DNA of 60,036 nucleotides from Candidatus Woesearchaeota archaeon. GTDB lineage: Archaea > Nanobdellota > Nanobdellia > Pacearchaeales > GW2011-AR1. Both the position numbers and the translations under genes were made by a program. Below the pieces are notes generated by a model that was given only the letters and a program-made list of their open reading frames with translations, searched no databases and was not told the origin of the DNA. The stretch is from the NCBI GenBank assembly GCA_964534185.1, contig CAZHOH010000007.1, positions 1 to 60,036 on the forward strand, given 5' to 3'. This document shows, piece by piece, positions 1-60,036 of the stretch (positions within the stretch are counted from its first letter, which is position 1; each line of letters starts with the position of its first letter).

Positions 1-80
1 CTTTCTTGTTCTTCTTGATTTAAAATTCTTGCTACAGGCCAATTTGCTTCTCTTATCTCCCTTGGAATTAATTTTATCAT
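1..80 (-). CDS. 5' fragment of a hypothetical protein running off the window (MIKLIPREIREANWPVARILNQEEQE...)
   Basis: ATG at 80, frame open to the window edge, TATA-like box at 102-109 at the 22-nt spacing typical of this window. Confidence 0.55.
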   Translation of the reverse strand, partial: MIKLIPREIREANWPVARILNQEEQE

Positions 81-145
81 AAATTTCTCAGAAATTTAGA
101 TTATTTAAAGTTTTCTCTTGTTTTTTAATTTATTAATAGTAACAT

Positions 146-1267
146 CTATTTTAAAAATTCAATTCCTAATTCACTTGAGAGTTCTCCTCTTTGTTGTTCT
201 TCTTTTGGAACTGTTTTAGAGAATCCTGAAATCTGTGATGACTTTACACCAGTAATGATGAGCATAACACGGATTGTTTTTTCCATGTCTGGGGAAATTT
301 GTGCTCCCCATATCATTTTCGCATTGTCGCCGAGATGTTTTCCTATTTCTTCTATTACAACTTTTGACTCATCAAGACTTAAATCAGAACCGCCGATGAT
401 ATTTACTAAAGCCCCTTGAGCATTTGAAACATCGACATCTAAAAGAGGGTTGTTAATTGCTTTTTCTACTGCCTCTGCTGCGCGATTTTCTGAATCTGAT
501 TCTCCGACACCGATTAAGGAAACTCCTCCATTTGACATTATTGTTTTAACATCTGCAAAATCTAAGTTTACTAGTCCTGCTCTTGTTATTAATTCTGCAG
601 TTCCTTTTACTGCGTTTGTTAAAATTTCATCTGCGACTTTGAAAGCTGTTTGCAATGGCAAATCTGGAACAATTTCGATTAGTTTGTCATTAGGGATTAC
701 AATTAAGGTATCTGCGATGTTTTCCATTCTTTCTAGCCCGTTTGTTGCATTTTCTAATCTTTTTTCTCCTTCAATTGTGAAAGGGAAAGTTACTATGCCT
801 ATTACTAAAGCCCCGATTTTTTTTGCTATTTCTGCTATCACTGGCGCTGCTCCTGTTCCTGTTCCTCCACCTAAACCACAAGTTATGAAAACCATGTCTG
901 CACCTTCTAGTTTCTTTTTAATTTCTGATTCTGATTCTTTTGCTGCTTCTTGTCCGATTTGAGGGTTGCTCCCTGCTCCTAATCCTCTTGTTAATTCTCT
1001 GCCAATTAGAATTTTTTTGTCTGCGTTTGCATATAATAAATCCTGAGCATCTGTGTTTACTGCGATAGTTTCGCCGCCTTTGATTCCAATGTCGTGCATT
1101 CTGCTTAAAGTATTGTTACCTCCCCCTCCTACACCTATTACTTTGATTTTTGCGTTTTGCTGTTTTAGAAGTTCTTCCAGTTCTTTGTCTATTGACATTA
1201 TTTCTTCACTTACTTGCCTGCCCTGTCCAGAATTCTGATAATTTTCCTCTTTTTGATATTCGTTCAT
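146..1267 (-). CDS. ftsZ: Cell division protein FtsZ
   Basis: GVGGGG, NTDAQDL, tubulin signature GGGTGTG, T7 loop NLDFAD. Confidence 0.98.
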   Translation of the reverse strand: MNEYQKEENYQNSGQGRQVSEEIMSIDKELEELLKQQNAKIKVIGVGGGGNNTLSRMHDIGIKGGETIAVNTDAQDLLYANADKKILIGRELTRGLGAGSNPQIGQEAAKESESEIKKKLEGADMVFITCGLGGGTGTGAAPVIAEIAKKIGALVIGIVTFPFTIEGEKRLENATNGLERMENIADTLIVIPNDKLIEIVPDLPLQTAFKVADEILTNAVKGTAELITRAGLVNLDFADVKTIMSNGGVSLIGVGESDSENRAAEAVEKAINNPLLDVDVSNAQGALVNIIGGSDLSLDESKVVIEEIGKHLGDNAKMIWGAQISPDMEKTIRVMLIITGVKSSQISGFSKTVPKEEQQRGELSSELGIEFLK

Positions 1268-1321
1268 AGATAAGTCATAATTGGCAAATTTATAAGGTTT
1301 GTTGTAATGGAGAGTGTTATT

Positions 1322-1969
1322 TTATTGTTTTTGAGAATTCTCTGGTTTTTTGTTTTCTCCAACTATCATCTCTTTTCCAAGAGCGTCTTTGAACTTTTCA
1401 TTAATCATCTGGACAAAATTTTTGAGATTTGGGTTTTTGATTATAATTTTATTTTGCTTTATTTCAAAGTCTGGTTTTTCTTTTAGAAAGTAGTTCATTA
1501 AGGCTTCGACTTTTTTTTCTATGGCTTCGACTTTTTTTTCTATTTGGAAATTGTAAATGACTGTTTTGCCGGCAAGAGGATTGTTAAAATCTGCTAAAAT
1601 TCTGCCTCCAGATACACTAATGATTCTAACTAACAGGTCATCTAAAGCAAGAGTTTGTCCTGGCTGAGGATTGACATTTTTTTCTCTAAAGACTCTTAAA
1701 GGAATCAATTTTACTAAATCTCTTTTTCTTTTTTTGAATGCTTTTTCAGGGGGCAGTTCTATCTGGTATTGTTTTTTTAATTCTTTTCCTTCAAGCTCTT
1801 TGTCAAGCCCATTAATAACCATTCCTTTTCCAACACAGATAACAAAAGGGTTGTTGTCTATATTTAACCCTGCTTTTTCTGAATCTTCTTTTATGTTTGT
1901 GTCAAATATTTCTCCATCTTTTACCTTTCCTGTAAATCGGAATTCTATGAAATCATTCTTGTTTATCAT
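1322..1969 (-). CDS. slyD: FKBP-type peptidyl-prolyl cis-trans isomerase (long archaeal SlyD-like)
   Basis: GEIFDTN, G.GMVI.GLD, DFNNPLAGK motifs; start moved to the ATG at 1969 by promoter spacing. Confidence 0.92.
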   Translation of the reverse strand: MINKNDFIEFRFTGKVKDGEIFDTNIKEDSEKAGLNIDNNPFVICVGKGMVINGLDKELEGKELKKQYQIELPPEKAFKKRKRDLVKLIPLRVFREKNVNPQPGQTLALDDLLVRIISVSGGRILADFNNPLAGKTVIYNFQIEKKVEAIEKKVEALMNYFLKEKPDFEIKQNKIIIKNPNLKNFVQMINEKFKDALGKEMIVGENKKPENSQKQ

Positions 1970-1990
1970 TATGAGATGTAAAAGACAACC

Positions 1991-1998
1991 TTTATAAA
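1991..1998. promoter_or_regulatory. Palindromic bidirectional TATA box TTTATAAA shared by slyD and aIF-5A
   Basis: Lies exactly 22 nt from each divergent ATG (1969 and 2020). Confidence 0.7.
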
Positions 1999-2019
1999 TG
2001 TATTTTCTCATTTTTATCT

Positions 2020-2409
2020 ATGGCTTACAAATTAATTAATGGGACAGAGGTAAGAAATGGTACCGTAATTATGATTGAAGGTGAGCCTTGTGTTGTTAAA
2101 AGTTTTGATGTTAGTAAAACTGGGAAACATGGGCATGCTAAAGTTAGAATTGAAGCTGTTGGCATTACTGATGGGAAGAAAAGAGTTCTTGCAAGACCAG
2201 GACATGAAAGATTTGAAGTTCCTCTGATAAATAAAAAGAAAGCTCAAGTATTATCTACAAATGAGGGTAAGGTGAATGTAATGGATTTAGAAAGTTTTGA
2301 AACCTTTGATATTGAAATGGCGAAAGATATGGAAGATGAATTAAAAGCAGAAGATCAGGTAGAATACTGGGATATTGAAGGAACTAAAGTTGTTAAGAGG
2401 AAATTATAA
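2020..2409 (+). CDS. eif5a: Translation factor aIF-5A
   Basis: Hypusine loop SKTGKHGHAK (K36); C-terminal OB domain (VMDLESFETF). Confidence 0.97.
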   Translation: MAYKLINGTEVRNGTVIMIEGEPCVVKSFDVSKTGKHGHAKVRIEAVGITDGKKRVLARPGHERFEVPLINKKKAQVLSTNEGKVNVMDLESFETFDIEMAKDMEDELKAEDQVEYWDIEGTKVVKRKL

Positions 2410-2573
2410 TGGCAAAACTTGCAGCAGCTCAAAATCGAATGTTTAAGAATTTATTTTTATGTAAAAAATGTGGTTCTAAAATCAAAGTAGAGTCAAAAAA
2501 AATACTTGATGGTAAGGTTCGTTGCAGAAAATGCGGAGGCAAGGCTTTTCGTGCAATGAAAAAGGCAAAATAA
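2409..2573 (+). CDS. rpl40e: 50S ribosomal protein L40e (54 aa, absent from the ORF track)
   Basis: Hand translation MAKLAAAQNRMFKNLFLCKKCGSKIKVESKKILDGKVRCRKCGGKAFRAMKKAK; CxxC...CRKCG zinc ribbon; TAATG coupling to aIF-5A. Confidence 0.88.
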   Translation: MAKLAAAQNRMFKNLFLCKKCGSKIKVESKKILDGKVRCRKCGGKAFRAMKKAK

Positions 2574-2574
2574 G

Positions 2575-3936
2575 ATGGGCTTTTTTATATACGATATAGG
2601 TTTCTTAATAATATTTACAATATTTGTAGCTTGGTTTCTTTATACTCGAAAGCATAATGTTCATAGAGAAGGGATTTTGTATTTATATAAGACTCAACTT
2701 GGAATAAAATTTATTGATAAGTTTAGCAAAAAGTTTGGGGTTTTGCTTAGAGGAATTCAGTACTTGGTGATTCTTAGCGGATATATTTTAATGGCAGGTA
2801 TTCTTTACCTAATTGGAAAGTCGGTTTATCTTTATTTGAGATTTTCTAATGAAATTGTTGAAATAACAAAGGCCCCACCTGTTGCTCCTTTAATCCCTTA
2901 TTTTCCTGAATTGTTTGGTATGAAGAATTTTTTCCCGCCGTTTTATTTTACGTATTTTATTGTTGCCTTGATAATTGTTGCAGTTGTTCACGAGTTTGCG
3001 CATGGAATTTATGCAAAGATTTATGGTGTTCGAATTAAATCCACGGGATTTGCATTTTTAGGGCCGATACTTGGAGCTTTTGTTGAACAGGATGATAAAC
3101 AGATGCAAAAGAAAAAAAATTCTCAGCAGATGACAATTCTTGCGGCTGGAACTTTTGCTAATATTCTTACTGGGCTTGTGTTTTTGATTTTGTTGCTTGG
3201 ATTTTTCTATGTTTCTTTTACTCCTTCAGGATATTTGTTTAATACCTACGGGGTTTCTTCAATAGCAGTGGCTTCTGTTACAGGTATTGGAAATTTATCT
3301 TTAGAATATACAGAAATTTATTCTAATAACAACACTTTTTATTTGGACAATAATTTGAAAAGACAGTTAGAAATGAATGTTTCAAATTACCTTGTTCTTG
3401 ATGATTCTCCTGCATTTGATTCTAGGTTGAAGGGAGTTATTGTCGGAGTGGATAATATGGAAATTAAAAATGAAAAGGATTTGAAAAACGCTTTAATAGG
3501 CTTTAATCCAGGTGATGAAATTAATGTTAAGACTTTAATCGACGGGGAATTGAAAGAAACAAGTCTTGTTCTTGGAGAACATCCTGCAGATGATTCTATG
3601 GCATATCTTGGTGTTGGATTTATTGATAACCGACAAAATATTGCCTCTATATTTAGTCCGCAAAATCCTTCGACATATTATGAAACAACTTGGGAGGGGG
3701 ATTTTGTAATTTTTATTTATAATCTTTTGTTCTGGATTGTTTTGATAAATATCTTGGTTGCATTTTTTAATATGCTTCCACTTGGAATTCTCGACGGTGG
3801 AAGGTTCTTTTATTTGACAATTTTGTCTTTAACTAAATCAAAAAAGGTTGCCATGTATTCTTTTAAATTAATAACTTATATCTTATTAATCTCTCTTGCG
3901 TTATTGCTTTTTGTTTGGGTGTTTGCTATCTTTTAA
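2575..3936 (+). CDS. Site-2 protease (M50 family) with PDZ domain
   Basis: HEFAH, GAFVE, AGTFAN, NMLP..LDGG motifs, TM segments, PDZ-like insert. Confidence 0.93.
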   Translation: MGFFIYDIGFLIIFTIFVAWFLYTRKHNVHREGILYLYKTQLGIKFIDKFSKKFGVLLRGIQYLVILSGYILMAGILYLIGKSVYLYLRFSNEIVEITKAPPVAPLIPYFPELFGMKNFFPPFYFTYFIVALIIVAVVHEFAHGIYAKIYGVRIKSTGFAFLGPILGAFVEQDDKQMQKKKNSQQMTILAAGTFANILTGLVFLILLLGFFYVSFTPSGYLFNTYGVSSIAVASVTGIGNLSLEYTEIYSNNNTFYLDNNLKRQLEMNVSNYLVLDDSPAFDSRLKGVIVGVDNMEIKNEKDLKNALIGFNPGDEINVKTLIDGELKETSLVLGEHPADDSMAYLGVGFIDNRQNIASIFSPQNPSTYYETTWEGDFVIFIYNLLFWIVLINILVAFFNMLPLGILDGGRFFYLTILSLTKSKKVAMYSFKLITYILLISLALLLFVWVFAIF

Positions 3937-4051
3937 TTTTCCGACGACAAAACTTCTAAAGTAAGATTTTATTTTTTTGAAAAATAATTTTTCATAGAAA
4001 GATATTTAAAAGATATTTGACTCTTTAATTTAATCTAAAAAGAGGTGAAAG

Positions 4052-4210
4052 ATGAAAAAAACTTCAAAGCAAATTGGTTCAAAAATCAAGAAGCTTAAGA
4101 AAGAGATAACAAAACTCGAAAAGGAGAAAAAGACTATGGCTAAAAAAGCAAAGAAGAAGACAACAAAAAAGAAATCAGCAAAGAAGGCAACAAAAAAGAA
4201 AAGAAGATAA
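4052..4210 (+). CDS. Small very basic Lys-rich protein (52 aa, histone H1-tail-like), absent from the ORF track
   Basis: MKKTSKQIGSKIKKLKKEITKLEKEKKTMAKKAKKKTTKKKSAKKATKKKRR; SD GAGGTGA at 4042-4048, TATA at 4002-4009, T-rich tract downstream. Confidence 0.75.
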   Translation: MKKTSKQIGSKIKKLKKEITKLEKEKKTMAKKAKKKTTKKKSAKKATKKKRR

Positions 4211-4269
4211 TTCTTTTCTAAAAATTTAATTTTTGTTTTAAATTAATAATCTATTTCTTTTTTTATTTT

Positions 4270-4620
4270 TCAAAGATAAATAATGCCTTGTTTTGTTAAT
4301 GCTGTAAATCTAATCCCTGTGGGCATAGAGAGTAATGCAGAGATTAAGGCCATATGTTCTTTTCCAATTCCTGATGCTATTGAAAGGGCGACTTCTGTTC
4401 CAGATATTTTTCCTTTTAGTTTTTCTAAAATTTCTTTTTTCAAATCCACAAGCCTTTGATTTAAGTTTACTTTAATGAATTCAAACTCTTTATTTGATTT
4501 GAAGTCTTTTGCAGAATCATCTCCAACAATAATTATTTTTTCCCATTCTCCATGTTTTACCAGTCCTGAAATCTGCGCCCATGTTCCATTTCCAGAACTT
4601 AATAATCCTATGAATTCCAT
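4270..4620 (-). CDS. Hypothetical protein, possible stand-alone CARF-like Rossmann domain (116 aa)
   Basis: Start MEFIG at 4620 by promoter spacing; beta-alpha pattern; ALSIASGIGKEHMAL resembles the CARF NxT/SGGxK motif. Confidence 0.6.
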   Translation of the reverse strand: MEFIGLLSSGNGTWAQISGLVKHGEWEKIIIVGDDSAKDFKSNKEFEFIKVNLNQRLVDLKKEILEKLKGKISGTEVALSIASGIGKEHMALISALLSMPTGIRFTALTKQGIIYL

Positions 4621-4678
4621 TTTATTTTTAGAAACAGCAGATTTATAAGTTTTTATTTCATATGTTAGATATATTAAA

Positions 4679-5146
4679 ATGGTTAAAGAAACTCCTTTGA
4701 ATGAAATTGTTTTGCGCAAATATGAACGTCCCTATAATCTTGATTCAAGACAGCTTGTTAAAAAAATTTGTTTATCTTTAGGTTTGCTTCAGCCAGGGGA
4801 TAGTAGGGATGTGATTGTTGATATATTGGTGGTTTTGACAGATTCTGGAAAAAACAAAGAAAAACTGGATTCTGTTGAAATTAGGAAGAGGGTTGAAGAG
4901 GTTAGGAAAAAAAATAATCTTGAATTGAAAGGTGTTGCTGATTCAAACATTAGAAGGCAACTGAAAAGATTGAGAGATTTAATGATAATTGATAAACAAA
5001 GTAATTCGTACTATTTGTCTGAGTTTGAGTCTCTGTATAGTATTTTTGAAGAAAAGATTGAGCAGTTTATTATTAATCCAAGTGTTTCTAGGATAAAAGA
5101 ATATTTGCAGGAATTGGAGAAACGGCGTTGTCCGGAGAAACAATAG
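4679..5146 (+). CDS. Winged-helix DNA-binding protein (putative regulator)
   Basis: LDSVEI...VADSNIRRQLKRLRDLMIIDKQSNSYYL helix-turn-helix plus wing pattern. Confidence 0.7.
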   Translation: MVKETPLNEIVLRKYERPYNLDSRQLVKKICLSLGLLQPGDSRDVIVDILVVLTDSGKNKEKLDSVEIRKRVEEVRKKNNLELKGVADSNIRRQLKRLRDLMIIDKQSNSYYLSEFESLYSIFEEKIEQFIINPSVSRIKEYLQELEKRRCPEKQ

Positions 5147-5174
5147 TTTTATAAATGAAGTATTTTATATAATT

Positions 5175-5236
5175 CTACCGCACTACATCATTTCAGTTCA
5201 TATTTCTGAACTTGGGATGCATAGGTAGGAGGGAAA
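5175..5236 (+). promoter_or_regulatory. Structured 5' leader of the L1-L10-L12 operon (putative L1 autoregulatory element)
   Basis: Nested stems CTACC/GGTAG, CATC/GATG, AGTTCA/TGAACT abutting the SD GGAGGG; TATA at 5148-5155. Confidence 0.55.
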
Positions 5237-5854
5237 ATGGAAGAACTTGAATTAAAACAAGCATTAGAAAGTATTCGAAAAAATAAGGAAAGAAAGTTTG
5301 ATGAGAGTATTGATTTAATTGTAAATTTAAAAAAGATAGATATTAGGAAAGATTCTGTGAATACTTTTGCTACATTGCCTCATAAAATTAAGGATAAGAA
5401 GATATGTGGTTTTATTGATTCTAAAAGTGAGTTGATTGATACTATTCCTAAAGGAAGTTTTGATAAGTATAAAGATAAAAAGAAACTGAAAAAACTTGTT
5501 GACCAATATGACTTTTTTATTGCGTCTGCGCCAAACATGCCGGCTGTTGCAACAACATTTGGGAAAGTTTTGGGGCCTGCAGGAAAGATGCCTTCTCCTA
5601 AAATTGGGATAATTAGTGATTCGAATCAGATTAAGGAGACTGTTGATAAGATTAACAAGATTGTAAAGTTAAGGGCAAAAGAGCCTGCTGTTAAAGTGGT
5701 TGTTGGAAAAGTGAGTATGAAAGATGAAGAGATAGTTGAAAATATTAAAACTGTTTATAGTACGATTCTTCATGAGCTTCCGACTGGAAAGGACAATATT
5801 AAATCTGTAATGATTAAAACTACAATGGGGAAACCTGCGAGGGTCAAGTTATAA
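5237..5854 (+). CDS. rpl1: 50S ribosomal protein L1
   Basis: RKFDESIDLIVNLK, GKVLGPAGKMP, KTTMGKP. Confidence 0.96.
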   Translation: MEELELKQALESIRKNKERKFDESIDLIVNLKKIDIRKDSVNTFATLPHKIKDKKICGFIDSKSELIDTIPKGSFDKYKDKKKLKKLVDQYDFFIASAPNMPAVATTFGKVLGPAGKMPSPKIGIISDSNQIKETVDKINKIVKLRAKEPAVKVVVGKVSMKDEEIVENIKTVYSTILHELPTGKDNIKSVMIKTTMGKPARVKL

Positions 5855-6732
5855 TGGCGCAAGTACAAAAAAATGAAGTTCCTGAATATAAAAAAGAGTT
5901 AGTTAAGGGACTTTCAAAAACTTTTGATGAAAATAACACACTCATGTTTGCTTCAATAAAAGGTTTGCCTGCTGCACAATTTCAGAAGATAAAAAAGGGT
6001 CTCGAGGGTGAAGCAGAAGTTAAGGTTGTTAAGAAAAGGCTCTTGAAAAAAGCGATTGAAGGTTCTAAGAAAGAGGGTATTAAAAAATTAGAGGATTATG
6101 TTAAAGAAGATATGGCTGTTCTTATTTCTAATCTTAATTCTTTTGATTTGGCCATGAAGCTTGGAGAAAGTCAAACTCCAGTTAAAGCAAAGGCAGGACA
6201 GATTGCAGATAGTGATGTTGAGATTGAGGCTGGGCCGACTGAGCTTCCTGCAGGGCCAGCGGTTAGTGAGCTTGGGCGATTAGGACTGCAAGTCCAGGTT
6301 AAGGAGGGCAAAATTGAGATAGCTAAGCCAAAGATTATTGTTAAAAAGGGCGAAGAGATTAGTGATGCTGCTGCGTCTGTTATGGGCAAGCTCGATATTA
6401 TGCCTTTTTTTGTTGGTTTTATTCCTTCTGTTTCATATGATTCTGAATCTGATTTGGTGTTCACAGAGCTGGAAATTAATGTTGAAAAGACAATTGGAGA
6501 TATGAGAGAGATGTTTGCTAAGGCTCGGGCATTTGCAGCAAGTATTGGATTCTATACAAAGGAGACAATTGGAATTTTGTTAGGCAAGGCTGTTAGTCAT
6601 GAAAAGGCAATTGAAAATTTGGTTGGCAGTGATTCTGGTAAAGAGAAAGAAGAAGTTAAAGATGCAAATTTTGAAGAAAATTCAGGAGATGAAAATGTTC
6701 AGGAAAAATCTAAATCAGAGGAGACTTCATAA
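5854..6732 (+). CDS. rpl10: 50S ribosomal protein L10 (P0)
   Basis: [20 protein letters not shown]; acidic tail; operon position. Confidence 0.96.
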
Positions 6733-7028
6733 TGGAATACGTTTATGCAGCTCTTTTATTGCACAAGCTTGGTAAGCCTGTTGACGAAGAAGGCTTGAAA
6801 AAAGTTGTTTCAGCTACAGGTGCTGAAGTTGACGAAGGAAAAATCAAGCTTCTTGTTGCAAGTTTGAAAGATGTCGATATAGACAAAGAACTTGAAAACG
6901 CAGTTGCATTTGCAGCAGCGCCAGCAGCAGGAGCATCTGAAGGTGCAGCAGAAGAGAAGAAAGAAGAAGAGAAAGAAGAAGAGAAAAGCGAAGCTGCAGC
7001 AGAAGGTTTGTCATCCTTATTTGGATAA
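6732..7028 (+). CDS. rpl12: 50S ribosomal protein L12 (aP1)
   Basis: [11 protein letters not shown], Ala-rich hinge, EGLSSLFG C-terminus. Confidence 0.98.
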
Positions 7029-7046
7029 TTTTTTATTTTGTTTTTG
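7029..7046 (+). terminator. Archaeal poly-T terminator after rpl12
   Basis: T-rich tract directly after the stop codon. Confidence 0.5.
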
Positions 7047-7122
7047 ATGGCAAGCCCAATTTAGTTCTAACTCTAAATTTCTGGTGAAGATATATTTAAA
7101 AAGAAAAGTATTTTTGTAAAGG

Positions 7123-7213
7123 TATGCCGACGTTGCATAATAAAAAGAACCTAGGTTCTTCTTATCAACATCTCCTAAAGGAGCGCTTCATGAATGTAAC
7201 GGCAATGGCATAA
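7123..7213 (+). other. Structured ~90-nt element upstream of tRNA-Ser carrying a duplicate of the tRNA 5' end
   Basis: 7126-7141 matches tRNA nt 1-16 at 14/16; several stems; 29-codon ORF at 7124-7213; TATA at 7093-7102. Confidence 0.55.
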
Positions 7214-7214
7214 A

Positions 7215-7295
7215 GCCGACGTCGCATAGTGGTATTGCACCTGGCTTGAGACCAGGGCCCTTATGGGCTCCCCGGTTCGATTCCGGGCGTCGGCG
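7215..7295 (+). tRNA. tRNA-Ser (anticodon TGA)
   Basis: Acceptor GCCGACG/CGTCGGC with G73; anticodon arm CCTGG-CTTGAGA-CCAGG; variable arm GCCC-TTAT-GGGC; T loop TTCGATT; no encoded CCA. Confidence 0.96.
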
Positions 7296-7337
7296 TTTTT
7301 TGAAAAGGTTTAAAAAGTAAGATTTGTCTGGGATTTA

Positions 7338-7769
7338 ATGATAGTAAGAGACCCAAAGACAGAAGAAGAGTTTACAAAATATTATGATTTACGTTGGAGA
7401 ATATTACGGGAACCTTGGGGACAGGCGCGTGGAAGTGAAAGAGATGAATATGAAGAAAGTGCAATACATATGATGGTTTGTGAGGAAGATGGAATTCCAA
7501 TTGGTGTTGGAAGAGCTCATTTCAATTCTCCAGAGGAGGCCCAGATTAGATACATGGCTGTTGAACCAGGAAATCAAGGTAAAGGTATTGGGGGAGAAAT
7601 TCTTAAAGCTCTTGAAACAAGGGTTAAATATGGCGGTGGAAGGTATATTGTTTTAAATTCGAGGGAAAAGGCTGTACCTTTTTATCAGAAACATGGATAT
7701 CAAATCATCGAAGAAGCCCATGCACTATTTGAAATACCTCATTTTTTGATGAGGAAGAATTTAGATTAG
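7338..7769 (+). CDS. GNAT family N-acetyltransferase (YiiD/ElaA-like)
   Basis: LRWRILREPW, AQIRYMAV, QGKGIG acetyl-CoA motif, FYQKHGY. Confidence 0.92.
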   Translation: MIVRDPKTEEEFTKYYDLRWRILREPWGQARGSERDEYEESAIHMMVCEEDGIPIGVGRAHFNSPEEAQIRYMAVEPGNQGKGIGGEILKALETRVKYGGGRYIVLNSREKAVPFYQKHGYQIIEEAHALFEIPHFLMRKNLD

Positions 7770-9472
7770 TTCTTATCAGAATTAGGATGTTCGTGTCCTT
7801 CTTTTAGTCTTTCTTTAAGCTCTTTGAGATGTTTTTGTCTTTCGAGCTTGTAAGTGCTTCTTTTTTCCCCATATTTGTTGATTAATTGCGCGGTGTAATC
7901 TCCTCCAAGGAAGTGAGGCAGAATTACATAATCTGCTCCTGCTTCGTAAAGTTTCATTGCTTCTGAAATCTGCCTTGCAGTAAGGATTAAGGTTACTTTT
8001 TCATTTTTCATTCTTATTTTTTCTATTAAAAGAAGATTTGTATCAAGTCCTGGAATTGTTGAGATAATCGCTTTTGACTTTTCTATTTTTAATTCTTCCA
8101 GCAGGTCTGAGTCATCCACATCTCCATAAGTACAATCTACTCCTCTTTCATTTAACATCTGAATTATGTCTGGATTAAAATCTATCACCAAAACTTTTTT
8201 CTTCTTTTTTGCCAGAGTTTTTAGTATTGAAAATCCAATTCTATTGTATCCCAAAAGAATGTAGTCATATTGTTTTGATTTTATGTCTTTTTCTTTTAGT
8301 GACTTTCTTTCTAAAAAGGAGAGTCTTTTTTCAAAGAGAGGATAGATTTTATGCGAATACATAATCATGTATGTTGAGCCGGTAATTGTTATTAATCCCA
8401 CTAGAGTTATTAATGAAAGAATTTCAGAACCGATGTGTCCTACTTTTATTCCAAGAGCTACGAAGATTAGTGAGAATTCACTGATTTGTGCAACAGTGAG
8501 TCCTGCCATGAAGCCTGTTTTTTTGCTGTATCCTAATCTGCCCATCAAAACCATCACTATAAGGGGATTTCCGATTAATACAAATGAAGACATGAGTATT
8601 GCTGGGACAAGGAAAGTTGTTAAATCAGATAGAACAATCTGAGAACCTAAAGCTAAGAAAAATGCAACCATAAAAAAGTCTCTTAGTGGGCGCATCTTGG
8701 AACTTATCTCGTGATTGTAAGGAAACATTGCAAGAGTAACACCTGCGATTAATGCTCCTACTTCGATTGAGAATCCGATATAATGGAATAATGATGCAAG
8801 TCCGAGTCCCCACCCAATTGAGAAAATGAAAAGTAGTTCCTGAGATTTAGCAAAGAAATGACTTAACTTTGGTAGGATATAGATGCTTGTTAAGACTAGT
8901 GCTAAAATTATCAAACCTCCATAAAGTAAGGTTTTTGTTAGCAAGGTAGTCAGGTTTTCTGCAGTTGATGAAGCAGAGATTGCCATAAGAATTAGAATTA
9001 CTACAAGGTCCTGAACAAGAAGGAATCCAATTGAAATTTTTCCATATAATCTTTCCAAGTCTTCTTTGTCTGAGAGAAGTTTCATAATAATAATTGTACT
9101 ACTGAAACACAAAGCAACTGCGATGTATAGAGCAGTTATTGGAGGGAATCCAAAGAAGGAGGCAATTAAGTATCCAAATGTTAGTGTGAAGGCAATCTGT
9201 CCAAGCCCTGTTACTAAAGAGGCTTTACCAACTTCTTTTATTACTTTGGGACTTAAAGACAAACCGACAACGAACAAAAGAAACGCTATTCCGAATTGTG
9301 AGAAAATATCAATTACCTTATTGTCTGAGATTAAATTCAAGAATATTGGACCTGCCAGGATTCCTGCGGCAATGTATGCAATGATAAGAGGTTGTTTGAA
9401 CAATCTTGCTAGAAATGCAATTGCAACTGCTAAAATTATTAAAAGACTAATTTGAACAAAAACGTCTACCAT
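7766..9472 (-). CDS. Kef-type cation:proton antiporter (CPA2) with C-terminal TrkA-N/RCK domain
   Basis: About 12 TM helices, SST, LLVQD, QISEFS; GYNRIG Rossmann motif; AGADYVILP; SD GAGGTG. Confidence 0.93.
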   Translation of the reverse strand: MVDVFVQISLLIILAVAIAFLARLFKQPLIIAYIAAGILAGPIFLNLISDNKVIDIFSQFGIAFLLFVVGLSLSPKVIKEVGKASLVTGLGQIAFTLTFGYLIASFFGFPPITALYIAVALCFSSTIIIMKLLSDKEDLERLYGKISIGFLLVQDLVVILILMAISASSTAENLTTLLTKTLLYGGLIILALVLTSIYILPKLSHFFAKSQELLFIFSIGWGLGLASLFHYIGFSIEVGALIAGVTLAMFPYNHEISSKMRPLRDFFMVAFFLALGSQIVLSDLTTFLVPAILMSSFVLIGNPLIVMVLMGRLGYSKKTGFMAGLTVAQISEFSLIFVALGIKVGHIGSEILSLITLVGLITITGSTYMIMYSHKIYPLFEKRLSFLERKSLKEKDIKSKQYDYILLGYNRIGFSILKTLAKKKKKVLVIDFNPDIIQMLNERGVDCTYGDVDDSDLLEELKIEKSKAIISTIPGLDTNLLLIEKIRMKNEKVTLILTARQISEAMKLYEAGADYVILPHFLGGDYTAQLINKYGEKRSTYKLERQKHLKELKERLKEGHEHPNSDKN

Positions 9473-9515
9473 TTACACCTCTATTTTCTTAATATTTCAA
9501 CATTTAAAAAGTTGG

Positions 9516-10982
9516 TTATTTAAAATTAATTACTTTATTTTCTTTGTAAAAATCAAAAGCGTCTTCTAGTCTTTTTTTTGAGCTTGAGTAGATAGTAATA
9601 ATTTTCTCTCCTTTTTTGATTTTTTCATTTGATTTTTTCCAGAAATAAACTCCTGCTTTTTTGTCGTCTGGTGAACCTGCAATTCTTGCCAAAAGATTTA
9701 GATTTTTATTATTTATTTGCTTTATTTGTTTGTAATTTTTTGCTTTTATGTCTTTTGAGAATTTTGCAAGAGAGAGGTTTTTTAGGTTTCCTTTTTGTGC
9801 TTTTACTATTTTTTTGAATTGTTCAAGAGCTTTTCCTGAAGAAATCAACTCTTCTGCAAGTGCTTCTCCTTTGCCAGGTTTTGCTTTTTTTGTTAATTCG
9901 AGGATTTTTGCTGAAAGAAGTATTGATTTTTCTTTTAGGTCTTTTGGGCCACCTCCTTCAAGGACATTTATTATATCTCGTATTTCAAGGATTGGACCAA
10001 TGCCATTTCCAATTGGACTTTTTGCAGGAGTTAAAATACATTGCAAATTCATCTTAAAAGTTTTAGAAATTTTTTCAAACTTGGTTTTTAGTTCTTTTGC
10101 TTTTTGTTTGTTTACTTTTGCGCCTTTTCCATAAGGGATATCTATGAGGATGTCTGTGCTGCCAACAGAGAGTTTTTTTGCAAGTATTGAGGCTATTAAA
10201 TTTGGTTTAGGGTCTATTTGAATTAGCCTTTCTACCCTTATTATTTTATCATCTGCTGGTGCAAATCCTAGTGAACCGCCCCAAACTAAACATGCTCCTG
10301 TTTCTCTCACTATTTTCTTCATTTCTGTTTTGTTGAATTCAACTTTACAGACTGCTTCCATGACATCAGCAGTTCCTGCTGCAGAAGTAATTGCACGTGA
10401 AGAGTTTTTTGGCATTATTAATCCTGCAGAAGAGCATATTGAAACAACAAGAGGTGTTGTGCGATTTCCTGCTATCCCTCCTATAGAGTGTTTGTCTGCA
10501 ATTTTTTTATATTTTAAATTTAGTTTTTCACCTGTCTCAAAAATTGCTCTTGTCAAATACTCTGTCTCTTTTATAGACATGCCGCATTTGTAAATTGCCG
10601 ATATAAAGAAGGCAATTTCAGTTTCAGTTAAAGCATTTTTAACAATGGCAGAAATTACTTGAGTTATTTCTTTTTGTGAGAGTTTTTTGCAACTTAATTT
10701 TTTGTTGATTATTTTTATTACTCTTGGATTTCTTGCTATTTCTACTCCGATATTTTCTCCTCCTTTTAGTCCCAAGTAGTCTATGACTTCCTGAGATAAA
10801 ACTACTGTGCCTTTTGGAGAAATCTTTTCTGATAAATCTAGAGGAGTTACAATTGATTTAGATTTGTATTTTATTATTATTCTCTCATTTACTCCTGCCC
10901 CTATTTGCTTTGAATCAGATTCATTTATTATTGCAATAGGGCGTCCTGCTGAAAATTTTTTCTTCCTTACCTTTAACCTCAT
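9516..10982 (-). CDS. AMP phosphorylase (thymidine phosphorylase family, archaeal type)
   Basis: DKHSIGGIAGN, SSRAITSAAGTAD, N-terminal double-psi-like extension typical of AMPpase. Confidence 0.92.
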   Translation of the reverse strand: MRLKVRKKKFSAGRPIAIINESDSKQIGAGVNERIIIKYKSKSIVTPLDLSEKISPKGTVVLSQEVIDYLGLKGGENIGVEIARNPRVIKIINKKLSCKKLSQKEITQVISAIVKNALTETEIAFFISAIYKCGMSIKETEYLTRAIFETGEKLNLKYKKIADKHSIGGIAGNRTTPLVVSICSSAGLIMPKNSSRAITSAAGTADVMEAVCKVEFNKTEMKKIVRETGACLVWGGSLGFAPADDKIIRVERLIQIDPKPNLIASILAKKLSVGSTDILIDIPYGKGAKVNKQKAKELKTKFEKISKTFKMNLQCILTPAKSPIGNGIGPILEIRDIINVLEGGGPKDLKEKSILLSAKILELTKKAKPGKGEALAEELISSGKALEQFKKIVKAQKGNLKNLSLAKFSKDIKAKNYKQIKQINNKNLNLLARIAGSPDDKKAGVYFWKKSNEKIKKGEKIITIYSSSKKRLEDAFDFYKENKVINFK

Positions 10983-10983
10983 T

Positions 10984-12012
10984 TTAAGATGCTGTCTTTT
11001 TAGTATTGTATTCTATGTAAATTTCAAATAGAACTAAAAGATAAGCTACTATAAGTGGTCCAAGGATTAATCCGAAAATTCCGAATGCCAACATTCCCCC
11101 GATTATTCCGAAAAGGGTTAGGGAGGTTGGGATCTTTGATTTTTTAGAGACAAAAATTGGATGAGATAAATTTTCAAATAGAGTTACAAAAATTCCGCAA
11201 TAAACCAGTAAGAAAAATCCGGCAATTGTGTTTCCGGTTATGAGCAAGCCCCCTACAACTGGAATCCACACTGCCCAAGGGCCGATTATTGGGATTATGC
11301 TTACGATAATAGCGATAAAAGTAAGAAGTAATGCGTTAGGGACACCTGCTATGAAAAAACCAATTCCTGCAAGAAGTCCTGTTAAAATACCAATTATTAT
11401 CCTTCCAAAAACTACAGAGTAGGTTACTTGTTTTGATTTTTCGACAAACCTAGTTGTGATATTTCTGCTGAATGGTAAAGAACTTTTCATAATTTCAATT
11501 ATCTTTTCACCATCTCTTAATCCATAGAACATAGCGATTATTACAACGATTGATTTAAGAACCAAGGCTCCAAAATTAGATATTAGGTTTGAGAAAGATT
11601 GTAAGGTTGTGTTTGTCAGTGTTGAGACAAAAGTATTATATGCTGCTACATAATTTGCTTTGCTTTGAGGGGTTGTTAATAAGAAAGAAAGATTTTCTTC
11701 TAAGAATGATCCAAAATCCCACGACTGTAAGGTGATATATATATTAAAAATCTGGCTTGTCAGCATAGGCAAGAAGAACCAAATTGCTCCAAGCAAAATT
11801 ACAAGAACTGCTGAACAAGTGATTCCAGATGTTAGTGTTGGATTTTTTATCTTTTTTTGTAAGAGATTATTTACGGGATAAAAAGAATATGCAAGTATTA
11901 ATCCAAATATCAGAGAAAGGAAAATAGGTTTTATTAAAAAGTATGAAAAGACAAGGATTATTAAAATAAAGATAGAGGCTATTAGCTGTTTGAGAGTGGT
12001 TTCATTGAACAT
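10984..12012 (-). CDS. AI-2E family (PerM) transporter
   Basis: IPIIGPWAVWIP, ENLSHP, GGMLAFGIFGLILGP; start 12012 by promoter spacing. Confidence 0.9.
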   Translation of the reverse strand: MFNETTLKQLIASIFILIILVFSYFLIKPIFLSLIFGLILAYSFYPVNNLLQKKIKNPTLTSGITCSAVLVILLGAIWFFLPMLTSQIFNIYITLQSWDFGSFLEENLSFLLTTPQSKANYVAAYNTFVSTLTNTTLQSFSNLISNFGALVLKSIVVIIAMFYGLRDGEKIIEIMKSSLPFSRNITTRFVEKSKQVTYSVVFGRIIIGILTGLLAGIGFFIAGVPNALLLTFIAIIVSIIPIIGPWAVWIPVVGGLLITGNTIAGFFLLVYCGIFVTLFENLSHPIFVSKKSKIPTSLTLFGIIGGMLAFGIFGLILGPLIVAYLLVLFEIYIEYNTKKTAS

Positions 12013-12096
12013 AATAAAAAATATGCTTTCGAGTATATAAAATTTTGTAATGAACAGAACCATAATGTTTATAAGTTTTTTATTTGATTAATTAAA

Positions 12097-12801
12097 ATGG
12101 ATACATTTGTTAGGAAAATTTTTGAAGGGAGGGTTGATGAAAGAGTGCATATGCAGTTTCAAAAATTCAGTAAGGGAGTTTTTAAGAATAGGGCAGTAGT
12201 GAGTGCGAGTAAAACATCTAAAGGATATAATATTGGGACTTCTCATGAATATGGCAATGATCTTGTAATAGAGGTTGCTAAAAAATTGAAAGATGGAGAG
12301 AGTGTTAAAGTTACTGGAGCAATAGTTTGTACAATGGATTTAGATGGGGAGATTAAGTTTGAGGATAAAAAGCAGTTTCAGGGTGTTAAAAGATATTTGA
12401 TTAATAGTGAGATGGCAAAAGAGAAAATAATTGGGTTGTGTGAGCGGTTTCCAAAAGCATTTATTGCTTTGTCTTTTTCTGTAGGAGATACTGAGTTAAA
12501 AATAAAGCCGAAAGCTCCTAAATCTGGTAAACCTGCGACTTCAGGTGATAAAGAAATTAAGGGGGATTTTTGTAAGATTAAGACAAAGGATTTGGAAATT
12601 GTGAAAGCGTTTTTATTTGATATTGGAGAATTTAAAAAAGTTAATATAAATCATGAATTTTTTATTGAAGAATTAGAGATTCCAAAAGACGAAACAGATC
12701 CTGTTAAGATGAGAGAGAATACAGTTAGGAAGGGAAGGATTGTAAGGAAGATTAAGGCGGATGGAGAGGATAAAGTGAGTGAAAAATATTTTGAAGCATA
12801 A
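12097..12801 (+). CDS. Hypothetical basic protein upstream of the ribosomal cluster
   Basis: 234-aa ORF with own TATA at 12068-12075; no family recognised. Confidence 0.8.
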   Translation: MDTFVRKIFEGRVDERVHMQFQKFSKGVFKNRAVVSASKTSKGYNIGTSHEYGNDLVIEVAKKLKDGESVKVTGAIVCTMDLDGEIKFEDKKQFQGVKRYLINSEMAKEKIIGLCERFPKAFIALSFSVGDTELKIKPKAPKSGKPATSGDKEIKGDFCKIKTKDLEIVKAFLFDIGEFKKVNINHEFFIEELEIPKDETDPVKMRENTVRKGRIVRKIKADGEDKVSEKYFEA

Positions 12802-12867
12802 CTTTATAAATGAACATTTTCTGAATAAAATATCATTAAACATGGTAATTAAAATCGCGTTTTCACC

Positions 12868-13824
12868 ATGGGAAAAACATCAAGACCTCGAAGAGGAAGT
12901 TTGCAGTATTGGCCAAGAAAGAGAGCCAACAAGATTTTGCCTAGTGTGAACTGGAAAGGCATTTTAAAGTATAATTCTGATAAAAAATTAATGGGATTTA
13001 TTGGCTACAAAGTTGGTATGGCAAGTGCTTATGTTAAAGATGAGACACCTGATTCTATGACAAAAAGTAAAAGGGTTACTATTCCTGTGACAATTGTTGA
13101 GTGTCCTCCAGTGAAAATTCTTTCTATTCGTTTTTACAAAAATAATTTGGTTGTTTCTGAGGTTTTATCGCAAAATCTTGATAAAGTGCTCAAGAAGAAA
13201 ACAAGGTTACCAAAAAATGTTTCTAAAAATATTGGAGGTGTTAAAGATTATGATGATATAAAGATTATTGTTTATTCTGATGTTCAAAAAACAAATATTA
13301 AAAAGACTCCTGATGTTGCTGAAATTGGGCTTGGAGGGAGGGTTGAAGAAAAACTTGCTTTTGTTAAAGAGAATCTTGATAAAGAGTTGAGAGTGGGTGA
13401 TTTTTTTGAAAAGATGCAGTTAGTTGATATTAGAGGAGTTACAAAAGGCAAGGGTTTGCAGGGGCCTGTTAAAAGATTTGGACTTGGGTTGAAATCGCAT
13501 AAATCAGAAAAGGGAGTGAGAGGGGCTGGAAGTCTTGGGCCTTGGCATCCTGCACGAGTAACTTTCAGAGCTCCGATGGCGGGACAGTTAGGGATGTTTA
13601 CAAGAGTTTCTTATAATAGCAAATTAGTTGATGTCGGCAATATAAAAGAAAAAGATATTAATAAAAAAGGAGGATTTAATAATTTTGGGAAAATCAATAC
13701 TGATTACTTGGTTGTTAGGGGCAGTTTGCAGGGACCTGTTAAAAGGCAAGTTGTTATAACACAACCATTAAGGATTAGAAAATATCAAGAGAAGAAAAAT
13801 TTTGAGTTAATCGATTTAAGATGA
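12868..13824 (+). CDS. rpl3: 50S ribosomal protein L3
   Basis: PRRGSLQYWPRKR, GYKVGM, TKGKG.QGPVKR, GSLGPWHP. Confidence 0.98.
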   Translation: MGKTSRPRRGSLQYWPRKRANKILPSVNWKGILKYNSDKKLMGFIGYKVGMASAYVKDETPDSMTKSKRVTIPVTIVECPPVKILSIRFYKNNLVVSEVLSQNLDKVLKKKTRLPKNVSKNIGGVKDYDDIKIIVYSDVQKTNIKKTPDVAEIGLGGRVEEKLAFVKENLDKELRVGDFFEKMQLVDIRGVTKGKGLQGPVKRFGLGLKSHKSEKGVRGAGSLGPWHPARVTFRAPMAGQLGMFTRVSYNSKLVDVGNIKEKDINKKGGFNNFGKINTDYLVVRGSLQGPVKRQVVITQPLRIRKYQEKKNFELIDLR

Positions 13825-14606
13825 AAGCGCAAGTATTATCTGTTAAAGGAGAAAAATTGAAAGAAGTAGAATTGCCGAGTATTTTTTCTGAAAAAATTAG
13901 AGATGATATCCTTAAGAGAGCATTTGAAACAGAAAAAATCTGGCAACCCTATGGTTCAAATCCTAAAGCAGGCAGAAGGCATTCGGCTTCGGGAATTATT
14001 CGTCATTTGAGGCATGTCTGGAAATCAGGATATGGACAAGGGAGATCAAGAATTCCTCGTAAAATTATGTGGAGGAGAGGAAGCCAGTTTTATTGGATTG
14101 GAGCTGAAGTTTCAAGCACAAGAGGTGGAAGAAGAGCTCATCCACCAAAAGTTGTAGGAACTTTAAAAATAAAAAGGTTGAATAAAAAAGAGTTTTTGAA
14201 AGCTCTTAAATCTGCAATTGCTTCTACTACAAAAATAAATTATGTTAAAGAAAGATATCCTAAATTAAAAGAGGTTAAAGAGATTAATCTTCCAATAATT
14301 GCTGAATCAAAAATTACAGAATTAAAATCAAAAGAATTTACAGATTTTGTTGAAAGATCTTTGGGAGAAGCTAAAGACATTGCAGTTATAAATAAAAAGG
14401 TAAGAGCAGGCAAAGGAAAATCGAGGAATAGGAAGTATAAGTATTCTCGAGGTATTCTTGTGGTGATAGGAAAGGAAGAAGAGATGAAGATTAAGTCTAT
14501 TGAAAATAAAAAAGCTAGGGAATTGACAATAAGCGACTTGTATCCTGCAGGAAGGCTTGTGATTTATACTGAAGGAGCAATTAAAGACTTGGAGACATTA
14601 AAATGA
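13821..14606 (+). CDS. rpl4: 50S ribosomal protein L4
   Basis: GYGQGRSRIPR, GGRRAHPPK, VRAGKGK. Confidence 0.97.
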   Translation: MKAQVLSVKGEKLKEVELPSIFSEKIRDDILKRAFETEKIWQPYGSNPKAGRRHSASGIIRHLRHVWKSGYGQGRSRIPRKIMWRRGSQFYWIGAEVSSTRGGRRAHPPKVVGTLKIKRLNKKEFLKALKSAIASTTKINYVKERYPKLKEVKEINLPIIAESKITELKSKEFTDFVERSLGEAKDIAVINKKVRAGKGKSRNRKYKYSRGILVVIGKEEEMKIKSIENKKARELTISDLYPAGRLVIYTEGAIKDLETLK

Positions 14607-14845
14607 TAAGAAAACCTAAATCAACAGAAAAAGCAATTAGAATAATTGAAATAGATAATACCTTGGTTTTTGAAGTAGATAAAAAAGATAAAAAAGAAGA
14701 AATAAAAAAGGAACTTGAAGATATGTTCAAAATAAAAGTTGAGAAAGTGAATGTTTTAACTCGAGGGAATAAAAAAATTGTTTACATTAAATTAAATAAA
14801 AAGAACCCTGCAATTGATATTGCAACTAAGTTGGGAATGATATAA
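14603..14845 (+). CDS. rpl23: 50S ribosomal protein L23
   Basis: TEKA, NTLVFEV, VEKVN, AIDIATKLGMI. Confidence 0.96.
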   Translation: MIRKPKSTEKAIRIIEIDNTLVFEVDKKDKKEEIKKELEDMFKIKVEKVNVLTRGNKKIVYIKLNKKNPAIDIATKLGMI

Positions 14846-15558
14846 TGGGAAAAAGAATTATTTCACAGGCGCGTGGGCATGGAAGTTCTACTTATAGAGT
14901 TAGAAAAAGAGCATTTAGACATAAGATAGGTTATCCCCTTATTGAAGGCAATGGAACAGTTGTGAAACTGTTAAGTTCTGCAGGACATAGTGCGCCTTTG
15001 GCAAAAATAAATGTTGATGATAGGATTTTTTATAATCTTGCTCCTGAAAATATGTATGTTGGGCAGACAATTAAACTTGGAAGAGATTCAAATGTTGGAA
15101 GTATTATGAGCTTGAAGGATGTTCCAATCAAGACTCAAATTTATAATATTGAATCAAGACCTAATGATGGCGGAAAGTTTATTAGAGGAGCAGGCTCTTC
15201 TGCAACAGTTATTAGAAAAGAGCCGGGAAAGGTTGTTGTTTTAATGCCTTCAAAAAAGGAAAAAACATTTAATGACAGATGCAGAGCAAGTATTGGAGTT
15301 ATTGCTGGCGGGGGGCGTGGAGATAAGCCTATTGTAAAGGCAGGAAAAAAGTATTATATTATGAAGGCGAAAAGCAAATTATGGCCCAGAACTTCAGCAT
15401 TGAAGATGAATGCTATTGACCATCCATTTGGTTCTGGTAGAGGAAAGAATCTTTCTCATGGAAGACTTGGTAAAATTCCAAGGAGGAATGCGCCTCCAGG
15501 AGCTAAGGTAGGTTCTGTGAGAGCAAAGAAAACAGGAAGGAAAAAAGGTAAGAAGTAA
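14845..15558 (+). CDS. rpl2: 50S ribosomal protein L2
   Basis: MGKRIISQARG, KP.VKAG, MNAIDHPFG, APPGAKVG. Confidence 0.98.
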   Translation: MGKRIISQARGHGSSTYRVRKRAFRHKIGYPLIEGNGTVVKLLSSAGHSAPLAKINVDDRIFYNLAPENMYVGQTIKLGRDSNVGSIMSLKDVPIKTQIYNIESRPNDGGKFIRGAGSSATVIRKEPGKVVVLMPSKKEKTFNDRCRASIGVIAGGGRGDKPIVKAGKKYYIMKAKSKLWPRTSALKMNAIDHPFGSGRGKNLSHGRLGKIPRRNAPPGAKVGSVRAKKTGRKKGKK

Positions 15559-15559
15559 A

Positions 15560-15976
15560 ATGGCAGAAGGAGAAAAAGTTAGGATTGAAAGAAGAAAAGA
15601 ATTTCTTTATAGAGGAAAATCTCTTGAAGAATTGAAAAAACTTGATGTAAGAGAATTTGCTAAATTTATTCCTTCTAGAGAAAGAAGGACTTTGCTTAGG
15701 AATACTGAAAAGATTGAAAACTTTTTGTTAAAATGTAGGAAGAAATCTGACAAGAATAAACCGATTAAAACTCATGACAGAAATATAATTATTGTCCCTC
15801 AAATGGTTGGACTTGAACTTCAGGTTTATAATGGGCAGGTATTTGAGAGAGTCTCTGTTGTTTCTGAGATGTTGGGACATAGGCTTGGAGAGTTTGCACT
15901 TACAAGAAGACAAGTTAAACATGGGACAGCAGGTATTGGAGCTACAAGAAGTTCTGCTTCAAGGAGTGTAAAATAA
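15560..15976 (+). CDS. rps19: 30S ribosomal protein S19
   Basis: FLYRGKSLEEL, KTHDR, MLGHRLGEF, GATRSS. Confidence 0.97.
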   Translation: MAEGEKVRIERRKEFLYRGKSLEELKKLDVREFAKFIPSRERRTLLRNTEKIENFLLKCRKKSDKNKPIKTHDRNIIIVPQMVGLELQVYNGQVFERVSVVSEMLGHRLGEFALTRRQVKHGTAGIGATRSSASRSVK

Positions 15977-16600
15977 ATGGTTGATGAAAAAGAAAAGAAT
16001 TTGAAACAAGAAGAAAGTCAGAAAGCTGAAGTTAAAGAAATAGCTGAGCCTGTTAAGAAAGAAGTTGAAAAAAATAATGAGAGTTCTAAGAAAGAGAGCA
16101 TAAAAAAAGAGGGAGAGGTTAAAGCGGATGTTGAGAAAGAGAGTGAGAAGAAATCTCAGGAAAAAGAGAGTTTAAAACAAACTCATAAGGTGAAAAAGCC
16201 TGTTGTGAAAAAAGACCATGCAAAGGTTTATGGTAGGGCGCTTCCTATTTCGCTGAAATATTCTATCGCTATTGGCAAGTTTATTAGAGGAAAGAAAGTC
16301 GAAAGTGCTATTGAAGATTTAGAGCTTGTTCTTAAAAAGAAAAAAGTTATTCCCTTTGAGGGAGAGATAGCTCACAAGAAGGGCAAGAGGATGATGGGTG
16401 GAAAATATCCTGTTAATGCTTCTAAGGAATTTATTAAATTGTTGAAGAGCTTATCTGCAAATGCTACTTTTAATGGATTGGATTTGGATAAAGCAATAAT
16501 CTTTGAGGTTATTCCAAATAAGGCACCTGAACAAAGACATAGATTTGGTAGAACTAAATTTAAAAGAACACATGTTTCAATAATTTCAAAGGAGAAATAA
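15977..16600 (+). CDS. rpl22: 50S ribosomal protein L22 with long charged N-terminal extension
   Basis: ISLKYS, IRGKKV, GKYPVNAS, NA..NGLD, RTHV. Confidence 0.93.
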   Translation: MVDEKEKNLKQEESQKAEVKEIAEPVKKEVEKNNESSKKESIKKEGEVKADVEKESEKKSQEKESLKQTHKVKKPVVKKDHAKVYGRALPISLKYSIAIGKFIRGKKVESAIEDLELVLKKKKVIPFEGEIAHKKGKRMMGGKYPVNASKEFIKLLKSLSANATFNGLDLDKAIIFEVIPNKAPEQRHRFGRTKFKRTHVSIISKEK

Positions 16601-17226
16601 TGGAAGAAAGAAAATTTGTGATGTTGAAGAAAGAAGAATTTAAGATAAAAGAATTTGTAAAAGAATATCTTGGAAAAGGAAGGGCTAGCAAAGTAACTAT
16701 TGAGTATACTCCTGTTGGAGAAAAAATAATTGTTTCGACAAGTAAACCAGGTTTAATAATTGGGAGAGGCGGTGAAAGAATTGATAATTTGACAAGTGTT
16801 TTGAAAAAAAGATTTAAGTTTGAAAACCCCCATATTGAGATTAAAGAAATTGAAAACAGGGTTTTAGATGCCCAGTCTGTTGCTGATGATATTGCAGTTA
16901 ATATTGAAAACAGGGGCTCTTTAAAATTTAAGTTGGTTGCATATAGAATGTTAAAGCAGATTGTTAATTCAGGTGCCTTAGGTGTTGAAATAAAATTATC
17001 TGGGAAACTACCAAGTGCTAGGGCAAGGACATGGAGATTTCAGAAAGGATATCTTAAAAAGGTGGGGGACAGTGCAAAAGTTGTTGATAAGGCGACTGCT
17101 GTTGCTCAAACAAAATCAGGGACCGTGGGGATTGCAGTCGATATACTTCATCCAGATGCAAGAATACATGATAATATTGTAATTAAAAGAACTGAAGTTA
17201 AGGAGGATGGAAATGACAAAGTTTAA
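16600..17226 (+). CDS. rps3: 30S ribosomal protein S3
   Basis: KH domain KPGLIIGRGG; GALGVEIKLSGKL. Confidence 0.97.
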   Translation: MEERKFVMLKKEEFKIKEFVKEYLGKGRASKVTIEYTPVGEKIIVSTSKPGLIIGRGGERIDNLTSVLKKRFKFENPHIEIKEIENRVLDAQSVADDIAVNIENRGSLKFKLVAYRMLKQIVNSGALGVEIKLSGKLPSARARTWRFQKGYLKKVGDSAKVVDKATAVAQTKSGTVGIAVDILHPDARIHDNIVIKRTEVKEDGNDKV

Positions 17227-17386
17227 AGAACTATCCAAGTTATCAAAATCAGATGTTGATAAAAGGCTTAAAGATTTGAGGAGAGATCTTGTGAAGGCTA
17301 AAGTTACAGTAAGCAAAGGTGGGAAAGTTAAGATTAGAGAGATTAAAAAAAATATATCAAGATTATTGATGCTCAAAAATTCATAA
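17213..17386 (+). CDS. rpl29: 50S ribosomal protein L29 (57 aa, absent from the ORF track)
   Basis: Hand translation MTKFKELSKLSKSDVDKRLKDLRRDLVKAK...KIREIKKNISRLL; SD GGAGG; position after S3. Confidence 0.92.
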   Translation: MTKFKELSKLSKSDVDKRLKDLRRDLVKAKVTVSKGGKVKIREIKKNISRLLMLKNS

Positions 17387-17387
17387 T

Positions 17388-17690
17388 ATGGAAATAGATC
17401 CAATAACAGGGTTGCCGGTTGAAGCTATGGCTTGGGAAGACCTTGCTAAGAGTGAACAACGTATCCATGTGACCACATCCAAAAGAAAATTTGGTAAGCT
17501 CTCGACTCTGATATCGGGCTTTGATAAAGGCATAGATATCAAGAAAATAGCAAAAGAGTTAAAAGCAGAGCTTGGTTGCGGTGGAACAGTGAAAAATGGG
17601 ACCATTGAACTTCAAGGGGATCACAGGAAGAAGATAAAAAGTCTTCTTGTGGCTCGGGGGTTTAATGAAGAGTCCATAGTGGGCGAATAA
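17388..17690 (+). CDS. sui1: Translation initiation factor aIF-1 (SUI1/YciH)
   Basis: DPITGLP, ELGCGGTVK, IELQGDH. Confidence 0.96.
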   Translation: MEIDPITGLPVEAMAWEDLAKSEQRIHVTTSKRKFGKLSTLISGFDKGIDIKKIAKELKAELGCGGTVKNGTIELQGDHRKKIKSLLVARGFNEESIVGE

Positions 17691-17701
17691 CGGAGAAAAA
17701 A

Positions 17702-18034
17702 ATGGAAAAACAAGAAATGAAAAATGCAGAAGAAACTGGGAAAGTTATAGTTAGAGGCAGGCCTATTTCCCTTAGAGGAAGAAGGTTTGAAGGTTATGTT
17801 ATTCGAAAGTTTAACAAGAGAGTTACAATTGAATTCGTAAGAATGAAATTTATCAAGAAATATGAAAGATATACTAAGACTAAGACAAAGATACATGCCT
17901 ATCTTCCTGAAAGTATGAAAGAACAAATAGATATTGGTGATTATATCCAGGTTGCAGAGTGCCGCCCTATTAGTAAGATAGTAAATTTTATTGTAGAAAA
18001 GAAAATAAGGAGGGGCGGGGGCGAATCAGAATGA
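17702..18034 (+). CDS. rps17: 30S ribosomal protein S17
   Basis: RGRRFEG, KYERY, GD.I.VAECRPISK. Confidence 0.97.
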   Translation: MEKQEMKNAEETGKVIVRGRPISLRGRRFEGYVIRKFNKRVTIEFVRMKFIKKYERYTKTKTKIHAYLPESMKEQIDIGDYIQVAECRPISKIVNFIVEKKIRRGGGESE

Positions 18035-18432
18035 AAGCAATAAGCGCAAGAGGAACTCGAGGATTGAATTTAGGAAGTTTAGTTGAAGCTGCAGATAATA
18101 GTGGAGCGAGAGTTGTGAAAATTGTGTCAATTAAAAAAGGTAAAACTTCAAAGAAAAGACAGGGTTATGCCAAAATTGCTGACTGGGTTAAAGTCAGTGT
18201 AAGAAAGGGGAAGCCGGAGATGAAAGGGGAGGTTTTTGACGCAGTGGTTGTTAGAATAAAAAAACCCTATAAAAGAAAGACAGGAGAAAGAATTGCATTT
18301 GCAGATAATGCTGTTGCTCTTCTTAAAGATGAAAAAGGGAATCCAAAGGGGACGCAGATAAAGGGTCCTATTGCAAGAGAAGTTATGGAAAGATGGGCTC
18401 AAGTTGCTAAAATTTCGAGGATATCAGTATGA
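18031..18432 (+). CDS. rpl14: 50S ribosomal protein L14
   Basis: ADNSGA, FADNAVALL, PKGTQIKGPIARE. Confidence 0.98.
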   Translation: MKAISARGTRGLNLGSLVEAADNSGARVVKIVSIKKGKTSKKRQGYAKIADWVKVSVRKGKPEMKGEVFDAVVVRIKKPYKRKTGERIAFADNAVALLKDEKGNPKGTQIKGPIAREVMERWAQVAKISRISV

Positions 18433-18905
18433 AACAGGAATTTTCAAAATCATGGGTAGGAAGTTCACAAGTTCGGAAGCAAAGAAAGTATCGAGCTAAT
18501 GCTCCTCTTCATGTAAAACGGAAAATGATTTCAGGACATTTGAATAAAGAACTAAATAAGAAATATGGAAAACGAAGTTTTCCAATTGTTAAAGGAGATG
18601 AGGTAAAAATTATGAAAGGGTCATTTAAAGGAAAGGAGGGTAAAATTAGTGTAGTTGATACTAAAAGAGGAAGGGTTGCTGTAGAGAATATTCAGAGAAA
18701 GAAAAAAGATGGGACTAAAATAAATGTATGGTTTGATGGTTCTAATCTTCAAATTCAGACTTTGAAATTAGATGACAAGAAAAGAGTTAAAAGGCTTGGA
18801 AACAAGACTGAAAAAGAGGTAAAGAAAGAGGCTGTAAAAAAGAAAGAAGAAAAACCTAAATCAACAAAGGTTAAAAATGTACACAATAAGGCAAACAATA
18901 AGTAA
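18429..18905 (+). CDS. rpl24: 50S ribosomal protein L24
   Basis: RKQRKY, APLH, KGDEVKIMKG KOW motif. Confidence 0.96.
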   Translation: MKQEFSKSWVGSSQVRKQRKYRANAPLHVKRKMISGHLNKELNKKYGKRSFPIVKGDEVKIMKGSFKGKEGKISVVDTKRGRVAVENIQRKKKDGTKINVWFDGSNLQIQTLKLDDKKRVKRLGNKTEKEVKKEAVKKKEEKPKSTKVKNVHNKANNK

Positions 18906-19524
18906 AACTTGGCCAATACCTAGGAAAGGAACTAAATATGTAGTTGTAGCTAGTCATGAAAAAGAATTGGGAGCGCCTCTTTTGATTGTTATGAGAGATT
19001 TGCTTGAGTTTGTTAAGACAAGAAAGGAGTTAAAGAGGATAATTAATGAGAAAAGAATTTATGTTGATGGAGTGTTGGTTAAAGATGAGAAACAAACTCT
19101 TGCACTTTTTGATGTGTTGAGTTTCAAAGATTCTGATACAGGTTATAGAATTACCTTTTCTAAGAGTGGGAAGTTAAATGCTAAGGAAATTAAAAATAAG
19201 GAATTTGGGAGTAAAATTTCAAAAGTTATTGGAAAAAAGATTCTTCGTGGAGGCAAAACGCAGATAAATTTTATGGATGGGAGGAATTTATTTTCTAATG
19301 AGAAAGTGAAGGTTGGAGATTCTGTTAAAATTGATTTTGCTAATAAAAAGATTGTTGAGACTCTCCCTATTAAGAAGGGTTCTGAGATTATGATTATTAA
19401 AGGGAAGCATAGAGGCAAAGCAGGGAATGTTTTGGAGATGAGAGATGAGGAAAATGAAGTTATTGTTAAAGTTGATGAAAGAGATTTAAAGATTAAAGAG
19501 GAGGAGTTAATTGTGATTGGATAA
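18877..19524 (+). CDS. rps4e: 30S ribosomal protein S4e
   Basis: WPIPRKG, PLLIVMRDLL, VDG, DGRN, KOW GKHRG. Confidence 0.94.
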   Translation: MYTIRQTISKTWPIPRKGTKYVVVASHEKELGAPLLIVMRDLLEFVKTRKELKRIINEKRIYVDGVLVKDEKQTLALFDVLSFKDSDTGYRITFSKSGKLNAKEIKNKEFGSKISKVIGKKILRGGKTQINFMDGRNLFSNEKVKVGDSVKIDFANKKIVETLPIKKGSEIMIIKGKHRGKAGNVLEMRDEENEVIVKVDERDLKIKEEELIVIG

Positions 19525-19525
19525 A

Positions 19526-20038
19526 ATGGAAACTCAACAAATGAATAAGTCTCGGAATATTAAGATAGAAAAAGTCGTACTTTCTTGTGGTGGAGTAAAG
19601 GAAGAACTTGAAAAGGAGTTTAAATTGCTTAAGAAAATCAGTAAAAAACAGCCGACTAAAAAAATTTCCAGAAAGAGGATTCCAGGATTTAGTGTAAGGC
19701 CGGGATTAGAGGTAGGTTGCATGGTTACTTTAAGAGGTAAAGAAGCTGGAGAACTGCTTGGAAGATTGTTGAGTGCGATTGATAATCAACTAAGTAAAAA
19801 GCAAATTGCAGATAATCATTTTTCATTTGGGATTAAAGAATATATTGAAATCCCGGGAGAAGAGTATGACAGAGAGATTGGAATTATTGGGTTTAAAATT
19901 ACAGTTGTATTTTCAAGACACGGGAAGAGAGTGCAAAGAAAAAACATTAAGAAAGGCAAGCTTCCTGAAAAACAGAAGATTCCTCGAGAGGAAATAATTA
20001 AATTTATGGAAGACAATTTCCAAACAGAGATAGAATGA
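19526..20038 (+). CDS. rpl5: 50S ribosomal protein L5
   Basis: [27 protein letters not shown]; ATG at 19526 preferred over TTG at 19517. Confidence 0.97.
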
Positions 20039-20265
20039 CTGCAAGTGATTGGAGAAAGTTGTATAGGCAATTGAGAAGCAAACCAGAAGTTGCTAAGAAA
20101 TTTCTTAAGCACAATAAACCAAAAGACAGAAAGACTGGAATTGCCAAATACAAATGTGAGAGATGCGGAAGATTTGGTGCAAGAGTGAGTCAGTACGGGC
20201 TTAATTTTTGCAGGCAGTGTTTTAGAGAGATTGCAGAGGAAATTGGGTTTAAAAAATATAGTTAG
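20035..20265 (+). CDS. rps14: 30S ribosomal protein S14 (Zn-binding, N-terminally extended)
   Basis: CERCG...[17 protein letters not shown]. Confidence 0.96.
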
Positions 20266-20273
20266 GAGAAAAA

Positions 20274-20648
20274 ATGTCACAAGATTTAATTGCAGATACT
20301 TTGAATGAAATGTTGAATGCTAAGAAAGCAGGAAAGGAAAAAGTAGTTGTAGATAGGCATTCTAAATTGCTAATCAAGATACTTGAGATTGCTAAGAAAG
20401 AAAGTTATGTTAAAGATTTTAAAATTGATGGCTTGAAACTGGAGATAGTGTTAGGAGAGTTAATTGATTGTAAGGCGATTAAACCAAGATTTTATGTAAC
20501 TAAAGAAAGTGTTGAAAAGTATCGAAGGAGATATTTGCCTGCGAGAAATGTGGGGATTATGATAGTCTCAACAGATCAAGGATTAATGACGTATTCAGAA
20601 CTAAATGAAAAACAAATTGGAGGATGTTTGATAGCATATTTTTACTAA
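20274..20648 (+). CDS. rps8: 30S ribosomal protein S8
   Basis: AIKPRF, YLPARNVG, STDQGLMT, IGG.LIAY.Y. Confidence 0.97.
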   Translation: MSQDLIADTLNEMLNAKKAGKEKVVVDRHSKLLIKILEIAKKESYVKDFKIDGLKLEIVLGELIDCKAIKPRFYVTKESVEKYRRRYLPARNVGIMIVSTDQGLMTYSELNEKQIGGCLIAYFY

Positions 20649-21196
20649 TGAAATCAGATATTATAGAAAAGATTGAAATTCCAGAAGGAGTAGAAGTGAG
20701 TATTAGTGGTAAGACTATTCAAGTTAAAAATGGAGATGAAGAACTTTCCAGGAAGTTAAATTTCAAAGGTGTGGAGATAAAGAAAGAGGATAATTCGGTT
20801 GTGCTTGAAGCTAAGAATGCTACAAAAAGAGAGAGTAAAATGTTGTATACTTCAAGAGCACATATTAATAATATGCTCAAAGGAGTTTCTGAAGGATTTA
20901 ACTACAAACTTGAGATTGTTTATGCACACTTTCCAATAACTGTGGAAGTTAATAATGAACAGAAGGTTCTGACAATAAAGAATTTTCTTGGAGAGAAAAA
21001 AGTTCGTGAGGCAGCAATACTCTCAAATGTTGATGTTAAAGTTGAAGGAAATAATCTTATTGTTGAATCTTATGACAAAGAAAATGCAGGACAGACTGCT
21101 GCGAATATTGAAAAGGCAACATGGGTTAGGTCAAAAGACAGACGAAAATTTCAGGATGGAATTTATATTGTTGAAAAGAATGGGAGGGCAATATGA
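20648..21196 (+). CDS. rpl6: 50S ribosomal protein L6
   Basis: IPEGV, YAHFP, NFLGEK, DRRKFQDGIYI; start by TAATG coupling at 20648. Confidence 0.97.
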   Translation: MKSDIIEKIEIPEGVEVSISGKTIQVKNGDEELSRKLNFKGVEIKKEDNSVVLEAKNATKRESKMLYTSRAHINNMLKGVSEGFNYKLEIVYAHFPITVEVNNEQKVLTIKNFLGEKKVREAAILSNVDVKVEGNNLIVESYDKENAGQTAANIEKATWVRSKDRRKFQDGIYIVEKNGRAI

Positions 21197-21585
21197 TTAA
21201 AAAATTGAAGAAAAAATTCCTAAGAAGAAATACAGGAGATTATTCTCGGTTAGGCAGGGGCAGAAAAAAACTTCAGAAATGGAGGAAGCCTAAAGGGATT
21301 GATAATAAAATGAGACTTAAAGAACGCGGGAGGCCGAGTGTTGTTTCTGTTGGATATAAACAACCAGCAAGTGAAAGAAATAAATTAAATGGGAAAGAAA
21401 TTGTTAGAGTAGAGAGTGTTTCTGATTTGAAAAAAGTTGGGAAAGGGCAAATTGGAATTCTTGCAAAAGTTGGGAAGAAAAAGAAAATGGAGATTGCAAA
21501 GGAAATTGAGAAAGAAAAAGTTGAAATGACTAATTTTGATTTTAAAAAATTTTTAAAGGAAGAAAAAAATGAAACTAAATCTTAA
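21193..21585 (+). CDS. rpl32e: 50S ribosomal protein L32e
   Basis: KFLR, WRKPKGIDNKMR, VGY. Confidence 0.95.
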   Translation: MIKKLKKKFLRRNTGDYSRLGRGRKKLQKWRKPKGIDNKMRLKERGRPSVVSVGYKQPASERNKLNGKEIVRVESVSDLKKVGKGQIGILAKVGKKKKMEIAKEIEKEKVEMTNFDFKKFLKEEKNETKS

Positions 21586-21964
21586 GAAAAATCTTGCAGC
21601 AAAGACTCTGAATGTTGGAAAAGAAAGAATCATCTTTGATAGTCAGAGACTTGAAGAAATAAAGGAAGCAATTACAAAGCAAGATATTCGGGATTTGGTT
21701 GCAAACAAGGCCATCCTTGTTAAAGAGCCTATGGGAAGAAGAAAAAATGTTAAAAGGAAAACAAGAAGAAGAGTTGGAAAAATAAAGAAAAAGGTTAAAA
21801 ATGCAAAACAAGAGTATGTTAAGATTACACGAAAACTAAGAAAATTTGTTAAGAATCTGAAAGATAAAGAAAGAATTTCGAGTGAGGATTATAAGGATTT
21901 GAGAAAGCAAATAAGAAATAGGAAATTTAGAAGCCAATCACAATTAAAGGAGAATTTAGGTTAA
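21569..21964 (+). CDS. rpl19e: 50S ribosomal protein L19e (shortened)
   Basis: LAA..LNVGKERI, AITKQDIRDLV. Confidence 0.94.
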   Translation: MKLNLKKNLAAKTLNVGKERIIFDSQRLEEIKEAITKQDIRDLVANKAILVKEPMGRRKNVKRKTRRRVGKIKKKVKNAKQEYVKITRKLRKFVKNLKDKERISSEDYKDLRKQIRNRKFRSQSQLKENLG

Positions 21965-21965
21965 G

Positions 21966-22460
21966 ATGAAAACATTAAGAAGAAGGAAAAGAGAAGGAAA
22001 GACAGATTATAGGCAAAGAATTGGATTGCTGAAGTCTGGACTTCCAAGAGTTGTAGTAAGGAAAACTAACAGTTATATTGTTATTCAGTATGTTAAAAGC
22101 CAAGAAGCAAAAGATAGTGTTGTTTATGGAACAACATCAAAAGAGCTTCTTAAGTATGGCTGGCCGGGGGATTCAACAGGCTCTTTGAAATCATTACCTG
22201 CAGCTTATTTGACGGGATATTTGGCTGGTAAAATGATATTAAGTAAGGAAAAAAAGGCAAAAGCTGTTTTGGATATTGGTTTGCATAAGAATATTTCTGG
22301 CGGAAGAATATATTCTGCACTTAAGGGGCTTGTTGATGCAGGCATTGATATTGTGTATGATAAAAAGATATTTCCTGACGAAGAGAGAATTACGGGAAAA
22401 CACTTAAATGAAAAACTTCATGAGATTTTCAGTAAAGTTAAACAAAATATAGAAAAATAA
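21966..22460 (+). CDS. rpl18: 50S ribosomal protein L18
   Basis: RREGKT-type motif (RRKREGKTDY), RVVVRKTN, AAYLTG, LDIG. Confidence 0.97.
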   Translation: MKTLRRRKREGKTDYRQRIGLLKSGLPRVVVRKTNSYIVIQYVKSQEAKDSVVYGTTSKELLKYGWPGDSTGSLKSLPAAYLTGYLAGKMILSKEKKAKAVLDIGLHKNISGGRIYSALKGLVDAGIDIVYDKKIFPDEERITGKHLNEKLHEIFSKVKQNIEK

Positions 22461-22461
22461 A

Positions 22462-23229
22462 ATGGAAGAAGAAAAACAAAAAGTTGAACAAGAACAGGGT
22501 GTCCAAAAGGACAGTTTTGGAAAAGAGAGTTCAGTAGGAAAAGAAGCTCCACAAACTGACAGAAGGCCTAAAAGAAAGACACCAGAAGAGTTAAGGGTGG
22601 AACATCTTTCATCTTGGGTTCCGAAAACAAAACTTGGTAAGCTTGTTAAAGATGGCAAGATAAAAAACATTGATGAGATATTGGACAAAAATATGAAAAT
22701 ACTTGAGCCTGAGATAGTTGATAGTCTTATGAAACTTGAAGAGGACTTGTTGTTTGTTGGACAATCAAAAGGGAAGTTTGGTGGGGGTAAAAGAAGGGCT
22801 TGGAGGCAGGCACAGAAAAAGACTAAGGAGGGAAATATTATTACATTTTCAGCTTTGGCTGTTGTTGGTGATAAAAACGGACATGTTGGGATTGGAATTG
22901 GGAAGGCAAAAGAAACCCTACCTGCTCGTGAAAAGGCATTAAGAAAAGCAAAATTGAATATGATGAAAGTTAAAAGAGGTTCTGGAAGTTTTGAGGGAAG
23001 TTCAACAGAGCCCCATAGTCTTCCATTGAGAGTTTCTGGAAAGTGTGGTAGTTCGAGAATTATCTTGCATCCTGCACCTCAAGGAACAGGATTAGTTATT
23101 GGAGATGAAGGAAAGAAAATATTAAGATTGGCAGGAATTGAAGATATATATAGTAATTCATTTGGGCAGACTAAAACGACATTAAATTATTCCAAAGCAA
23201 TTATGGATGCTCTTAAAAAATTAAAATGA
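22462..23229 (+). CDS. rps5: 30S ribosomal protein S5
   Basis: WVPKTKLG, EPEIVD, VVGD.NG.VG.G, PAPQGTG. Confidence 0.97.
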   Translation: MEEEKQKVEQEQGVQKDSFGKESSVGKEAPQTDRRPKRKTPEELRVEHLSSWVPKTKLGKLVKDGKIKNIDEILDKNMKILEPEIVDSLMKLEEDLLFVGQSKGKFGGGKRRAWRQAQKKTKEGNIITFSALAVVGDKNGHVGIGIGKAKETLPAREKALRKAKLNMMKVKRGSGSFEGSSTEPHSLPLRVSGKCGSSRIILHPAPQGTGLVIGDEGKKILRLAGIEDIYSNSFGQTKTTLNYSKAIMDALKKLK

Positions 23230-23639
23230 AAATTGTAGTAAGAATAACAGGACAAGTAGACAATAATGCGAAAGTAAATGAAACTCTTTCTCGAATGAGA
23301 TTGAGGAGGAAATATTCTTGTGTTTTGATAAATGAAACTCCGGAAAATATGGGGATGATAAAAAGTGTAAGGAATTTTGTTGCTTATGGAGATGTTGATG
23401 AAAAAATATTGAAAGAGTTGATTCAAAAGAGGGGTAAATCTGAGGACGGCACTAAAATTGATATTGACAAAGTTGTTAAGAATATTTTAGAAAATAAAAG
23501 TATGAAAGAGAGTGGGATAAAGCCATTTTTCAGACTACATCCACCGTTAAAAGGAATTAATTCAAAACAGCATTTTCCTAGAGGAGTTTTAGGGGATCAC
23601 AAAGAAAAAATAAAGGATTTGATAAGGAGGATGTTATGA
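23226..23639 (+). CDS. rpl30: 50S ribosomal protein L30
   Basis: VVRITG, TL..MRL, FRLHPP.KG, LIRRM. Confidence 0.96.
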   Translation: MKIVVRITGQVDNNAKVNETLSRMRLRRKYSCVLINETPENMGMIKSVRNFVAYGDVDEKILKELIQKRGKSEDGTKIDIDKVVKNILENKSMKESGIKPFFRLHPPLKGINSKQHFPRGVLGDHKEKIKDLIRRML

Positions 23640-24079
23640 AAAAGAAAAGAAGGAAATTTTCAAGGATGCGAGGCAGTCATACTCACGGTACTGGTTTTAT
23701 GAAAAAAGCTCGAGGTAGTGGGCATCGGGGAGGTTTTGGAAATTCTGGAACGGGTAAAAGAGGAGATCAGAAAAAAACCAAGATTCTTAATATGGAGACA
23801 AAATATTTTGGAAAGCCTTCACTAAAAGCAAAACCTAAAAATTATAAAGTGATTAATGTTGGTAATCTTGAATATGTTGCAAAAGGAAAAAAAGAACTTG
23901 ATTTGAAAAGATATAAAATCCTTGGAAAAGGGGATATAAAGAGTGCAATTAATGTTAATGCTTCAATGGCTTCAAAAAGTGCAATTGAAAAAATTGAAAA
24001 TGCTGGTGGCAAGGTTTTGCTTCCAGAGATGAAGGTTAAAAAGGAAAAATCAAAGAATGGCTCTGAAGGATCTGCTTAA
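23636..24079 (+). CDS. rpl15: 50S ribosomal protein L15
   Basis: RGSHTHG, GHRGGFG, KILGKG, AIEKIE.AGG. Confidence 0.97.
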   Translation: MKKKRRKFSRMRGSHTHGTGFMKKARGSGHRGGFGNSGTGKRGDQKKTKILNMETKYFGKPSLKAKPKNYKVINVGNLEYVAKGKKELDLKRYKILGKGDIKSAINVNASMASKSAIEKIENAGGKVLLPEMKVKKEKSKNGSEGSA

Positions 24080-25451
24080 ACACTTACCAGAAGTAAGAAG
24101 TCCTGATGAAAAAAAACTTGACTTTAAAGTTAAGCTTAAATGGACTCTTATAATTTTGATTTCTTTTTTTGTGTTAGCAAATATTCCTTTATATGGGTTG
24201 TCAAATAATGCTCTTCAAAGATTTGAGAATTTGGCTGTTTTGCTTGGAACAGACTTTGGGAGTATTATCTCTTTAGGAATCGGGCCAATTGTTATGGCTT
24301 CGATTATTTTACAGTTGTTAGTTGGAAGTCAGATTTTGAATATTGATACTTCAACACCTGAAGGTAAAAAATATTTTCAGGGCTTGCAGAAATTGTTGGT
24401 ATTGTTTTTTATAGTTTTCGAGGCAATGGTTTATGTTTTAATGAGAGGGTTAGAGGCTACACCAGGATATACTTGGATTGTTATTTTTCAACTTTGTCTT
24501 GGAGGTTTAGCTATTTTATTTATGGATGAAATTTCTCATAAATGGGGTTTTGGCTCTGGTGTTTCGTTGTTTATTGCAGCAGGTATTAGCTGGAGATTGT
24601 TTACGACATTATTTCAGTTTACAAGTGCTGAAGGAGGCAATTGTTTAGTTGGATTTTTTTCAAGCTCTGGAACTGAGTGTGCTGGAAGGGTTTTGGTTTT
24701 AATTCGGGCATTAGTTTTAGGAAATACAGATACTGCACTTCTTGCAGCAGCTGCAATCTTGGTTACTGCACTTATATTTTCGGGCATTGTTTGGATGCAA
24801 TCTTTGAAAGTTGAAATTCCATTATCTTATGATAGGATTCGGGGTTATGGGATGAAATGGCCTTTGGCGTTTTTTTATACTTCTGTTATACCTGTTATTT
24901 TAGTTTCTGCTCTTGCTGCAAATATTCAGTTAGGTGCAAGTTTATTAGAAAATTGGCTTGGACACCCGACAATACTTGGGGGGTTTTCGCAAGGTGTTCC
25001 GATTTCAGGGCTTGCATCGTGGATAAACGGAACTAATTTATTGGATGCCATCTTGACAAATAGTTTTACTAATTTTATGATTTGGCAAAGTTTGGGGCAT
25101 ACGTTATTTTATGTATTCTTTAGCACTTTATTTGCTGTTTTTTGGGTTAAGACTAGTGGGATGGACGCTGAAAGTCAAGCAAAGAATATTATGAAATCGG
25201 GTTTGACAATTCCTGGATTTAGAAAAGACCAGAGAATTTTAGAGAGTGTTTTATCAAGATATATATTTCCATTGACAATAATGGGTGGTGCTGCGATTGG
25301 TTTGGTTGCATCTTTTTCAAATTTGGTTGGAACTCTTGTTGGGGGAACTGCGATTTTATTGGTAATTATGGTGATGTATCAGTTTTATCAGAATATTGCA
25401 CAACAACATTCGATGGATATGTTCCCTGCTTTGAAGAAGATGATTAAATAA
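24057..25451 (+). CDS. secY: Preprotein translocase subunit SecY
   Basis: KLKWT, LGIGPIV.ASII, KWGFGSGVSLFI, IPGFR. Confidence 0.98.
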   Translation: MALKDLLKHLPEVRSPDEKKLDFKVKLKWTLIILISFFVLANIPLYGLSNNALQRFENLAVLLGTDFGSIISLGIGPIVMASIILQLLVGSQILNIDTSTPEGKKYFQGLQKLLVLFFIVFEAMVYVLMRGLEATPGYTWIVIFQLCLGGLAILFMDEISHKWGFGSGVSLFIAAGISWRLFTTLFQFTSAEGGNCLVGFFSSSGTECAGRVLVLIRALVLGNTDTALLAAAAILVTALIFSGIVWMQSLKVEIPLSYDRIRGYGMKWPLAFFYTSVIPVILVSALAANIQLGASLLENWLGHPTILGGFSQGVPISGLASWINGTNLLDAILTNSFTNFMIWQSLGHTLFYVFFSTLFAVFWVKTSGMDAESQAKNIMKSGLTIPGFRKDQRILESVLSRYIFPLTIMGGAAIGLVASFSNLVGTLVGGTAILLVIMVMYQFYQNIAQQHSMDMFPALKKMIK

Positions 25452-25485
25452 GTAATTTTATAAAAGAGGTTTTGCTTAAGATAAA

Positions 25486-26022
25486 ATGGATAAACATGGA
25501 AATTTGAAGCCGGTTTTTATTGTTATGGCTGTTTCTTTAATTATTGCATATTTCTGGGATAGTTTGCCTTATATTAAAGAGTTTGTTCATGCTATCTTAG
25601 ATCCAAGTGCAGGGGTTCTTTTGAATTTGGATAAACTATGGGGGATGGTGATAATTGTTTTAATAATAACTATTTTTATGACGCTTGTTCAAAAGTATGC
25701 TACTGATCAGAAAGAATTGAAGCAGATAAAAGAAGACCAGAAAGAACTTCAAAAAGAAATCCAGAAATATAAAGAACACCCAGAGAAGATGATGGAACTT
25801 CAGAAAAAGCAATTAGAATTTATTCCTAAAACATTTCGGCTTACTTTAAGACCTATAATATTCACAGGTATTCCTTTGATTATATTTTTTAGGTGGTTTG
25901 GAGATTATTTTGCCCAATTTCCAGATTATAAGTTCTTAGGACTTATGCCTTGGATTGTATTTTATATTCTTGTTTCTATAGTTTTTAGTATAATTTTAAG
26001 AAAAATATTTAAAGTGTATTAG
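25486..26022 (+). CDS. DUF106 / EMC3-TMCO1-like membrane insertase
   Basis: TM, coiled coil, then RP..FT.IP; W...YIL; usual position after secY. Confidence 0.88.
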   Translation: MDKHGNLKPVFIVMAVSLIIAYFWDSLPYIKEFVHAILDPSAGVLLNLDKLWGMVIIVLIITIFMTLVQKYATDQKELKQIKEDQKELQKEIQKYKEHPEKMMELQKKQLEFIPKTFRLTLRPIIFTGIPLIIFFRWFGDYFAQFPDYKFLGLMPWIVFYILVSIVFSIILRKIFKVY

Positions 26023-26033
26023 GGAGTTGGAGT

Positions 26034-26435
26034 ATGGTAAATATTGATAAAAAGCAAGAGTATTTGATAAAATTGCAGTCTTTTGAACAGCAGGCTAATC
26101 AGTTGGGCGAGCAGTTTCAAGCTGTTGAGCAGCAAATTAATGAGCTTGATAAACTAAAAGAAGACTTAAATGGATTGAAAAATTCGGCAGAGAAAGAAGT
26201 TTATACTGATTTTGGAAAAGGGATTTTTGTTAAGGCAAAACTTGACAAGGAGGATTTATTGGTAGATGTTGGGGATAAAGTTTTCGTGCCTAAAAGTTTT
26301 GAGGATATTTCAGAAACAATTGATGTGCAGAAAAAGAAATTTGAGGAAGTCAAAGATAATATCGGGAAGAATATTGAAGAGATAAATAAAAAAGTTAATG
26401 AGTTGATTAATTCAGAACATTTGAATGAGAAGTAA
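26034..26435 (+). CDS. pfdA: Prefoldin subunit alpha
   Basis: Two coiled coils around G.GIFVKA and LLVDVG..VFV hairpins. Confidence 0.92.
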   Translation: MVNIDKKQEYLIKLQSFEQQANQLGEQFQAVEQQINELDKLKEDLNGLKNSAEKEVYTDFGKGIFVKAKLDKEDLLVDVGDKVFVPKSFEDISETIDVQKKKFEEVKDNIGKNIEEINKKVNELINSEHLNEK

Positions 26436-26563
26436 TTGGCTTAGTTTCCTTGACTATCAATCTCCCAGAGATACTTTCTTATGCAGGTTATAACAATAAA
26501 TAAGATTTCCTCTCACACACCTTCCTAAAAATAGACAACAAAATTGTCTTGAGGATAAAAAGA

Positions 26564-27400
26564 TTAAATATGTTTTTTTGCTTTTTTTGCGAATTGTTTG
26601 GGTTTTAGAACTCCTAAATCTGAAACTATTGCTGTAATTAATTTTGCAGGGACTTTTTCAAAGGCAGGATTTCTAAGTTTTATTGATTCAGGGACGTTTT
26701 CGTGCCAGACTTCTTTATAGCTTCTTTGTTCTAACTTAATGTTCTTTTTTGTGAATTTCCAAGAGTCTGCAATTATATAAACTGGGATTTTGTTTTGTTT
26801 TGCGATTATTGCAATAACTTCACTGCCAACTTTGTTTATTATATCTCCGTTTTTCAGAATTGCGTCTGCCCCTAAAAATACTTTGTCTGCTTTTTTTGTT
26901 CCCTGTTCATTTGAAAGTGCTATGCCCAATGCTGAATCTATAAATGTTGTGACTTTTATTTTTGCTTTTGATAATTCTCTTGCTGTTTTTCTCCCTTGAT
27001 AAAGAGGACGTGTTTCTGTGTTATAAACTTCAAATTTCTTTCCGTGTTTTTTTGCATTGATTAGGGATTTAACGACATTTGTTGAATGGCAGTGAGTCAT
27101 GATTATATTGTTTTTATTTATTAATTTTAGAATATAAGCATTTATCTTTCCCTGTGCTTGTTCAAAATGTGCAAGAACAAGATTTTTTTGATTTTTTTCA
27201 TAAGTATATTCAAATCTTTCTAAAACATTCATAAGCATCGGTTCTGTGGGTCTTAATGAAAGGAGTTTTTTCTTTACTTTTTTTGTTGGAGAAAGAGAGT
27301 ATGCTCTGAAAGCTGCTTTTGCAATATTTGTAGCTCCTTGAATTTTTATATCTTTAATGTCCTTAAAAATTTTTTTAAGCTCAGCCTCTTTTTTATTCAT
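26564..27400 (-). CDS. Ribose-1,5-bisphosphate isomerase (eIF-2B family)
   Basis: IQGATNIA, RPTEP, THCHS (catalytic Cys position), ETRP..QG, GAD, NKVGS, NPAFE. Confidence 0.88.
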   Translation of the reverse strand: MNKKEAELKKIFKDIKDIKIQGATNIAKAAFRAYSLSPTKKVKKKLLSLRPTEPMLMNVLERFEYTYEKNQKNLVLAHFEQAQGKINAYILKLINKNNIIMTHCHSTNVVKSLINAKKHGKKFEVYNTETRPLYQGRKTARELSKAKIKVTTFIDSALGIALSNEQGTKKADKVFLGADAILKNGDIINKVGSEVIAIIAKQNKIPVYIIADSWKFTKKNIKLEQRSYKEVWHENVPESIKLRNPAFEKVPAKLITAIVSDLGVLKPKQFAKKAKKHI

Positions 27401-27480
27401 AAATAGTTTAATTCCAAAAGCTATAAAAATCTTGTTATCAATTCAATAATGTTTAAAAATACGGGGAGGTTAATGAAACG

Positions 27481-28332
27481 ATGTTAGAAATGATTTTAAA
27501 TCCGCGAAGGTCTGAAAGAAAGCCGTGGGAATTGTTTTTTGTAGGGTTAGTTTATGCTGGTTTGTCTGTTTTGATTGTTCACTGGATTTTTGCAAGTGAT
27601 CCTGTTTTGTCTTCTTATTCTGGAATTTTAATTGTGACTTTTACTGTAATGTTCTCAATGCCTTATGTTTATTATACAATAAAACTTGAAGAGTCAAAAG
27701 AAGAACAGTTATCAGGTTCAATGCGGCTTCTAAGGGAACATGGTAAGGCAATCCATGCTTTTATGTGGTTATTTCTGGGTTTTGTGGTTGCTTTTGCATG
27801 TATGAATATTCTTGTTGGTTCTCCTGAAGGATTTAAAGCTCAAATTGAAACTTATTGTGCAATAAATAGCCCGAATAATTTTCAGATTTGTGTTGCAGAA
27901 CATGGTGTTAGAAATGGGACAACAGGATATGTCGCAGGTTTTGGAATGCTTGGAGGGATTTTTACTAATAACCTTTATGTTTTGATTTTTACAGTCATAT
28001 TTTCTGTTATTTTTGGGGCTGGAGGGATTTTTATTTTGGCTTGGAATGCGAGTGTTATTTCTGCAGCAATGGTGATTTTTGCAAAAGCAGATATTGGGAA
28101 TCTACCTTTGGCTTTGTCTCGTTATATTATTCATGGTTTGCCTGAGATAGGTGCTTATTTTATTGGTACGCTTGCAGGAGGAATTATTGGTTTGTCAATA
28201 GTTAGAAAAGAATTTAGAACTGATAAATTTTGGAATATATTGCATGATTCTTTGCTCTTGATTATAGGGGCAATTGTTTTGCTTGTTATTGCGGCATTGC
28301 TTGAGGTTTTTGTTACACCGAAATTATTTTAA
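27481..28332 (+). CDS. SpoIIM/DUF95 family membrane protein
   Basis: IFTNN, WNAS, HGLPEI, AALLE motifs; multi-TM. Confidence 0.85.
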   Translation: MLEMILNPRRSERKPWELFFVGLVYAGLSVLIVHWIFASDPVLSSYSGILIVTFTVMFSMPYVYYTIKLEESKEEQLSGSMRLLREHGKAIHAFMWLFLGFVVAFACMNILVGSPEGFKAQIETYCAINSPNNFQICVAEHGVRNGTTGYVAGFGMLGGIFTNNLYVLIFTVIFSVIFGAGGIFILAWNASVISAAMVIFAKADIGNLPLALSRYIIHGLPEIGAYFIGTLAGGIIGLSIVRKEFRTDKFWNILHDSLLLIIGAIVLLVIAALLEVFVTPKLF

Positions 28333-28335
28333 ATC

Positions 28336-28491
28336 ATGATGGCGACGAAATTTAGATGCAAAAGATGCAACTTTGCTTTTAGAGTTGATAACCTCTCCCG
28401 CAAGTTTTGTCCAAATTGTGGTGAGAATGAAATTGAAAAAGAGAAAAGTGCTGAAGAACTTGTAGATAGTGTGGATATTTATGGAAAATAA
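28336..28491 (+). CDS. Small zinc-ribbon protein (51 aa), absent from the ORF track
   Basis: MMATKFRCKRCNFAFRVDNLSRKFCPNCGENEIEKEKSAEELVDSVDIYGK; CxxC...CPxCG; fills the gap and overlaps the aglB start. Confidence 0.75.
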   Translation: MMATKFRCKRCNFAFRVDNLSRKFCPNCGENEIEKEKSAEELVDSVDIYGK

Positions 28492-31255
28492 TTTGGGTCA
28501 AGAAAAGAACGAGGATATAATCGAACAAAGGAAGCAGAAGCTCTATAAATTTTTGAAATCAAATAGATTTATTTTTTATCTTTTGTTGGCAATAGTTGTT
28601 TTTGTCGGGCTTTTTATCAGGACTAGGAATTTTGGGATAAACAGCAATACGGGCAAACAAAATCTATGGGATATTGCTACAGATAGTTGGACACTTGGGC
28701 CTGATCTTGATCCTTTTTTATTTTTGAGATGGGCAGAGCACATTGTTGAACATGGAAGATTAATGATTATTGATTCAATGAGATATGTTCCTATAGGTTA
28801 TGATACTTCTGGTGAAATGAAACTGCTTTCGTATATGATTGCTTGGTTTTATCGTTTTTTAGAGTTTCTGCCTAAAGGCCTTCTTTCTTTACTCCCTGGA
28901 AATCCTCAAGAAGCGAGTGTAACTTATGCTGCTGTTTTGTTTCCTGTTTTGATGTTTGGCTTAACTATAATTGCTTTTTTCTTTTTAGTTCAGGAAGTTT
29001 TTGATAAGGTGTTTAAGGATAAAAAATGGGCGAATCTTATGGGGATTATTGCCAGTTTATTTTTGAGTGTTGTTCCTGCATTACTTCCAAGAACAATTGC
29101 AGGGATTCCTGAAAAAGAATCTGCGGGATTTTTGTTTATTTTTCTTTCTTTTTACTTTTTTATTAAGTCTGTTAAATCTCGTGATTATAAGTGGACTTCG
29201 ATTCATTCTGTTTTAGCAGGAGTTTCTACAGCAGCACTTGGGCTTTTATGGGGGGGTGTTACTTTTGTTTTTATGACAATTGGTTTGAGTGTTTTTTTGA
29301 TGTTTTTATTAGGGCAAATTAATCAAAGAAGGTTAATGGGTGTGGTGATATGGGCTGTTGCCTTTATGCCAATACTTGTTTCTTTTTCTAGTAGATATCA
29401 TATATTGGGTTTTTTTGCATCTACTTCGACTATACCCATTCTTTTAACAGTATTCTTGGCAGGATTTGAGATTTATCTTTATCCTAAAATAAAAAACTTT
29501 GGAATTATCAATTCGCTTAATAAGCATTACAAGATTCCAAAAGAGTTTATTTCTTTGATTATTATTGGAATTTTGGGTGTTGTGGCTGTTTCTATTTTAT
29601 TTGGGCCAGGATTTATCCCAAATGAGATTAAGAATACTATAGATTCCCTTGTACATCCTTTTGGAACAAGCAGGGTTGCCTTAACTGTTGCTGAAAATCG
29701 AGAACCTTTTTTCAATGAATGGAAAAATAATTTTGGGCCTGTTGTAAAAAATATTCCTTTGTTTTTTTGGCTATTTATGTTTGGTGCGAGTTCTCTTGTG
29801 TATAGATGTTTAAGAAAATGGGAAAAGAGAGATAGGCTTATTTTAACTAGTCTCTTTTTTGTTATGATTATTGGGCTTGTCTTTAGTAGACTTTCTCCTG
29901 ATAGTGTTTTGAATGGTTCAAGTGCTTCTAGTTTGATTGTATATTTTGGAGGTATTTGTCTTTTTTTAGCAAGTAGTTTTTATTATATCTTTAAGTATAA
30001 TAAGGAGGGCAAGAGAGGATTATTAAGAGTTAATCCTGGATTGTTATTTGTAATTGTTTTATTTTTGGTTTCTGTTCTTGCTGCGCGTGGGGGTGCAAGG
30101 CTAATTATGATGATGGTGCCTCCTGCAAGCATTGTTGTATCTTATCTTGTTGTTTCTTTAATTTTTGTATTTAGTAAACAAAAATCAGATAATAAAAAGA
30201 TGATTTTTGGAATTTTGAGCATTATTGTAATAATTGCAGGGGCTTATAGTGGATTTGTATTTTATCAAAGTAGTGTTCAGCAAGCAAGTGTTTATTATCC
30301 CCAAGTTTATCAGTGGCAATGGCAAAAAGCTATGAAGTGGGTTGATGATAATACTTCAAAAGATGCTGTTTTTGGACATTGGTGGGATTATGGTTATTGG
30401 GTCCAAAGTATCGGACACAGAGCGACTGTTCTTGACGGGGGGAATGCTATTACTTATTGGAATCATTTGATGGGAAGGCATGTTTTGACTGCAGAAAGTG
30501 ATAGAGAAGGATTAAACTTTCTTTATACTCACAACGCTACTCATTTCCTTATAGATTCTACTGAGATTGGGAAGTATGGGGCATATAGTAGTATTGGTTC
30601 TGATGTAAATTATGATAGAATTAGTAGTTTTGCAACATTTGGGAAAAATGAAGAAAATACAAAAGAGATAAAAAATGGAGTCGAATATTTTTATGGTGGG
30701 GGTGTGGGGCTTGATGAAGACATTGTTTGGGAAGTTGATGGAAAAGAAAGGACTTTTGTAAAAGAGAATTCAGGAATTGGGGCAGTAGTTATTACAGAAG
30801 ACACTGGAGGAGATATTCAGAAGGCAGAAATAATTGTTGTGCAAAATAATGCCCAAACAAGGATGCCTTTAAAAAAAGCGTATTATAATGGGAGATTTTA
30901 TGAATTTGACAAAGGAATTGATGCAGGCGTCTTTTTAGTTGATGTTGTTGTAAATAATCAGCAAGGAGTTGGCAAGGCAGATAAAGGTGCTTTATTATAC
31001 CTTAGTCCAAGAATTGCTGATTCTTTTGTAACTAGAAAGTATTTGTTTGGCGAGCAGGAAAACTTTGAATTAGTCCATAATGAGCCCCACTACATTGTGG
31101 ATGTTTTAAGACAGCAAGGCATGGAGATTGATGATTTTGTTTATTATCAAGGCAGTTTATTAGGGCCAATAAAGATTTGGGAGATAGAATATCCTTCAGA
31201 TGTAGAATACAAGCCCGAATACCTCGAAATAGAATACCCTGAAGAACTTTTATAG
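28481..31255 (+). CDS. aglB: Oligosaccharyltransferase AglB (STT3 family)
   Basis: WWDYG motif, DLDP, EKE, TVAE; many TM helices plus soluble C-terminal domain. Confidence 0.96.
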   Translation: MENNLGQEKNEDIIEQRKQKLYKFLKSNRFIFYLLLAIVVFVGLFIRTRNFGINSNTGKQNLWDIATDSWTLGPDLDPFLFLRWAEHIVEHGRLMIIDSMRYVPIGYDTSGEMKLLSYMIAWFYRFLEFLPKGLLSLLPGNPQEASVTYAAVLFPVLMFGLTIIAFFFLVQEVFDKVFKDKKWANLMGIIASLFLSVVPALLPRTIAGIPEKESAGFLFIFLSFYFFIKSVKSRDYKWTSIHSVLAGVSTAALGLLWGGVTFVFMTIGLSVFLMFLLGQINQRRLMGVVIWAVAFMPILVSFSSRYHILGFFASTSTIPILLTVFLAGFEIYLYPKIKNFGIINSLNKHYKIPKEFISLIIIGILGVVAVSILFGPGFIPNEIKNTIDSLVHPFGTSRVALTVAENREPFFNEWKNNFGPVVKNIPLFFWLFMFGASSLVYRCLRKWEKRDRLILTSLFFVMIIGLVFSRLSPDSVLNGSSASSLIVYFGGICLFLASSFYYIFKYNKEGKRGLLRVNPGLLFVIVLFLVSVLAARGGARLIMMMVPPASIVVSYLVVSLIFVFSKQKSDNKKMIFGILSIIVIIAGAYSGFVFYQSSVQQASVYYPQVYQWQWQKAMKWVDDNTSKDAVFGHWWDYGYWVQSIGHRATVLDGGNAITYWNHLMGRHVLTAESDREGLNFLYTHNATHFLIDSTEIGKYGAYSSIGSDVNYDRISSFATFGKNEENTKEIKNGVEYFYGGGVGLDEDIVWEVDGKERTFVKENSGIGAVVITEDTGGDIQKAEIIVVQNNAQTRMPLKKAYYNGRFYEFDKGIDAGVFLVDVVVNNQQGVGKADKGALLYLSPRIADSFVTRKYLFGEQENFELVHNEPHYIVDVLRQQGMEIDDFVYYQGSLLGPIKIWEIEYPSDVEYKPEYLEIEYPEELL

Positions 31256-31289
31256 GCAGTTTTTTAAAACATAATTGTTTATATTTTTG

Positions 31290-32282
31290 ATGGAGAAAAT
31301 TTTGCTTTTGACAGTTGTTTTGGCTTTTGCTACGACTTTTTTTCTTATGCCTAAATGGATAAAAAGGGCAAAGAGAGCAGGGCTTGTTGGAAAAGATATC
31401 CATAAAAGAGATTTTAGAGAGGTGGCTGAATCTGGAGGAATAATTGTGTTATTTGGTTTTATGTTAGGGGTGCTGGCTTATATTGCGATTAATACTTTTT
31501 ATTTTGATGCTATAAATTATAATGTGGAGATATTGGCTTTATCTTTAAGTGTGATATTGGTTTCTTTTGTTGGAATAATTGACGATGTTCTTGGATGGAA
31601 AGTGGGATTAGGAAGGAATGCTAGATTACTTCTTGTTTTGTTTGCGGCTATTCCTTTGATGGTTATTAATGCAGGAGTTTCTGAGATTTCTATACCTTTA
31701 TTTGGGATTGTTGATGTGGGAATATTTTATCCTTTGTTATTGATACCTTTAGGTATTGTTGGAGCTTCTACGAGCTATAATTTTTTAGCAGGGTATAATG
31801 GATTAGAGGGAGGTCAGGGGATATTGATTGTTGGGGCTTTGTCTATTGCTGCGTGGGCTACTGGAAATGCTTGGTTAGGATTAATAGGTTTTTGCATGGT
31901 TGCTTCTCTGGGAGGGTTTTTATATTATAATTGGAGTCCTGCAAGAGTTTTTCCAGGTGATGCATTAACTTATAGTGTTGGAGCTTTAATTGCTGGGATG
32001 GCAATCTTGGGGAATTTTGAAAGGTTTGCAGTATTTATCTTTATTCCTTATATTGTTGAAACGTTTTTGAAGTTAAGAGGAGGATTAAAAAAGGAATCTT
32101 TTGGAGATGTTAGGTATGATGGCTCAATTGGAAATAGGTATGAAAAAATTTATGGATTAGAGCATTTGGCTGTTAGGATTCTTGAAAAGATTAAAGGCAA
32201 GGCTCGTGAAAAAGAGGTTGTTATCTTGATTTACTTATTTCAAATTATGCTTATAATTATTGGTTTTTTGATTTTCTTTTAA
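31290..32282 (+). CDS. UDP-GlcNAc:dolichol-phosphate GlcNAc-1-phosphotransferase (AglH/Alg7, MraY-like)
   Basis: GKDIHK, ESGG, GIIDD, NFLAGYNGLE, FPGD. Confidence 0.92.
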   Translation: MEKILLLTVVLAFATTFFLMPKWIKRAKRAGLVGKDIHKRDFREVAESGGIIVLFGFMLGVLAYIAINTFYFDAINYNVEILALSLSVILVSFVGIIDDVLGWKVGLGRNARLLLVLFAAIPLMVINAGVSEISIPLFGIVDVGIFYPLLLIPLGIVGASTSYNFLAGYNGLEGGQGILIVGALSIAAWATGNAWLGLIGFCMVASLGGFLYYNWSPARVFPGDALTYSVGALIAGMAILGNFERFAVFIFIPYIVETFLKLRGGLKKESFGDVRYDGSIGNRYEKIYGLEHLAVRILEKIKGKAREKEVVILIYLFQIMLIIIGFLIFF

Positions 32283-32283
32283 A

Positions 32284-33513
32284 ATGATAAAGAAGCTGAT
32301 GAAAAATGAGTTTGTGAAGGGAAGTTTTATTCTTTTTATAATGTTTAATATTTTTAATTTTTTGAACTTTGTTTTCCAGTTTTCTATGATTAGACTGCTT
32401 GGGCCTGCAGATTATAGTGTGTTGGCTGTTTTAATGACTTTTCTTTATTTTGTTGCAATACCTTCTGAAAGTATTCAGTTAGTTGTGGCGCGATATTCTG
32501 CAAAGTTTAAGGTTGAAAATAGTAAAGAAAAATTAAAGGATTTGTTGGTTAAGATATATAGGAAAGGTGTTCGGATGAGCTTTTATTTATTTATTTTTTT
32601 AATTCCTGTTTTTGCTGTGCTTGCTTATTTTATGGAGATTGATTTTGTTTTGTTTTTGATTATTGGGTTGAGTGTGTTTTCTATTTTTCTATTGTCTCCG
32701 AATAAAGGAGCTTTACAGGGGTTGGGGAGATTTAAGTCTCTTGGAGTGAATATGCTTACTGAAGGAGGGATAAAAGTTGGGCTTTCTATAATTTTAGTTC
32801 TTGTTGGGATGCAGGTTTTTGGAGCTGTTTTTGGCATTGTTTTAAGTATGGTGGGGGCTTTTTTTGTTTCTTCTTACTTGTTAAATGATGTTCTTGGAGG
32901 TAAAAGAGATGAATCTGGAGTTAGTAAAATCTATTCATATGGGACTCCTGTTGTTATGACTTTAGTTGCTGTTATGCTGTTCCAGAGTTTGGATATCCTG
33001 ATTTCGAGACTGGTTTTTAGTGAGAATATCGCAGGACAGTATGCTGCTGCAAATCAAATAGGAAAAATTATATTTTTTGGTACTGCTGCTATAAGCAAGG
33101 CAATGTTCCCTTTGTCTTCTGCAGAGTTTGAAAAAGGAGTTAGCTCTAAAAAAATGCTTTATAGGTCACTTGGAATGGTTGCAGGACTTAGTTCTGTTGC
33201 CTTAGTTGCTTTTGCTGTATTTCCAGACTTGATAATAAGTATTTTGGCAGGTCCTGAGTATGTAGAAGTTACTAAAATTGTGTTTAAAGTGGGTGTTGCT
33301 TTTACAATGATTTCTTTAACAAATATCACTCTACTGTATGGCATTTCTGTTGACAAGCCTCCTAAGATTTTGCAAGTTGTTGGTTTTTTGATTGTTCAGA
33401 CAATTATTCTTTTTGTTCTTTCAGAGAGCCTTGATAGTTTTGCTACAGGGATGATGCTTTCTGGAATTTTTTTGTTTTTGAGTAGTTTGTTTGTAGTTCT
33501 TAAAAGGAGATAA
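32284..33513 (+). CDS. Oligosaccharide flippase (Wzx/MOP family)
   Basis: 12 or more TM helices, RLLGPADY, AGQYAAA, FP motifs. Confidence 0.88.
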   Translation: MIKKLMKNEFVKGSFILFIMFNIFNFLNFVFQFSMIRLLGPADYSVLAVLMTFLYFVAIPSESIQLVVARYSAKFKVENSKEKLKDLLVKIYRKGVRMSFYLFIFLIPVFAVLAYFMEIDFVLFLIIGLSVFSIFLLSPNKGALQGLGRFKSLGVNMLTEGGIKVGLSIILVLVGMQVFGAVFGIVLSMVGAFFVSSYLLNDVLGGKRDESGVSKIYSYGTPVVMTLVAVMLFQSLDILISRLVFSENIAGQYAAANQIGKIIFFGTAAISKAMFPLSSAEFEKGVSSKKMLYRSLGMVAGLSSVALVAFAVFPDLIISILAGPEYVEVTKIVFKVGVAFTMISLTNITLLYGISVDKPPKILQVVGFLIVQTIILFVLSESLDSFATGMMLSGIFLFLSSLFVVLKRR

Positions 33514-33557
33514 TTTTAAACATAAAAGAATTTAAATGGTGCTTATTGAATTCATTT

Positions 33558-34325
33558 ATGAAATTGGCTATAATTGTTCCAGCATACAATGAAGAAAAAA
33601 GAATAGGAAGGATGCTCGGAGAATATTTGCGGTTTTTTGAAAACTCTGGTTTGGATTATGAAATTAAAGTAATAATTAATGGTACAACAGATGATACTCC
33701 TAAAATTGTAAATGAATTTTCCAAAGGTAATCCAAATATTTCAGGATATGTTATTGAAGATAGGGGAAAGGGGCGGGCAGTTAGCTGGGGATTTAAACAG
33801 GCGTTTGAACAGGGTTTTGATTTAATTGGATTTGTTGATGCTGATTTGGCGACAAGTCCTGAATCATTTTATGCTTTAATTTTGAATTTAAAAGAGTGGG
33901 ATGGGGTGATTGCAGGGAGGTGGCTAAAAGATTCGCAAGTTAAAGATAAGGCTATAAGACATGTTACAAGCAGAGGATTTAATTTTGTTGTTAGAAGTAT
34001 GTTTTTTATGCCTTATTCTGATACACAATGCGGGGCTAAGCTTTTTACAAGAGAGTCTGTTGGAAAAATTCTGCCGAAGATGACTGCAAGCCAGTGGGCT
34101 TTTGATGTAAATTTGTTATATTTGTGTAAAAGAAAGGGATTGAAGATTAAAGAAATTCCCACTGTTTGGGAGAATGTTGAAGGCTCAAAAGTTAATCTTC
34201 TTAGAACTCCTTTGAAAATGTTTATATCTATAACAAGGCTTAGATTGTTTTACTCTCCGTTAAAATTTTTAGTGACGATTTATGATAAGCTGCCAGGAGG
34301 ATTGAAATTGCACAATAAGTTATAA
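33558..34325 (+). CDS. GT2, dolichyl-phosphate glycosyltransferase (Alg5/AglJ-like)
   Basis: VPAYNEE, GKGRAV, DAD, DTQCGAK, WAFDV. Confidence 0.9.
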   Translation: MKLAIIVPAYNEEKRIGRMLGEYLRFFENSGLDYEIKVIINGTTDDTPKIVNEFSKGNPNISGYVIEDRGKGRAVSWGFKQAFEQGFDLIGFVDADLATSPESFYALILNLKEWDGVIAGRWLKDSQVKDKAIRHVTSRGFNFVVRSMFFMPYSDTQCGAKLFTRESVGKILPKMTASQWAFDVNLLYLCKRKGLKIKEIPTVWENVEGSKVNLLRTPLKMFISITRLRLFYSPLKFLVTIYDKLPGGLKLHNKL

Positions 34326-34326
34326 A

Positions 34327-34866
34327 ATGAAGAAGTTAAATTTAGGTTGTGGAACAGACATAAAAAAAGGATATGTTAATGCGGATTTTATTAAATCTGA
34401 AGGAGTTGATATTGTTTGTAATCTAAATGAGACTCCTTATCCATTTAAGTCTGGAGAATTTGATGAAATTTATGCTTCGCATGTTTTAGAGCATCTGAAT
34501 GGAGATTGGTTTAAAATAATTTCTGAATTGTATAGAATTTTAAAAGAGGGAGGGAGATTGATTGTGAAAGTTCCGCATTTTACAAGTGCTATTGCTTTTA
34601 TTGAAAATCATACAAGGTTTTTTAGATATAGAAGTTTTGAATCTTTTGAAGAACAGAAAACAATGAAAGGTTTGGACCAGATAAAATTTTATAATTTTAA
34701 GATAAAATATAGGAAAATAAGGTTTAATAAAATGCCTTTGATTTTTAATTATCCTATTGAATGGTTTGTTAATATGGGCGATTCTGCGGCCATTATGTAT
34801 GAAAATACTTTTTTAAGAAGTTTGTTTCCTGCTGAAGAATTAATTTTTGAATTGGAGAAAAAATGA
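34327..34866 (+). CDS. SAM-dependent methyltransferase (type 11)
   Basis: LNLGCG, HVLEHL, RILK.GG, VPH. Confidence 0.9.
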   Translation: MKKLNLGCGTDIKKGYVNADFIKSEGVDIVCNLNETPYPFKSGEFDEIYASHVLEHLNGDWFKIISELYRILKEGGRLIVKVPHFTSAIAFIENHTRFFRYRSFESFEEQKTMKGLDQIKFYNFKIKYRKIRFNKMPLIFNYPIEWFVNMGDSAAIMYENTFLRSLFPAEELIFELEKK

Positions 34867-35840
34867 AGAAAAAATATAAATTAAGCTTTTTAATGGCTGC
34901 ACATAATGAGGAGAAAATCATTGGTTTTGCTTTGAATAGACTTTTGAAGGTTTATGAAGATTATCCAAATATGGAAGTTTTGATTGGGTTGGATGGTTGT
35001 ACTGATGGGACTTTGGAAATTGTTAAAAAATTTGTTAAGAGAAATAAATTCATTAGATATTTTGAATTAAACGAGCGCAAGGGCAAACAAGCTGTTTTGG
35101 AAAAATTAGAACCTACTGCGAAAGGAGACATAATTCTTGTTCATGATGCTGACTGGAGTTTTGTTTATGAATCTAAAAAAGATTTGCTTGATTATCTTAG
35201 TTTATTCGATAAACCGAATATCGGAGGTGTTGCGGATAGTTTTAGTTCAGAAAAAATGCGCCCTGATTTTGATAAAATAAAGTCTATAGGATTTCTTGCC
35301 TCTGCTTGGGGGAATTATTTCTTGATTGATTATGTTAAAACTCAGTTTACAATTGATAAAAAAGGGATTAAAGTTTATGATAGAGAAAAGATGAAGTTTT
35401 GCCCTTTTCTTGATGTTTATAGGCGAGAGGTTATGAAAAATACAAAGCATGATGAAAACCTTAGGGCTGGAGACCATATTGAAAGAACATTGAGGATTAT
35501 AGATGCTGGATATGATGTTGTTGCGTTTTTTAATCCTTCTTGGCCGCATTATCTTGTGAATTATAATGAACTTTCTATGAAGGATTTTATTAAGCAGAAG
35601 ATAAGAGGGATTATTGCTAAAAGTAAGATAAAAAGGGCTTATGAGTTTAAGATTCCTTTTTTTGGGTTTTATGTTCCTTTTTTGTTTTACCTTATAGGAA
35701 AATCTTTTGAAATGAAACGCTTTAAGGATTTTTTTGCAATCTATGTTTATCTTTTTGTTATGTTCTATTCTATTCTTGCTGGAAAGTTTAAAGAGAAAAT
35801 GTCTGTTAAGGAAGTTTGGAATTTGAGGACTAAAAGATAG
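34863..35840 (+). CDS. Glycosyltransferase family 2
   Basis: AAHNEE, DGCTDGT, GK, DAD. Confidence 0.9.
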   Translation: MKKKYKLSFLMAAHNEEKIIGFALNRLLKVYEDYPNMEVLIGLDGCTDGTLEIVKKFVKRNKFIRYFELNERKGKQAVLEKLEPTAKGDIILVHDADWSFVYESKKDLLDYLSLFDKPNIGGVADSFSSEKMRPDFDKIKSIGFLASAWGNYFLIDYVKTQFTIDKKGIKVYDREKMKFCPFLDVYRREVMKNTKHDENLRAGDHIERTLRIIDAGYDVVAFFNPSWPHYLVNYNELSMKDFIKQKIRGIIAKSKIKRAYEFKIPFFGFYVPFLFYLIGKSFEMKRFKDFFAIYVYLFVMFYSILAGKFKEKMSVKEVWNLRTKR

Positions 35841-35879
35841 TATAATAATCTTTATAATGGTTTTTTCTAAGGTATTTTT

Positions 35880-36884
35880 ATGGAAAAACTGCCCAAGATA
35901 AGTTTTGTGTTATGTGTTTATAATGAAGAGCCTAGAATTAGGCATTGTTTGGATAGTCTACTTGTCCAAGATTATCCTTTGAATAAGATTGAGGTTTTGG
36001 TTGCAGATGGAGGTTCTGGTGATAAGACTGTTGAAATTGTTAAAGAATATGCTAAAAAATATCCTAAAATAATTTTTTATCTTCACAATCCTGCTAAATA
36101 TAGTGAAGGAGAAGGTTGTGGAAAGGACAATACTTCAAGAAAAGCTAATGGAGAGACCATTGCCTTTATTGATGCAGATAATATTCTTGTTCAAAAAGAT
36201 TGGATAAAGAAAATGATTAAGCCGTTTGAAAATTCAGAGATCTCTGCTGTTCAGTCTCGGATGTTTGTGCCAAAAAATGGAGGTATTATTGACAGGTATT
36301 TGGGAGCTATTGGAATTGAAGATCCTTTTGCAGTACCTTATTCCTTGAACTCGCAAGTTATTATGTGTCCTAAAAGATTCAGACATGTTAAAGATGGAGA
36401 CTATTTTGTTTACACTGCAAGAGTTGATAATTTTCTTTATGCAGGAAATAACGGGTTTTTTATCAGAGCTAAAGATTTTTTTGATACTGGAGGATATACA
36501 AGAGATATAGAGAACTTTTACAGGATGGCAAAAGAAGGTTATAAGATTGCAGTTCCTAGGCAGGCATTATTGCACCATAAGACTGCTACGACTTTGAAAA
36601 ATTTTATTTTGAAAAGGGGGAAATATGTTTATAGGCATCTGAAACATTATGAAGGCAGAGAGTTTTATTGGTTTGATTTAACAAGGAATAATTTATCTCA
36701 GAATCTTAAATTTTTGAAGACTGTTTTTTTCAATTTATTGTTTGTTCCAGGATTTTTTGAGGGTATTGAAATGGCTGTTAAGAAGAGGGAAGTATCCTGG
36801 CTTATTCACCCGCTTATGTTGTTTTTTGTTACGATAGATTATTGTTTGATAAAGTTGTATTTTGTTCTTGGGCTGGATTCCTGA
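35880..36884 (+). CDS. Glycosyltransferase family 2
   Basis: YNEE, DGGSGDKT, FIDAD, GG.TRD. Confidence 0.9.
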   Translation: MEKLPKISFVLCVYNEEPRIRHCLDSLLVQDYPLNKIEVLVADGGSGDKTVEIVKEYAKKYPKIIFYLHNPAKYSEGEGCGKDNTSRKANGETIAFIDADNILVQKDWIKKMIKPFENSEISAVQSRMFVPKNGGIIDRYLGAIGIEDPFAVPYSLNSQVIMCPKRFRHVKDGDYFVYTARVDNFLYAGNNGFFIRAKDFFDTGGYTRDIENFYRMAKEGYKIAVPRQALLHHKTATTLKNFILKRGKYVYRHLKHYEGREFYWFDLTRNNLSQNLKFLKTVFFNLLFVPGFFEGIEMAVKKREVSWLIHPLMLFFVTIDYCLIKLYFVLGLDS

Positions 36885-38532
36885 TTATTTCATAAACAAA
36901 AACATCTTGGAAAAGTCCGTGTAATTTGAAGCCAATATTTTCATAATTTATCTGCTGAGGTAAATTTTGTTGTCCTGATGTGAAATCGACTTTGGAGTTG
37001 GTGAAAGGTATTTCCCATGATGCGAAAGTTATTTGTCCTGAACTTGTTTGAGCATACTCTACTTTTTTCATCCATTCTGGATGGTTGGGTTCTGAAAATG
37101 AAACTAAAATAAACCTTGCTTCTGGATTTTGTTCTAATTTTGAAAGGAATTCTTCAAATGAGACATCTTCACTCTCTTCTTCTCCTGTTAACATCGCTAA
37201 ATTTATTACTTTTCTTTCTGAATAATATGCAGGTTGTGGCAAAGGTATTGAAATAATTATATCATTAGGATTTGAGTTTTCTTTAAGATAAAGTCCTGCT
37301 TGCCTTATGCCTTCAAAAGAGGGTGCCTTTGATTTGATTATTGTGTCTGCATGTTGGACTTGGTAGTACCCTCCTATGCCCATTAGTAAAACTATTGCAA
37401 TTATTGGAAGTGTCTTGTGATGTTTTTTGAAAAAATCTGCAATAAAGAGTGTTGATTTTGAGATACAGATAAATGCCCCAAATAGGAGGGGAAAATACCA
37501 TCTTGGTTCTCCAAAGCTATCAATTCTCATTTGATAGAATAAGAAATAGGAAAGAACTAAAATTATAGAGATTACTGAAAATAAATCTGCTTTTAGTTTC
37601 TGGGATTTCTTTATGTGTCCGAAGGACATTATGAGCGTCCCAGCCATTATTAAAAGCCCAAGGTAAAATAAAATAAATAAGGGGCTTGAGAAGTAATTTC
37701 CTGTTAAGAAATATGCTTCAAAAACATCGAATGGAAGGAAAGTAAATTCTGCGGCTCTTCTGTAAGTTCCTGCAACACTAGTTATAGGGTTTGTGAATAG
37801 GAAAGTTTCGAAGAGTAAAAGCAAAATCCCTGAAATTCCTAAAGCTATCCAGTTGCATTTGTCTTTAATTAAAGATTTGAAATCTTTTGATATTAACATG
37901 TAAACTAAAAAGATTGCTCCGAAAAGGAAATAGCCACGACGAGTTGCATAAGCTAGAATTGAGAGTGCTGCAGCTATCGGAACTGCCCACTGAGGATTTA
38001 TTTTATTGAATATTTTTTGTTTGTTTTCATAGCCTTGCCAGAAGATGAAAATGGCGAGAAAGCCGAGGAAAAGTCCGGGAATTCCTAAGTGAAATCTAAA
38101 TGTGTTGAATAATATTGGCCAGAATACTGCTATAATAAATGAAGAGATTAGGGCTATTCTTTTATCATTATACATTTGGGTGCAAAGATAATATGTCAAT
38201 AAAATTAGAAATATTGAAGGGATTACTTCTAAAACGAATTTTATTGTTGGTTCTGATATGCCTAATCTGAAAAACCAGCTTACAATAAATGGGAATATGG
38301 AGTTGTGTTGGGGGGTTATTATCCAATCCACAGGCAGTCCTGCGAGATTTTTTGCATAAGCCATGTAGTCTGCTTCATCCCACCAAAGTGGTTGGGTTTT
38401 TGTGATTGTGAAATAATATATCCTGATGGCAATTGCAAATAAAAATATTCCTAAAAAAGAGAGATTGTATTTATTAGAAAGCCAGTTTTTTATTTTCTCT
38501 TTTTTTTGTTCTAATTCTTTTTGTTCATCCAT
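36829..38532 (-). CDS. GT-C fold glycosyltransferase (PMT/GT39/ArnT-like)
   Basis: LWWDEADY loop after TM1, about 11 TM helices, EPRWY, soluble C-terminal domain. Confidence 0.88.
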   Translation of the reverse strand: MDEQKELEQKKEKIKNWLSNKYNLSFLGIFLFAIAIRIYYFTITKTQPLWWDEADYMAYAKNLAGLPVDWIITPQHNSIFPFIVSWFFRLGISEPTIKFVLEVIPSIFLILLTYYLCTQMYNDKRIALISSFIIAVFWPILFNTFRFHLGIPGLFLGFLAIFIFWQGYENKQKIFNKINPQWAVPIAAALSILAYATRRGYFLFGAIFLVYMLISKDFKSLIKDKCNWIALGISGILLLLFETFLFTNPITSVAGTYRRAAEFTFLPFDVFEAYFLTGNYFSSPLFILFYLGLLIMAGTLIMSFGHIKKSQKLKADLFSVISIILVLSYFLFYQMRIDSFGEPRWYFPLLFGAFICISKSTLFIADFFKKHHKTLPIIAIVLLMGIGGYYQVQHADTIIKSKAPSFEGIRQAGLYLKENSNPNDIIISIPLPQPAYYSERKVINLAMLTGEEESEDVSFEEFLSKLEQNPEARFILVSFSEPNHPEWMKKVEYAQTSSGQITFASWEIPFTNSKVDFTSGQQNLPQQINYENIGFKLHGLFQDVFVYEIIRNPAQEQNTTLSNNNLS

Positions 38533-38559
38533 TTTTTTGAAAAGGATTTAGGGTTTTTA

Positions 38560-39423
38560 TTATTTTGTGCTTTCGACGCGTTGCCAAACTTTATTAAATT
38601 CTCTTTTCCATAACCTTATATCTAAAAATACCCTTAACCAGATATAAATTTTGAGGACTATAAGAAGGATAAAATAGAATAAGTGTCTGAAAGATTTTAA
38701 TTCATAAGTTGATTTTAAAGCTGCATAAAATTCTTCTTTAAAAGAATTGAGCTTGGATATTTTAAAATATTGGTTTAACTGATAAAGTCTTGAAGCTGTT
38801 CGCTTTTTTTGTCGTATCCAATCTGGGAGGTTTGTTGGATATTTAACATAAACTTCTGCATTTGGTTCATAAATTGTTTTAAAACCTTGTGAGATAATCT
38901 TTAAAGATATGAAAGCGTCATCGGCTAAAATTTCTTCAGGAATTTTTTGGAACAACTCTTTTTTTATTGCATAACAATATCCTGAGCAAATTATGTTCTT
39001 GTTATTTTTTGATTGGTTTAATCTTAGACTATGAAAACCCTGTGAAAGGATATATGCCCAAAATCCAAATAGGCTATTTTTTGAATTTGTGGGAATTACT
39101 TTTGCTGAGACTGCACCTATTTTTTTATTTTTGAAGTGTTTGGTTAATTCTTTTATTGAATTTTCTGAGGTGAAAACATCTCCATCTGATAAAATAATAA
39201 TTTCTCCTTTTGTTTTAGGTATTGTATTATTTAACGCAGAGGGTTTTCCTTTTCCTGAATCTTTTATTGTTTTTATTTTATATTTTTTTGCTTGATTTAA
39301 TGTTTCTTTATCTGGTGCAGAAACTATAATCTCAAAGTTTTTTGGTTTTTGATTTAGAAAGGAGTTTATTGCTTTTCCAATAGTTTTTGGTTCTTTAAAA
39401 GATGTAATGACAATTGATATCAT
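38560..39423 (-). CDS. Glycosyltransferase family 2
   Basis: ITSFKEP, GKPSALN, SDGD, ADD, QKKR; alternative start at 39435. Confidence 0.9.
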   Translation of the reverse strand: MISIVITSFKEPKTIGKAINSFLNQKPKNFEIIVSAPDKETLNQAKKYKIKTIKDSGKGKPSALNNTIPKTKGEIIILSDGDVFTSENSIKELTKHFKNKKIGAVSAKVIPTNSKNSLFGFWAYILSQGFHSLRLNQSKNNKNIICSGYCYAIKKELFQKIPEEILADDAFISLKIISQGFKTIYEPNAEVYVKYPTNLPDWIRQKKRTASRLYQLNQYFKISKLNSFKEEFYAALKSTYELKSFRHLFYFILLIVLKIYIWLRVFLDIRLWKREFNKVWQRVESTK

Positions 39424-39424
39424 T

Positions 39425-40399
39425 TTATAAGGCATTTATCACTTCTTCAGGAGATATTGATTTTGTGAGTTCTTCATTGTATTGATCCATTTTTTCTGGG
39501 AAAAATTCCTGTAATTTTGAAGAGGTTATTTTTTTTAATAAATTATAAGATTCAATTTCATTTGGAGATGTGCAAAAAAAGAGTCCGATTGTTGGTTTTT
39601 TCAAAGCTAAAGCAATATGGAGTGCAAGAGTATCTGCGCAGACTATTTTGTCGCATGAATTAATTAAAGCTGAGAAAGTTTTAACAGAGTTGGCTGTATT
39701 TTTTGCATAAATTCGTGTTCCTTGCTGATTTAATTCTTTTTCTAAAGTTTGTATTGATTCAATTTCTTCTGGGCCGCCTAACAGAATTATTTCATAACCT
39801 TTTTCTTTAGATTTTGAAATGAACTCTTTAATATTTTCTTTGTGCCAGGCTTTTGAGGGCCATGTTTTTGAAGAACCAATATTCACTCCTAAAATTTTTT
39901 TGTTTTCTAAATTATTTTGTTTTAAGAAATTTTCTATATCTTTTTTATGTTGTTCAGATATTTGGATTATTGGCTCCTGTTTTTTATATGGTAAATTACA
40001 GATTTTAAAAATCATTTCCTGATATGTTTTCGTATTTGATCTCTTTAATTCATCATCAAAAACAGTGTTTAGATAATATTCTGCTTCAGGATTGAAGGGT
40101 GCCGGGAAGCCGTCAAAATCATAGTATCCCAATTTTTCTTTTGCATTTACTTGGTTGGCTAGACTTGTTCCTTTTTCATCTATTTCTAAACTATAAAGGA
40201 TATCGAACTGTTCTTGAGGAATTTCTGATGAGAAAGCTATTTTATCAATCTTGGGGTTTTGTTCTAAGATTTCCCTGCTTGCAGGCTTTGTTATCCAAGT
40301 TATTTCTGATTCTGGGAATTTTTCTTTTATTGCGTGAAGAATTGGAGTGGTTCTGACTACATCTCCTAAAGCTCCTAGTTTGATTATGCAGATTTTCAT
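39425..40399 (-). CDS. Glycosyltransferase family 9 (ADP-heptose:LPS heptosyltransferase-like)
   Basis: IIKLGALGDVVRTTP, KAW, GGPEE, DTLALHIA.AL.KPTIGLF. Confidence 0.9.
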   Translation of the reverse strand: MKICIIKLGALGDVVRTTPILHAIKEKFPESEITWITKPASREILEQNPKIDKIAFSSEIPQEQFDILYSLEIDEKGTSLANQVNAKEKLGYYDFDGFPAPFNPEAEYYLNTVFDDELKRSNTKTYQEMIFKICNLPYKKQEPIIQISEQHKKDIENFLKQNNLENKKILGVNIGSSKTWPSKAWHKENIKEFISKSKEKGYEIILLGGPEEIESIQTLEKELNQQGTRIYAKNTANSVKTFSALINSCDKIVCADTLALHIALALKKPTIGLFFCTSPNEIESYNLLKKITSSKLQEFFPEKMDQYNEELTKSISPEEVINAL

Positions 40400-40432
40400 A
40401 AAATTTAAAACCTTGAAGGTTATTTAAAAATT

Positions 40433-40837
40433 ATGAAAGTGTATATTGCTGGTAAAATTGGCACAAAGTATGAGTTAAAGCAGCTTGAATATATTGACAA
40501 ATTATGTAAAGATTTGGGGTTTAAAACTTTTCTTCCCCATAGGGATGTTGGTTTTGCTAAAGGAATTGGAGATGTTAAAAGGATTTTTGAAGGAGATATT
40601 AAAAAGGGTTTTGAAGAAGTTGATATGGTTATCGCGCTTTTGGATGGACTGCATGTGGGGGCAGGGACTGCTTGGGAGTTAGGATATGCATATGCTAGAG
40701 GAATTCCAAGAATAGGTTTAAAGACTGATGAAAGTATTGGGGAGGCATTAGAGAGTTTAAGCGCAATTTTAATTGGTTCTATGAAAATCTGTGGTTCTTT
40801 AGAGGAGTTGGAAGAGGAGTTGAAAAAATTAGTCTAA
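40433..40837 (+). CDS. Nucleoside 2-deoxyribosyltransferase / N-glycosidase family protein
   Basis: VYIAG, FLPH, IFEGD, GTAWELGYAYA (catalytic Glu position). Confidence 0.88.
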   Translation: MKVYIAGKIGTKYELKQLEYIDKLCKDLGFKTFLPHRDVGFAKGIGDVKRIFEGDIKKGFEEVDMVIALLDGLHVGAGTAWELGYAYARGIPRIGLKTDESIGEALESLSAILIGSMKICGSLEELEEELKKLV

Positions 40838-41734
40838 AGTTTTGGTTGAGTTAATTTCTGTTTCTCTCCAACCATCTTTATAAGCCTTTTTTTGTCTTAA
40901 ATCTTTAAATGCTTTTAAGTAAATGTAAAGTCTTGCTGGAAATAATTCTAAAGTCCATAATAATTCTCTTGGGTTTTTCCATTGGGTTAATGCAAAAAAT
41001 GTTCCGAATTTTATTTCATTAAATAAAGATTTTGTTCTTGGCATGTTTGGAGCTATTTTAGTTAGATTTTCGTGGGCTTTTATATTTCGAGTTCTTTGAT
41101 TTATCCAGTCTTTCCAGTTATCTGGGTTTTTTACATAAACCTCTGCTTTATCTGCATAGGCGATTTTATATCCTTTTTTCCAGAATAAATAAGGAATAAT
41201 ACTATCTTCTGAAGTTTCAATTGGAAACTCAGTTATTATGCTGTTTCTTATTGCAAAAAGGTATCCGGAACATTCGAAGAATTTGTTTTCTTCTGATAAT
41301 TTTTTTCTTACTTTGTCTACACCCTTAAACGCGACTTTTGCCCAAAACCCATATTTTGTATTTTCTGAATCTATTGAGACTGGTTTGCCTGTAACACAAC
41401 CTATTTTTGGGTTTTGGAATTTTTTTGTAATTTCTTCCAAAGCATTTTGAGAAACAAAAACATCCCCATCTGATAAAATAAAAAAGTCTTCTTTATTATC
41501 TGACCAAAGTTCTTGAAATAGGATATTGAGTGCATAAGCTTTTCCTTCTCCAGGATCTAAAAAGAATTCTACTCTTTTATCTTTTATTAATTTTTTAATT
41601 TGTGTTTCTACTTCTGGAAATGGGTCGACTATTGTTATTTTTATTTGGCTGTTTTCTGCTTGATTTAAAAAAGTTGTAACTGCCCTTATTGTTGAGTTTG
41701 GCTCGTTGTAAGAAGTAATTATAACATTAATCAT
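40829..41734 (-). CDS. Glycosyltransferase family 2
   Basis: ITSYNEP, GKAYALN, SDGD, SED, QRTR. Confidence 0.9.
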   Translation of the reverse strand: MINVIITSYNEPNSTIRAVTTFLNQAENSQIKITIVDPFPEVETQIKKLIKDKRVEFFLDPGEGKAYALNILFQELWSDNKEDFFILSDGDVFVSQNALEEITKKFQNPKIGCVTGKPVSIDSENTKYGFWAKVAFKGVDKVRKKLSEENKFFECSGYLFAIRNSIITEFPIETSEDSIIPYLFWKKGYKIAYADKAEVYVKNPDNWKDWINQRTRNIKAHENLTKIAPNMPRTKSLFNEIKFGTFFALTQWKNPRELLWTLELFPARLYIYLKAFKDLRQKKAYKDGWRETEINSTKTLD

Positions 41735-41922
41735 TTTAATTCAAAAGGATAATCTGCAGGGCGGATTATTACCATTGTTTGTCCTTGATTTTCTAGTTCT
41801 AAACGGCATTTGCTTGAACCTTGTTTTCCAATATTTGAAATTTCTATTTCTTTGATTGTCCAGGTTTTTCCCATAAGTAAGACTTTGTCGCCTTTTTTAA
41901 GTTCTTTTGCTCTTTTCTTCAT
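41731..41922 (-). CDS. Stand-alone aIF-5A/EF-P N-terminal (KOW/SH3) domain paralog, 63 aa
   Basis: 17/60 identities by hand alignment to the aIF-5A at 2020-2409; SNIGKQGSSK versus SKTGKHGHAK; ATGA overlap with the downstream GT2. Confidence 0.8.
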   Translation of the reverse strand: MKKRAKELKKGDKVLLMGKTWTIKEIEISNIGKQGSSKCRLELENQGQTMVIIRPADYPFELK

Positions 41923-41943
41923 ATTATTTATTTGGGTGAAAGA

Positions 41944-41951
41944 CTTATAAA
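41944..41951. promoter_or_regulatory. Bidirectional TATA box (CTTATAAA / TTTATAAG) shared by the mini-aIF-5A gene and queC
   Basis: Exactly 22 nt from each divergent ATG (41922 and 41973). Confidence 0.68.
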
Positions 41952-41972
41952 TTTAATTATGCTGGCTGAAAA

Positions 41973-42668
41973 ATGAATAATGGGATAATTTTATGTTCTG
42001 GTGGCTTGGATAGTGTAACTACTGCTTTTTATGTGAAAAAGAAACTTGGTTTTGATAAAATTATTATTTTGTTTCTTAATTATGGGCAGAGAAATCTGAA
42101 TGCTGAAAGAAAATGTTCTCGAAAATGTGCTAAAAATTTGAGTGCTGAATTTAAAGAGATAGATTTATCGGAATTGGGAAAAATTTCTACTTCAATGCTT
42201 AATAGTTCTGAAAAAGCTACAAAGATAAAGGATGATTTGAAAGATACAAAAAAAGAATCGGGTAAATGGTATGTTCCTTTTAGAAATACGATTTTTTTGG
42301 CTTATGCTTTGGCTTATGCTGAGTCTTTCTATGTTAAAAGGGGAGAGATTTACGAGTTATTTGTGGGTTTTAAGAGTGAAGGAAAAGAGGCTTATCCTGA
42401 TACGACTCCTGAATTTGTGGAAGTTATGAATAAGATGCAAGAGGTGGCTGGCGGAGGGAAATTTAAGATAAATGCACCTTTGATTAAAATGGATAAAGAG
42501 GACATTGTAAATCTTGGGAATAAACTCGGGATTAATTTTAAGGAAACTTTTAGTTGTTATGTGAGCCCGGATGAGAAACATTGCGGAACTTGTTTGTCAT
42601 GTAGATTAAGGCAAGCAGGATTTTATTGGGCAGACGTTGAAGATGTGACAGAATATAAATCAGAATAA
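41973..42668 (+). CDS. queC: 7-cyano-7-deazaguanine synthase QueC family protein
   Basis: PP-loop SGGLDS, NYGQR, VPFRN, YPD, Zn site SCY..HCGTCLSC. Confidence 0.92.
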   Translation: MNNGIILCSGGLDSVTTAFYVKKKLGFDKIIILFLNYGQRNLNAERKCSRKCAKNLSAEFKEIDLSELGKISTSMLNSSEKATKIKDDLKDTKKESGKWYVPFRNTIFLAYALAYAESFYVKRGEIYELFVGFKSEGKEAYPDTTPEFVEVMNKMQEVAGGGKFKINAPLIKMDKEDIVNLGNKLGINFKETFSCYVSPDEKHCGTCLSCRLRQAGFYWADVEDVTEYKSE

Positions 42669-43754
42669 ATCCTCTAATTTCTTAATTAATTTGTCCCAAT
42701 TGAATTTTTCAACTGATTTTTTGGCTTGTATTTTTATTGATTCATTGTTTTGATTTATGGCCTTAGTTACTTTAGAAATTAATTGTTGTGTATTATGTGT
42801 TTCAAATAAAAGTCCATTTTTTCCATCCTGGATTAAATCAGCGTTGCCTTGATTGTTACTTGCAATTACAATTTTTCCTCTTGCCATTGCTTCTATTAAA
42901 GATTGAGGCATGCCTTCACTTAGACTTGGAAGAATGAAAATCTTGCAAGAGTCTAATTTTTTTATTTTTTCAGATATCTTGTAAATTGGCTCTGAGAAGG
43001 TAATTCTTTTTTCTAGATTTAATTTTTTTATTAGTTTGATTAATTCTTGATAATAATCTTGCTCTTTTGGGCCAACTATTTCAAATTCAATTTTTGGAAT
43101 TTGCTTAAGGGCATTTATTGGCGTTTTTAAGTTCTTTATTGGGCTTATTCTTCCTAAGAATAAAAGCTTATTCTCTTCTTTTTGAATTTTCTTAGTTGTA
43201 AAAAATTCTCTTGGAATTCCGTTAGGAATATACACTATTTTGTCTTTTTTAACTCCTAATTTTTGCAAATATGGGACCTCCCAATTTGTTATTGTTATTA
43301 TTTTGTTGAATTTTCTAAGTGTTCTTTTTCCTATTAAAATATCGTAAGTTTTGACTATTAAATTATTAATTAAACCTCTCTGCCTGTTGAAAGGAGCGTG
43401 AGTTACAAGAAAAACTTTTGTATTTAGTTTTTTTGCTAATTTTAGGGCTTTGGTGGTATGGGGGTGGCGGTAAGAGTGTGCAATTATTATGTCAGGGCTA
43501 AATTCTAAAGCTGACTTTTCAAAATCCCAGAACATAAAACTTTCTCCGCCAAGTTTTTTGAAAGGAAATCTTTTTATTTTTACGTCCTTAATTGTTTCTT
43601 CTGAAGGAGCTGTTTTGTCTGAACCTTTGATGGCATTTGATGAGAGGATTAAAATTTCATGTCCGTTCTTTGACAATTCTAGAGATTCTTGTTTGACTCT
43701 TTGGAAAACTCCACAAATTCCTGCTGAATAGTTTGTAAGTTCTAGTATTTTCAT
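42660..43754 (-). CDS. Glycosyltransferase family 4
   Basis: IPNGI, LGRISPIKN, SEGMPQSLIEAM. Confidence 0.93.
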   Translation of the reverse strand: MKILELTNYSAGICGVFQRVKQESLELSKNGHEILILSSNAIKGSDKTAPSEETIKDVKIKRFPFKKLGGESFMFWDFEKSALEFSPDIIIAHSYRHPHTTKALKLAKKLNTKVFLVTHAPFNRQRGLINNLIVKTYDILIGKRTLRKFNKIITITNWEVPYLQKLGVKKDKIVYIPNGIPREFFTTKKIQKEENKLLFLGRISPIKNLKTPINALKQIPKIEFEIVGPKEQDYYQELIKLIKKLNLEKRITFSEPIYKISEKIKKLDSCKIFILPSLSEGMPQSLIEAMARGKIVIASNNQGNADLIQDGKNGLLFETHNTQQLISKVTKAINQNNESIKIQAKKSVEKFNWDKLIKKLEDLF

Positions 43755-44551
43755 TTTTCTGCAATTGCATATATTGAATTTGCCAAGATATGTGCTTTTT
43801 TGTATTTATTTAGTAAAACATCTGTGTATTTAATTGGAAAAGTTAGCCAGCCAAAAAAGTTTAGAAAAAATGAGAAAAGAAAATTGTTGTTAAATGAAAA
43901 TAAGATTGCCAAATAGTATCTTAATGATTGACTTAAAGTTGAGCCTGGACCTGATAAAATCTCAAGTTTTTTGATTTTAAAACCTGCTAGCCTTAACCTT
44001 GATTCAATCCCTCTTATTGTCATCCTGTTAAAGTCATTAGGGGAGCCATGGAAAATATATACGAATGGTATGGAAATAAATATTTTTCCCTTTTTTTTTA
44101 AAACCCTGTATGATTCATTGATTACTTTTTCAGGTTCATCAATGTGTTCTAAAACGCTTTCTAAAAGAACTAAATTAAAAGAGTTGTCTTTGAAAGGAAG
44201 GTTTTTTGCATCTGCAAGAATATCAACCCCTTTTATAAGTCTAACATCTAAATTTATAGTATTTGGATAATTTATATTTCCAGCACCGATGTTTAGAGAA
44301 AGATTACTTTCTGAGATTAATTTGTTTTTTAAGGGAATTTTTGGAGTATATTCAAAACCTGGAGGACCAATTAGATAATGTATGTCTTTAATTTTTTTAA
44401 AATTGGTTGATTTACTTAGCTTTTCTCTAAAAGACTCTTTAGAAGTATTTTCTTCTAGAGGGTTTGAATTTAGAAAAGAGGGGATATTGTTAATTAATGG
44501 ATAATCTTTATTTTTTTTGAAATCGATTATTTTTTTAATTGTTGGTTTCAT
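43751..44551 (-). CDS. SAM-dependent methyltransferase
   Basis: LNIGAG, LPFKDNSF, VLEH, HGSPNDF.R. Confidence 0.9.
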   Translation of the reverse strand: MKPTIKKIIDFKKNKDYPLINNIPSFLNSNPLEENTSKESFREKLSKSTNFKKIKDIHYLIGPPGFEYTPKIPLKNKLISESNLSLNIGAGNINYPNTINLDVRLIKGVDILADAKNLPFKDNSFNLVLLESVLEHIDEPEKVINESYRVLKKKGKIFISIPFVYIFHGSPNDFNRMTIRGIESRLRLAGFKIKKLEILSGPGSTLSQSLRYYLAILFSFNNNFLFSFFLNFFGWLTFPIKYTDVLLNKYKKAHILANSIYAIAEK

Positions 44552-45278
44552 TTTTCATTATGTAATCTAACTTTTTTATAAATTTTGTATGTGGGAACCA
44601 CTTATCAATTTTACTGTTTTTTAATCCTATGAAATCCCAGGAATGTGCATAAAAGACTGGTTTTTTGGAAATGAGTTTTAATGATTTGAAATAAAAATAT
44701 AGAAGCCATTTTGGAAAGATTCTTACAATTAAAGAAACTGGAGGTAAGATTAATGAAACTACTGGAATTTCCTGTAGGTTATTTATTTTATGTGGGAAAG
44801 GTTTTGAGAAAAAAAGATAGAACGCACTTTTTGGCCTTTTTGGAAAAAATATGAATTGGAGAAAGTTTAGTGGAGTGAATGAAGAGTCATATTCAAAACC
44901 GTACTTTTGGAGAAGTTGAATCGTTTCTTTATCTATAGAGTGTTGTGGTGCTCTGAAACCTTTAGGGGTTATTTTTAAATATTTTTTGAATTCCTTGATT
45001 GATTTTTGTATTTCTTGTTCTTTTTCTTCATATGAGAAATCATCGAATCTTTTGTGAGAGTATCCATGGAGCGCTAATTCCCAACCTTTTTTGCTGAAAT
45101 GCTTGTAAATGTTTTTGTTTTCTTTTATAGTTGAAGATACAATGAAGAGTATAGGCTTTATCTTATGTTTATCACAAAGTTTTTCAAACTCTTTTAAACC
45201 TTTTTTTATCCCAAGATTTTTGTTTGTATGTAAATCTGGTTCTACATCTATTGTAAAGAGGATTTTATTAGGGCTCAT
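44535..45278 (-). CDS. Polysaccharide deacetylase (NodB/CE4)
   Basis: FTIDVE, HGYSH, GFRAP, YDSS, HSWD. Confidence 0.92.
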   Translation of the reverse strand: MSPNKILFTIDVEPDLHTNKNLGIKKGLKEFEKLCDKHKIKPILFIVSSTIKENKNIYKHFSKKGWELALHGYSHKRFDDFSYEEKEQEIQKSIKEFKKYLKITPKGFRAPQHSIDKETIQLLQKYGFEYDSSFTPLNFLQFIFFPKRPKSAFYLFFSKPFPHKINNLQEIPVVSLILPPVSLIVRIFPKWLLYFYFKSLKLISKKPVFYAHSWDFIGLKNSKIDKWFPHTKFIKKLDYIMKNETNN

Positions 45279-46318
45279 TGTTCTTGGTAAATTTTTTTTA
45301 ATTTAGAGGCTATTGAATCCCAGTCATAAATTTCTGATAACTTTTTACCTCTTATTCCGATTGTTTTCATTTTCTGGGAGTTTTTTATCGAGTATTCTAA
45401 TTTATCCTCTAAATCGTTTGCATTTTGATTTTTGAAGAATATTGCTTCGTCTTTGATTACTGATTTGAAAGCAGGGATGTCCGATACTATTAAAGGACGC
45501 CCTGATGCTAAAGATTCAAAAAGGGTTAAAGGAAGTCCTTCCCATAGGCTTGGTAAAACTATGCAATAAGACGATTTAAGGCTTTTCACAATTTCTTTTC
45601 TATCTGAAATATATCCTCTCCAAATTATGTTTTTGTTTATGAATTCTTTTTGAAGTTCTTTGGCGTATTCATTTATTTCTCCGATTATTTCTAAGCGAAA
45701 TTGAGGATATTTTTTGTTTAAATTAGAAAAAGCTTTTAGTAAATAGATTATGCCTTTTTGTCTATGAATTCTTCCTATAAAGGTGATTTTCTTTTCCATC
45801 TTTGAGTCTATTTTTTGATATATTGATAGATCTACACCGTTTGGCAAATAAGCTAATTTTTTGAAATAGCTCTTAAGTGTTTTTTTATCTTCTTTATTTA
45901 CTGCAATTATTTGGTTTGCAAATTTTAAGGGATTTAGAAAAATAATTCTCAACAATTGATTGTCATAAAATTTGAATCCATTTATTCCATGAATCGTTAC
46001 AACAACTTTAAATCTAAGTCTTAAAATCGGAGTTAAATAATATAATAGATTTTCATGAAGATGAATTAGGGCATATTCTTTTCTTGGTTTTATTAATAGA
46101 TAAAGAAGATATATGGATGAAAAAAGTGCGAAAAAGATATTTCTCAAGAAAGTGGAGTAATGAGTTATAGGCAATTCTATCTTGTTTTTGCATAAAGAGC
46201 CTTTTTGAGTTAGGGCAGTACTGTTTATCCTTTGACTTATCTCAAAAATATGTCTCTCGCTGCCTCCTTCTTGGGGGGAAGTGAATCCGACCATTAAAAC
46301 TTTTTTCATTTTTTCCAT
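45275..46318 (-). CDS. Glycosyltransferase family 4
   Basis: GGSE, PNGVD, GRIHRQKG, WEGLPLTLFE. Confidence 0.93.
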   Translation of the reverse strand: MEKMKKVLMVGFTSPQEGGSERHIFEISQRINSTALTQKGSLCKNKIELPITHYSTFLRNIFFALFSSIYLLYLLIKPRKEYALIHLHENLLYYLTPILRLRFKVVVTIHGINGFKFYDNQLLRIIFLNPLKFANQIIAVNKEDKKTLKSYFKKLAYLPNGVDLSIYQKIDSKMEKKITFIGRIHRQKGIIYLLKAFSNLNKKYPQFRLEIIGEINEYAKELQKEFINKNIIWRGYISDRKEIVKSLKSSYCIVLPSLWEGLPLTLFESLASGRPLIVSDIPAFKSVIKDEAIFFKNQNANDLEDKLEYSIKNSQKMKTIGIRGKKLSEIYDWDSIASKLKKIYQEQ

Positions 46319-47190
46319 TGTTTTGGGACTTTGACTTTTAATTCTTTTTCAAGCAAATTTATTTCTGGCTCAAAATATCTTTTTAGATATTCTTTTGTTT
46401 TAGGCGGGATTTTTTTAAATTTGCCTTTTGACTTGACATTTGCCTTGTAGTCTATGTAATTAATTATTTTTCTAATTCCTGTTGTGTCTATTAAAAATCT
46501 GAAATAATTTACTATCCCCAACTTATTTAGGAACATTGAAACTTTTTTTGTGGTTCTTCTAATTTGAGGGAGTTTTAAATCATCTGTCGTATTTTTATCT
46601 ACATTTAATTTCAAATTTATCTTTTCAATATTTAAAAAATTGAATAAATCCTCTAGAGTTTTTTTTGGTGAATCTTTTATGTCCTTCATGAAAATGATAT
46701 GTATTTGTTTTTTTGGAAATTTATCAAAAAAGGGCTTTAACAATTCAAAATATCTGCTGTGATGTAAGAGATCTTTTCTTTGGCTTACATACTCCTGAAA
46801 TGAACCTTTTATTTCACCATTTGTGTACATTAACCTATATAAAGAGTATTCGTGCTCTACGGGATTTCTAAGGCAGAAGATTATTTTTACATTCGGAAGT
46901 TTTTCTTTTATTTCTTGAGCAGAAGAGGTATCTAATGCTGTCAAAATACTCATATCTATTATTTTTTTGTCCTTAGGTGCATTTTTAAAATAGCTTAGAT
47001 AACCTTTCCACCCCATTTTTCTATTTGGATTTTTGAGATTTTTATTCGAAAGATAATAATAAGTTTTATTGAAATAATTTATTTCTTTGTTCTTGGGAAT
47101 GAATATTTGGGGATGTTGTTTCAACACATTAAAAAGCCAAGTTGTTCCGGATCTTGGCATCCCTGCTACAATTACGTCCGGCGTTTTCAT
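46306..47190 (-). CDS. PAPS-dependent sulfotransferase
   Basis: 5'-PSB GMPRSGTTWL, HPQI, KE..YF, 3'-PB LRNP...YS. Confidence 0.9.
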   Translation of the reverse strand: MKTPDVIVAGMPRSGTTWLFNVLKQHPQIFIPKNKEINYFNKTYYYLSNKNLKNPNRKMGWKGYLSYFKNAPKDKKIIDMSILTALDTSSAQEIKEKLPNVKIIFCLRNPVEHEYSLYRLMYTNGEIKGSFQEYVSQRKDLLHHSRYFELLKPFFDKFPKKQIHIIFMKDIKDSPKKTLEDLFNFLNIEKINLKLNVDKNTTDDLKLPQIRRTTKKVSMFLNKLGIVNYFRFLIDTTGIRKIINYIDYKANVKSKGKFKKIPPKTKEYLKRYFEPEINLLEKELKVKVPKQWKK

Positions 47191-47789
47191 TTTTTAATTG
47201 CCACACCCAATAGATTATTTTTTGTTTTTGAAAATAGGAAATCAAATGCTTTTAAATTATATCTCCACAATAATGGGATAGCCCTAAGCCTTTTGATAAA
47301 GATTTTTTCGAATCCGTGCATCTGAAGTGCTTGACAAAGGCTATTCATTGTGTAAGGAGTGCAATGAGTGTAATCGTCAAAAAATTCGCCTAAAGACAGA
47401 TGTTTGGCATTTGGAGTCATAATAATTACTCTCCCTTTTTTTTTCAAAATTCTATGATGTTCACTAAAAAATTTATATGTATCTAAGATGTGTTCTGCTA
47501 TATCTCTTGAGATTATTAAATCAAACTCTTGATTCTTTAGTGGCAAACCCTTAGTTATATCTCCTTTTATACACTCTCTGAACTTTGGATCTAAATCAAC
47601 TGCTGAAACATTCTTATATCCTAATTTTTTAAGTGCGAAATAAAAATGCCCTCTTCCTGAGGCCAAATCCAATATTTTTATTTCTCTGTCCTTTGGAATA
47701 AATCCTCTTTCCACTAACCACCTTATGAGGTTAAAGTTATATTCTATTTCATATTTTTTTGGTTTTTGATGCCAGTAACTAAATTCCAT
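47187..47789 (-). CDS. SAM-dependent methyltransferase
   Basis: ILDLASGRG, AEHI, RILK, TPN, DDYTH. Confidence 0.9.
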   Translation of the reverse strand: MEFSYWHQKPKKYEIEYNFNLIRWLVERGFIPKDREIKILDLASGRGHFYFALKKLGYKNVSAVDLDPKFRECIKGDITKGLPLKNQEFDLIISRDIAEHILDTYKFFSEHHRILKKKGRVIIMTPNAKHLSLGEFFDDYTHCTPYTMNSLCQALQMHGFEKIFIKRLRAIPLLWRYNLKAFDFLFSKTKNNLLGVAIKK

Positions 47790-48670
47790 TATATCTTCCT
47801 GTAAATACGCTTTATAATCCTAATCTTTCTTGCTAATGCTCTTATTAGGGGATATTTTCTGTTTGTTGAATAGATTGGCTGTTCAACTATTTCTCCACCA
47901 AACCTCTCTTTAAATTTATTTATATTGTAGGTTTTGTCTCCTTCAATTGCTTCTTTATCGTATCCTCCTAAGTCCACATAGTTTAAACCTTGATTTTTTG
48001 AGAAAAGGATTAAGTTCCAGTATAAGAATGGCATTGCCTGGAGTTTTGTTCCTTTTTCTGTGGAGGCAGTTAAATCAAGAATCGAATAATTGTTTTCTTT
48101 ATCAATTAAGAGCAATCCTCCTGCGAGCATTTCTGAGTCTTGTTTTACGATAAATAGTTTTGAAATAGGAGTATTCGCTAATTTTTGTATGAATTCAATT
48201 TTCTCAGGCTTAAAGTTATTTTTGGCAATGTTTTTGTATATTTGGTGAAACTGATTAATTTTGGCAAGATTAACTTCTTCAAAAATCAGCTTGTTTTTTT
48301 GGGCTGTTTTTACTCCCCATCTTATTGATTTTTTTTCTAAATTTTTCCATAATTCCTCTTCTGTTTGTTTGAGGTTAATAAGGATTGTATAATTGGTGTT
48401 TTTTATGAAGCCTTGATTTTTTAAGATTTCTTCATTTTTATTTATGAGTGTTGGTGAAAGAAGTCCATAATAATAGCCCTTTGAGCTTTGTTTTAATAGT
48501 GTTAAATCCTCTTTGTTTGGAACTCCACGGGTTTCTAAAGTTTTTTTCTTTATGCCTAAAAATGAAATTTCTTTTTCGATTACAAAGAAATTCTTGTTGA
48601 GTTCTATAAGTTTTTTTCCTGAAACTAATAATGCCTTTTTGTATTCTTTTGATTGGTAAACGCCTTTCAT
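47789..48670 (-). CDS. FemAB/FemX-like (GNAT-fold) aminoacyltransferase
   Basis: TILINL...EEELW.NL..K.IRW.V, LYW..I, DLGG, FKERFGG. Confidence 0.82.
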   Translation of the reverse strand: MKGVYQSKEYKKALLVSGKKLIELNKNFFVIEKEISFLGIKKKTLETRGVPNKEDLTLLKQSSKGYYYGLLSPTLINKNEEILKNQGFIKNTNYTILINLKQTEEELWKNLEKKSIRWGVKTAQKNKLIFEEVNLAKINQFHQIYKNIAKNNFKPEKIEFIQKLANTPISKLFIVKQDSEMLAGGLLLIDKENNYSILDLTASTEKGTKLQAMPFLYWNLILFSKNQGLNYVDLGGYDKEAIEGDKTYNINKFKERFGGEIVEQPIYSTNRKYPLIRALARKIRIIKRIYRKI

Positions 48671-48697
48671 TTTAAGCAATATTTGAAAATGATTTGG

Positions 48698-49696
48698 TTA
48701 CTTATATTTATCTATGTGTTGCCTATAAAATCTCGCTGTTTTTTCTAACCCCTCTGTAAAAGAATTAGTTGGTTTCCATCCAAATTCTTTTGAAATTCTT
48801 GAAATGTCTGAATAAAAATCTCCTGTTTCAACATTCTCAATATTTTCTGGCCAAGGAATATGTTTTACATTGCCTGAGCCTATAATCTCGGATACACTTT
48901 CTACCATTTCTTTGAAAGAAATGGGGGTTCCAGAACCAAGATTATAAACTCTTTCTTTTGGATTTGGGTGAATTCCCCCTATTGTTAATGCTTCAACTAA
49001 GTCTTCAATGAATATATAATCTCTCAATTGATTCCCATCCCCATAAATAGTTAAAGGTTTACCTTCAAGTGCTTGTCTTACAAACCAATTCACTATGCCA
49101 TACCCTGGATGTTTAACCTGAGCTTTTGGACCAAAAGGATTTGTTATTCTGAAAACCATAGTGTCTAATTTATGGTGTTGGTTATAAGCCCGATAGTATA
49201 ATTCACCTGTGGATTTGTGAACTGCATAAATACTTAAGGGATTAAGTGAGTGTTCTTCTTTAACTGGAAGTTCATTAGGTAAGACTCTTCCATATTGCAT
49301 TCTTGAACCTGGAAATAAAATTCTTGATTCGGGGTTTTCTTTTTTGCAAGAATCTAGGATGTTTAAATGTCCCTGACAATTTATATCTAAATCTAATCCT
49401 GGCTCTTGCATGCTGAAATTATGGTCTACTTGAGCAGCTAGACTGAAAATAATATCCTTTCCTTTAATATTTCTTAAGACTGCTTCTTTATCCCTTATAT
49501 CAGATATATCAACATTAATTTTATCGCGAATAACTGAAACGTTAAAATCATTCGCCCCATAACGTGGCAATTTTGCATCCATTACTGAAACGTTGGCCCC
49601 AAGGTCAACAAGCCTATTTGCAAGATTGCTTCCTATAAAACCAAGCCCTCCAGTTATTAATACTTTCTTTCCTGCATATGAATCTAATCCACCCAT
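48698..49696 (-). CDS. NAD-dependent nucleotide-sugar epimerase/dehydratase (extended SDR)
   Basis: ITGGLGFIGS, YxxxK (YAVHK), GDGNQLRDYIF. Confidence 0.94.
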   Translation of the reverse strand: MGGLDSYAGKKVLITGGLGFIGSNLANRLVDLGANVSVMDAKLPRYGANDFNVSVIRDKINVDISDIRDKEAVLRNIKGKDIIFSLAAQVDHNFSMQEPGLDLDINCQGHLNILDSCKKENPESRILFPGSRMQYGRVLPNELPVKEEHSLNPLSIYAVHKSTGELYYRAYNQHHKLDTMVFRITNPFGPKAQVKHPGYGIVNWFVRQALEGKPLTIYGDGNQLRDYIFIEDLVEALTIGGIHPNPKERVYNLGSGTPISFKEMVESVSEIIGSGNVKHIPWPENIENVETGDFYSDISRISKEFGWKPTNSFTEGLEKTARFYRQHIDKYK

Positions 49697-49739
49697 ATTT
49701 TTGTTTCGGGAGAAGGAGTTAATAAAGATTATTGTGAAA

Positions 49740-50867
49740 TTAAGAAATTGATGAATAGACTCTCACAAACTTTTTGGCTACTTTCTTAGAGGAATATCTC
49801 TCTAAAATTGTTTTCCTTGCATTTTCTCCGATTTTCTCTAAATTTATATTTTCGATTTTATCCAGGGTATTTATTATTGTTTCTGGTTTATTGTCTTTTA
49901 GTAAAAAGCCGTTTTTTTTATCCTTGATTAATGTTGACAAGTCCCCAACATTTGTTGTTATTGGTATAACTTTGCAACTCATTGCCTCAAGAATGGAGTA
50001 AGGAAGCCCTTCAAATTCTGAGGGGAGTATTGTAAATCTTGCTTTTTTATAAAAATTGAGGGTTTGTTGTGGATTTAAATATCCGAGGAAACAGGTATTT
50101 TTTTTAGCCAAATTTTTCAATTCTTTTTCTAGTTCCCCATTTCCTATCAAGAATAATCTATAGTCTTTTAGTTTATTTAATGCCCTTATTAGTCTATCTA
50201 GAGATTTTTGTTTTGTAAATCTTGCAGCTGTTACGATTAATTTTTTTTCTTTTTTATGAGAAGTTTGCCAAAAATCAGTATCCACCATATTATTCACTAA
50301 AACTCCCTTGGATTTATCTCCTGCAAGAGCAAGATAGTAATTTAATGTTTCCTCTCCTTGAGAAATTAATCTTTTTGCTTTTTTAACGTTGTATTTTGCA
50401 ATTATTTTATACAAAGAATTTAAAGAGACTGCAGCAAACTTTTGTTTTTTTGAGAGATATAACTTTTCAAAACCTTGTGAGTGAATTCCATGACATGTTA
50501 TGGTAAAATTTTTTTTAGATAAGCTTGCAGGGAGTGCAGTAGTTATAGGGCTTTGGCAATCAATTATTTCTGGATTTATTTGTTTTAATTTTCTTAGTGA
50601 TGCAAGAACAAAGGTTAGCTCAAATAAGAATCTATAAAAATATTGGATTATGCCTCCTTCAAATTTTTTATGTTTAATTCCAACATTATGTAAAATTATG
50701 TTTTTTGGACAGTGGGAAATCTTTTCGTAGTTTTTGGAGGGTTTTGAGGATAAGATATGTACTTCATGCCCTAACTCTGCAAGGGATTTTCCTAAATTCA
50801 TTAAATGGGTTGTGCCTCCTCCGATTACATAAGGAAAAGGCATTAACTCTATTAAGCATATTTTCAT
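49740..50867 (-). CDS. Glycosyltransferase family 4
   Basis: GG.TH, ARFTKQK, FEGLPYSILEAM. Confidence 0.93.
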   Translation of the reverse strand: MKICLIELMPFPYVIGGGTTHLMNLGKSLAELGHEVHILSSKPSKNYEKISHCPKNIILHNVGIKHKKFEGGIIQYFYRFLFELTFVLASLRKLKQINPEIIDCQSPITTALPASLSKKNFTITCHGIHSQGFEKLYLSKKQKFAAVSLNSLYKIIAKYNVKKAKRLISQGEETLNYYLALAGDKSKGVLVNNMVDTDFWQTSHKKEKKLIVTAARFTKQKSLDRLIRALNKLKDYRLFLIGNGELEKELKNLAKKNTCFLGYLNPQQTLNFYKKARFTILPSEFEGLPYSILEAMSCKVIPITTNVGDLSTLIKDKKNGFLLKDNKPETIINTLDKIENINLEKIGENARKTILERYSSKKVAKKFVRVYSSIS

Positions 50868-50938
50868 AATTTTGGATAAATGGAGGGGTTTAAATAATTA
50901 TCTTAAAATTATTTAAAGGAAGCTTTATTTTGTTGGTT

Positions 50939-51802
50939 ATGGTTAAGGGATTAGTTTCTGTGGTAATTCCTGTTTATAATGAAGAAAAGGTTATTGGAAA
51001 GTGTCTTAGTTCCTTATTAAAACAATCTTATTCGGAATCTAAAATAGAAATTATTGTTGTTGACGATGGTTCTAAAGACAACACTCGGAAAATTGTTGGA
51101 GAATATTCGAAAAAAAACAAGAAAATAAAACTTATAGAAGGAGAGCATAAAGGGCCGGGTTTTTCGAGGAATCTGGGAGTTAAAAAGGCTAGAGGAGAAA
51201 TTTTAGTTTTTGTTGATGCTGACATGGTTTTGGAGAAAGATTATTTGAAATATTTAGTTGGGCCCATACTTGAGGGGAAAGTTATTGGTACTGAAGAAAA
51301 AAAACAAATTGCTTCTAATCCTGAAAATATTTGGAGTAGGTGTTGGGGGGCTTATGCTAAGGATCAGGAGGGCAATAAAGGGAGGATATTTAGGGCAATA
51401 TTGAAATCTGAATTTGAAAGATTGGGAGGGTTTGATCCGAGGCATGGTTATGCAGATGATATGACTTTTTTTATTAAGTTTGGCTTAGAATCTCAAATTG
51501 CGGAAAAAGCGTTTTGTTATCACAAAAACCCTGAGACATTAAAAGAAGTGTATAAACAAAGCAGGTGGATTGGAGCTTCCTTGCAAAAAAGAGGGGTTAA
51601 AGGGGTTGTAGGTTATTTTACTCCTTTTGTTTTAATCTTGGTTGCCATACTTGCAATTCCCTTGTTGGCAATTAAAAAATCTAGAGAGATTGATAATTGG
51701 AAATTATTTTTTCCTTGGATGTTGATTTTTATGAGTGTCAGGTATGTTGGAACACTAGATGGAATTTTTAGAAGGAAATATTTCGGGAAGAATATTAGGT
51801 AG
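50939..51802 (+). CDS. Glycosyltransferase family 2
   Basis: VVIPVYNEE, DDGSKD, RNLG, DAD, GGFD. Confidence 0.93.
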   Translation: MVKGLVSVVIPVYNEEKVIGKCLSSLLKQSYSESKIEIIVVDDGSKDNTRKIVGEYSKKNKKIKLIEGEHKGPGFSRNLGVKKARGEILVFVDADMVLEKDYLKYLVGPILEGKVIGTEEKKQIASNPENIWSRCWGAYAKDQEGNKGRIFRAILKSEFERLGGFDPRHGYADDMTFFIKFGLESQIAEKAFCYHKNPETLKEVYKQSRWIGASLQKRGVKGVVGYFTPFVLILVAILAIPLLAIKKSREIDNWKLFFPWMLIFMSVRYVGTLDGIFRRKYFGKNIR

Positions 51803-53339
51803 CCCCGATAGGAGAAAACTTTAATTTTTTTAGGAAAAGATTTATTACATAAACGTCATTTTTATCAAAACTTTTTGTTATAAAAATTAGAAAGATATAG
51901 ATAAGGAAAAATAAAATAGAGATTGCAGATATTGAAATGAGGTTGACTTCTACAATTGAACGAGCATAAAGTACAATACTCATAGGTATTGCAGAGATTA
52001 GTAAAATTATGAAGATTTTTCTTCTTAAAGGGATGATTGAGAGACTTTTACTTACTTGAAACAAGAATAGTCCATGAAGTATTACTACAGAAATTGTTGT
52101 GGCTATTGCTGCCCCATTTATTCCGTATTGTGGCACCAATAAGTAGTTTAAGATTATGTTTAAAATTCCAACCATCATAGTATCTACAAGTATTGTCTTT
52201 GACCTGCCACTCATCTCAAGCAGTTTTTGAGATATGATAATCAGTGATGAGAAAAATGCCCCTATAGAAAGAATTCTTAAGGTATTCTCAGCTACCAGAT
52301 AGTCGCTTCCAAAAAGGCTGTTGATTATCAACCCTGGGAAAAGAAACATGATTAAAAATACGGGGAGATTTAGAATGAATATCCATTTCCCTACTTGTTT
52401 GGACAATTCTCTAATCATTTGCATATTTTTATTGGAGTACTCTTTGTTGATTAGTGGGAAGAATATTCCTATGAAAAGCTCAGGAGCTAGTGTTAAAAGG
52501 AGTGCTATTGGAACTGCTGCATTATAAAATCCCACATGTTCGACAGACAAAAAGTATCCAACCATAAAACTGTCTGTCCAGTAAAAGATAGAGAGTACTA
52601 TTGAAGAAAAAATAAAAGGCCAAGAATAAGAAAGCAAGTTTGTCCAAATTTTTTTCTTTGTCTTTTTTTCTAGTTTGTAATGTCCTAATGCAGATGAAGT
52701 GTTTTTCTTGATTACAATATAAGAAACCAAGACTGAGACCAGGATTCCTAGAGAGTAAGAAAGGGGGAGGGAAATTGCTTTAAAACCAAGAAATAGGAAA
52801 ATTAAAATAGAACTCACTTTTACTCCGTTATTGAAAATATGTACAATTGATGACTGCCAGGCTACTCTTTCATAAGCATTAAGCAAACCTAATAGAAGAT
52901 TCATTAAAATTGTTATGGGGACCACAACACTGAAAAGTTTCAACATATATGTAAGAGAAAAGTTATTGAAAATATTTTGTGAGATGAAATCTGCACTAAA
53001 GAACATTATAAACATAAAAATCAACCCCATTATTATAGAAATTGAGACTGATTTTAGGAAGATAAATTTTATTTTATTATATTCTTTTTTGCCCCTATAA
53101 GCTGCTACATACCTAATTATTCCATGGTTTAGTCCTAAAGCAGCCAAGGTTATGAACCAACCGCTTATCATCAAGGCAATTGCAAAAGAACCATAAAGTT
53201 CTGCACCAAAATATCTTGCAATAATTATTCTGTAAACATAGGATGCTATTTTTGAGAACATAAGTCCAGCAAAAATAAATAGTGAAGTTTTTGCAATAAT
53301 TCCAAGATAGTTGTCAAACCTCTGCTCTGAATAAACCAT
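51795..53339 (-). CDS. Flippase (Wzx/MOP family, 14 TM)
   Basis: ARYFG..YG, TDSFM.GYF, VGFYNAA, LVP.YG..GAA.AT. Confidence 0.92.
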   Translation of the reverse strand: MVYSEQRFDNYLGIIAKTSLFIFAGLMFSKIASYVYRIIIARYFGAELYGSFAIALMISGWFITLAALGLNHGIIRYVAAYRGKKEYNKIKFIFLKSVSISIIMGLIFMFIMFFSADFISQNIFNNFSLTYMLKLFSVVVPITILMNLLLGLLNAYERVAWQSSIVHIFNNGVKVSSILIFLFLGFKAISLPLSYSLGILVSVLVSYIVIKKNTSSALGHYKLEKKTKKKIWTNLLSYSWPFIFSSIVLSIFYWTDSFMVGYFLSVEHVGFYNAAVPIALLLTLAPELFIGIFFPLINKEYSNKNMQMIRELSKQVGKWIFILNLPVFLIMFLFPGLIINSLFGSDYLVAENTLRILSIGAFFSSLIIISQKLLEMSGRSKTILVDTMMVGILNIILNYLLVPQYGINGAAIATTISVVILHGLFLFQVSKSLSIIPLRRKIFIILLISAIPMSIVLYARSIVEVNLISISAISILFFLIYIFLIFITKSFDKNDVYVINLFLKKLKFSPIGAT

Positions 53340-53380
53340 AAAATATGAAAATAAAGAAGTTATTTAAACATTCCTTGAAG

Positions 53381-54058
53381 TTATTTTTTAGCTAAGACGC
53401 AGTAATTTATAGTGAATACTTCGCTGTAAAGAATTTTATCTAATTTTTTTCCTACGAAATTTAGGGAAAAGATTAAAGGCTTTGCAACAAACTTTGGCAG
53501 TTTTTCAGAAATTCCCCAAACAATAAGCTGGAAAATTGATAATAAAGCTCCGCCTTGGGGTTTTATTTCAACTTTTTCAAAATCTTGGAAAATCTTTTTG
53601 AGAGCATATTTTGTGAAACGATAATAATCATGGGGTTCTCCATGTAGAGGGGCAGCCATGTGGGTTGTGAGGAGACAAATGCCTCCTTTTTTTAACACTC
53701 TATGAATTTCTTTGATTGCTTTTTGTGGATTTTCTATATGTTCTAAAACTTGAAAACAGACAACAGAATCTATAGAGTTTTGTTTTAGAGGAATTTTTTT
53801 TGTTATGTCTGCTTTTATATCAATTCCAGGATAATCATGATTGTCTAACTTAATATATTCTTGAGCGTTTTTGAAAAATTTTCTGTAAGGAGATTTTCCT
53901 GCACCAACATCTAAAACTTTTCCTTTTATTAATGGAGATAATTTTTTTACATCTTTTAGAATTTCTGAGAAGTGGAGGTAAATATCATCAGTTAATTTTG
54001 GTCTTGTCCAGACTCTGAGAGGTCTTTTGGTTTGGCCTGTCCACTCTTTTTTATCCAT
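53381..54058 (-). CDS. SAM-dependent methyltransferase
   Basis: VLDVGAG, QVLEH, HGEPHDY.RFT; alternative TTG start at 54097. Confidence 0.9.
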   Translation of the reverse strand: MDKKEWTGQTKRPLRVWTRPKLTDDIYLHFSEILKDVKKLSPLIKGKVLDVGAGKSPYRKFFKNAQEYIKLDNHDYPGIDIKADITKKIPLKQNSIDSVVCFQVLEHIENPQKAIKEIHRVLKKGGICLLTTHMAAPLHGEPHDYYRFTKYALKKIFQDFEKVEIKPQGGALLSIFQLIVWGISEKLPKFVAKPLIFSLNFVGKKLDKILYSEVFTINYCVLAKK

Positions 54059-54093
54059 GTAATCTGCTGGAATTGAGTGTTTAAAAAGAATTA

Positions 54094-54792
54094 TCAATTC
54101 GAAAATCTATATTTCAAAAGTGTCTTTATTGCTTGAATCCCATCCATCCAAGTTATTTTTTTGCCTTCTTTGAAACTGCGGCAATTGTAGCCTATTGGAA
54201 TTTCGTGGATGTTGTAGCCTTTTTTTATTAGTTTTGTAGTTATCTCTGGTTCTATTTCAAATCGGTTTGATTTAAGTTCTATTGTGTCTAAAGCTTCTTT
54301 TGAAATTACTTTATAGCAAGTTTCCATGTCTGTTACTTTTTTTCTATATAATGTCTGAGTTAGGAGTGAGAGAAATTTGTTCCCATAATAATGTGAAGGA
54401 ATGTTGAATCCGTATATGTGGCCCATAAGTCTTGAGCCATAAACTACTTTTTCTTTACCTTGGATGATGGGTTTAACAAGTTTTTTGAAATCTTCGGGAT
54501 TGTATTCTAAATCTCCATCCTGGATTGTGATTATTTCTCCTGTTGCGCGTTTGATTCCTGTTCTTATTGCTGCACCTTTTCCTTGGTTTTTTTCGTGATT
54601 TAGAGAGATTATGTTGTTATATTTTTTGGAAATTTTATCTATTTCTCTCTGAGAGTTATCCTGGCTTGCGTCATTTACAATAATGAGCTCTTTTGAAAGA
54701 GTATTGAATCTAACTTTTTGAACTCTTTCCACTATTTGGGAAAGGGTTTTTTCTTCATTATATATGGGGATTATTATGGATATTTTTTTCAT
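54094..54792 (-). CDS. GT2, DPM-synthase-like polyprenyl-phosphate glycosyltransferase
   Basis: IPIYNEE, NQGKGAA, QDGDLEY, DMETCYK, EGKKI. Confidence 0.93.
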   Translation of the reverse strand: MKKISIIIPIYNEEKTLSQIVERVQKVRFNTLSKELIIVNDASQDNSQREIDKISKKYNNIISLNHEKNQGKGAAIRTGIKRATGEIITIQDGDLEYNPEDFKKLVKPIIQGKEKVVYGSRLMGHIYGFNIPSHYYGNKFLSLLTQTLYRKKVTDMETCYKVISKEALDTIELKSNRFEIEPEITTKLIKKGYNIHEIPIGYNCRSFKEGKKITWMDGIQAIKTLLKYRFSN

Positions 54793-54813
54793 ACTGTTAT
54801 TTAATTTTAAGGT

Positions 54814-56595
54814 TTAAGAATTTTTGTAGAATAAATAGATTAGTATTGGAATTGATAGGATTGCAAAAAAGGCTTCGATTAATAAAATAAGGTAAGCAAA
54901 CTGGTCTAAAAGCCTGTCTGGAAGATTGTGTGTTTGATAATTATCAAAAACTTCGTGTTTTGGTTTGTAGGCTACAGGATAGAAGAACCAAGTATGAGTT
55001 GATTCTGCAAAGTTAATAACAGAAGGATTTAAGGGGATTGAAGACCTATAAATTCTGAAATGAGGCTGTCCTTGCCTGTTTTCTATTGTTTTAACTAAGG
55101 CAGAGTTTTGCTCGAAGAATAGTGTGATAGCTTCCATTGTTTGATTAAATTGGGGTTGATTTTGGATAGTTCCCCAACCACAATCATCTATTACGCACTC
55201 TATAAAATAAGTGTTTATGTTTAGAGTGTTATTTTGAGAACCTGGAGAATTTATGAAAGAGGTGAAATGTTGGGCTTCTAAATAATGGGTGTCCCATAAT
55301 GAAAAAACTATTTGTCCGCGATATATTCTACTATCTGCAACAACTAAGGAATTTTGGTCTATGTTTTGTTCTTTAAATTCTATTAACTGGTTTATTTCGT
55401 TGTTTCCTAAAAATCCTTTTGCTCCTGAATTCTGGACTTTAACAAAAGCAAATACTAATATTAAAGCTAAAAACGAATAGATTAGTATTTTTTGATTTTT
55501 TTTCTCTTTAAGCAATTGTGAAGTTTTGTCTATTGTTAATGCTGAGAGTATTGATATGAAAAAAGTTCCGAAAATAAAGTGGGTTGACAAAAGCGAGGTT
55601 CCTGCAAGGAAGATGAAAGGAAATGTAAAGAGCGAGATCAAAAGCAAGGTGAATTTATTTCTGTTTTTGTAAAAAAAGAATAGCCCAATTATTGCTAATA
55701 CTGATAATAAAATTCCTTCGTAGCGGTAGAATATCGAAAAAGCTTCTATTATTCCGGGGCTTCTTTCTGCTGTTCCAAAGATTAGCCTGCTTAAGGAAAA
55801 TGGCTGGATTGTTGGTGCTATTGATTCATAAGTTTCAAATCCTATTTTTGTAAATCTTGCAAATTGCAAATCTAAAATTCCCTTGTCTTTGTATAAAAGA
55901 TAATTGAAAGTTAAGATTGGAATTACTGAAGCAATTAGGATTAGTATGGAATAGATTGTTTGTTTTATTTTCCATTTCTTTAGGTTTTTTCTGTTGTAAT
56001 ATATATAAAATATCAGAAAGGCAGGAATCATTATGATAGCTATTTGTTTTATCATGGCTGCGATGCCTAGAGAAATCCAAGTTATTAAAAAGTAGGGTGT
56101 TTTGTTGGTTTTGAAAAAGATGATTGTTGCATATAATGCAAACATCACGAAGAAAAACATTGGAATGTCCATTTCTGCTCTTGTTTCTAATAATTGGAAA
56201 GAGGAAAATGTAAAGATGAATGCTGAGATTAGTCCTATTTTTTTATTGAATAATTCTTTTGCTATTAAGTAAACTAAGATTATTGAAAGGGCTCCAAAAA
56301 GTATTGCTAAGAACCTGATTCCGAACATATTTGCTCCAAAGAGTTTCATTGCAAAATCTGTAAGCCAGAACCAAACTGCGTCCTGGTCCATTATCTGAAG
56401 TTTTTTTGATTCTATGAATCCTAGAGAATGGGTCCCGTGAACCATTTCATCTGCGTTGAAAGGGGAAGTTATTGCAATAAGACTTCTGAGAATAAAACCT
56501 ATGATGACTAAAAGTAAAATATATTTCTTAGGATTGTTTGATAATATGAATTCTAAAGATTTATCTAAGATTTTATTGAAATCAAGTTTTGCCAT
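54814..56595 (-). CDS. GT-C fold glycosyltransferase (PMT/GT39/ArnT-like)
   Basis: ADE loop after TM1, R...ILFG, EMD, many TM helices, soluble domain with C-terminal TM anchor. Confidence 0.88.
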   Translation of the reverse strand: MAKLDFNKILDKSLEFILSNNPKKYILLLVIIGFILRSLIAITSPFNADEMVHGTHSLGFIESKKLQIMDQDAVWFWLTDFAMKLFGANMFGIRFLAILFGALSIILVYLIAKELFNKKIGLISAFIFTFSSFQLLETRAEMDIPMFFFVMFALYATIIFFKTNKTPYFLITWISLGIAAMIKQIAIIMIPAFLIFYIYYNRKNLKKWKIKQTIYSILILIASVIPILTFNYLLYKDKGILDLQFARFTKIGFETYESIAPTIQPFSLSRLIFGTAERSPGIIEAFSIFYRYEGILLSVLAIIGLFFFYKNRNKFTLLLISLFTFPFIFLAGTSLLSTHFIFGTFFISILSALTIDKTSQLLKEKKNQKILIYSFLALILVFAFVKVQNSGAKGFLGNNEINQLIEFKEQNIDQNSLVVADSRIYRGQIVFSLWDTHYLEAQHFTSFINSPGSQNNTLNINTYFIECVIDDCGWGTIQNQPQFNQTMEAITLFFEQNSALVKTIENRQGQPHFRIYRSSIPLNPSVINFAESTHTWFFYPVAYKPKHEVFDNYQTHNLPDRLLDQFAYLILLIEAFFAILSIPILIYLFYKNS

Positions 56596-57043
56596 TTACT
56601 TCTCTCAAGATATTTAATGTTTGGAAGCCTATATGATTAATATCAAAGCCCCAATAGAAGATACTAATAGCGTCTAAAATTTCGTGGAAAATAAAACCAA
56701 TTATTACAAAGATAAGAATTGGAAACGGGAATGAAAGTAGTATTAAGAGAATCATTGGTTCGATTCCATGAAGAAGACAGGGTGCGGCTTTTGCTTTTTT
56801 CCTTCTTTCGTTTCTTGATAAATGTCTGAATTTTTGTGTTTTTGTAGAAAACCATTTAAATGCTTTATTAAGGCTAATATCTTTTCTTTTGTAAACATAA
56901 TAAAGGTAATGATCTACATCAATTAAAAAAGAGGCTAACCAAATTATCACAGCTCCTTTTAATCCTATGGAGTCTGGAAATAAAATTAAGAGAATTAGAG
57001 AAAAGAAAAATCCAAGAGTTATATGGGTTTTTGGATACATCAT
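56582..57043 (-). CDS. Membrane-bound metal-dependent hydrolase (YdjM-like)
   Basis: TH, IDVDH, LHGIE, HEILD metal-ligand pattern within hydrophobic segments. Confidence 0.72.
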   Translation of the reverse strand: MMYPKTHITLGFFFSLILLILFPDSIGLKGAVIIWLASFLIDVDHYLYYVYKRKDISLNKAFKWFSTKTQKFRHLSRNERRKKAKAAPCLLHGIEPMILLILLSFPFPILIFVIIGFIFHEILDAISIFYWGFDINHIGFQTLNILREVNGKT

Positions 57044-58578
57044 TCACCTATTTTTTTAATCATATCTGCAAATGCAGGACGGCTTATTAAAACTCCGATT
57101 GTTAAACCAATCAAGGTTGTTACCATAAACCCTTTTAACAATCCTGCTCCTGCCCACCATAAAGGCAAGAGTGCAAAGGCTGTTGTAAGGTATGATGCAA
57201 CAACTATGAAGAGTGCTTTTTTTAATTTTTCTTTTAGACTTAAAGAACGTTTTGAAGAGGACTCATCTAAAATAACTATTTGCTGGTCGACTCCTGTTCC
57301 GATTGTTACTAAAATTCCTACAATGCTGGGCAAATCTAAATTCCATTTTATTAAAGAGGCAAATCCTAAAATCATAATAATTTCTGAAAAGCTTGTAAAA
57401 ATAAGTGCAAGAGCTGCCTTAAAATTTCTATATCTTATGAAGATGATTAAAGAAACTGCACCTAGTGTAACAACTGCAGTTAATAAAATTAGTGAAGTAA
57501 ATTGGCTTCCGAGGACAGGAGATATTCTATCTAATTTTACTATCTCTAATTTATAGGGTAAGCTTCCAGTTACTAAGATTGTTTGAAGTTGTCTCATTGA
57601 ATTTTCTGCTGAATTGAAGGCAGATTCTCTATCTGGGCCCGAACCACTTCCTTGTATCTGTATTTGAGTTGTTTTTTCTCCTTGTAAGTCTCTTGAGATA
57701 AAGAGAGAAGTTGTAGGATTGTCATCCACGAAAAAGTCTATTTGTTTTTCTAGGTATTGTGGTTGAGATGAATTTATTCCCATGACTGCAGTAATATCTG
57801 CGTGTCTTTGTGCAGCTTGTTCACTTAGATGTATGACAAAATAATAGTTACAGAACCAAGTGTCTGAAACGTCTTGGTTGCAAGAAGTTATTCCTGAACA
57901 CTGGGCGTCTCCACGACAAACGTAAGTTATGTCTTTTTTTCTTGTTTCATTATTTATGCCCCCAGTAAATACTTGCTTTTCTCCGATTTTGGCTTCAAAT
58001 TTTCCTTGTTGAGAAACTAAACTTTCTAATTCGCTTGGAGATGTTCCTCCCATTTCGACTAGCATAAATTGATTTCCTGAAAGATCTGATACAGGCCTAA
58101 TACTAACATCACTAATCCCATAAACATTAAAACGGTTGTTTGTTATATCGATAAGAGTTTGCATTTCGCTTTCGGTTAATTTTTGCTCTGGCTCTACTAA
58201 TGCTCTTGAACCTCCCTGCAAATCAAGTCCTGCTTTAAGTCTTGTTTTTGGGATATTTTCAACAGATATTTTCGGAACAGAGTCTGAGAAGAATACATAT
58301 TGGTTTTCTAAAGTATCAAGGACTATTTTTTGAGAAGTATTTTGTGTTTTAAATAGGAAATTTATTTGTTGAGAGTATTCTTCAACATTTGCTATTTTAT
58401 TTCCGTTTACTGCTGTGATTATTTCACCTTGCTTTAGTCCTGAGGTGTAAGCTGTAGAATTGTTATCTATATGTTTTGCATAAACACCATCTGATGTAAA
58501 ACCCTGAATGTTAAAAATTAATAATATAGACAAGACTAGGGCGATTATTAATAGCCAGATTCTCCAAGTCAATTTCAT
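57040..58578 (-). CDS. secD: Protein translocase subunit SecD (with PDZ-like N-terminal insert)
   Basis: GLDLQGG, GSLP, ISPVLG, IGTGVDQQIVI.DE; start MKLTWR by ATGA overlap with secF. Confidence 0.94.
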   Translation of the reverse strand: MKLTWRIWLLIIALVLSILLIFNIQGFTSDGVYAKHIDNNSTAYTSGLKQGEIITAVNGNKIANVEEYSQQINFLFKTQNTSQKIVLDTLENQYVFFSDSVPKISVENIPKTRLKAGLDLQGGSRALVEPEQKLTESEMQTLIDITNNRFNVYGISDVSIRPVSDLSGNQFMLVEMGGTSPSELESLVSQQGKFEAKIGEKQVFTGGINNETRKKDITYVCRGDAQCSGITSCNQDVSDTWFCNYYFVIHLSEQAAQRHADITAVMGINSSQPQYLEKQIDFFVDDNPTTSLFISRDLQGEKTTQIQIQGSGSGPDRESAFNSAENSMRQLQTILVTGSLPYKLEIVKLDRISPVLGSQFTSLILLTAVVTLGAVSLIIFIRYRNFKAALALIFTSFSEIIMILGFASLIKWNLDLPSIVGILVTIGTGVDQQIVILDESSSKRSLSLKEKLKKALFIVVASYLTTAFALLPLWWAGAGLLKGFMVTTLIGLTIGVLISRPAFADMIKKIGE

Positions 58579-59468
58579 TTTTCTTTTTTCTCCGCATACC
58601 ATTTAATAATTGAGGCATTGAAAAACCAAGTGTTAAATAAATCGAAAACAAGTCCGATGGCAAGTATTGTAAAGATTTGGCTAAATACTTTTGAAAAAGA
58701 GGAGGTTATTATTAAGGCAATTATTACTACGACTAAAGATGAAAGAGTCATTGTTGCACCAGTTTTAAGGGATTCTACAATTCTTGAATTAATTTCTCCT
58801 TCTTTTCTTTTTATTACTTTTGTTGTTAACAAGATGTCTGTGTCTACGCTATAACCTATTAACATTAAGAAAGCCACAATGCCTGCTGTTGAAAGACTCA
58901 TTCCAAGAAGATTTACAATTGTTAGTGTCATGACAATATCAGCAAATGCTGCAAATACAACAGCAATACTGGGAATTAATGTTCTAAAAAGGAAAAATAC
59001 CACAATTGCCATAAAGACAAATGAAAGGATTATTGCCACCCTTAATTGATTATAAAAGCTTCCACTCAAAGAACTTCCTGTGAACTCTACACTGCTATTT
59101 TCATCAGTCAGTTCGAAACCAAGATAATTTTCTAAAAAAGGAATTATTTGTTCTGGTTCGGCAGTTGTTTCAATTATTATTGTTACTTGTTCTCCGGTTC
59201 TTATATCTGAAACTTCTCTTGCATTTACTTGTTCAAATTCCTGTTCTAAGGCTGCTCTTAATTCTTGAAGATTTATGTTTGTATTGACTTCTACAGATGT
59301 TCCCCCTGTTAAAGTAATGTCTTTTTTTATTATGTCTCCATGCTGTAATTGAAATGAATAAAGGAAGCCGAGACATACAAGGAGAAGAACTACTGGGAGG
59401 ATGATAAAAAATTTGTAATACTTGTCATAAGATTTTTCTAAACTTTTTTTGTTTGATTCTTGCTCCAT
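58575..59468 (-). CDS. secF: Protein translocase subunit SecF
   Basis: LTGGT, IGYSVDTDILL, D..NTW.FN; true start MEQES, since the track start falls inside tRNA-Gly. Confidence 0.94.
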   Translation of the reverse strand: MEQESNKKSLEKSYDKYYKFFIILPVVLLLVCLGFLYSFQLQHGDIIKKDITLTGGTSVEVNTNINLQELRAALEQEFEQVNAREVSDIRTGEQVTIIIETTAEPEQIIPFLENYLGFELTDENSSVEFTGSSLSGSFYNQLRVAIILSFVFMAIVVFFLFRTLIPSIAVVFAAFADIVMTLTIVNLLGMSLSTAGIVAFLMLIGYSVDTDILLTTKVIKRKEGEINSRIVESLKTGATMTLSSLVVVIIALIITSSFSKVFSQIFTILAIGLVFDLFNTWFFNASIIKWYAEKKEK

Positions 59469-59486
59469 TTTTTGAATGTTTATGAA

Positions 59487-59576
59487 TGCGCCGGCTGGGA
59501 GTCGAACCCAGGTCAACTGGTATCTTCATTAATCGTATGTGGAAGCCAGTTATTCTAACCACTGAACTACCGGCGC
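59487..59576 (-). tRNA. tRNA-Gly (TCC) with an 18-nt intron at 37/38 (59522-59539)
   Basis: GCGCCGG/CCGGCGC with A73; ACTGG-CTTCCA[CATACGATTAATGAAGAT]A-CCAGT; CTTC/GAAG central helix with CAC and ATA bulges (BHB). Confidence 0.93.
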
Positions 59577-59613
59577 GATGATTATACTTAAATTAATAGG
59601 GTTTTAAACGTTA

Positions 59614-59704
59614 CGCCCTCGGCAGGACTTGAACCTGCGACCCCTTCCTCTCTCCTTTGATTTTTAGGAGGGAAGTGCTCTAATCCAAGCTGAGCTACAA
59701 GGGC
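59614..59704 (-). tRNA. tRNA-Arg (CCT) with a 15-nt intron at 37/38 (59650-59664)
   Basis: GCCCTTG/CGAGGGC with G73; A20; CTTCC-CTCCTA[AAAATCAAAGGAGAG]A-GGAAG; CTCC/GGAG helix with AGA bulge (relaxed BHL). Confidence 0.92.
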
Positions 59705-59705
59705 A

Positions 59706-59789
59706 TGCGGGAGCAAGGATTCGAACCTTGGTAAGCACTAAGCTAACAGGTCCTAAGCCTGTCCCGTTTGACCACTCCGGCACTCCCGC
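59706..59789 (-). tRNA. tRNA-Leu (TAG)
   Basis: GCGGGAG/CTCCCGC with A73; ACAGG-CTTAGGA-CCTGT; variable arm; T loop TTCGAAT. Confidence 0.96.
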
Positions 59790-59960
59790 ATTCGGCAGGT
59801 GTTGTCGAACCTGCTAAATTGTCCGTAGAATCAGTTGAAAGTTTATATATTTTGCCGTCGACAAATATTTCGGGCAGATAGTGGCAGCTACCGCATTGGG
59901 TAGGAAGTGTCGAATGCGGTGAATAAGATGTGCGGGGGGTTGTCGAATCTGGCAGAGGAA
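59790..59960. repeat. GC-rich non-coding element with three TGTCGAA direct repeats, one inverted variant and hairpins
   Basis: TGTCGAA at 59803, 59908 and 59941; GTCGACA at 59857; stems GCAGGT/ACCTGC and ACCGCATT/AATGCGGT. Confidence 0.55.
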
Positions 59961-59993
59961 AAGCAGGGTTTATAAAGCTATTGGTTGAAGAAA

Positions 59994-60036
59994 ATGGAAG
60001 AAGAGTATATTGATGTTCACGACGTGGAAAAGCAGT
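59994..60036 (+). CDS. 5' fragment of an unknown protein (MEEEYIDVHDVEKQ...)
   Basis: ATG with open frame to the window edge; too short to assign. Confidence 0.4.
   Translation, partial: MEEEYIDVHDVEKQ

What the first reader, a model, noticed from the sequence alone, without database searches (positions are those of the whole stretch)
38560..42668. Candidate new system: mini-aIF-5A, QueC, nucleoside deoxyribosyltransferase and GT2/GT9 module inside the glycosylation locus
Seen: two head-to-head units, [GT2<-GT9 | NDT->] and [GT2<-mini-aIF-5A | QueC->], with shared or interleaved TATA boxes and overlapping ends. Three genes for nucleobase chemistry or translation sit in an otherwise glycan-focused locus. 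Known: the EF-P/IF-5A loop residue carries diverse modifications (hypusine, beta-lysine, EarP rhamnosylation). QueC adenylates a carboxylate for amine attack, and QueC relatives in type IV CBASS (Cap9) and QatABCD are reported to conjugate 7-deazaguanine to a partner protein. NDT-family enzymes cleave or swap nucleobases. Inference: the mini-domain's exposed Lys33 is an acceptor or carrier for a nucleobase- or sugar-derived group made by these enzymes (a new protein modification, glycan tailoring, or a defence decoy). Linkage in one genome may be coincidental.
Basis: partly seen in the sequence, partly recalled or inferred. Interest (0 to 1): 0.85.

Follow-up and report, generated by a model that had tools for sequence, protein, structure and literature searches.

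The report
Mini-IF5A and QueC glycan add-on
Three genes are inherited as one block inside a sugar-chain operon of tiny DPANN archaea: a QueC-type ligase, a 63-residue copy of the lysine-bearing head of translation factor IF5A, and a nucleobase-handling enzyme; this points to an undescribed lysine-nucleobase protein modification tied to glycan assembly.

Summary

- **Co-inheritance.** In 61 related genomes, a true QueC and the 63-aa mini-IF5A occur in exactly the same 16. The NDT and GT9 orthologues occur in 15 of those 16 and in 0 of the other 45.
- **Synteny.** In 74 loci from other species, order and orientation QueC<-|->mini-GT2b<-NDT|->GT9 are identical in 53 of the 56 that hold all five genes.
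- **Add-on to an existing operon.** Relatives without the trio keep the same operon (GT4, a GT9::GT2 fusion, a PMT_2-type GT-C), so QueC, mini and NDT were added to a glycan pathway.
- **QueC is not housekeeping.** QueD was found in 0 of 61 genomes, TGT does not track the module, and the canonical His and Cys are replaced.
- **The mini-protein** folds as IF5A/EF-P domain I, with Lys33 at the hypusine position in 64 of 65 sequences.

Best reading (0.35): QueC ligates a 7-deazaguanine carboxylate to Lys33. This is inferred, not shown. GT2a is optional.

The parts
41973..42668 (+). QueC-family PP-loop ATPase (231 aa), a divergent clade
   Evidence: PF06508 scores 181 bits. TIGR00364 scores 148.7, below its cut-off of 150.3. 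In 65 orthologues SGGxDS, Y37, Q39, E45, R104, N105, D143, K175 and four Zn cysteines are invariant. The canonical His is S/A/T/N/Q and the YPDC Cys is T/A/S.
41923..41972 (.). 50-bp divergent spacer with a central palindromic TATA element (41945-41951) shared by QueC and mini-GT2b
   Evidence: the spacer is exactly 50 bp in 43 of 64 loci and 49-51 bp in 55 of 64. The central TTTATAAGT is conserved.
41731..41922 (-). Mini-IF5A: a stand-alone IF5A/EF-P domain I (63 aa) with Lys33 at the hypusine position
   Evidence: AlphaFold2 pLDDT is 89.5. The top Foldseek hits are aIF5A, eIF5A and EF-P domain I, with TMq 0.8-0.9. It is 29% identical to the genome's own aIF5A, and K33 aligns with the GKHG Lys. 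E27, S29, K38, R40, R54 and P55 are invariant; K33 is present in 64 of 65.
40829..41734 (-). GT2b: a GT2 glycosyltransferase translationally coupled to mini
   Evidence: PF00535/PF13641. It lies next to mini in 69 of 69 loci with enough flank. The stop/start gap is -8 to +4 nt in 48 of 67 loci.
40433..40837 (+). NDT-family protein (134 aa)
   Evidence: PF05014 scores 55.1 bits. A profile of the family hits the NDT structures 7M5H and 7O62, and more weakly the CMP N-glycosidase 4JEN. E82 is invariant in the GTxxE motif. The gene is present in 61 of 67 loci.
40400..40432 (.). 33-bp divergent spacer between GT9 and NDT
   Evidence: The median spacer is 52 bp over 54 loci.
39425..40399 (-). GT9 (heptosyltransferase family) glycosyltransferase
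   Evidence: PF01075 scores 87.7 bits. PDB entry 3TOV matches at E 5e-17. The gene is present in 59 of 65 loci.
38560..39435 (-). GT2a: an optional extra GT2, not core
   Evidence: An orthologue at 49% identity or more occurs in 10 of 74 loci.
36829..38532 (-). TM567: a multi-pass membrane protein, probably a GT-C (PMT_2/ArnT-like) transferase
   Evidence: It has no Pfam hit itself. The Atlas nearest clusters are PMT_2/ArnT (a lead only). Its 32%-identical counterpart in a relative scores PMT_2 at 61 bits. It is present in 47 of 58 loci.
42660..43754 (-). GT4 glycosyltransferase of the backbone operon
   Evidence: PF00534/PF13439. An orthologue at 45% identity or more lies nearby in 28 of 64 loci. 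It also flanks the GT9::GT2 fusion in relatives that lack the trio.
44535..45278 (-). Backbone-operon ORF (247 aa), labelled a polysaccharide deacetylase (CE4-like) from reading its translation
   Evidence: The ORF is. Orthologues sit beside GT4 in loci both with and without the trio.

Best explanation
The region holds a three-gene add-on:

- a QueC-family ATP-dependent ligase;
- a stand-alone IF5A domain I of 63 residues;
- an NDT-family N-glycosidase/transferase.

The trio is inserted into, and inherited with, a conserved glycan-assembly operon of Pacearchaeota-type DPANN archaea. That operon comprises GT4, GT9, GT2, a PMT_2-like GT-C and a deacetylase.

Most likely mechanism:

1. The QueC homologue does not make preQ0 for tRNA. 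It adenylates a 7-deazaguanine carboxylate (CDG, presumably imported).
2. It hands that acid to the epsilon-amino group of the invariant Lys33 at the tip of the mini-IF5A hairpin. This would be a lysine-directed 'deazaguanylation'.
3. The NDT-like enzyme acts on the N-glycosidic position. It either frees the base from a nucleotide or ribosylates N9 of the tethered base.
4. The modified mini-protein then works with the translationally coupled GT2 and with GT9, as acceptor, primer or specificity subunit.

Shown here: gene content, co-inheritance, synteny, the shared promoter, the fold and the residue conservation. Inferred: the acid substrate, the Lys33 acceptor, the role of NDT and the link to the glycosyltransferases.
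For: **1. Co-inheritance.**
- True QueC (E <= 1.9e-45) is in 16 of 61 genomes, the same 16 that hold the mini-ORF.
- NDT orthologues are in 15 of those 16 and in 0 of 45 others.
- GT9 orthologues at 47% identity or more show the same split, 15 of 16 against 0 of 45.

**2. Synteny in 74 loci of other species.** Counting only loci with enough flank:
- GT2b in 69 of 69, QueC in 66 of 68, NDT in 61 of 67, GT9 in 59 of 65.
- Identical order and orientation in 53 of 56.
- I re-searched the genomes behind five exception loci: the two that lack QueC nearby (which also lack NDT) and three more that lack NDT. All 5 hold QueC elsewhere, and 4 of 5 hold NDT, with a fragment in the fifth.

**3. Co-regulation.**
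- A 50-bp divergent spacer has one conserved central TATA palindrome.
- Mini is translationally coupled to GT2b.

**4. The trio is an add-on.** Of the 45 relatives without it, 7 carry a GT9::GT2 fusion. In the four such loci I fetched, the fusion sits between GT4 and the PMT_2 protein.

**5. QueC is uncoupled from the tRNA pathway.**
- QueD was found in 0 of 61 genomes.
- TGT was found in 6 of 16 module genomes against 12 of 45 others.
- The window's own genome lacks TGT, QueE and both GTP cyclohydrolase I types.

**6. The active site is kept for a deazaguanine.**
- The residues that hold the base in the Cap9 structure (Y115, D117, R86) correspond to Y/F141, D143 and R104. D143 and R104 are invariant.
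- On the amine side the motif is the His-less YxQ(x)5E form. Its spacing matches Cap9, not canonical QueC (alignments).

**7. There are precedents.** QueC homologues are reported to ligate CDG to protein N-termini (Cap9, QatC). RoyL is reported to ligate CDG to the epsilon-amine of free L-lysine.

**8. Mini is IF5A/EF-P domain I.** Lys33 sits at the hypusine position in 64 of 65 sequences. From established knowledge, recalled and not tested here: this loop is the site modified in IF5A and EF-P by DHS, EpmA and EarP.

**9. One lineage supports the deazaguanine reading.** G040 has a full-length QueE-like radical-SAM gene directly after QueC.
Against: - **No source of CDG is encoded.**
  - QueD was found in 0 of 61 genomes.
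  - QueE-like genes are in 1 of 16 module genomes.
  - No GTP cyclohydrolase I was found in the window's own genome.
  - The acid must therefore be imported or be something else.
- **The genomes are incomplete.** These are MAGs of 61-98% completeness, so 'not found' is not 'absent'.
- **Nothing here shows that QueC touches the mini-protein.**
- **Mini is linked at least as tightly to GT2b as to QueC.**
  - It lies next to GT2b in 69 of 69 loci and next to QueC in 66 of 68.
  - In the two loci that lack QueC nearby (L046, L049), mini stays beside GT2b. In those genomes (G061, G062) QueC lies on another contig.
- **Known protein deazaguanylation targets N-terminal amines,** not lysine side chains.
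- **Loss of the canonical His and Cys could equally mean a different substrate.**
- **A stable Lys amide gives no obvious chemical handle for the glycosyltransferases.** The step that links the modified protein to the glycan pathway is the weakest part of the model.
- **No fusion protein ties mini or QueC to a partner**.
Confidence: 0.35

Rival explanations
1. Glycan tailoring. The QueC homologue ligates a (deazaguanine) carboxylate to an amino sugar of the lipid- or nucleotide-linked glycan, for example an amine freed by the deacetylase. Mini is only an accessory or regulatory subunit of GT2b.
For: - The trio sits inside a glycan operon whose backbone exists without it.
- A deacetylase-like gene and, in many loci, DegT aminotransferases lie nearby.
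- RoyL-type QueC homologues accept various small amines.
- PF06508-superfamily enzymes such as WbpG are described as N-sugar amidotransferases.
- Mini is translationally coupled to GT2b.
Against: - It leaves the invariant Lys33 loop of mini unexplained.
- The homologous GT2 domain works without mini in the GT9::GT2 fusions.
- The protein is QueC-like with the Zn motif, not WbpG-like.
- It assigns no role to NDT.
Confidence: 0.22
2. Small-molecule pathway. NDT frees or swaps a nucleobase, QueC tailors a 7-deazapurine, and the glycosyltransferases glycosylate the base. The product would be a deazapurine glycoside or hexosyl-nucleoside, like huimycin or dapiramicin, either free or later built into the glycan.
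For: - Huimycin-type clusters combine preQ0 genes with a glycosyltransferase that glycosylates the base.
- NDT-family enzymes include the CMP N-glycosidase 4JEN, which the NDT profile matches weakly.
- A proteobacterial QueC-like cluster is reported next to a PfkB-NDT fusion in about 89% of neighbourhoods.
- An rfaE-domain-II adenylyltransferase was confirmed inside the module in one locus (L043). ORFs of the same BLAST cluster lie there in several others.
Against: - The known clusters carry FolE, QueD and QueE; these do not.
- It gives no role to mini or its invariant Lys.
- The glycosyltransferases belong to a backbone that is present without the trio.
Confidence: 0.12
3. Ordinary housekeeping. 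QueC converts salvaged CDG or ADG to preQ0 for archaeosine in tRNA, NDT is a nucleoside-salvage enzyme, and their position in the glycan locus has no functional meaning.
For: - Databases name these proteins 7-cyano-7-deazaguanine synthase.
- Most QueC motifs are kept.
- DPANN archaea depend on salvage (general knowledge).
Against: - TGT is missing from 10 of 16 module genomes and present in 12 of 45 genomes that have no QueC.
- Order, spacing and shared promoter with mini-GT2b are conserved over 50 or more species.
- The module is gained or lost as a block within one genus, present in 11 of 21 genomes including the window's own.
- The canonical His and Cys are replaced.
Confidence: 0.06
4. An anti-virus defence system related to type IV CBASS or QatABCD, with mini as the deazaguanylated sensor or decoy.
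For: - The QueC-family ligase has the Cap9-like amine-side motif.
- The distribution within a genus is patchy.
Against: - The conserved core holds no CD-NTase, TGT-like Cap10, QatA, QatB, QatD, nuclease or other effector.
- The QatC model scores 31.7 against a cut-off of 280.
- The module is built into a glycan operon.
- The PADLOC library was not searched.
Confidence: 0.05
5. Mini is a substrate, competitor or regulator of deoxyhypusine synthase. It would modulate hypusination of the real aIF5A, independently of QueC.
For: - The genome has both DHS and a full aIF5A.
- The mini loop SxIGKQG resembles SKTGKHG.
Against: - Mini occurs only where QueC is found (16 of 16) and NDT in 15 of those 16.
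- It shares a promoter with QueC.
Confidence: 0.03

Closest known systems
Cap9 of type IV CBASS (N-terminal deazaguanylation of a CD-NTase)
   Same: - It is a QueC-fold PP-loop ligase that keeps the canonical base-binding residues.
- It has the same His-less YxQ(x)5E spacing as this clade.
- It works beside a base-handling enzyme: Cap10, which is TGT-like. Here the neighbour is NDT-like.
   Different: - Cap9 is about 185 aa and truncated.
- Its target is the N-terminal amine of a CD-NTase.
- Its partners are Cap10 and Cap11, in a bacterial defence operon.
- Here there is no CD-NTase or TGT-like gene. The candidate target is a Lys side chain of an IF5A-domain protein, and the setting is an archaeal glycan operon.
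QatC/QatB of QatABCD
   Same: A QueC-family enzyme is proposed to conjugate carboxy-deazaguanine to a small partner protein.
   Different: - QatC is about 400 aa with a remodelled active site that lacks YxQxHxxE, VPxRN and YPDC.
- The NF041925 model scores only 31.7 against 280 here.
- No QatA, QatB or QatD is present.
RoyL (roseomycin A) deazapurine amide-bond synthetases
   Same: A QueC homologue forms an amide between AMP-activated CDG and the epsilon-amino group of lysine (passages of a preprint).
   Different: - The acceptor is a free amino acid.
- The clusters are actinomycete BGCs that carry FolE, QueD and QueE.
- The amine pocket uses Tyr, His and Glu, and that His is replaced here.
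Modification systems of the EF-P/IF5A loop residue (DHS/hypusine, EpmA beta-lysylation, EarP rhamnosylation)
   Same: - The acceptor has the same fold and the same loop position.
- EpmA also works by adenylating an acid and passing it to the Lys amine (recalled).
- EarP shows that a glycosyltransferase can act on this domain alone (PDB 5WXK among the fold hits).
   Different: Those systems modify the full translation factor for ribosome function. Here the acceptor is a truncated paralogue without the OB domain, encoded in a glycan operon. The real aIF5A and DHS are encoded elsewhere.
PF06508 'Cluster 4' QueC-like proteins next to PfkB-NDT fusions (Proteobacteria)
   Same: This is a second, independent association of a QueC-like enzyme with a PF05014 NDT-family domain.
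   Different: - Its Cys motif differs (CH(x)5CxxCxGCxK), and its other motif is YGQ(x)6E.
- No IF5A-like protein or glycosyltransferases are reported.
- Its function is also unknown.
- The supplementary neighbourhood tables could not be seen.

Membership tests
QueC family (PF06508), canonical 7-cyano-7-deazaguanine synthase | Pfam model above its gathering score; SGGxDS PP-loop; C(x)8CxxCxxC zinc motif | tested here: met
   PF06508 scores 181.3 bits against 22. SGGLDS and four invariant Cys are present in 65 of 65 orthologues.
QueC family (PF06508), canonical 7-cyano-7-deazaguanine synthase | Canonical catalytic signature YxQxHxxE, VPxRN, YPDC (Biochem J 2026) | tested here: not met
   VPxRN is kept, with R104 and N105 invariant. 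The His position is S, A, T, N or Q (30, 13, 11, 7, 3 of 65), and there is one extra residue before the Glu. The YPDC Cys is T, A or S (48, 12, 5 of 65).
QueC family (PF06508), canonical 7-cyano-7-deazaguanine synthase | NCBIfam equivalog cut-off (TIGR00364) | tested here: not met
   It scores 148.7 bits against a cut-off of 150.3, just below.
QueC family (PF06508), canonical 7-cyano-7-deazaguanine synthase | Pathway context: FolE, QueD and QueE upstream, TGT downstream | tested here: not met
   QueD was found in 0 of 61 genomes. The window's own genome has no TGT, QueE, FolE or MptA. TGT was found in 6 of 16 module genomes against 12 of 45 others. The MAGs are 61-98% complete.
Cap9 / type IV CBASS | Operon with a CD-NTase and a TGT-like Cap10; the N-terminal amine is the acceptor | tested here: not met
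   No such genes are in the conserved core. TGT is absent from the window's own genome. Cap9 (9NTO) matches at E 6e-9.
QatC / QatABCD | NF041925 equivalog score; QatA, QatB and QatD as neighbours | tested here: not met
   It scores 31.7 bits against 280. The neighbours are glycosyltransferases.
IF5A/EF-P domain I (KOW-like) | Fold of domain I, with the modified residue at the tip of the beta3-beta4 hairpin | tested here: met
   The AlphaFold2 model has pLDDT 89.5. Foldseek gives 31 PDB hits at E <= 1e-3; those listed are IF5A, eIF5A or EF-P, with TMq 0.8-0.9. K33 aligns with the GKHG Lys of the genome's own aIF5A.
IF5A/EF-P domain I (KOW-like) | Pfam or NCBIfam model above its cut-off | tested here: not met
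   EFP_N scores 22.4 against 23, IF5A-like_N 20.5 against 27.1, and NF003076 25.5 against 138.
Translation factor aIF5A | C-terminal OB-fold domain (PF01287); one essential copy per genome | tested here: not met
   Mini has 63 aa and no second domain. The true aIF5A is at window 2020-2409 and scores 142 bits.
Nucleoside 2-deoxyribosyltransferase family (PF05014) | Pfam model above its cut-off; conserved Glu in the GTxxE motif (that it is the nucleophile is recalled) | tested here: met
   It scores 55.1 bits against 28.8. E82 is invariant in 58 sequences and aligns with the Glu of 7M5H. Whether it transfers or hydrolyses, and on what substrate, was not testable.
GT9 heptosyltransferases | PF01075 above its cut-off; an ADP-heptose supply | tested here: inconclusive
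   PF01075 scores 87.7 bits. All the LPS heptosyltransferase equivalogs are far below their cut-offs. rfaE domain II was not found in the window's own genome. It was confirmed inside the module in one other locus, and BLAST-cluster relatives lie there in several more.
GT-C (PMT_2/ArnT-like) for TM567 | Pfam PMT_2 or PMT match | tested here: inconclusive
   TM567 itself has no Pfam hit. The Atlas nearest clusters are PMT_2/ArnT. The syntenic 32%-identical homologue in G004 scores PMT_2 at 61.2 bits.

The most novel reading that the evidence does not exclude
The mini-IF5A is a carrier protein. Its Lys33 is first acylated with a 7-deazaguanine carboxylate by the QueC homologue. The tethered base is then ribosylated at N9 by the NDT-like enzyme. 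The resulting protein-bound nucleoside serves GT9 and GT2b as the primer, or as a tethered nucleotide-sugar-like handle, for building a surface glycan. This would be protein-templated glycan assembly that uses a nucleobase as the linker, recruited from the translation factor's modification loop.
Probability: 0.1. Interest if true: 0.95.

Novelty: new variant of a known kind. Interest (0 to 1): 0.8.

Why it matters
Protein deazaguanylation was described only in 2025-2026, and only for N-termini in two bacterial defence systems.

A lysine-directed version would widen that chemistry in several ways. It would act on a truncated IF5A head, in archaea, wired into a glycan operon. That would give a first function to a stand-alone IF5A domain. 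It would also show how a translation-factor modification loop was recruited as an acceptor or carrier.

Even if Lys33 is not the acceptor, two results stand:
- About 1,100 database proteins relate to this QueC at E <= 1e-10. Every name that sources give among the 120 best is '7-cyano-7-deazaguanine synthase'.
- For the clade studied here that name is doubtful.

The hypothesis can be tested directly with three small soluble proteins in E. coli.

Tried and rejected
- **Complex prediction** of QueC (alignment A2, with ATP and Zn) and mini (alignment A3) returned 'no answer': score 0.23 against a mark of 0.32, and the controls were not run. This is no evidence either way.
- **Sequencing runs.** No RNA holder is listed. 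Only two DNA runs hold the stretch, and they may be the source of the window.
- **Viral contigs**, scanned with the mini alignment: no relative found.
- **Fusions.**
  - The mini profile found 69 representative clusters at E <= 1e-3 among 1.84 billion representative proteins. Of the 8 longer hits I scanned, 6 were IF5A-type proteins; one carried only TPR repeats and one had no Pfam hit.
  - QueC searched among 'longer' proteins gave one GATase-QueC protein at 33% identity.
  - No fusion with a partner was found, which is weak evidence at best.
- **The weak QueD hit** in the window's own genome is a TPR protein scoring 20.9 bits against 22.4. I rejected it as QueD.
- **QueE in the relatives.** Most hits cover only the generic radical-SAM core, model positions about 24-114. 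I did not count these as QueE. Only G040 is full length.
- **GT2a as a core member:** rejected (10 of 74 loci).
- **Literature searches**. Their listings showed no paper on a stand-alone IF5A domain, or on a QueC-NDT-GT module in DPANN. This holds for the held library only. The primary RoyL paper is not held.
- **Supplementary tables** of PMC13329287 (neighbourhoods of the QueC clusters) could not be seen. They may already list this neighbourhood.
- **Not done:**
  - the PADLOC and PHROGs libraries were not searched;
  - the genes at 43751-44551 and 44535-45278 were labelled from reading their translations, not from a family scan;
  - no structure of QueC, NDT or the glycosyltransferases was predicted;
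  - no tree was built;
  - kin are not independent, so no statistical test is given on the 16 of 16 against 0 of 45 pattern.

Full report
**What is there.** The window is contig C7 of a 1.25-Mb archaeal MAG of 51 contigs, 86% complete. Its relatives carry Pacearchaeota, Woesearchaeota or Nanoarchaeota labels in public records.

- GT2a, 38560-39435(-)
- GT9, 39425-40399(-)
- NDT-family protein, 40433-40837(+)
- GT2b, 40829-41734(-)
- a 63-aa ORF, 41731-41922(-)
- QueC, 41973-42668(+)
- GT4, 42660-43754(-)

The overlaps and the two short divergent spacers (33 bp and 50 bp) are real. The surroundings, from about 28.4 to 56.6 kb, form a large glycosylation locus. It holds AglB/STT3, a PF00953 phosphosugar transferase, two flippases, several GT2 and GT4 genes, methyltransferases and a PMT_2 protein.

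**The small ORF is a real gene and an IF5A head.** Its HMM matches to EFP_N and IF5A-like_N are below threshold.
- It is 29% identical to residues 14-71 of the genome's own aIF5A, and Lys33 lies opposite the Lys of the GKHG loop.
- An AlphaFold2 model built on 65 orthologues has pLDDT 89.5.
- The best PDB matches listed are aIF5A, eIF5A and EF-P domain I, with TMq 0.8-0.9. They include EF-P domain I bound to EarP, and IF5A bound to deoxyhypusine synthase.
- Across 65 orthologues E27, S29, K38, R40, R54 and P55 are invariant. K33 is present in 64. The one exception has an inserted, Lys-rich loop.
- The family is small: 69 clusters at 50% identity among 1.84 billion representative proteins. Nearly all members are 60-70 aa. 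No hit fuses the domain to an enzyme.
- The real aIF5A (window 2020-2409) and a deoxyhypusine synthase (contig C13) are encoded elsewhere.

**The linkage is conserved.** I compared the window's own genome with 60 relatives.
- Short mini-type ORFs are found in 16 genomes.
- A true QueC (E <= 1.9e-45) is found in exactly the same 16. In all other genomes the best PF06508 hit is weaker than E 1e-9 and lies in other PP-loop proteins.
- NDT orthologues are in 15 of the 16 and in none of the other 45.
- GT9 orthologues at 47% identity or more show the same pattern.
- The one miss, G031, has the module on a 3.5-kb contig that ends after mini.
- Within the window's own genus 11 of 21 genomes carry the block. 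It also occurs in four other genera of the family and in one genus of another family.

A pattern scan of one genome per GTDB species gave 74 further loci. Counting only loci with enough flank:
- GT2b follows mini in 69 of 69;
- QueC precedes it in 66 of 68;
- NDT is present in 61 of 67, GT9 in 59 of 65, and the membrane protein TM567 in 47 of 58;
- order and orientation QueC(-) mini(+) GT2b(+) NDT(-) GT9(+) are identical in 53 of 56.

I re-searched the genomes behind five exception loci. These were the two that lack QueC nearby (which also lack NDT) and three more that lack NDT. All five hold a QueC orthologue elsewhere. Four hold an NDT orthologue, and the fifth holds a fragment of one.

**Operon structure.**
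- The mini stop and the GT2b start lie within -8 to +4 nt in 48 of 67 loci, and overlap by 4 nt (ATGA) in 20.
- The QueC|mini spacer is exactly 50 bp in 43 of 64 loci and 49-51 bp in 55.
- The 50-bp spacers share a central TTTATAAGT flanked by A-rich sequence, about 25 nt from both start codons. In the window this element is at 41945-41951.

This fits one bidirectional archaeal TATA element driving two leaderless transcripts. That reading is an inference from sequence, with no transcript data.

**The trio is an add-on to an existing glycan pathway.** Seven of the 45 module-negative relatives encode a protein of about 640 aa whose N-terminal half matches GT9 (32-37% identity). Its C-terminal half matches GT2b (44-49%). 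Pfam confirms a Glyco_transf_9 plus GT2 fusion in one of them.

In the four fusion loci I fetched, the flanks are the same as in the window. GT4 lies upstream in all four, preceded by the deacetylase-like gene in three. A homologue of TM567 lies downstream. One such homologue scores above the PMT_2 cut-off, which supports the GT-C reading that the Atlas suggested for TM567.

Module-positive genomes therefore differ from these in two ways. GT9 and GT2b are split and reordered, and QueC, mini and NDT have been added.

The module's surroundings vary between loci:
- B12-binding radical-SAM genes abut QueC in about 13 loci.
- DegT aminotransferases and sugar epimerases are common nearby.
- One ORF inside the module, in L043, matches the heptose-1-phosphate adenylyltransferase domain rfaE-II. 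Small ORFs of the same BLAST cluster lie there in several other loci.
- rfaE-II was not found in the window's own genome.

**QueC is not the housekeeping enzyme.**
- QueD (PF01242) was found in none of the 61 genomes. The weak hit in the window's own genome is a TPR protein.
- The window's own genome shows no TGT, QueE, FolE or MptA.
- TGT occurs in 6 of 16 module genomes and in 12 of 45 genomes that lack QueC. So tRNA-guanine transglycosylation and this QueC are uncoupled.
- These are MAGs of 61-98% completeness, so each single absence is weak. The pattern across 61 genomes is not.

At the sequence level the clade keeps the following in 65 of 65 sequences:
- the PP-loop and the zinc cysteines;
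- Y37, Q39, E45, R104, N105, D143 and K175.

Two residues of the canonical signature defined in PMC13329287 (sections 6-8 read) are replaced. The His of YxQxHxxE is S, A, T, N or Q. The Cys of YPDC is T, A or S.

The Tyr-to-Glu spacing is one residue longer than in B. subtilis QueC and equals that of Cap9 (alignments; Cap9 motif).

In the Cap9-CdnD crystal structure the conjugated deazaguanine is held by Y115, D117 and R86 (bioRxiv 10.1101/2025.04.06.647259, section 7 read). These correspond to Y/F141, D143 and R104 here.

So the base side of the pocket looks conserved and the amine side looks altered.

In one lineage (G040) a full-length QueE-like radical-SAM gene directly follows QueC. Its best NCBIfam hits are all QueE models, at 50-69 bits and below their cut-offs. 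This again points to deazaguanine chemistry.

**Mechanism proposed.** QueC-family enzymes are now reported to use the CDG-adenylate for amide ligation instead of nitrile synthesis:
- Cap9 and QatC ligate onto protein N-termini.
- RoyL ligates onto the epsilon-amine of free L-lysine (passages of bioRxiv 10.64898/2026.04.15.718813). The primary paper is not held.

The only conserved hallmark of the mini-protein is the exposed loop Lys. In IF5A and EF-P this loop exists to be enzymatically modified (DHS, EpmA, EarP; recalled knowledge).

The most economical reading is that QueC acylates Lys33 with a 7-deazaguanine carboxylate. The NDT-like protein has an invariant Glu in the GTxxE motif. Its nearest solved relatives are NDTs, with a CMP N-glycosidase further off. 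It would handle the N-glycosidic position, either freeing the base from an imported nucleotide or ribosylating N9 of the tethered base. N9 stays free in such conjugates, as the Cap9 authors note.

How the modified protein feeds into GT2b, GT9 and GT-C is unknown. I give the Lys33-acceptor model 0.35.

**Rivals.**
- Ligation to an amino sugar, with mini as a GT2b subunit (0.22).
- A deazapurine glycoside pathway (0.12).
- Plain salvage (0.06).
- Defence (0.05).
- A DHS-related role (0.03).

**Against my reading.**
- No CDG source is encoded.
- Mini is at least as tightly linked to GT2b as to QueC. In the two loci that lack QueC nearby it stays beside GT2b, while QueC lies on another contig of those genomes.
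- Known protein deazaguanylation uses N-termini.
- No fusion supports a contact.

**Novelty.**
- The listings of my literature searches showed no description of a stand-alone IF5A domain, or of this module.
- PMC13329287 reports a different, proteobacterial QueC-like cluster next to PfkB-NDT fusions. It leaves several archaeal clusters unanalysed. Its supplementary neighbourhood tables could not be seen.
- Where sources name members of this clade, they call them 7-cyano-7-deazaguanine synthase.
- I rate the finding as a new variant of a known kind (QueC-family conjugation). The glycan-linked carrier reading is the categorically new possibility.

Noticed in passing
G004:C1:586688-588574 (L114:7689-9575); also G007, G016, G019, G047, G050, G057: Relatives without QueC, mini and NDT encode a fused GT9::GT2 protein of about 640 aa. 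In the four fusion loci fetched it sits in the same operon position, between GT4 and a PMT_2 GT-C. This is a Rosetta-stone link between the window's separate GT9 and GT2b.
   Followed up: partly
L038:4586-5272 (G040:C31): A 229-aa radical-SAM protein lies directly after QueC. All its best NCBIfam hits are QueE models (50-69 bits, below their cut-offs). It is the only module genome among the 16 with a full-length QueE-like gene.
   Followed up: partly
e.g. L041:5724-7259, L045:5736-7271: In about 13 of 74 loci a B12-binding radical-SAM protein of about 511 aa (HpnJ/BchE-like by NCBIfam) abuts QueC, where the window has GT4.
   Followed up: partly
L043:9199-9684; ORFs of the same BLAST cluster in L040, L078, L094, L107, L062: The L043 ORF (161 aa), inside the module, scores 164.7 bits against 181.5 on rfaE domain II, the heptose-1-phosphate adenylyltransferase. 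ORFs of the same BLAST cluster (154-167 aa) lie inside the module in the other loci. The family was not found in the window's own genome.
   Followed up: partly
window 2020-2409 (+); G000:C13:9053-9886: The full-length aIF5A (142 bits) lies 40 kb from its truncated paralogue. Deoxyhypusine synthase is on another contig.
   Followed up: yes
relatives G004, G007, G017, G019, G021, G036, G038, G044, G045, G048, G053, G055: Twelve genomes have a TGT but no QueC or QueD. Their tRNA deazaguanine, if any, must come from salvaged preQ0 or a related base.
   Followed up: no
window 28469-31255, 31275-32282, 32284-33513, 54814-56595: AglB/STT3, a PF00953 phosphosugar transferase, a flippase and a second GT-C (PMT_2, 90 bits) bracket the module. 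The locus seems to serve both N-glycosylation and a PMT-type pathway.
   Followed up: partly
window 9516-10982 (-) and 26564-27400 (-): A thymidine/AMP-phosphorylase-family protein (PF02885, PF00591, PF07831) and an IF-2B-family protein are present. These are the kinds of genes found in archaeal nucleotide-salvage pathways.
   Followed up: no
window 47789-48679 (-) and 46306-47190 (-): A FemAB-family match (31.9 bits) and a sulfotransferase-looking ORF lie in the glycan locus. The second label comes from reading only and was not scanned.
   Followed up: no
G061 (L046) and G062 (L049): In two genomes the module is split. Mini-GT2b stays together, while QueC and NDT lie on other contigs. G061 is 1.7 Mb, large for this group, and may be a mixed bin.
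   Followed up: partly

Follow-up and report, generated by a model that had tools for sequence, protein, structure and literature searches.

What does a hypusine-type hairpin do on a protein that lacks the rest of the translation factor? IF5A and EF-P, textbook translation factors, owe their function to an unusual modification that one hairpin carries at its tip, and the DNA analysed here, a 60,036-nt stretch of a Candidatus Woesearchaeota archaeon contig (the window), encodes both a canonical aIF5A and a 63-aa protein that resembles only its first domain (Table 1). To answer the question we considered what this small protein, called mini-aIF5A below, is, whether it has been maintained, with which genes it is inherited, and what those genes suggest about its loop lysine.

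Table 1. Positions in the window of mini-aIF5A, of the genes and sites around it and of the canonical aIF5A gene
Feature	Position	Strand	Description	Basis
Canonical two-domain aIF5A	2020..2409	+	129 aa, same organism; loop SKTGKHGHAK	Pfam IF5A-like_N 2.2e-14
GT9	39425..40399	-	324 aa; heptosyltransferase-like, GT-B	Pfam
Nucleoside 2-deoxyribosyltransferase-like protein (NDT-like)	40433..40837	+	134 aa; convergent with the GT2 gene	PF05014
GT2 glycosyltransferase	40829..41734	-	301 aa; same predicted transcript as mini-aIF5A	Pfam, fold
ATGA	41731..41734	-	mini-aIF5A stop overlaps GT2 start	Sequence
Mini-aIF5A gene	41731..41922	-	63 aa; domain I of aIF5A as a stand-alone paralog; SH3-like/KOW barrel	ORF, alignment, family, PDB profile, AF2
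Hairpin loop S29-R40	41803..41838	-	SNIGKQGSSKCR; hypusine-loop counterpart	Family conservation
K33 codon	41824-41826			
Spacer	41923..41972		50 nt between the divergent mini-aIF5A and QueC start codons	Spacer comparison over 73 loci
Central TATA	41944-41951		TTTATAAG (read towards mini-aIF5A), near-palindromic; 21 nt from each ATG	
QueC-family PP-loop ATPase, apparently orphan	41973..42668	+	231 aa	Pfam QueC 2.3e-53 (181 bits)

A stand-alone relative of aIF5A domain I

The open reading frame is as given in the original prediction, which had aligned its product with the aIF5A of the window at 17 identities in 60 positions with one 2-aa gap. BLASTP returned the same 17 identities and the same gap over 58 positions (E 5e-9), with K33 opposite K36 and SNIGKQGSSK opposite SKTGKHGHAK, again as predicted, and the C-terminus of the small protein coincides with the end of aIF5A domain I (RP..FE(V/L)). 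A profile built from distant members of the mini-aIF5A family matched the aIF5A of the window at E 8.3e-16, a similarity far beyond chance, and the canonical factor represents the parent family. Searched against the PDB, the family profile matched 28 IF5A chains (best 3.8e-12) and gave no other significant match; membership of another KOW/SH3 family, the outcome against which a profile search had been proposed, was rejected on this result. The AF2 model is confident (pLDDT 91.1), its least confident part being the loop (mean pLDDT 79 over residues 31-40), and in Foldseek it matched domain I of IF5A and EF-P with TMq of 0.8-0.92, the top 50 matches all being IF5A or EF-P. The N-terminus, which reads MKK(K/Q)A in most of 73 sequences, is part of the barrel in this model. 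Taken alone the protein scores under the curated cut-offs (EFP_N, 22.4 bits vs 23; IF5A-like_N, 20.5 vs 27.1; NCBIfam IF-5A, 25.5 vs 138), and a few of its homologs carry a precomputed PF21485 match. Most homologs are annotated as hypothetical, and in the protein atlas the matches of mini-aIF5A were unnamed Nanobdellota clusters only. Alignment, profile and predicted fold agree in showing a true stand-alone paralog of aIF5A domain I, and in the literature searched we found no description of a single-domain IF5A paralog of this kind, as the original prediction had supposed.

The first homolog search gave 52 homologs; 35 clusters proved real, and the final family alignment holds at least 73 distinct genes. 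All members are single-domain proteins (51-84 aa for real members, 61-71 aa for the 73 distinct intact orthologs). The OB-fold domain II, whose absence had been predicted for the protein in the window, is lacking from every member, and no true fused form was found among the longer proteins searched: P0090 is an over-extended ORF call, P0091, found on one 1.7-kb contig only, combines a mini-like N-terminus with a nuclease-like region and is probably an artefact, and P0092 is a normal aIF5A. A further sequence, P0088, looks like a chimera of a GT2 N-terminus and a mini protein, and the sole viral match (contig L148) is spurious, consisting of the pattern IIRPEDYP only. In a tree of domain I sequences the 73 minis are split from 37 full-length proteins by one branch (SH-aLRT 100) and sit behind a long branch, which shows a single origin. 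The gene is found in 14 of 401 sampled genomes of the phylum, spread over eight GTDB families, and aIF5A in 395 of them. A full-length aIF5A with the standard loop is kept by the window and by all 13 of the other mini-bearing genomes checked; a split aIF5A was rejected as an explanation on the ground that the full-length factor is retained in every mini-bearing genome examined.

It could be argued that a duplicated aIF5A gene is decaying here and has left the ORF as a remnant, or that the ORF is simply mis-called, as it is short, falls below curated cut-offs and is mostly annotated as hypothetical. Against this stand at least 73 intact orthologs in eight families, among which certain residues are invariant and the promoter geometry is fixed, together with a confident fold and a dN/dS of 0.09, the last measured in L075/L078, the sole unsaturated pair and the only one usable for dN/dS as synonymous sites are saturated across the family (median pS 0.75). 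The conservation data refute decay or mis-calling, to which we attach a negligible probability; purifying selection is indicated, and the view of the original prediction that the gene is maintained holds.

Within the loop S29, K33, K38 and R40 are invariant in all 73 minis, the lysine check proposed with the original prediction thereby giving a clear answer, and G32 and G35 are present in 68 and 72 of them respectively. The whole hypusine-hairpin scaffold, with K33 as an invariant tip lysine, has been kept. The claim that the hypusine motif had been rewritten applies to the protein in the window and not to the family, GKQG being specific to one clade; GKHG is retained in 14/73 minis, and distant members read almost like aIF5A in the loop, e.g. 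SHLGKHGHAKCR. The motif S-[KR]-[TP]-G-K-H-G is present in each of the 36 full-length aIF5A of the phylum, and positions −3 and −2 differ from it more consistently than GKQG does. Position −3 is acidic in 61/73 minis (basic in 6/73) and K/R in 36/36 aIF5A, position −2 is Ile in 67/73 (T/P in 1/73) and T/P in 36/36, and position +1 is Gln in 56/73 (His in 14/73) and His in 36/36.

Gene neighbourhood and co-inheritance

The original prediction gave the gene a promoter of its own. A TATA element is indeed present, and it appears to be shared with the divergent QueC gene. The spacer between the two start codons is 49-53 nt long in 60 of 73 loci and exactly 50 nt in 44, and its positions 16-32 include 11 that are at least 90% conserved, the flanks averaging 47-56% at 76% A+T; one central conserved TATA is predicted to serve as a bidirectional promoter for both genes. 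On the other side of the gene the predicted ATGA overlap is found as described, 21 of the 73 loci share this −4 overlap of mini-aIF5A and GT2, and in 57 of them the two genes are no more than 13 nt apart or overlap, which is consistent with translational coupling of the two.

Of 71 loci, 69 have GT2 directly downstream of mini-aIF5A and 66 have QueC in divergent orientation, and in the two genomes with a non-adjacent QueC the ortholog was found elsewhere in the genome. Among the 401 sampled genomes all 14 that bear the mini gene have the arrangement of QueC divergent from mini-GT2. A QueC is present in 22 of the 401, including all 14, and NDT-like orthologs (E<=1e-15) occur in 13, every one of them mini-bearing. 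For GT9 the 14 mini-bearing genomes supply the 14 highest-scoring matches (at least 233 bits), and the one that follows scores 182 bits. In a quick tree 72 of the 73 mini-linked GT2s form one clade, and in the family sample GT2 orthologs of at least 57% identity occur with mini-aIF5A and QueC in 15/15 cases, as against 0/12 assessable paralog loci. At one locus (L027) mini-aIF5A and QueC persist and the linked GT2 ortholog is missing. Mirror-tree distances of mini-aIF5A correlate with those of QueC (r 0.68) and GT2 (r 0.66), and QueC with GT2 at r 0.55, which is weak evidence that mini-aIF5A tracks both partners. It should be noted that related genomes are not independent and that fewer separate events underlie these co-occurrences than the counts suggest. 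The pattern nonetheless shows that mini-aIF5A and four enzymes, QueC, GT2, NDT-like and GT9, form one unit of inheritance. The module sits within a 28-kb surface-glycan cluster. This enzyme context, absent from the original prediction, is in our view decisive.

In fold GT2 is similar to the catalytic domains of the synthases of hyaluronan, cellulose and chitin; it has three C-terminal amphipathic helices and shows no transmembrane segment obvious by eye. Mini-aIF5A has a median net charge of +4; the net charges of mini-aIF5A, QueC and GT2 are all basic and are uninformative.

The module enzyme is publicly annotated as QueC. It scores 148.7 bits against the NCBIfam equivalog TIGR00364, just below the cut-off of 150.3, and its similarity to Bacillus subtilis QueC (60.7 bits) exceeds that to Cap9 (38.8 bits). 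It retains the PP-loop, VPxRN, C(x)8CxxCxxC and the conserved Lys, and SGGxDS and the Zn Cys4 site are invariant in 73 QueC sequences. The motif Y37-x-Q39-(x)5-E45 is also invariant and has no His; this region aligns without a gap to Cap9 (PDB 9nto) and with a 1-residue gap to B. subtilis QueC, these two being the comparators. YPDC has become YPDT in 75% of module members, there are two clade-specific insertions (near residues 87-95 and 119-124), and a homolog search with the QueC query listed the orthologous clade only. The enzyme looks orphan because TGT was found in only one of six genomes checked (0/1 for its own genome, 1/5 high-quality genomes) and QueD in none: PTPS was found in 0/5 genomes, and its only match in the own genome, at 20.9 bits, falls inside a TPR protein. 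QueE had no match in the own genome (86% complete), and no QueD, QueE or FolE gene lies near the module. The eight non-linked QueCs of the phylum are 22-35% identical to that of the module. PTPS adjoins two of six that were fetched, with one inside a FolE-PTPS-QueF-like cluster, and one PTPS-adjacent QueC also has the x5 motif spacing. Another observation from this set is a non-linked QueC that adjoins a phosphoribosyltransferase. When PADLOC defence models were run on the module only the QueC and QatC models matched, on QueC itself.

The loop lysine as a candidate acceptor

The original prediction offered three functional guesses, a different modification, an E-site competitor or a carrier domain, of which a different modification or a carrier domain fits the gene context. 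The reading that we favour, with somewhat less than even confidence, is that the loop lysine is the acceptor for the QueC-family ligase and that glycosyl transfer follows. The mini barrel would be the dedicated protein substrate or carrier of the module and would expose K33 on the tip of its rigid hairpin, which in IF5A is shaped to fit into a deep enzyme tunnel. A 7-carboxy-7-deazaguanine-like acid would be adenylated by the QueC-family enzyme and ligated by it to the epsilon-amine of K33, much as Cap9 acts on a protein N-terminal amine, after which the adduct might be glycosylated by the NDT-like enzyme and/or the glycosyltransferases, for instance on the free N9 of the base. The genomes checked are without the genes for making 7-carboxy-7-deazaguanine, and the acid would therefore come from a host or be a different compound. 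Conceivable roles of modified mini-aIF5A are an action on the ribosome, the release of a product and a contribution to the synthesis of cell-surface glycoconjugates. The more specific version, in which K33 becomes a nucleoside-like hypermodified lysine (a QueC-ligated 7-deazaguanine carboxylate whose base is glycosylated by NDT-like, GT2 and GT9) that serves as a functional alternative to hypusine, we regard as doubtful.

Several points weigh against an acceptor lysine. In the known cases of deazaguanylation the acceptor is an N-terminal Gly alpha-amine on a flexible tail and here it would be a lysine side chain in a structured hairpin, and the module QueC is close to the canonical enzyme. GT2 is synthase-like and lies in a surface-glycan cluster, and the module could serve the envelope with mini-aIF5A as a non-substrate partner. 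In addition, the same loop residues are conserved in aIF5A, and their conservation could therefore equally reflect recognition by deoxyhypusine synthase (DHS) or by the ribosome.

Processive GT2 synthases are assisted by PilZ domains and small partner proteins, and mini-aIF5A might in the same way gate or target GT2, or assist the module as a whole, as an unmodified accessory or regulatory subunit whose conserved basic loop binds nucleotide, lipid or glycan. The overlapping or closely spaced (13 nt or less) mini-GT2 codons of 57/73 loci, the single orthologous clade formed by 72/73 linked GT2s and found only with mini-aIF5A, the synthase-like GT2 fold and the large glycosylation cluster all fit such a subunit. 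We nevertheless consider it unlikely, as it leaves unexplained the co-inherited orphan QueC and NDT-like protein, the promoter shared by QueC and mini-aIF5A, and an exact hypusine-loop scaffold with its invariant lysine, and as L027 keeps mini-aIF5A and QueC without a linked GT2 ortholog. The retained scaffold would be accounted for if mini-aIF5A were a client of DHS, either a second (deoxy)hypusinated protein acting near the E site and peptidyl-transferase centre or a decoy that titrates DHS, with the linkage to the module being regulatory only. DHS is reported to contact domain I of eIF5A only, with no stabilising contact by the C-terminal domain and a need for a positively charged domain I (PMC10042821); mini-aIF5A is such a basic domain I, keeps S..GK.G..K.R (with GKHG in 14/73), and DHS was found in 6/6 mini-bearing genomes checked, its own included. 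That last count loses force as DHS is required anyway for canonical aIF5A, and the acidic −3 (61/73) and Gln +1 (56/73) oppose the charge complementarity described for DHS. A DHS client also gives no reason for strict co-inheritance with four enzymes, and its affinity for the ribosome should be low without domain II; we think it improbable.

To a third possibility we give the same low credence: the product of the module may be a 7-deazapurine derivative, either free as a small molecule or built into a surface glycan, and a glycosylated deazapurine nucleoside would be one example; mini-aIF5A would then be a transient lysine carrier, for which LysW and RiPP scaffold peptides are parallels, or an RNA-binding operon regulator. 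Two nucleobase enzymes (QueC and NDT-like) stand beside two glycosyltransferases in the module, the non-linked QueC next to a phosphoribosyltransferase points the same way, and another QueC-family cluster is reported to adjoin PF05014 proteins in about 89% of neighbourhoods (PMC13329287). Against it, no precursor pathway, release hydrolase or protease, or exporter was identified as a strict member of the module, and the carrier version overlaps our favoured reading, differing only in the fate of the adduct.

The module thus hints at an undescribed lysine modification system. Were the lysine shown to be the acceptor, the conjugation of nucleobases to proteins by QueC would no longer be confined to bacterial anti-phage systems and N-terminal amines but would also occur in archaea and on a lysine side chain, in neither of which deazaguanylation would have a precedent, and the modification 'arm' of a translation factor, here the hypusine hairpin re-used as an acceptor arm, would prove detachable from its factor and re-usable. 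Even if the mechanism is wrong, the module explains a QueC-annotated gene in TGT-less DPANN genomes and defines a compact five-gene system.

Comparison with known systems

Mini-aIF5A shares the fold of aIF5A/eIF5A domain I (TMq 0.8-0.87, rmsd 1.4-2.0 A), the scaffold E..S..GK.G..K.R, the N-terminal A..LKKG and C-terminal RP..FE, and a lysine at the equivalent tip. Unlike aIF5A/eIF5A it lacks domain II, is patchy in distribution (14/401) and is linked to QueC, GT2, NDT-like and GT9 genes, not to translation genes. The barrel is also close to EF-P domain I (TMq 0.89-0.92 to 5wxk, 6j7m and 3oyy). The tip of EF-P is modified by the arginine rhamnosyltransferase EarP and, through beta-lysylation of a lysine, by EpmA/GenX. 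The domain I loop tip is a recurrent modification site, and these cases are precedents for its use by different enzyme classes, a glycosyltransferase among them. Isolated domain I of EF-P is reported to suffice as a substrate of the EarP glycosyltransferase (PMC6544042; title of PDB 5wxk). EF-P differs in being a three-domain bacterial factor, and its EarP is a GT-B enzyme of another family.

With canonical QueC of the preQ0/archaeosine pathway the module enzyme shares a strong Pfam match, SGGxDS, VPxRN, C(x)8CxxCxxC and Lys; it differs in lacking the His of YxQxHxxE, in one extra residue before the Glu, and in its setting, with no QueD/QueE upstream and TGT in one of the six genomes checked. 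Cap9 is reported to ligate 7-carboxy-7-deazaguanine to a protein amine, its partner being the base-exchange enzyme Cap10 (bioRxiv 10.1101/2025.04.06.647259), and QatC-QatB is described as a second case of protein deazaguanylation in a source that gives the acceptor as an N-terminal Gly alpha-amine on a disordered tail starting M-G/S-G (PMC13279940). Those systems are bacterial and anti-phage and their substrates are a CD-NTase (type IV CBASS) or the helical QatB, whereas mini-aIF5A, the partner here, is an IF5A-like barrel that begins with MKK, the genes lie in a glycosylation context, and no nuclease, NTPase or CD-NTase is present. What is shared is a QueC-family enzyme with a dedicated protein partner in genomes without the tRNA-modification role. 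The module QueC keeps, as Cap9 does, the PP-loop, the Zn site and the Y/FxQ(x)5E spacing described for Cap9 (PMC13329287), with Cap9 and B. subtilis QueC as the comparators, and as in Cap9/Cap10 the set includes a second enzyme of the N9-glycosidic bond, TGT-like Cap10 there and the NDT-like protein here.

Mini, a single-domain aIF5A paralogue with an invariant lysine

The 63-aa protein quoted in the original prediction is the product of a minus-strand ORF (mini, see table) and is a conserved stand-alone aIF5A domain I of single origin with an invariant lysine, K33, at the loop tip. In BLASTP it aligns with the window's canonical aIF5A (17/58 identities, 31/58 positives, one 2-aa gap, E 5e-9), with K33 opposite the hypusine-site K36 and SNIGKQGSSK opposite SKTGKHGHAK; paralogy and the K33–K36 match were thus correctly called, as were the ATGA overlap between the mini stop and the start of the next gene and the halt at the domain boundary, with which the end of mini coincides exactly. 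An N-terminal A..LKKG and a C-terminal RP..FE element are common to both proteins. The single sequence falls slightly below curated cut-offs (EFP_N 22.4 against 23; IF5A-like_N 20.5 against 27.1) and its NCBIfam IF-5A match has an E of 8e-6, but despite these scores the assignment is clear with profiles built with relatives. In the PDB a 79-member family profile matched IF5A chains, 28 in all (best 1bkb, 3.8e-12), and no non-IF5A chain below E 0.04, and a profile of distant members only matched full-length aIF5A in 395 of 401 phylum genomes (window's own, 8.3e-16). The AF2 model (mean pLDDT 91.1) gave IF5A or EF-P domain I as all 50 best Foldseek matches (TMq 0.78–0.92), among them EF-P domain I bound to EarP, a glycosyltransferase. 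These results rule out an unrelated KOW/SH3 family.

Features of the window (ORFs marked 'no Pfam' lack a match at E ≤ 1e-5 and span 149–567 aa)
Feature	Coordinates	Strand	Remarks
Canonical aIF5A	2020..2409	+	129 aa
ORF	4270-4719	-	no Pfam
ORF	4679-5146	+	no Pfam
ORF	12097-12801	+	no Pfam
Surface-glycan cluster	28469-56595		
ORF	36829-38532	-	no Pfam
Second GT2	38560-39435	-	291 aa
GT9	39425..40399	-	
NDT-like	40433..40837	+	
GT2	40829..41734	-	
ATGA overlap	41731-41734		mini stop, GT2 start
mini	41731..41922	-	63 aa
QueC-mini spacer	41923-41972		
TATA octamer	41944-41951		21 nt from both ATGs
QueC	41973..42668	+	
ORF	56582-57043	-	no Pfam
ORF	57023-57556	+	no Pfam

A word-indexed search returned 52 homologues of 62–68 aa, and an exhaustive search of 1.84 billion representatives returned 36 matches, 35 of them of 51–84 aa and the last a spurious 1099-aa low-complexity protein. 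Three database entries in which mini is joined to other sequence look like assembly or calling artefacts: P0088 joins a GT2 N-terminus to mini, P0090 is an ORF over-extended upstream, and P0091, on a 1.7-kb contig, has a mini-like N-terminus and a PD-(D/E)XK/SEC-C region and could be a real fusion. Across the 73 distinct mini genes assembled from loci (window's own included) S29, K33, K38 and R40 are invariant, and E27, G35 and G32 are kept in 71, 72 and 68; the conservation of K33, named as a check with the original prediction, is therefore complete. The other check, dN/dS, gave 0.09 (dN 0.033, dS 0.36) for the single close pair, synonymous sites being saturated across the family (median pS 0.75); median pN is 0.31, similar to that of the neighbours QueC (0.32) and GT2 (0.25), and that mini is a pseudogene is scarcely conceivable. 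A quick ML tree places one long branch (SH-aLRT 100) between the 73 minis and 37 aIF5A domain I sequences, which fits one ancient duplication with truncation. As a normal aIF5A with S[KR][TP]GKHG is kept in every mini-bearing genome examined (13 fetched plus the window; the motif fits 36 aIF5A from 37 loci), mini is neither a split aIF5A nor its replacement. The claim of a rewritten hypusine motif stood only in part: position +1 is Gln in 56/73 minis but His in 14, and distant members have a loop nearly as in aIF5A. The most consistent differences lie at −3 (Asp in 49 and Glu in 12 of 73; always Lys/Arg in aIF5A) and −2 (Ile in 67/73; Thr/Pro in aIF5A).

Public records label mini as hypothetical (EF-P/IF5A in one JGI record) and its neighbour as QueC. 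Our full-text literature searches, which covered a passage of PMC8407392, found no published description of a single-domain IF5A paralog, and no paper linking QueC to a mini-type protein in DPANN archaea. Short-ORF minis occur in 14 of the 401 genomes of an even phylum sample (one class only, 400 at least 90% complete) and in eight GTDB families; six unpublished genomes (G333, G244, G243, G396, G322 and G360) enter these and the later tallies over 401 genomes solely as mini-less and support no other claim, and eight further genomes with two matches to profile A3 have full-length aIF5A only by profile A5. A genome-contig collection added 71 species-level genomes titled Pacearchaeota, Woesearchaeota or Nanoarchaeota; viral contigs held no real copy.

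A co-inherited module with a shared promoter

The main new result is the module context. Mini is co-inherited and co-promoted with two glycosyltransferases (GT2 and GT9), an NDT-like enzyme and an orphan member of the QueC family. By tblastn over 71 mini loci the window-type GT2 lies downstream in 69 (the other two end first) and a divergent QueC lies upstream in 66; the NDT-like gene is present at 57 loci and GT9 at 52. In the phylum sample the QueC / mini-GT2 order holds at 14/14 mini loci, at GT2 identities as low as 41%, and PF06508 (QueC) is found in 22/401 genomes including all 14 with mini. QueCs from six of the eight mini-less QueC genomes are 22–35% identical to the window's; one is in a canonical QueC-FolE-PTPS-QueF-like cluster, one adjoins PTPS and one a phosphoribosyltransferase. 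NDT-like orthologues (E ≤ 1e-15) occur in 13 genomes, all mini-bearing (G086 is the only mini-bearing genome without), each 1–4 kb from mini on the same contig, and the best 14 of 401 genomes for GT9 (233–714 bits, full length; next match 182 bits) are exactly those with mini. Another sample was drawn from the window's family (61 genomes); there, all 15 loci with GT2 at ≥57% identity carry mini and QueC, against none of 12 assessable loci with GT2 paralogues (≤50%; one more was cut by a contig end). A quick tree groups 72/73 linked GT2s in one clade (SH-aLRT 91); the exception, locus L027, has only a GT2 paralogue 1.5 kb away and retains QueC and mini, while at L008 and L010 QueC is not adjacent and a 54–57% identical orthologue lies elsewhere in the genome. 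These are counts rather than statistics, related genomes not being independent, but a patchy unit recurring in eight families is clear.

At 60/73 loci 49–53 nt separate the start codons of QueC and mini, and 44 of the spacers measure exactly 50 nt. When these 44 are aligned, 11 positions within a central block (16–32; consensus A.AA..TTTATAA.T.T) reach 90% conservation or more, with flanks at a mean of 47–56% (A+T 76%). The centre of an archaeal TATA box lies about 26 nt before the start site, and the flanking BRE sets its orientation. From this and the symmetric geometry we read the near-palindromic octamer of the window as a single shared TATA box. From it two leaderless transcripts would run, one for QueC and one, in the opposite direction, for mini-GT2. 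The original prediction had given mini its own promoter, but the predicted TATA is common to both genes and bidirectional. Such a symmetric promoter of fixed geometry, in 60/73 loci and eight families, would imply a single TBP site and make the spacer a clear-cut natural case of bidirectional transcription in archaea. Mini and GT2 share 4 nt at 21/73 loci; at 57 the distance is no more than 13 nt, and at two it exceeds 1.5 kb.

Enzymes of the module and their surroundings

The module QueC is an orphan: in its own genome (86% complete) TGT and QueE gave zero matches and PTPS a sole match of 20.9 bits inside a TPR-repeat protein, and among five high-quality mini-bearing genomes TGT was found in one, PTPS in none and DHS in all. 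The TPR protein (contig C4 of G000) adjoins a MiaB-like radical-SAM methylthiotransferase (UPF0004 + Radical_SAM; L133:1760-2893, -). QueC is also slightly altered. SGGxDS, VPxRN, the conserved Lys and C(x)8CxxCxxC are kept in 73/73 sequences and it scores 148.7 bits against an equivalog cut-off of 150.3, but an invariant Y-x-Q-(x)5-E without His replaces the canonical YxQxHxxE, for which Cap9 has Y/FxQ(x)5E (PMC13329287). YPDC becomes YPDT in 75%, and two clade-specific insertions lie near residues 87–95 and 119–124. In HMMER the altered stretch aligns without gaps to Cap9 (9nto) and with a one-residue gap to B. subtilis QueC; the x5 spacing also occurs in one non-linked QueC beside PTPS, the comparison having covered Cap9, B. 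subtilis QueC and non-linked QueCs of the phylum. Rare phylum members (QueC in 22/401) do have 7-deazaguanine biosynthesis, as judged from L136 (G325:C34) and L137 (G261:C27), with a canonical QueC-FolE-PTPS-QueF-like cluster or a 416-aa QueC (169-aa N-terminal extension) beside PTPS.

The GT2 model (pLDDT 91.7), with three C-terminal helices, best resembles the catalytic domains of hyaluronan, cellulose and chitin synthases (TMq 0.53–0.69); by sequence there was no PDB match and only a weak NCBIfam match to PgaC/IcaA, and inspection by eye found no obvious transmembrane segment. The NDT-like protein (PF05014, 1e-14; PDB 7m5h, a nucleoside 2-deoxyribosyltransferase, 3e-9) is a putative nucleoside 2-deoxyribosyltransferase, and GT9 is heptosyltransferase-like. 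The second GT2, directly downstream of GT9, is 36% identical to the mini-linked one and groups with non-linked paralogues (as L131). The 567-aa ORF (36829-38532), without an NCBIfam match also, is the last of the minus-strand array containing the module. The window, from an AT-rich DPANN archaeon, also carries a ribosomal-protein operon, SecY and FtsZ, and nearly half of it (genome 1.25 Mb) is the 28-kb surface-glycan cluster, with AglB/STT3, a GT4-family initiating transferase, two flippase-like proteins, at least ten glycosyltransferases, four methyltransferases, a sulfotransferase, a FemAB-like protein, a deacetylase and a PMT-like mannosyltransferase.

Possible roles of the barrel

Our tentative preference, held at somewhat less than even chances, is that the barrel serves the module as protein substrate or carrier, that the QueC-family enzyme would join a deazaguanine-type acid to K33 and that the N-glycosyl and glycosyl transferases would extend the adduct; if true, post-translational chemistry of a new kind would be at work on the IF5A/EF-P scaffold. 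It is suggested by the parallel with type IV CBASS and further backed by the hairpin tip being the known site of DHS, EpmA and EarP. Several points count against it: known deazaguanylation uses an N-terminal glycine as acceptor, genes making 7-carboxy-7-deazaguanine (CDG) were not found in the genomes checked (QueE, own genome; PTPS, own plus five), QueC is nearly canonical, and aIF5A itself conserves the same loop residues. The polysaccharide-synthase-like GT2 inside a surface-glycan cluster also speaks against K33 ligation, and mini may instead be an accessory subunit of that enzyme, which we consider unlikely. DHS binds eIF5A through domain I only; the two match by charge complementarity, and the loop enters a tunnel (PMC10042821). 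That mini, acidic at −3 in 61/73 members, is a DHS client or a ribosome-binding mini-factor seems distinctly unlikely, and a small-molecule or envelope pathway with mini as transient carrier or regulator is similarly improbable.

Known protein deazaguanylation offers precedents for such a ligation. The QueC-like Cap9 uses ATP to activate CDG and attaches it to its partner CD-NTase at the N-terminal amine (+176 Da), and TGT-like Cap10 binds the adduct so that N9 stays free for transfer, further such systems being predicted (10.1101/2025.04.06.647259); QatC forms a complex with QatB, whose N-terminal glycine is essential (PMC13279940), and for one QueC-like cluster about 89% of neighbourhoods include PF05014-containing proteins (PMC13329287). 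Like type IV CBASS, the module would combine a ligase of QueC type with an enzyme for transfer at purine N9 and a dedicated protein that offers a nucleophilic amine, but whereas the acceptor in the Cap9 and QatC systems is an N-terminal glycine, the proposed acceptor here is a lysine.
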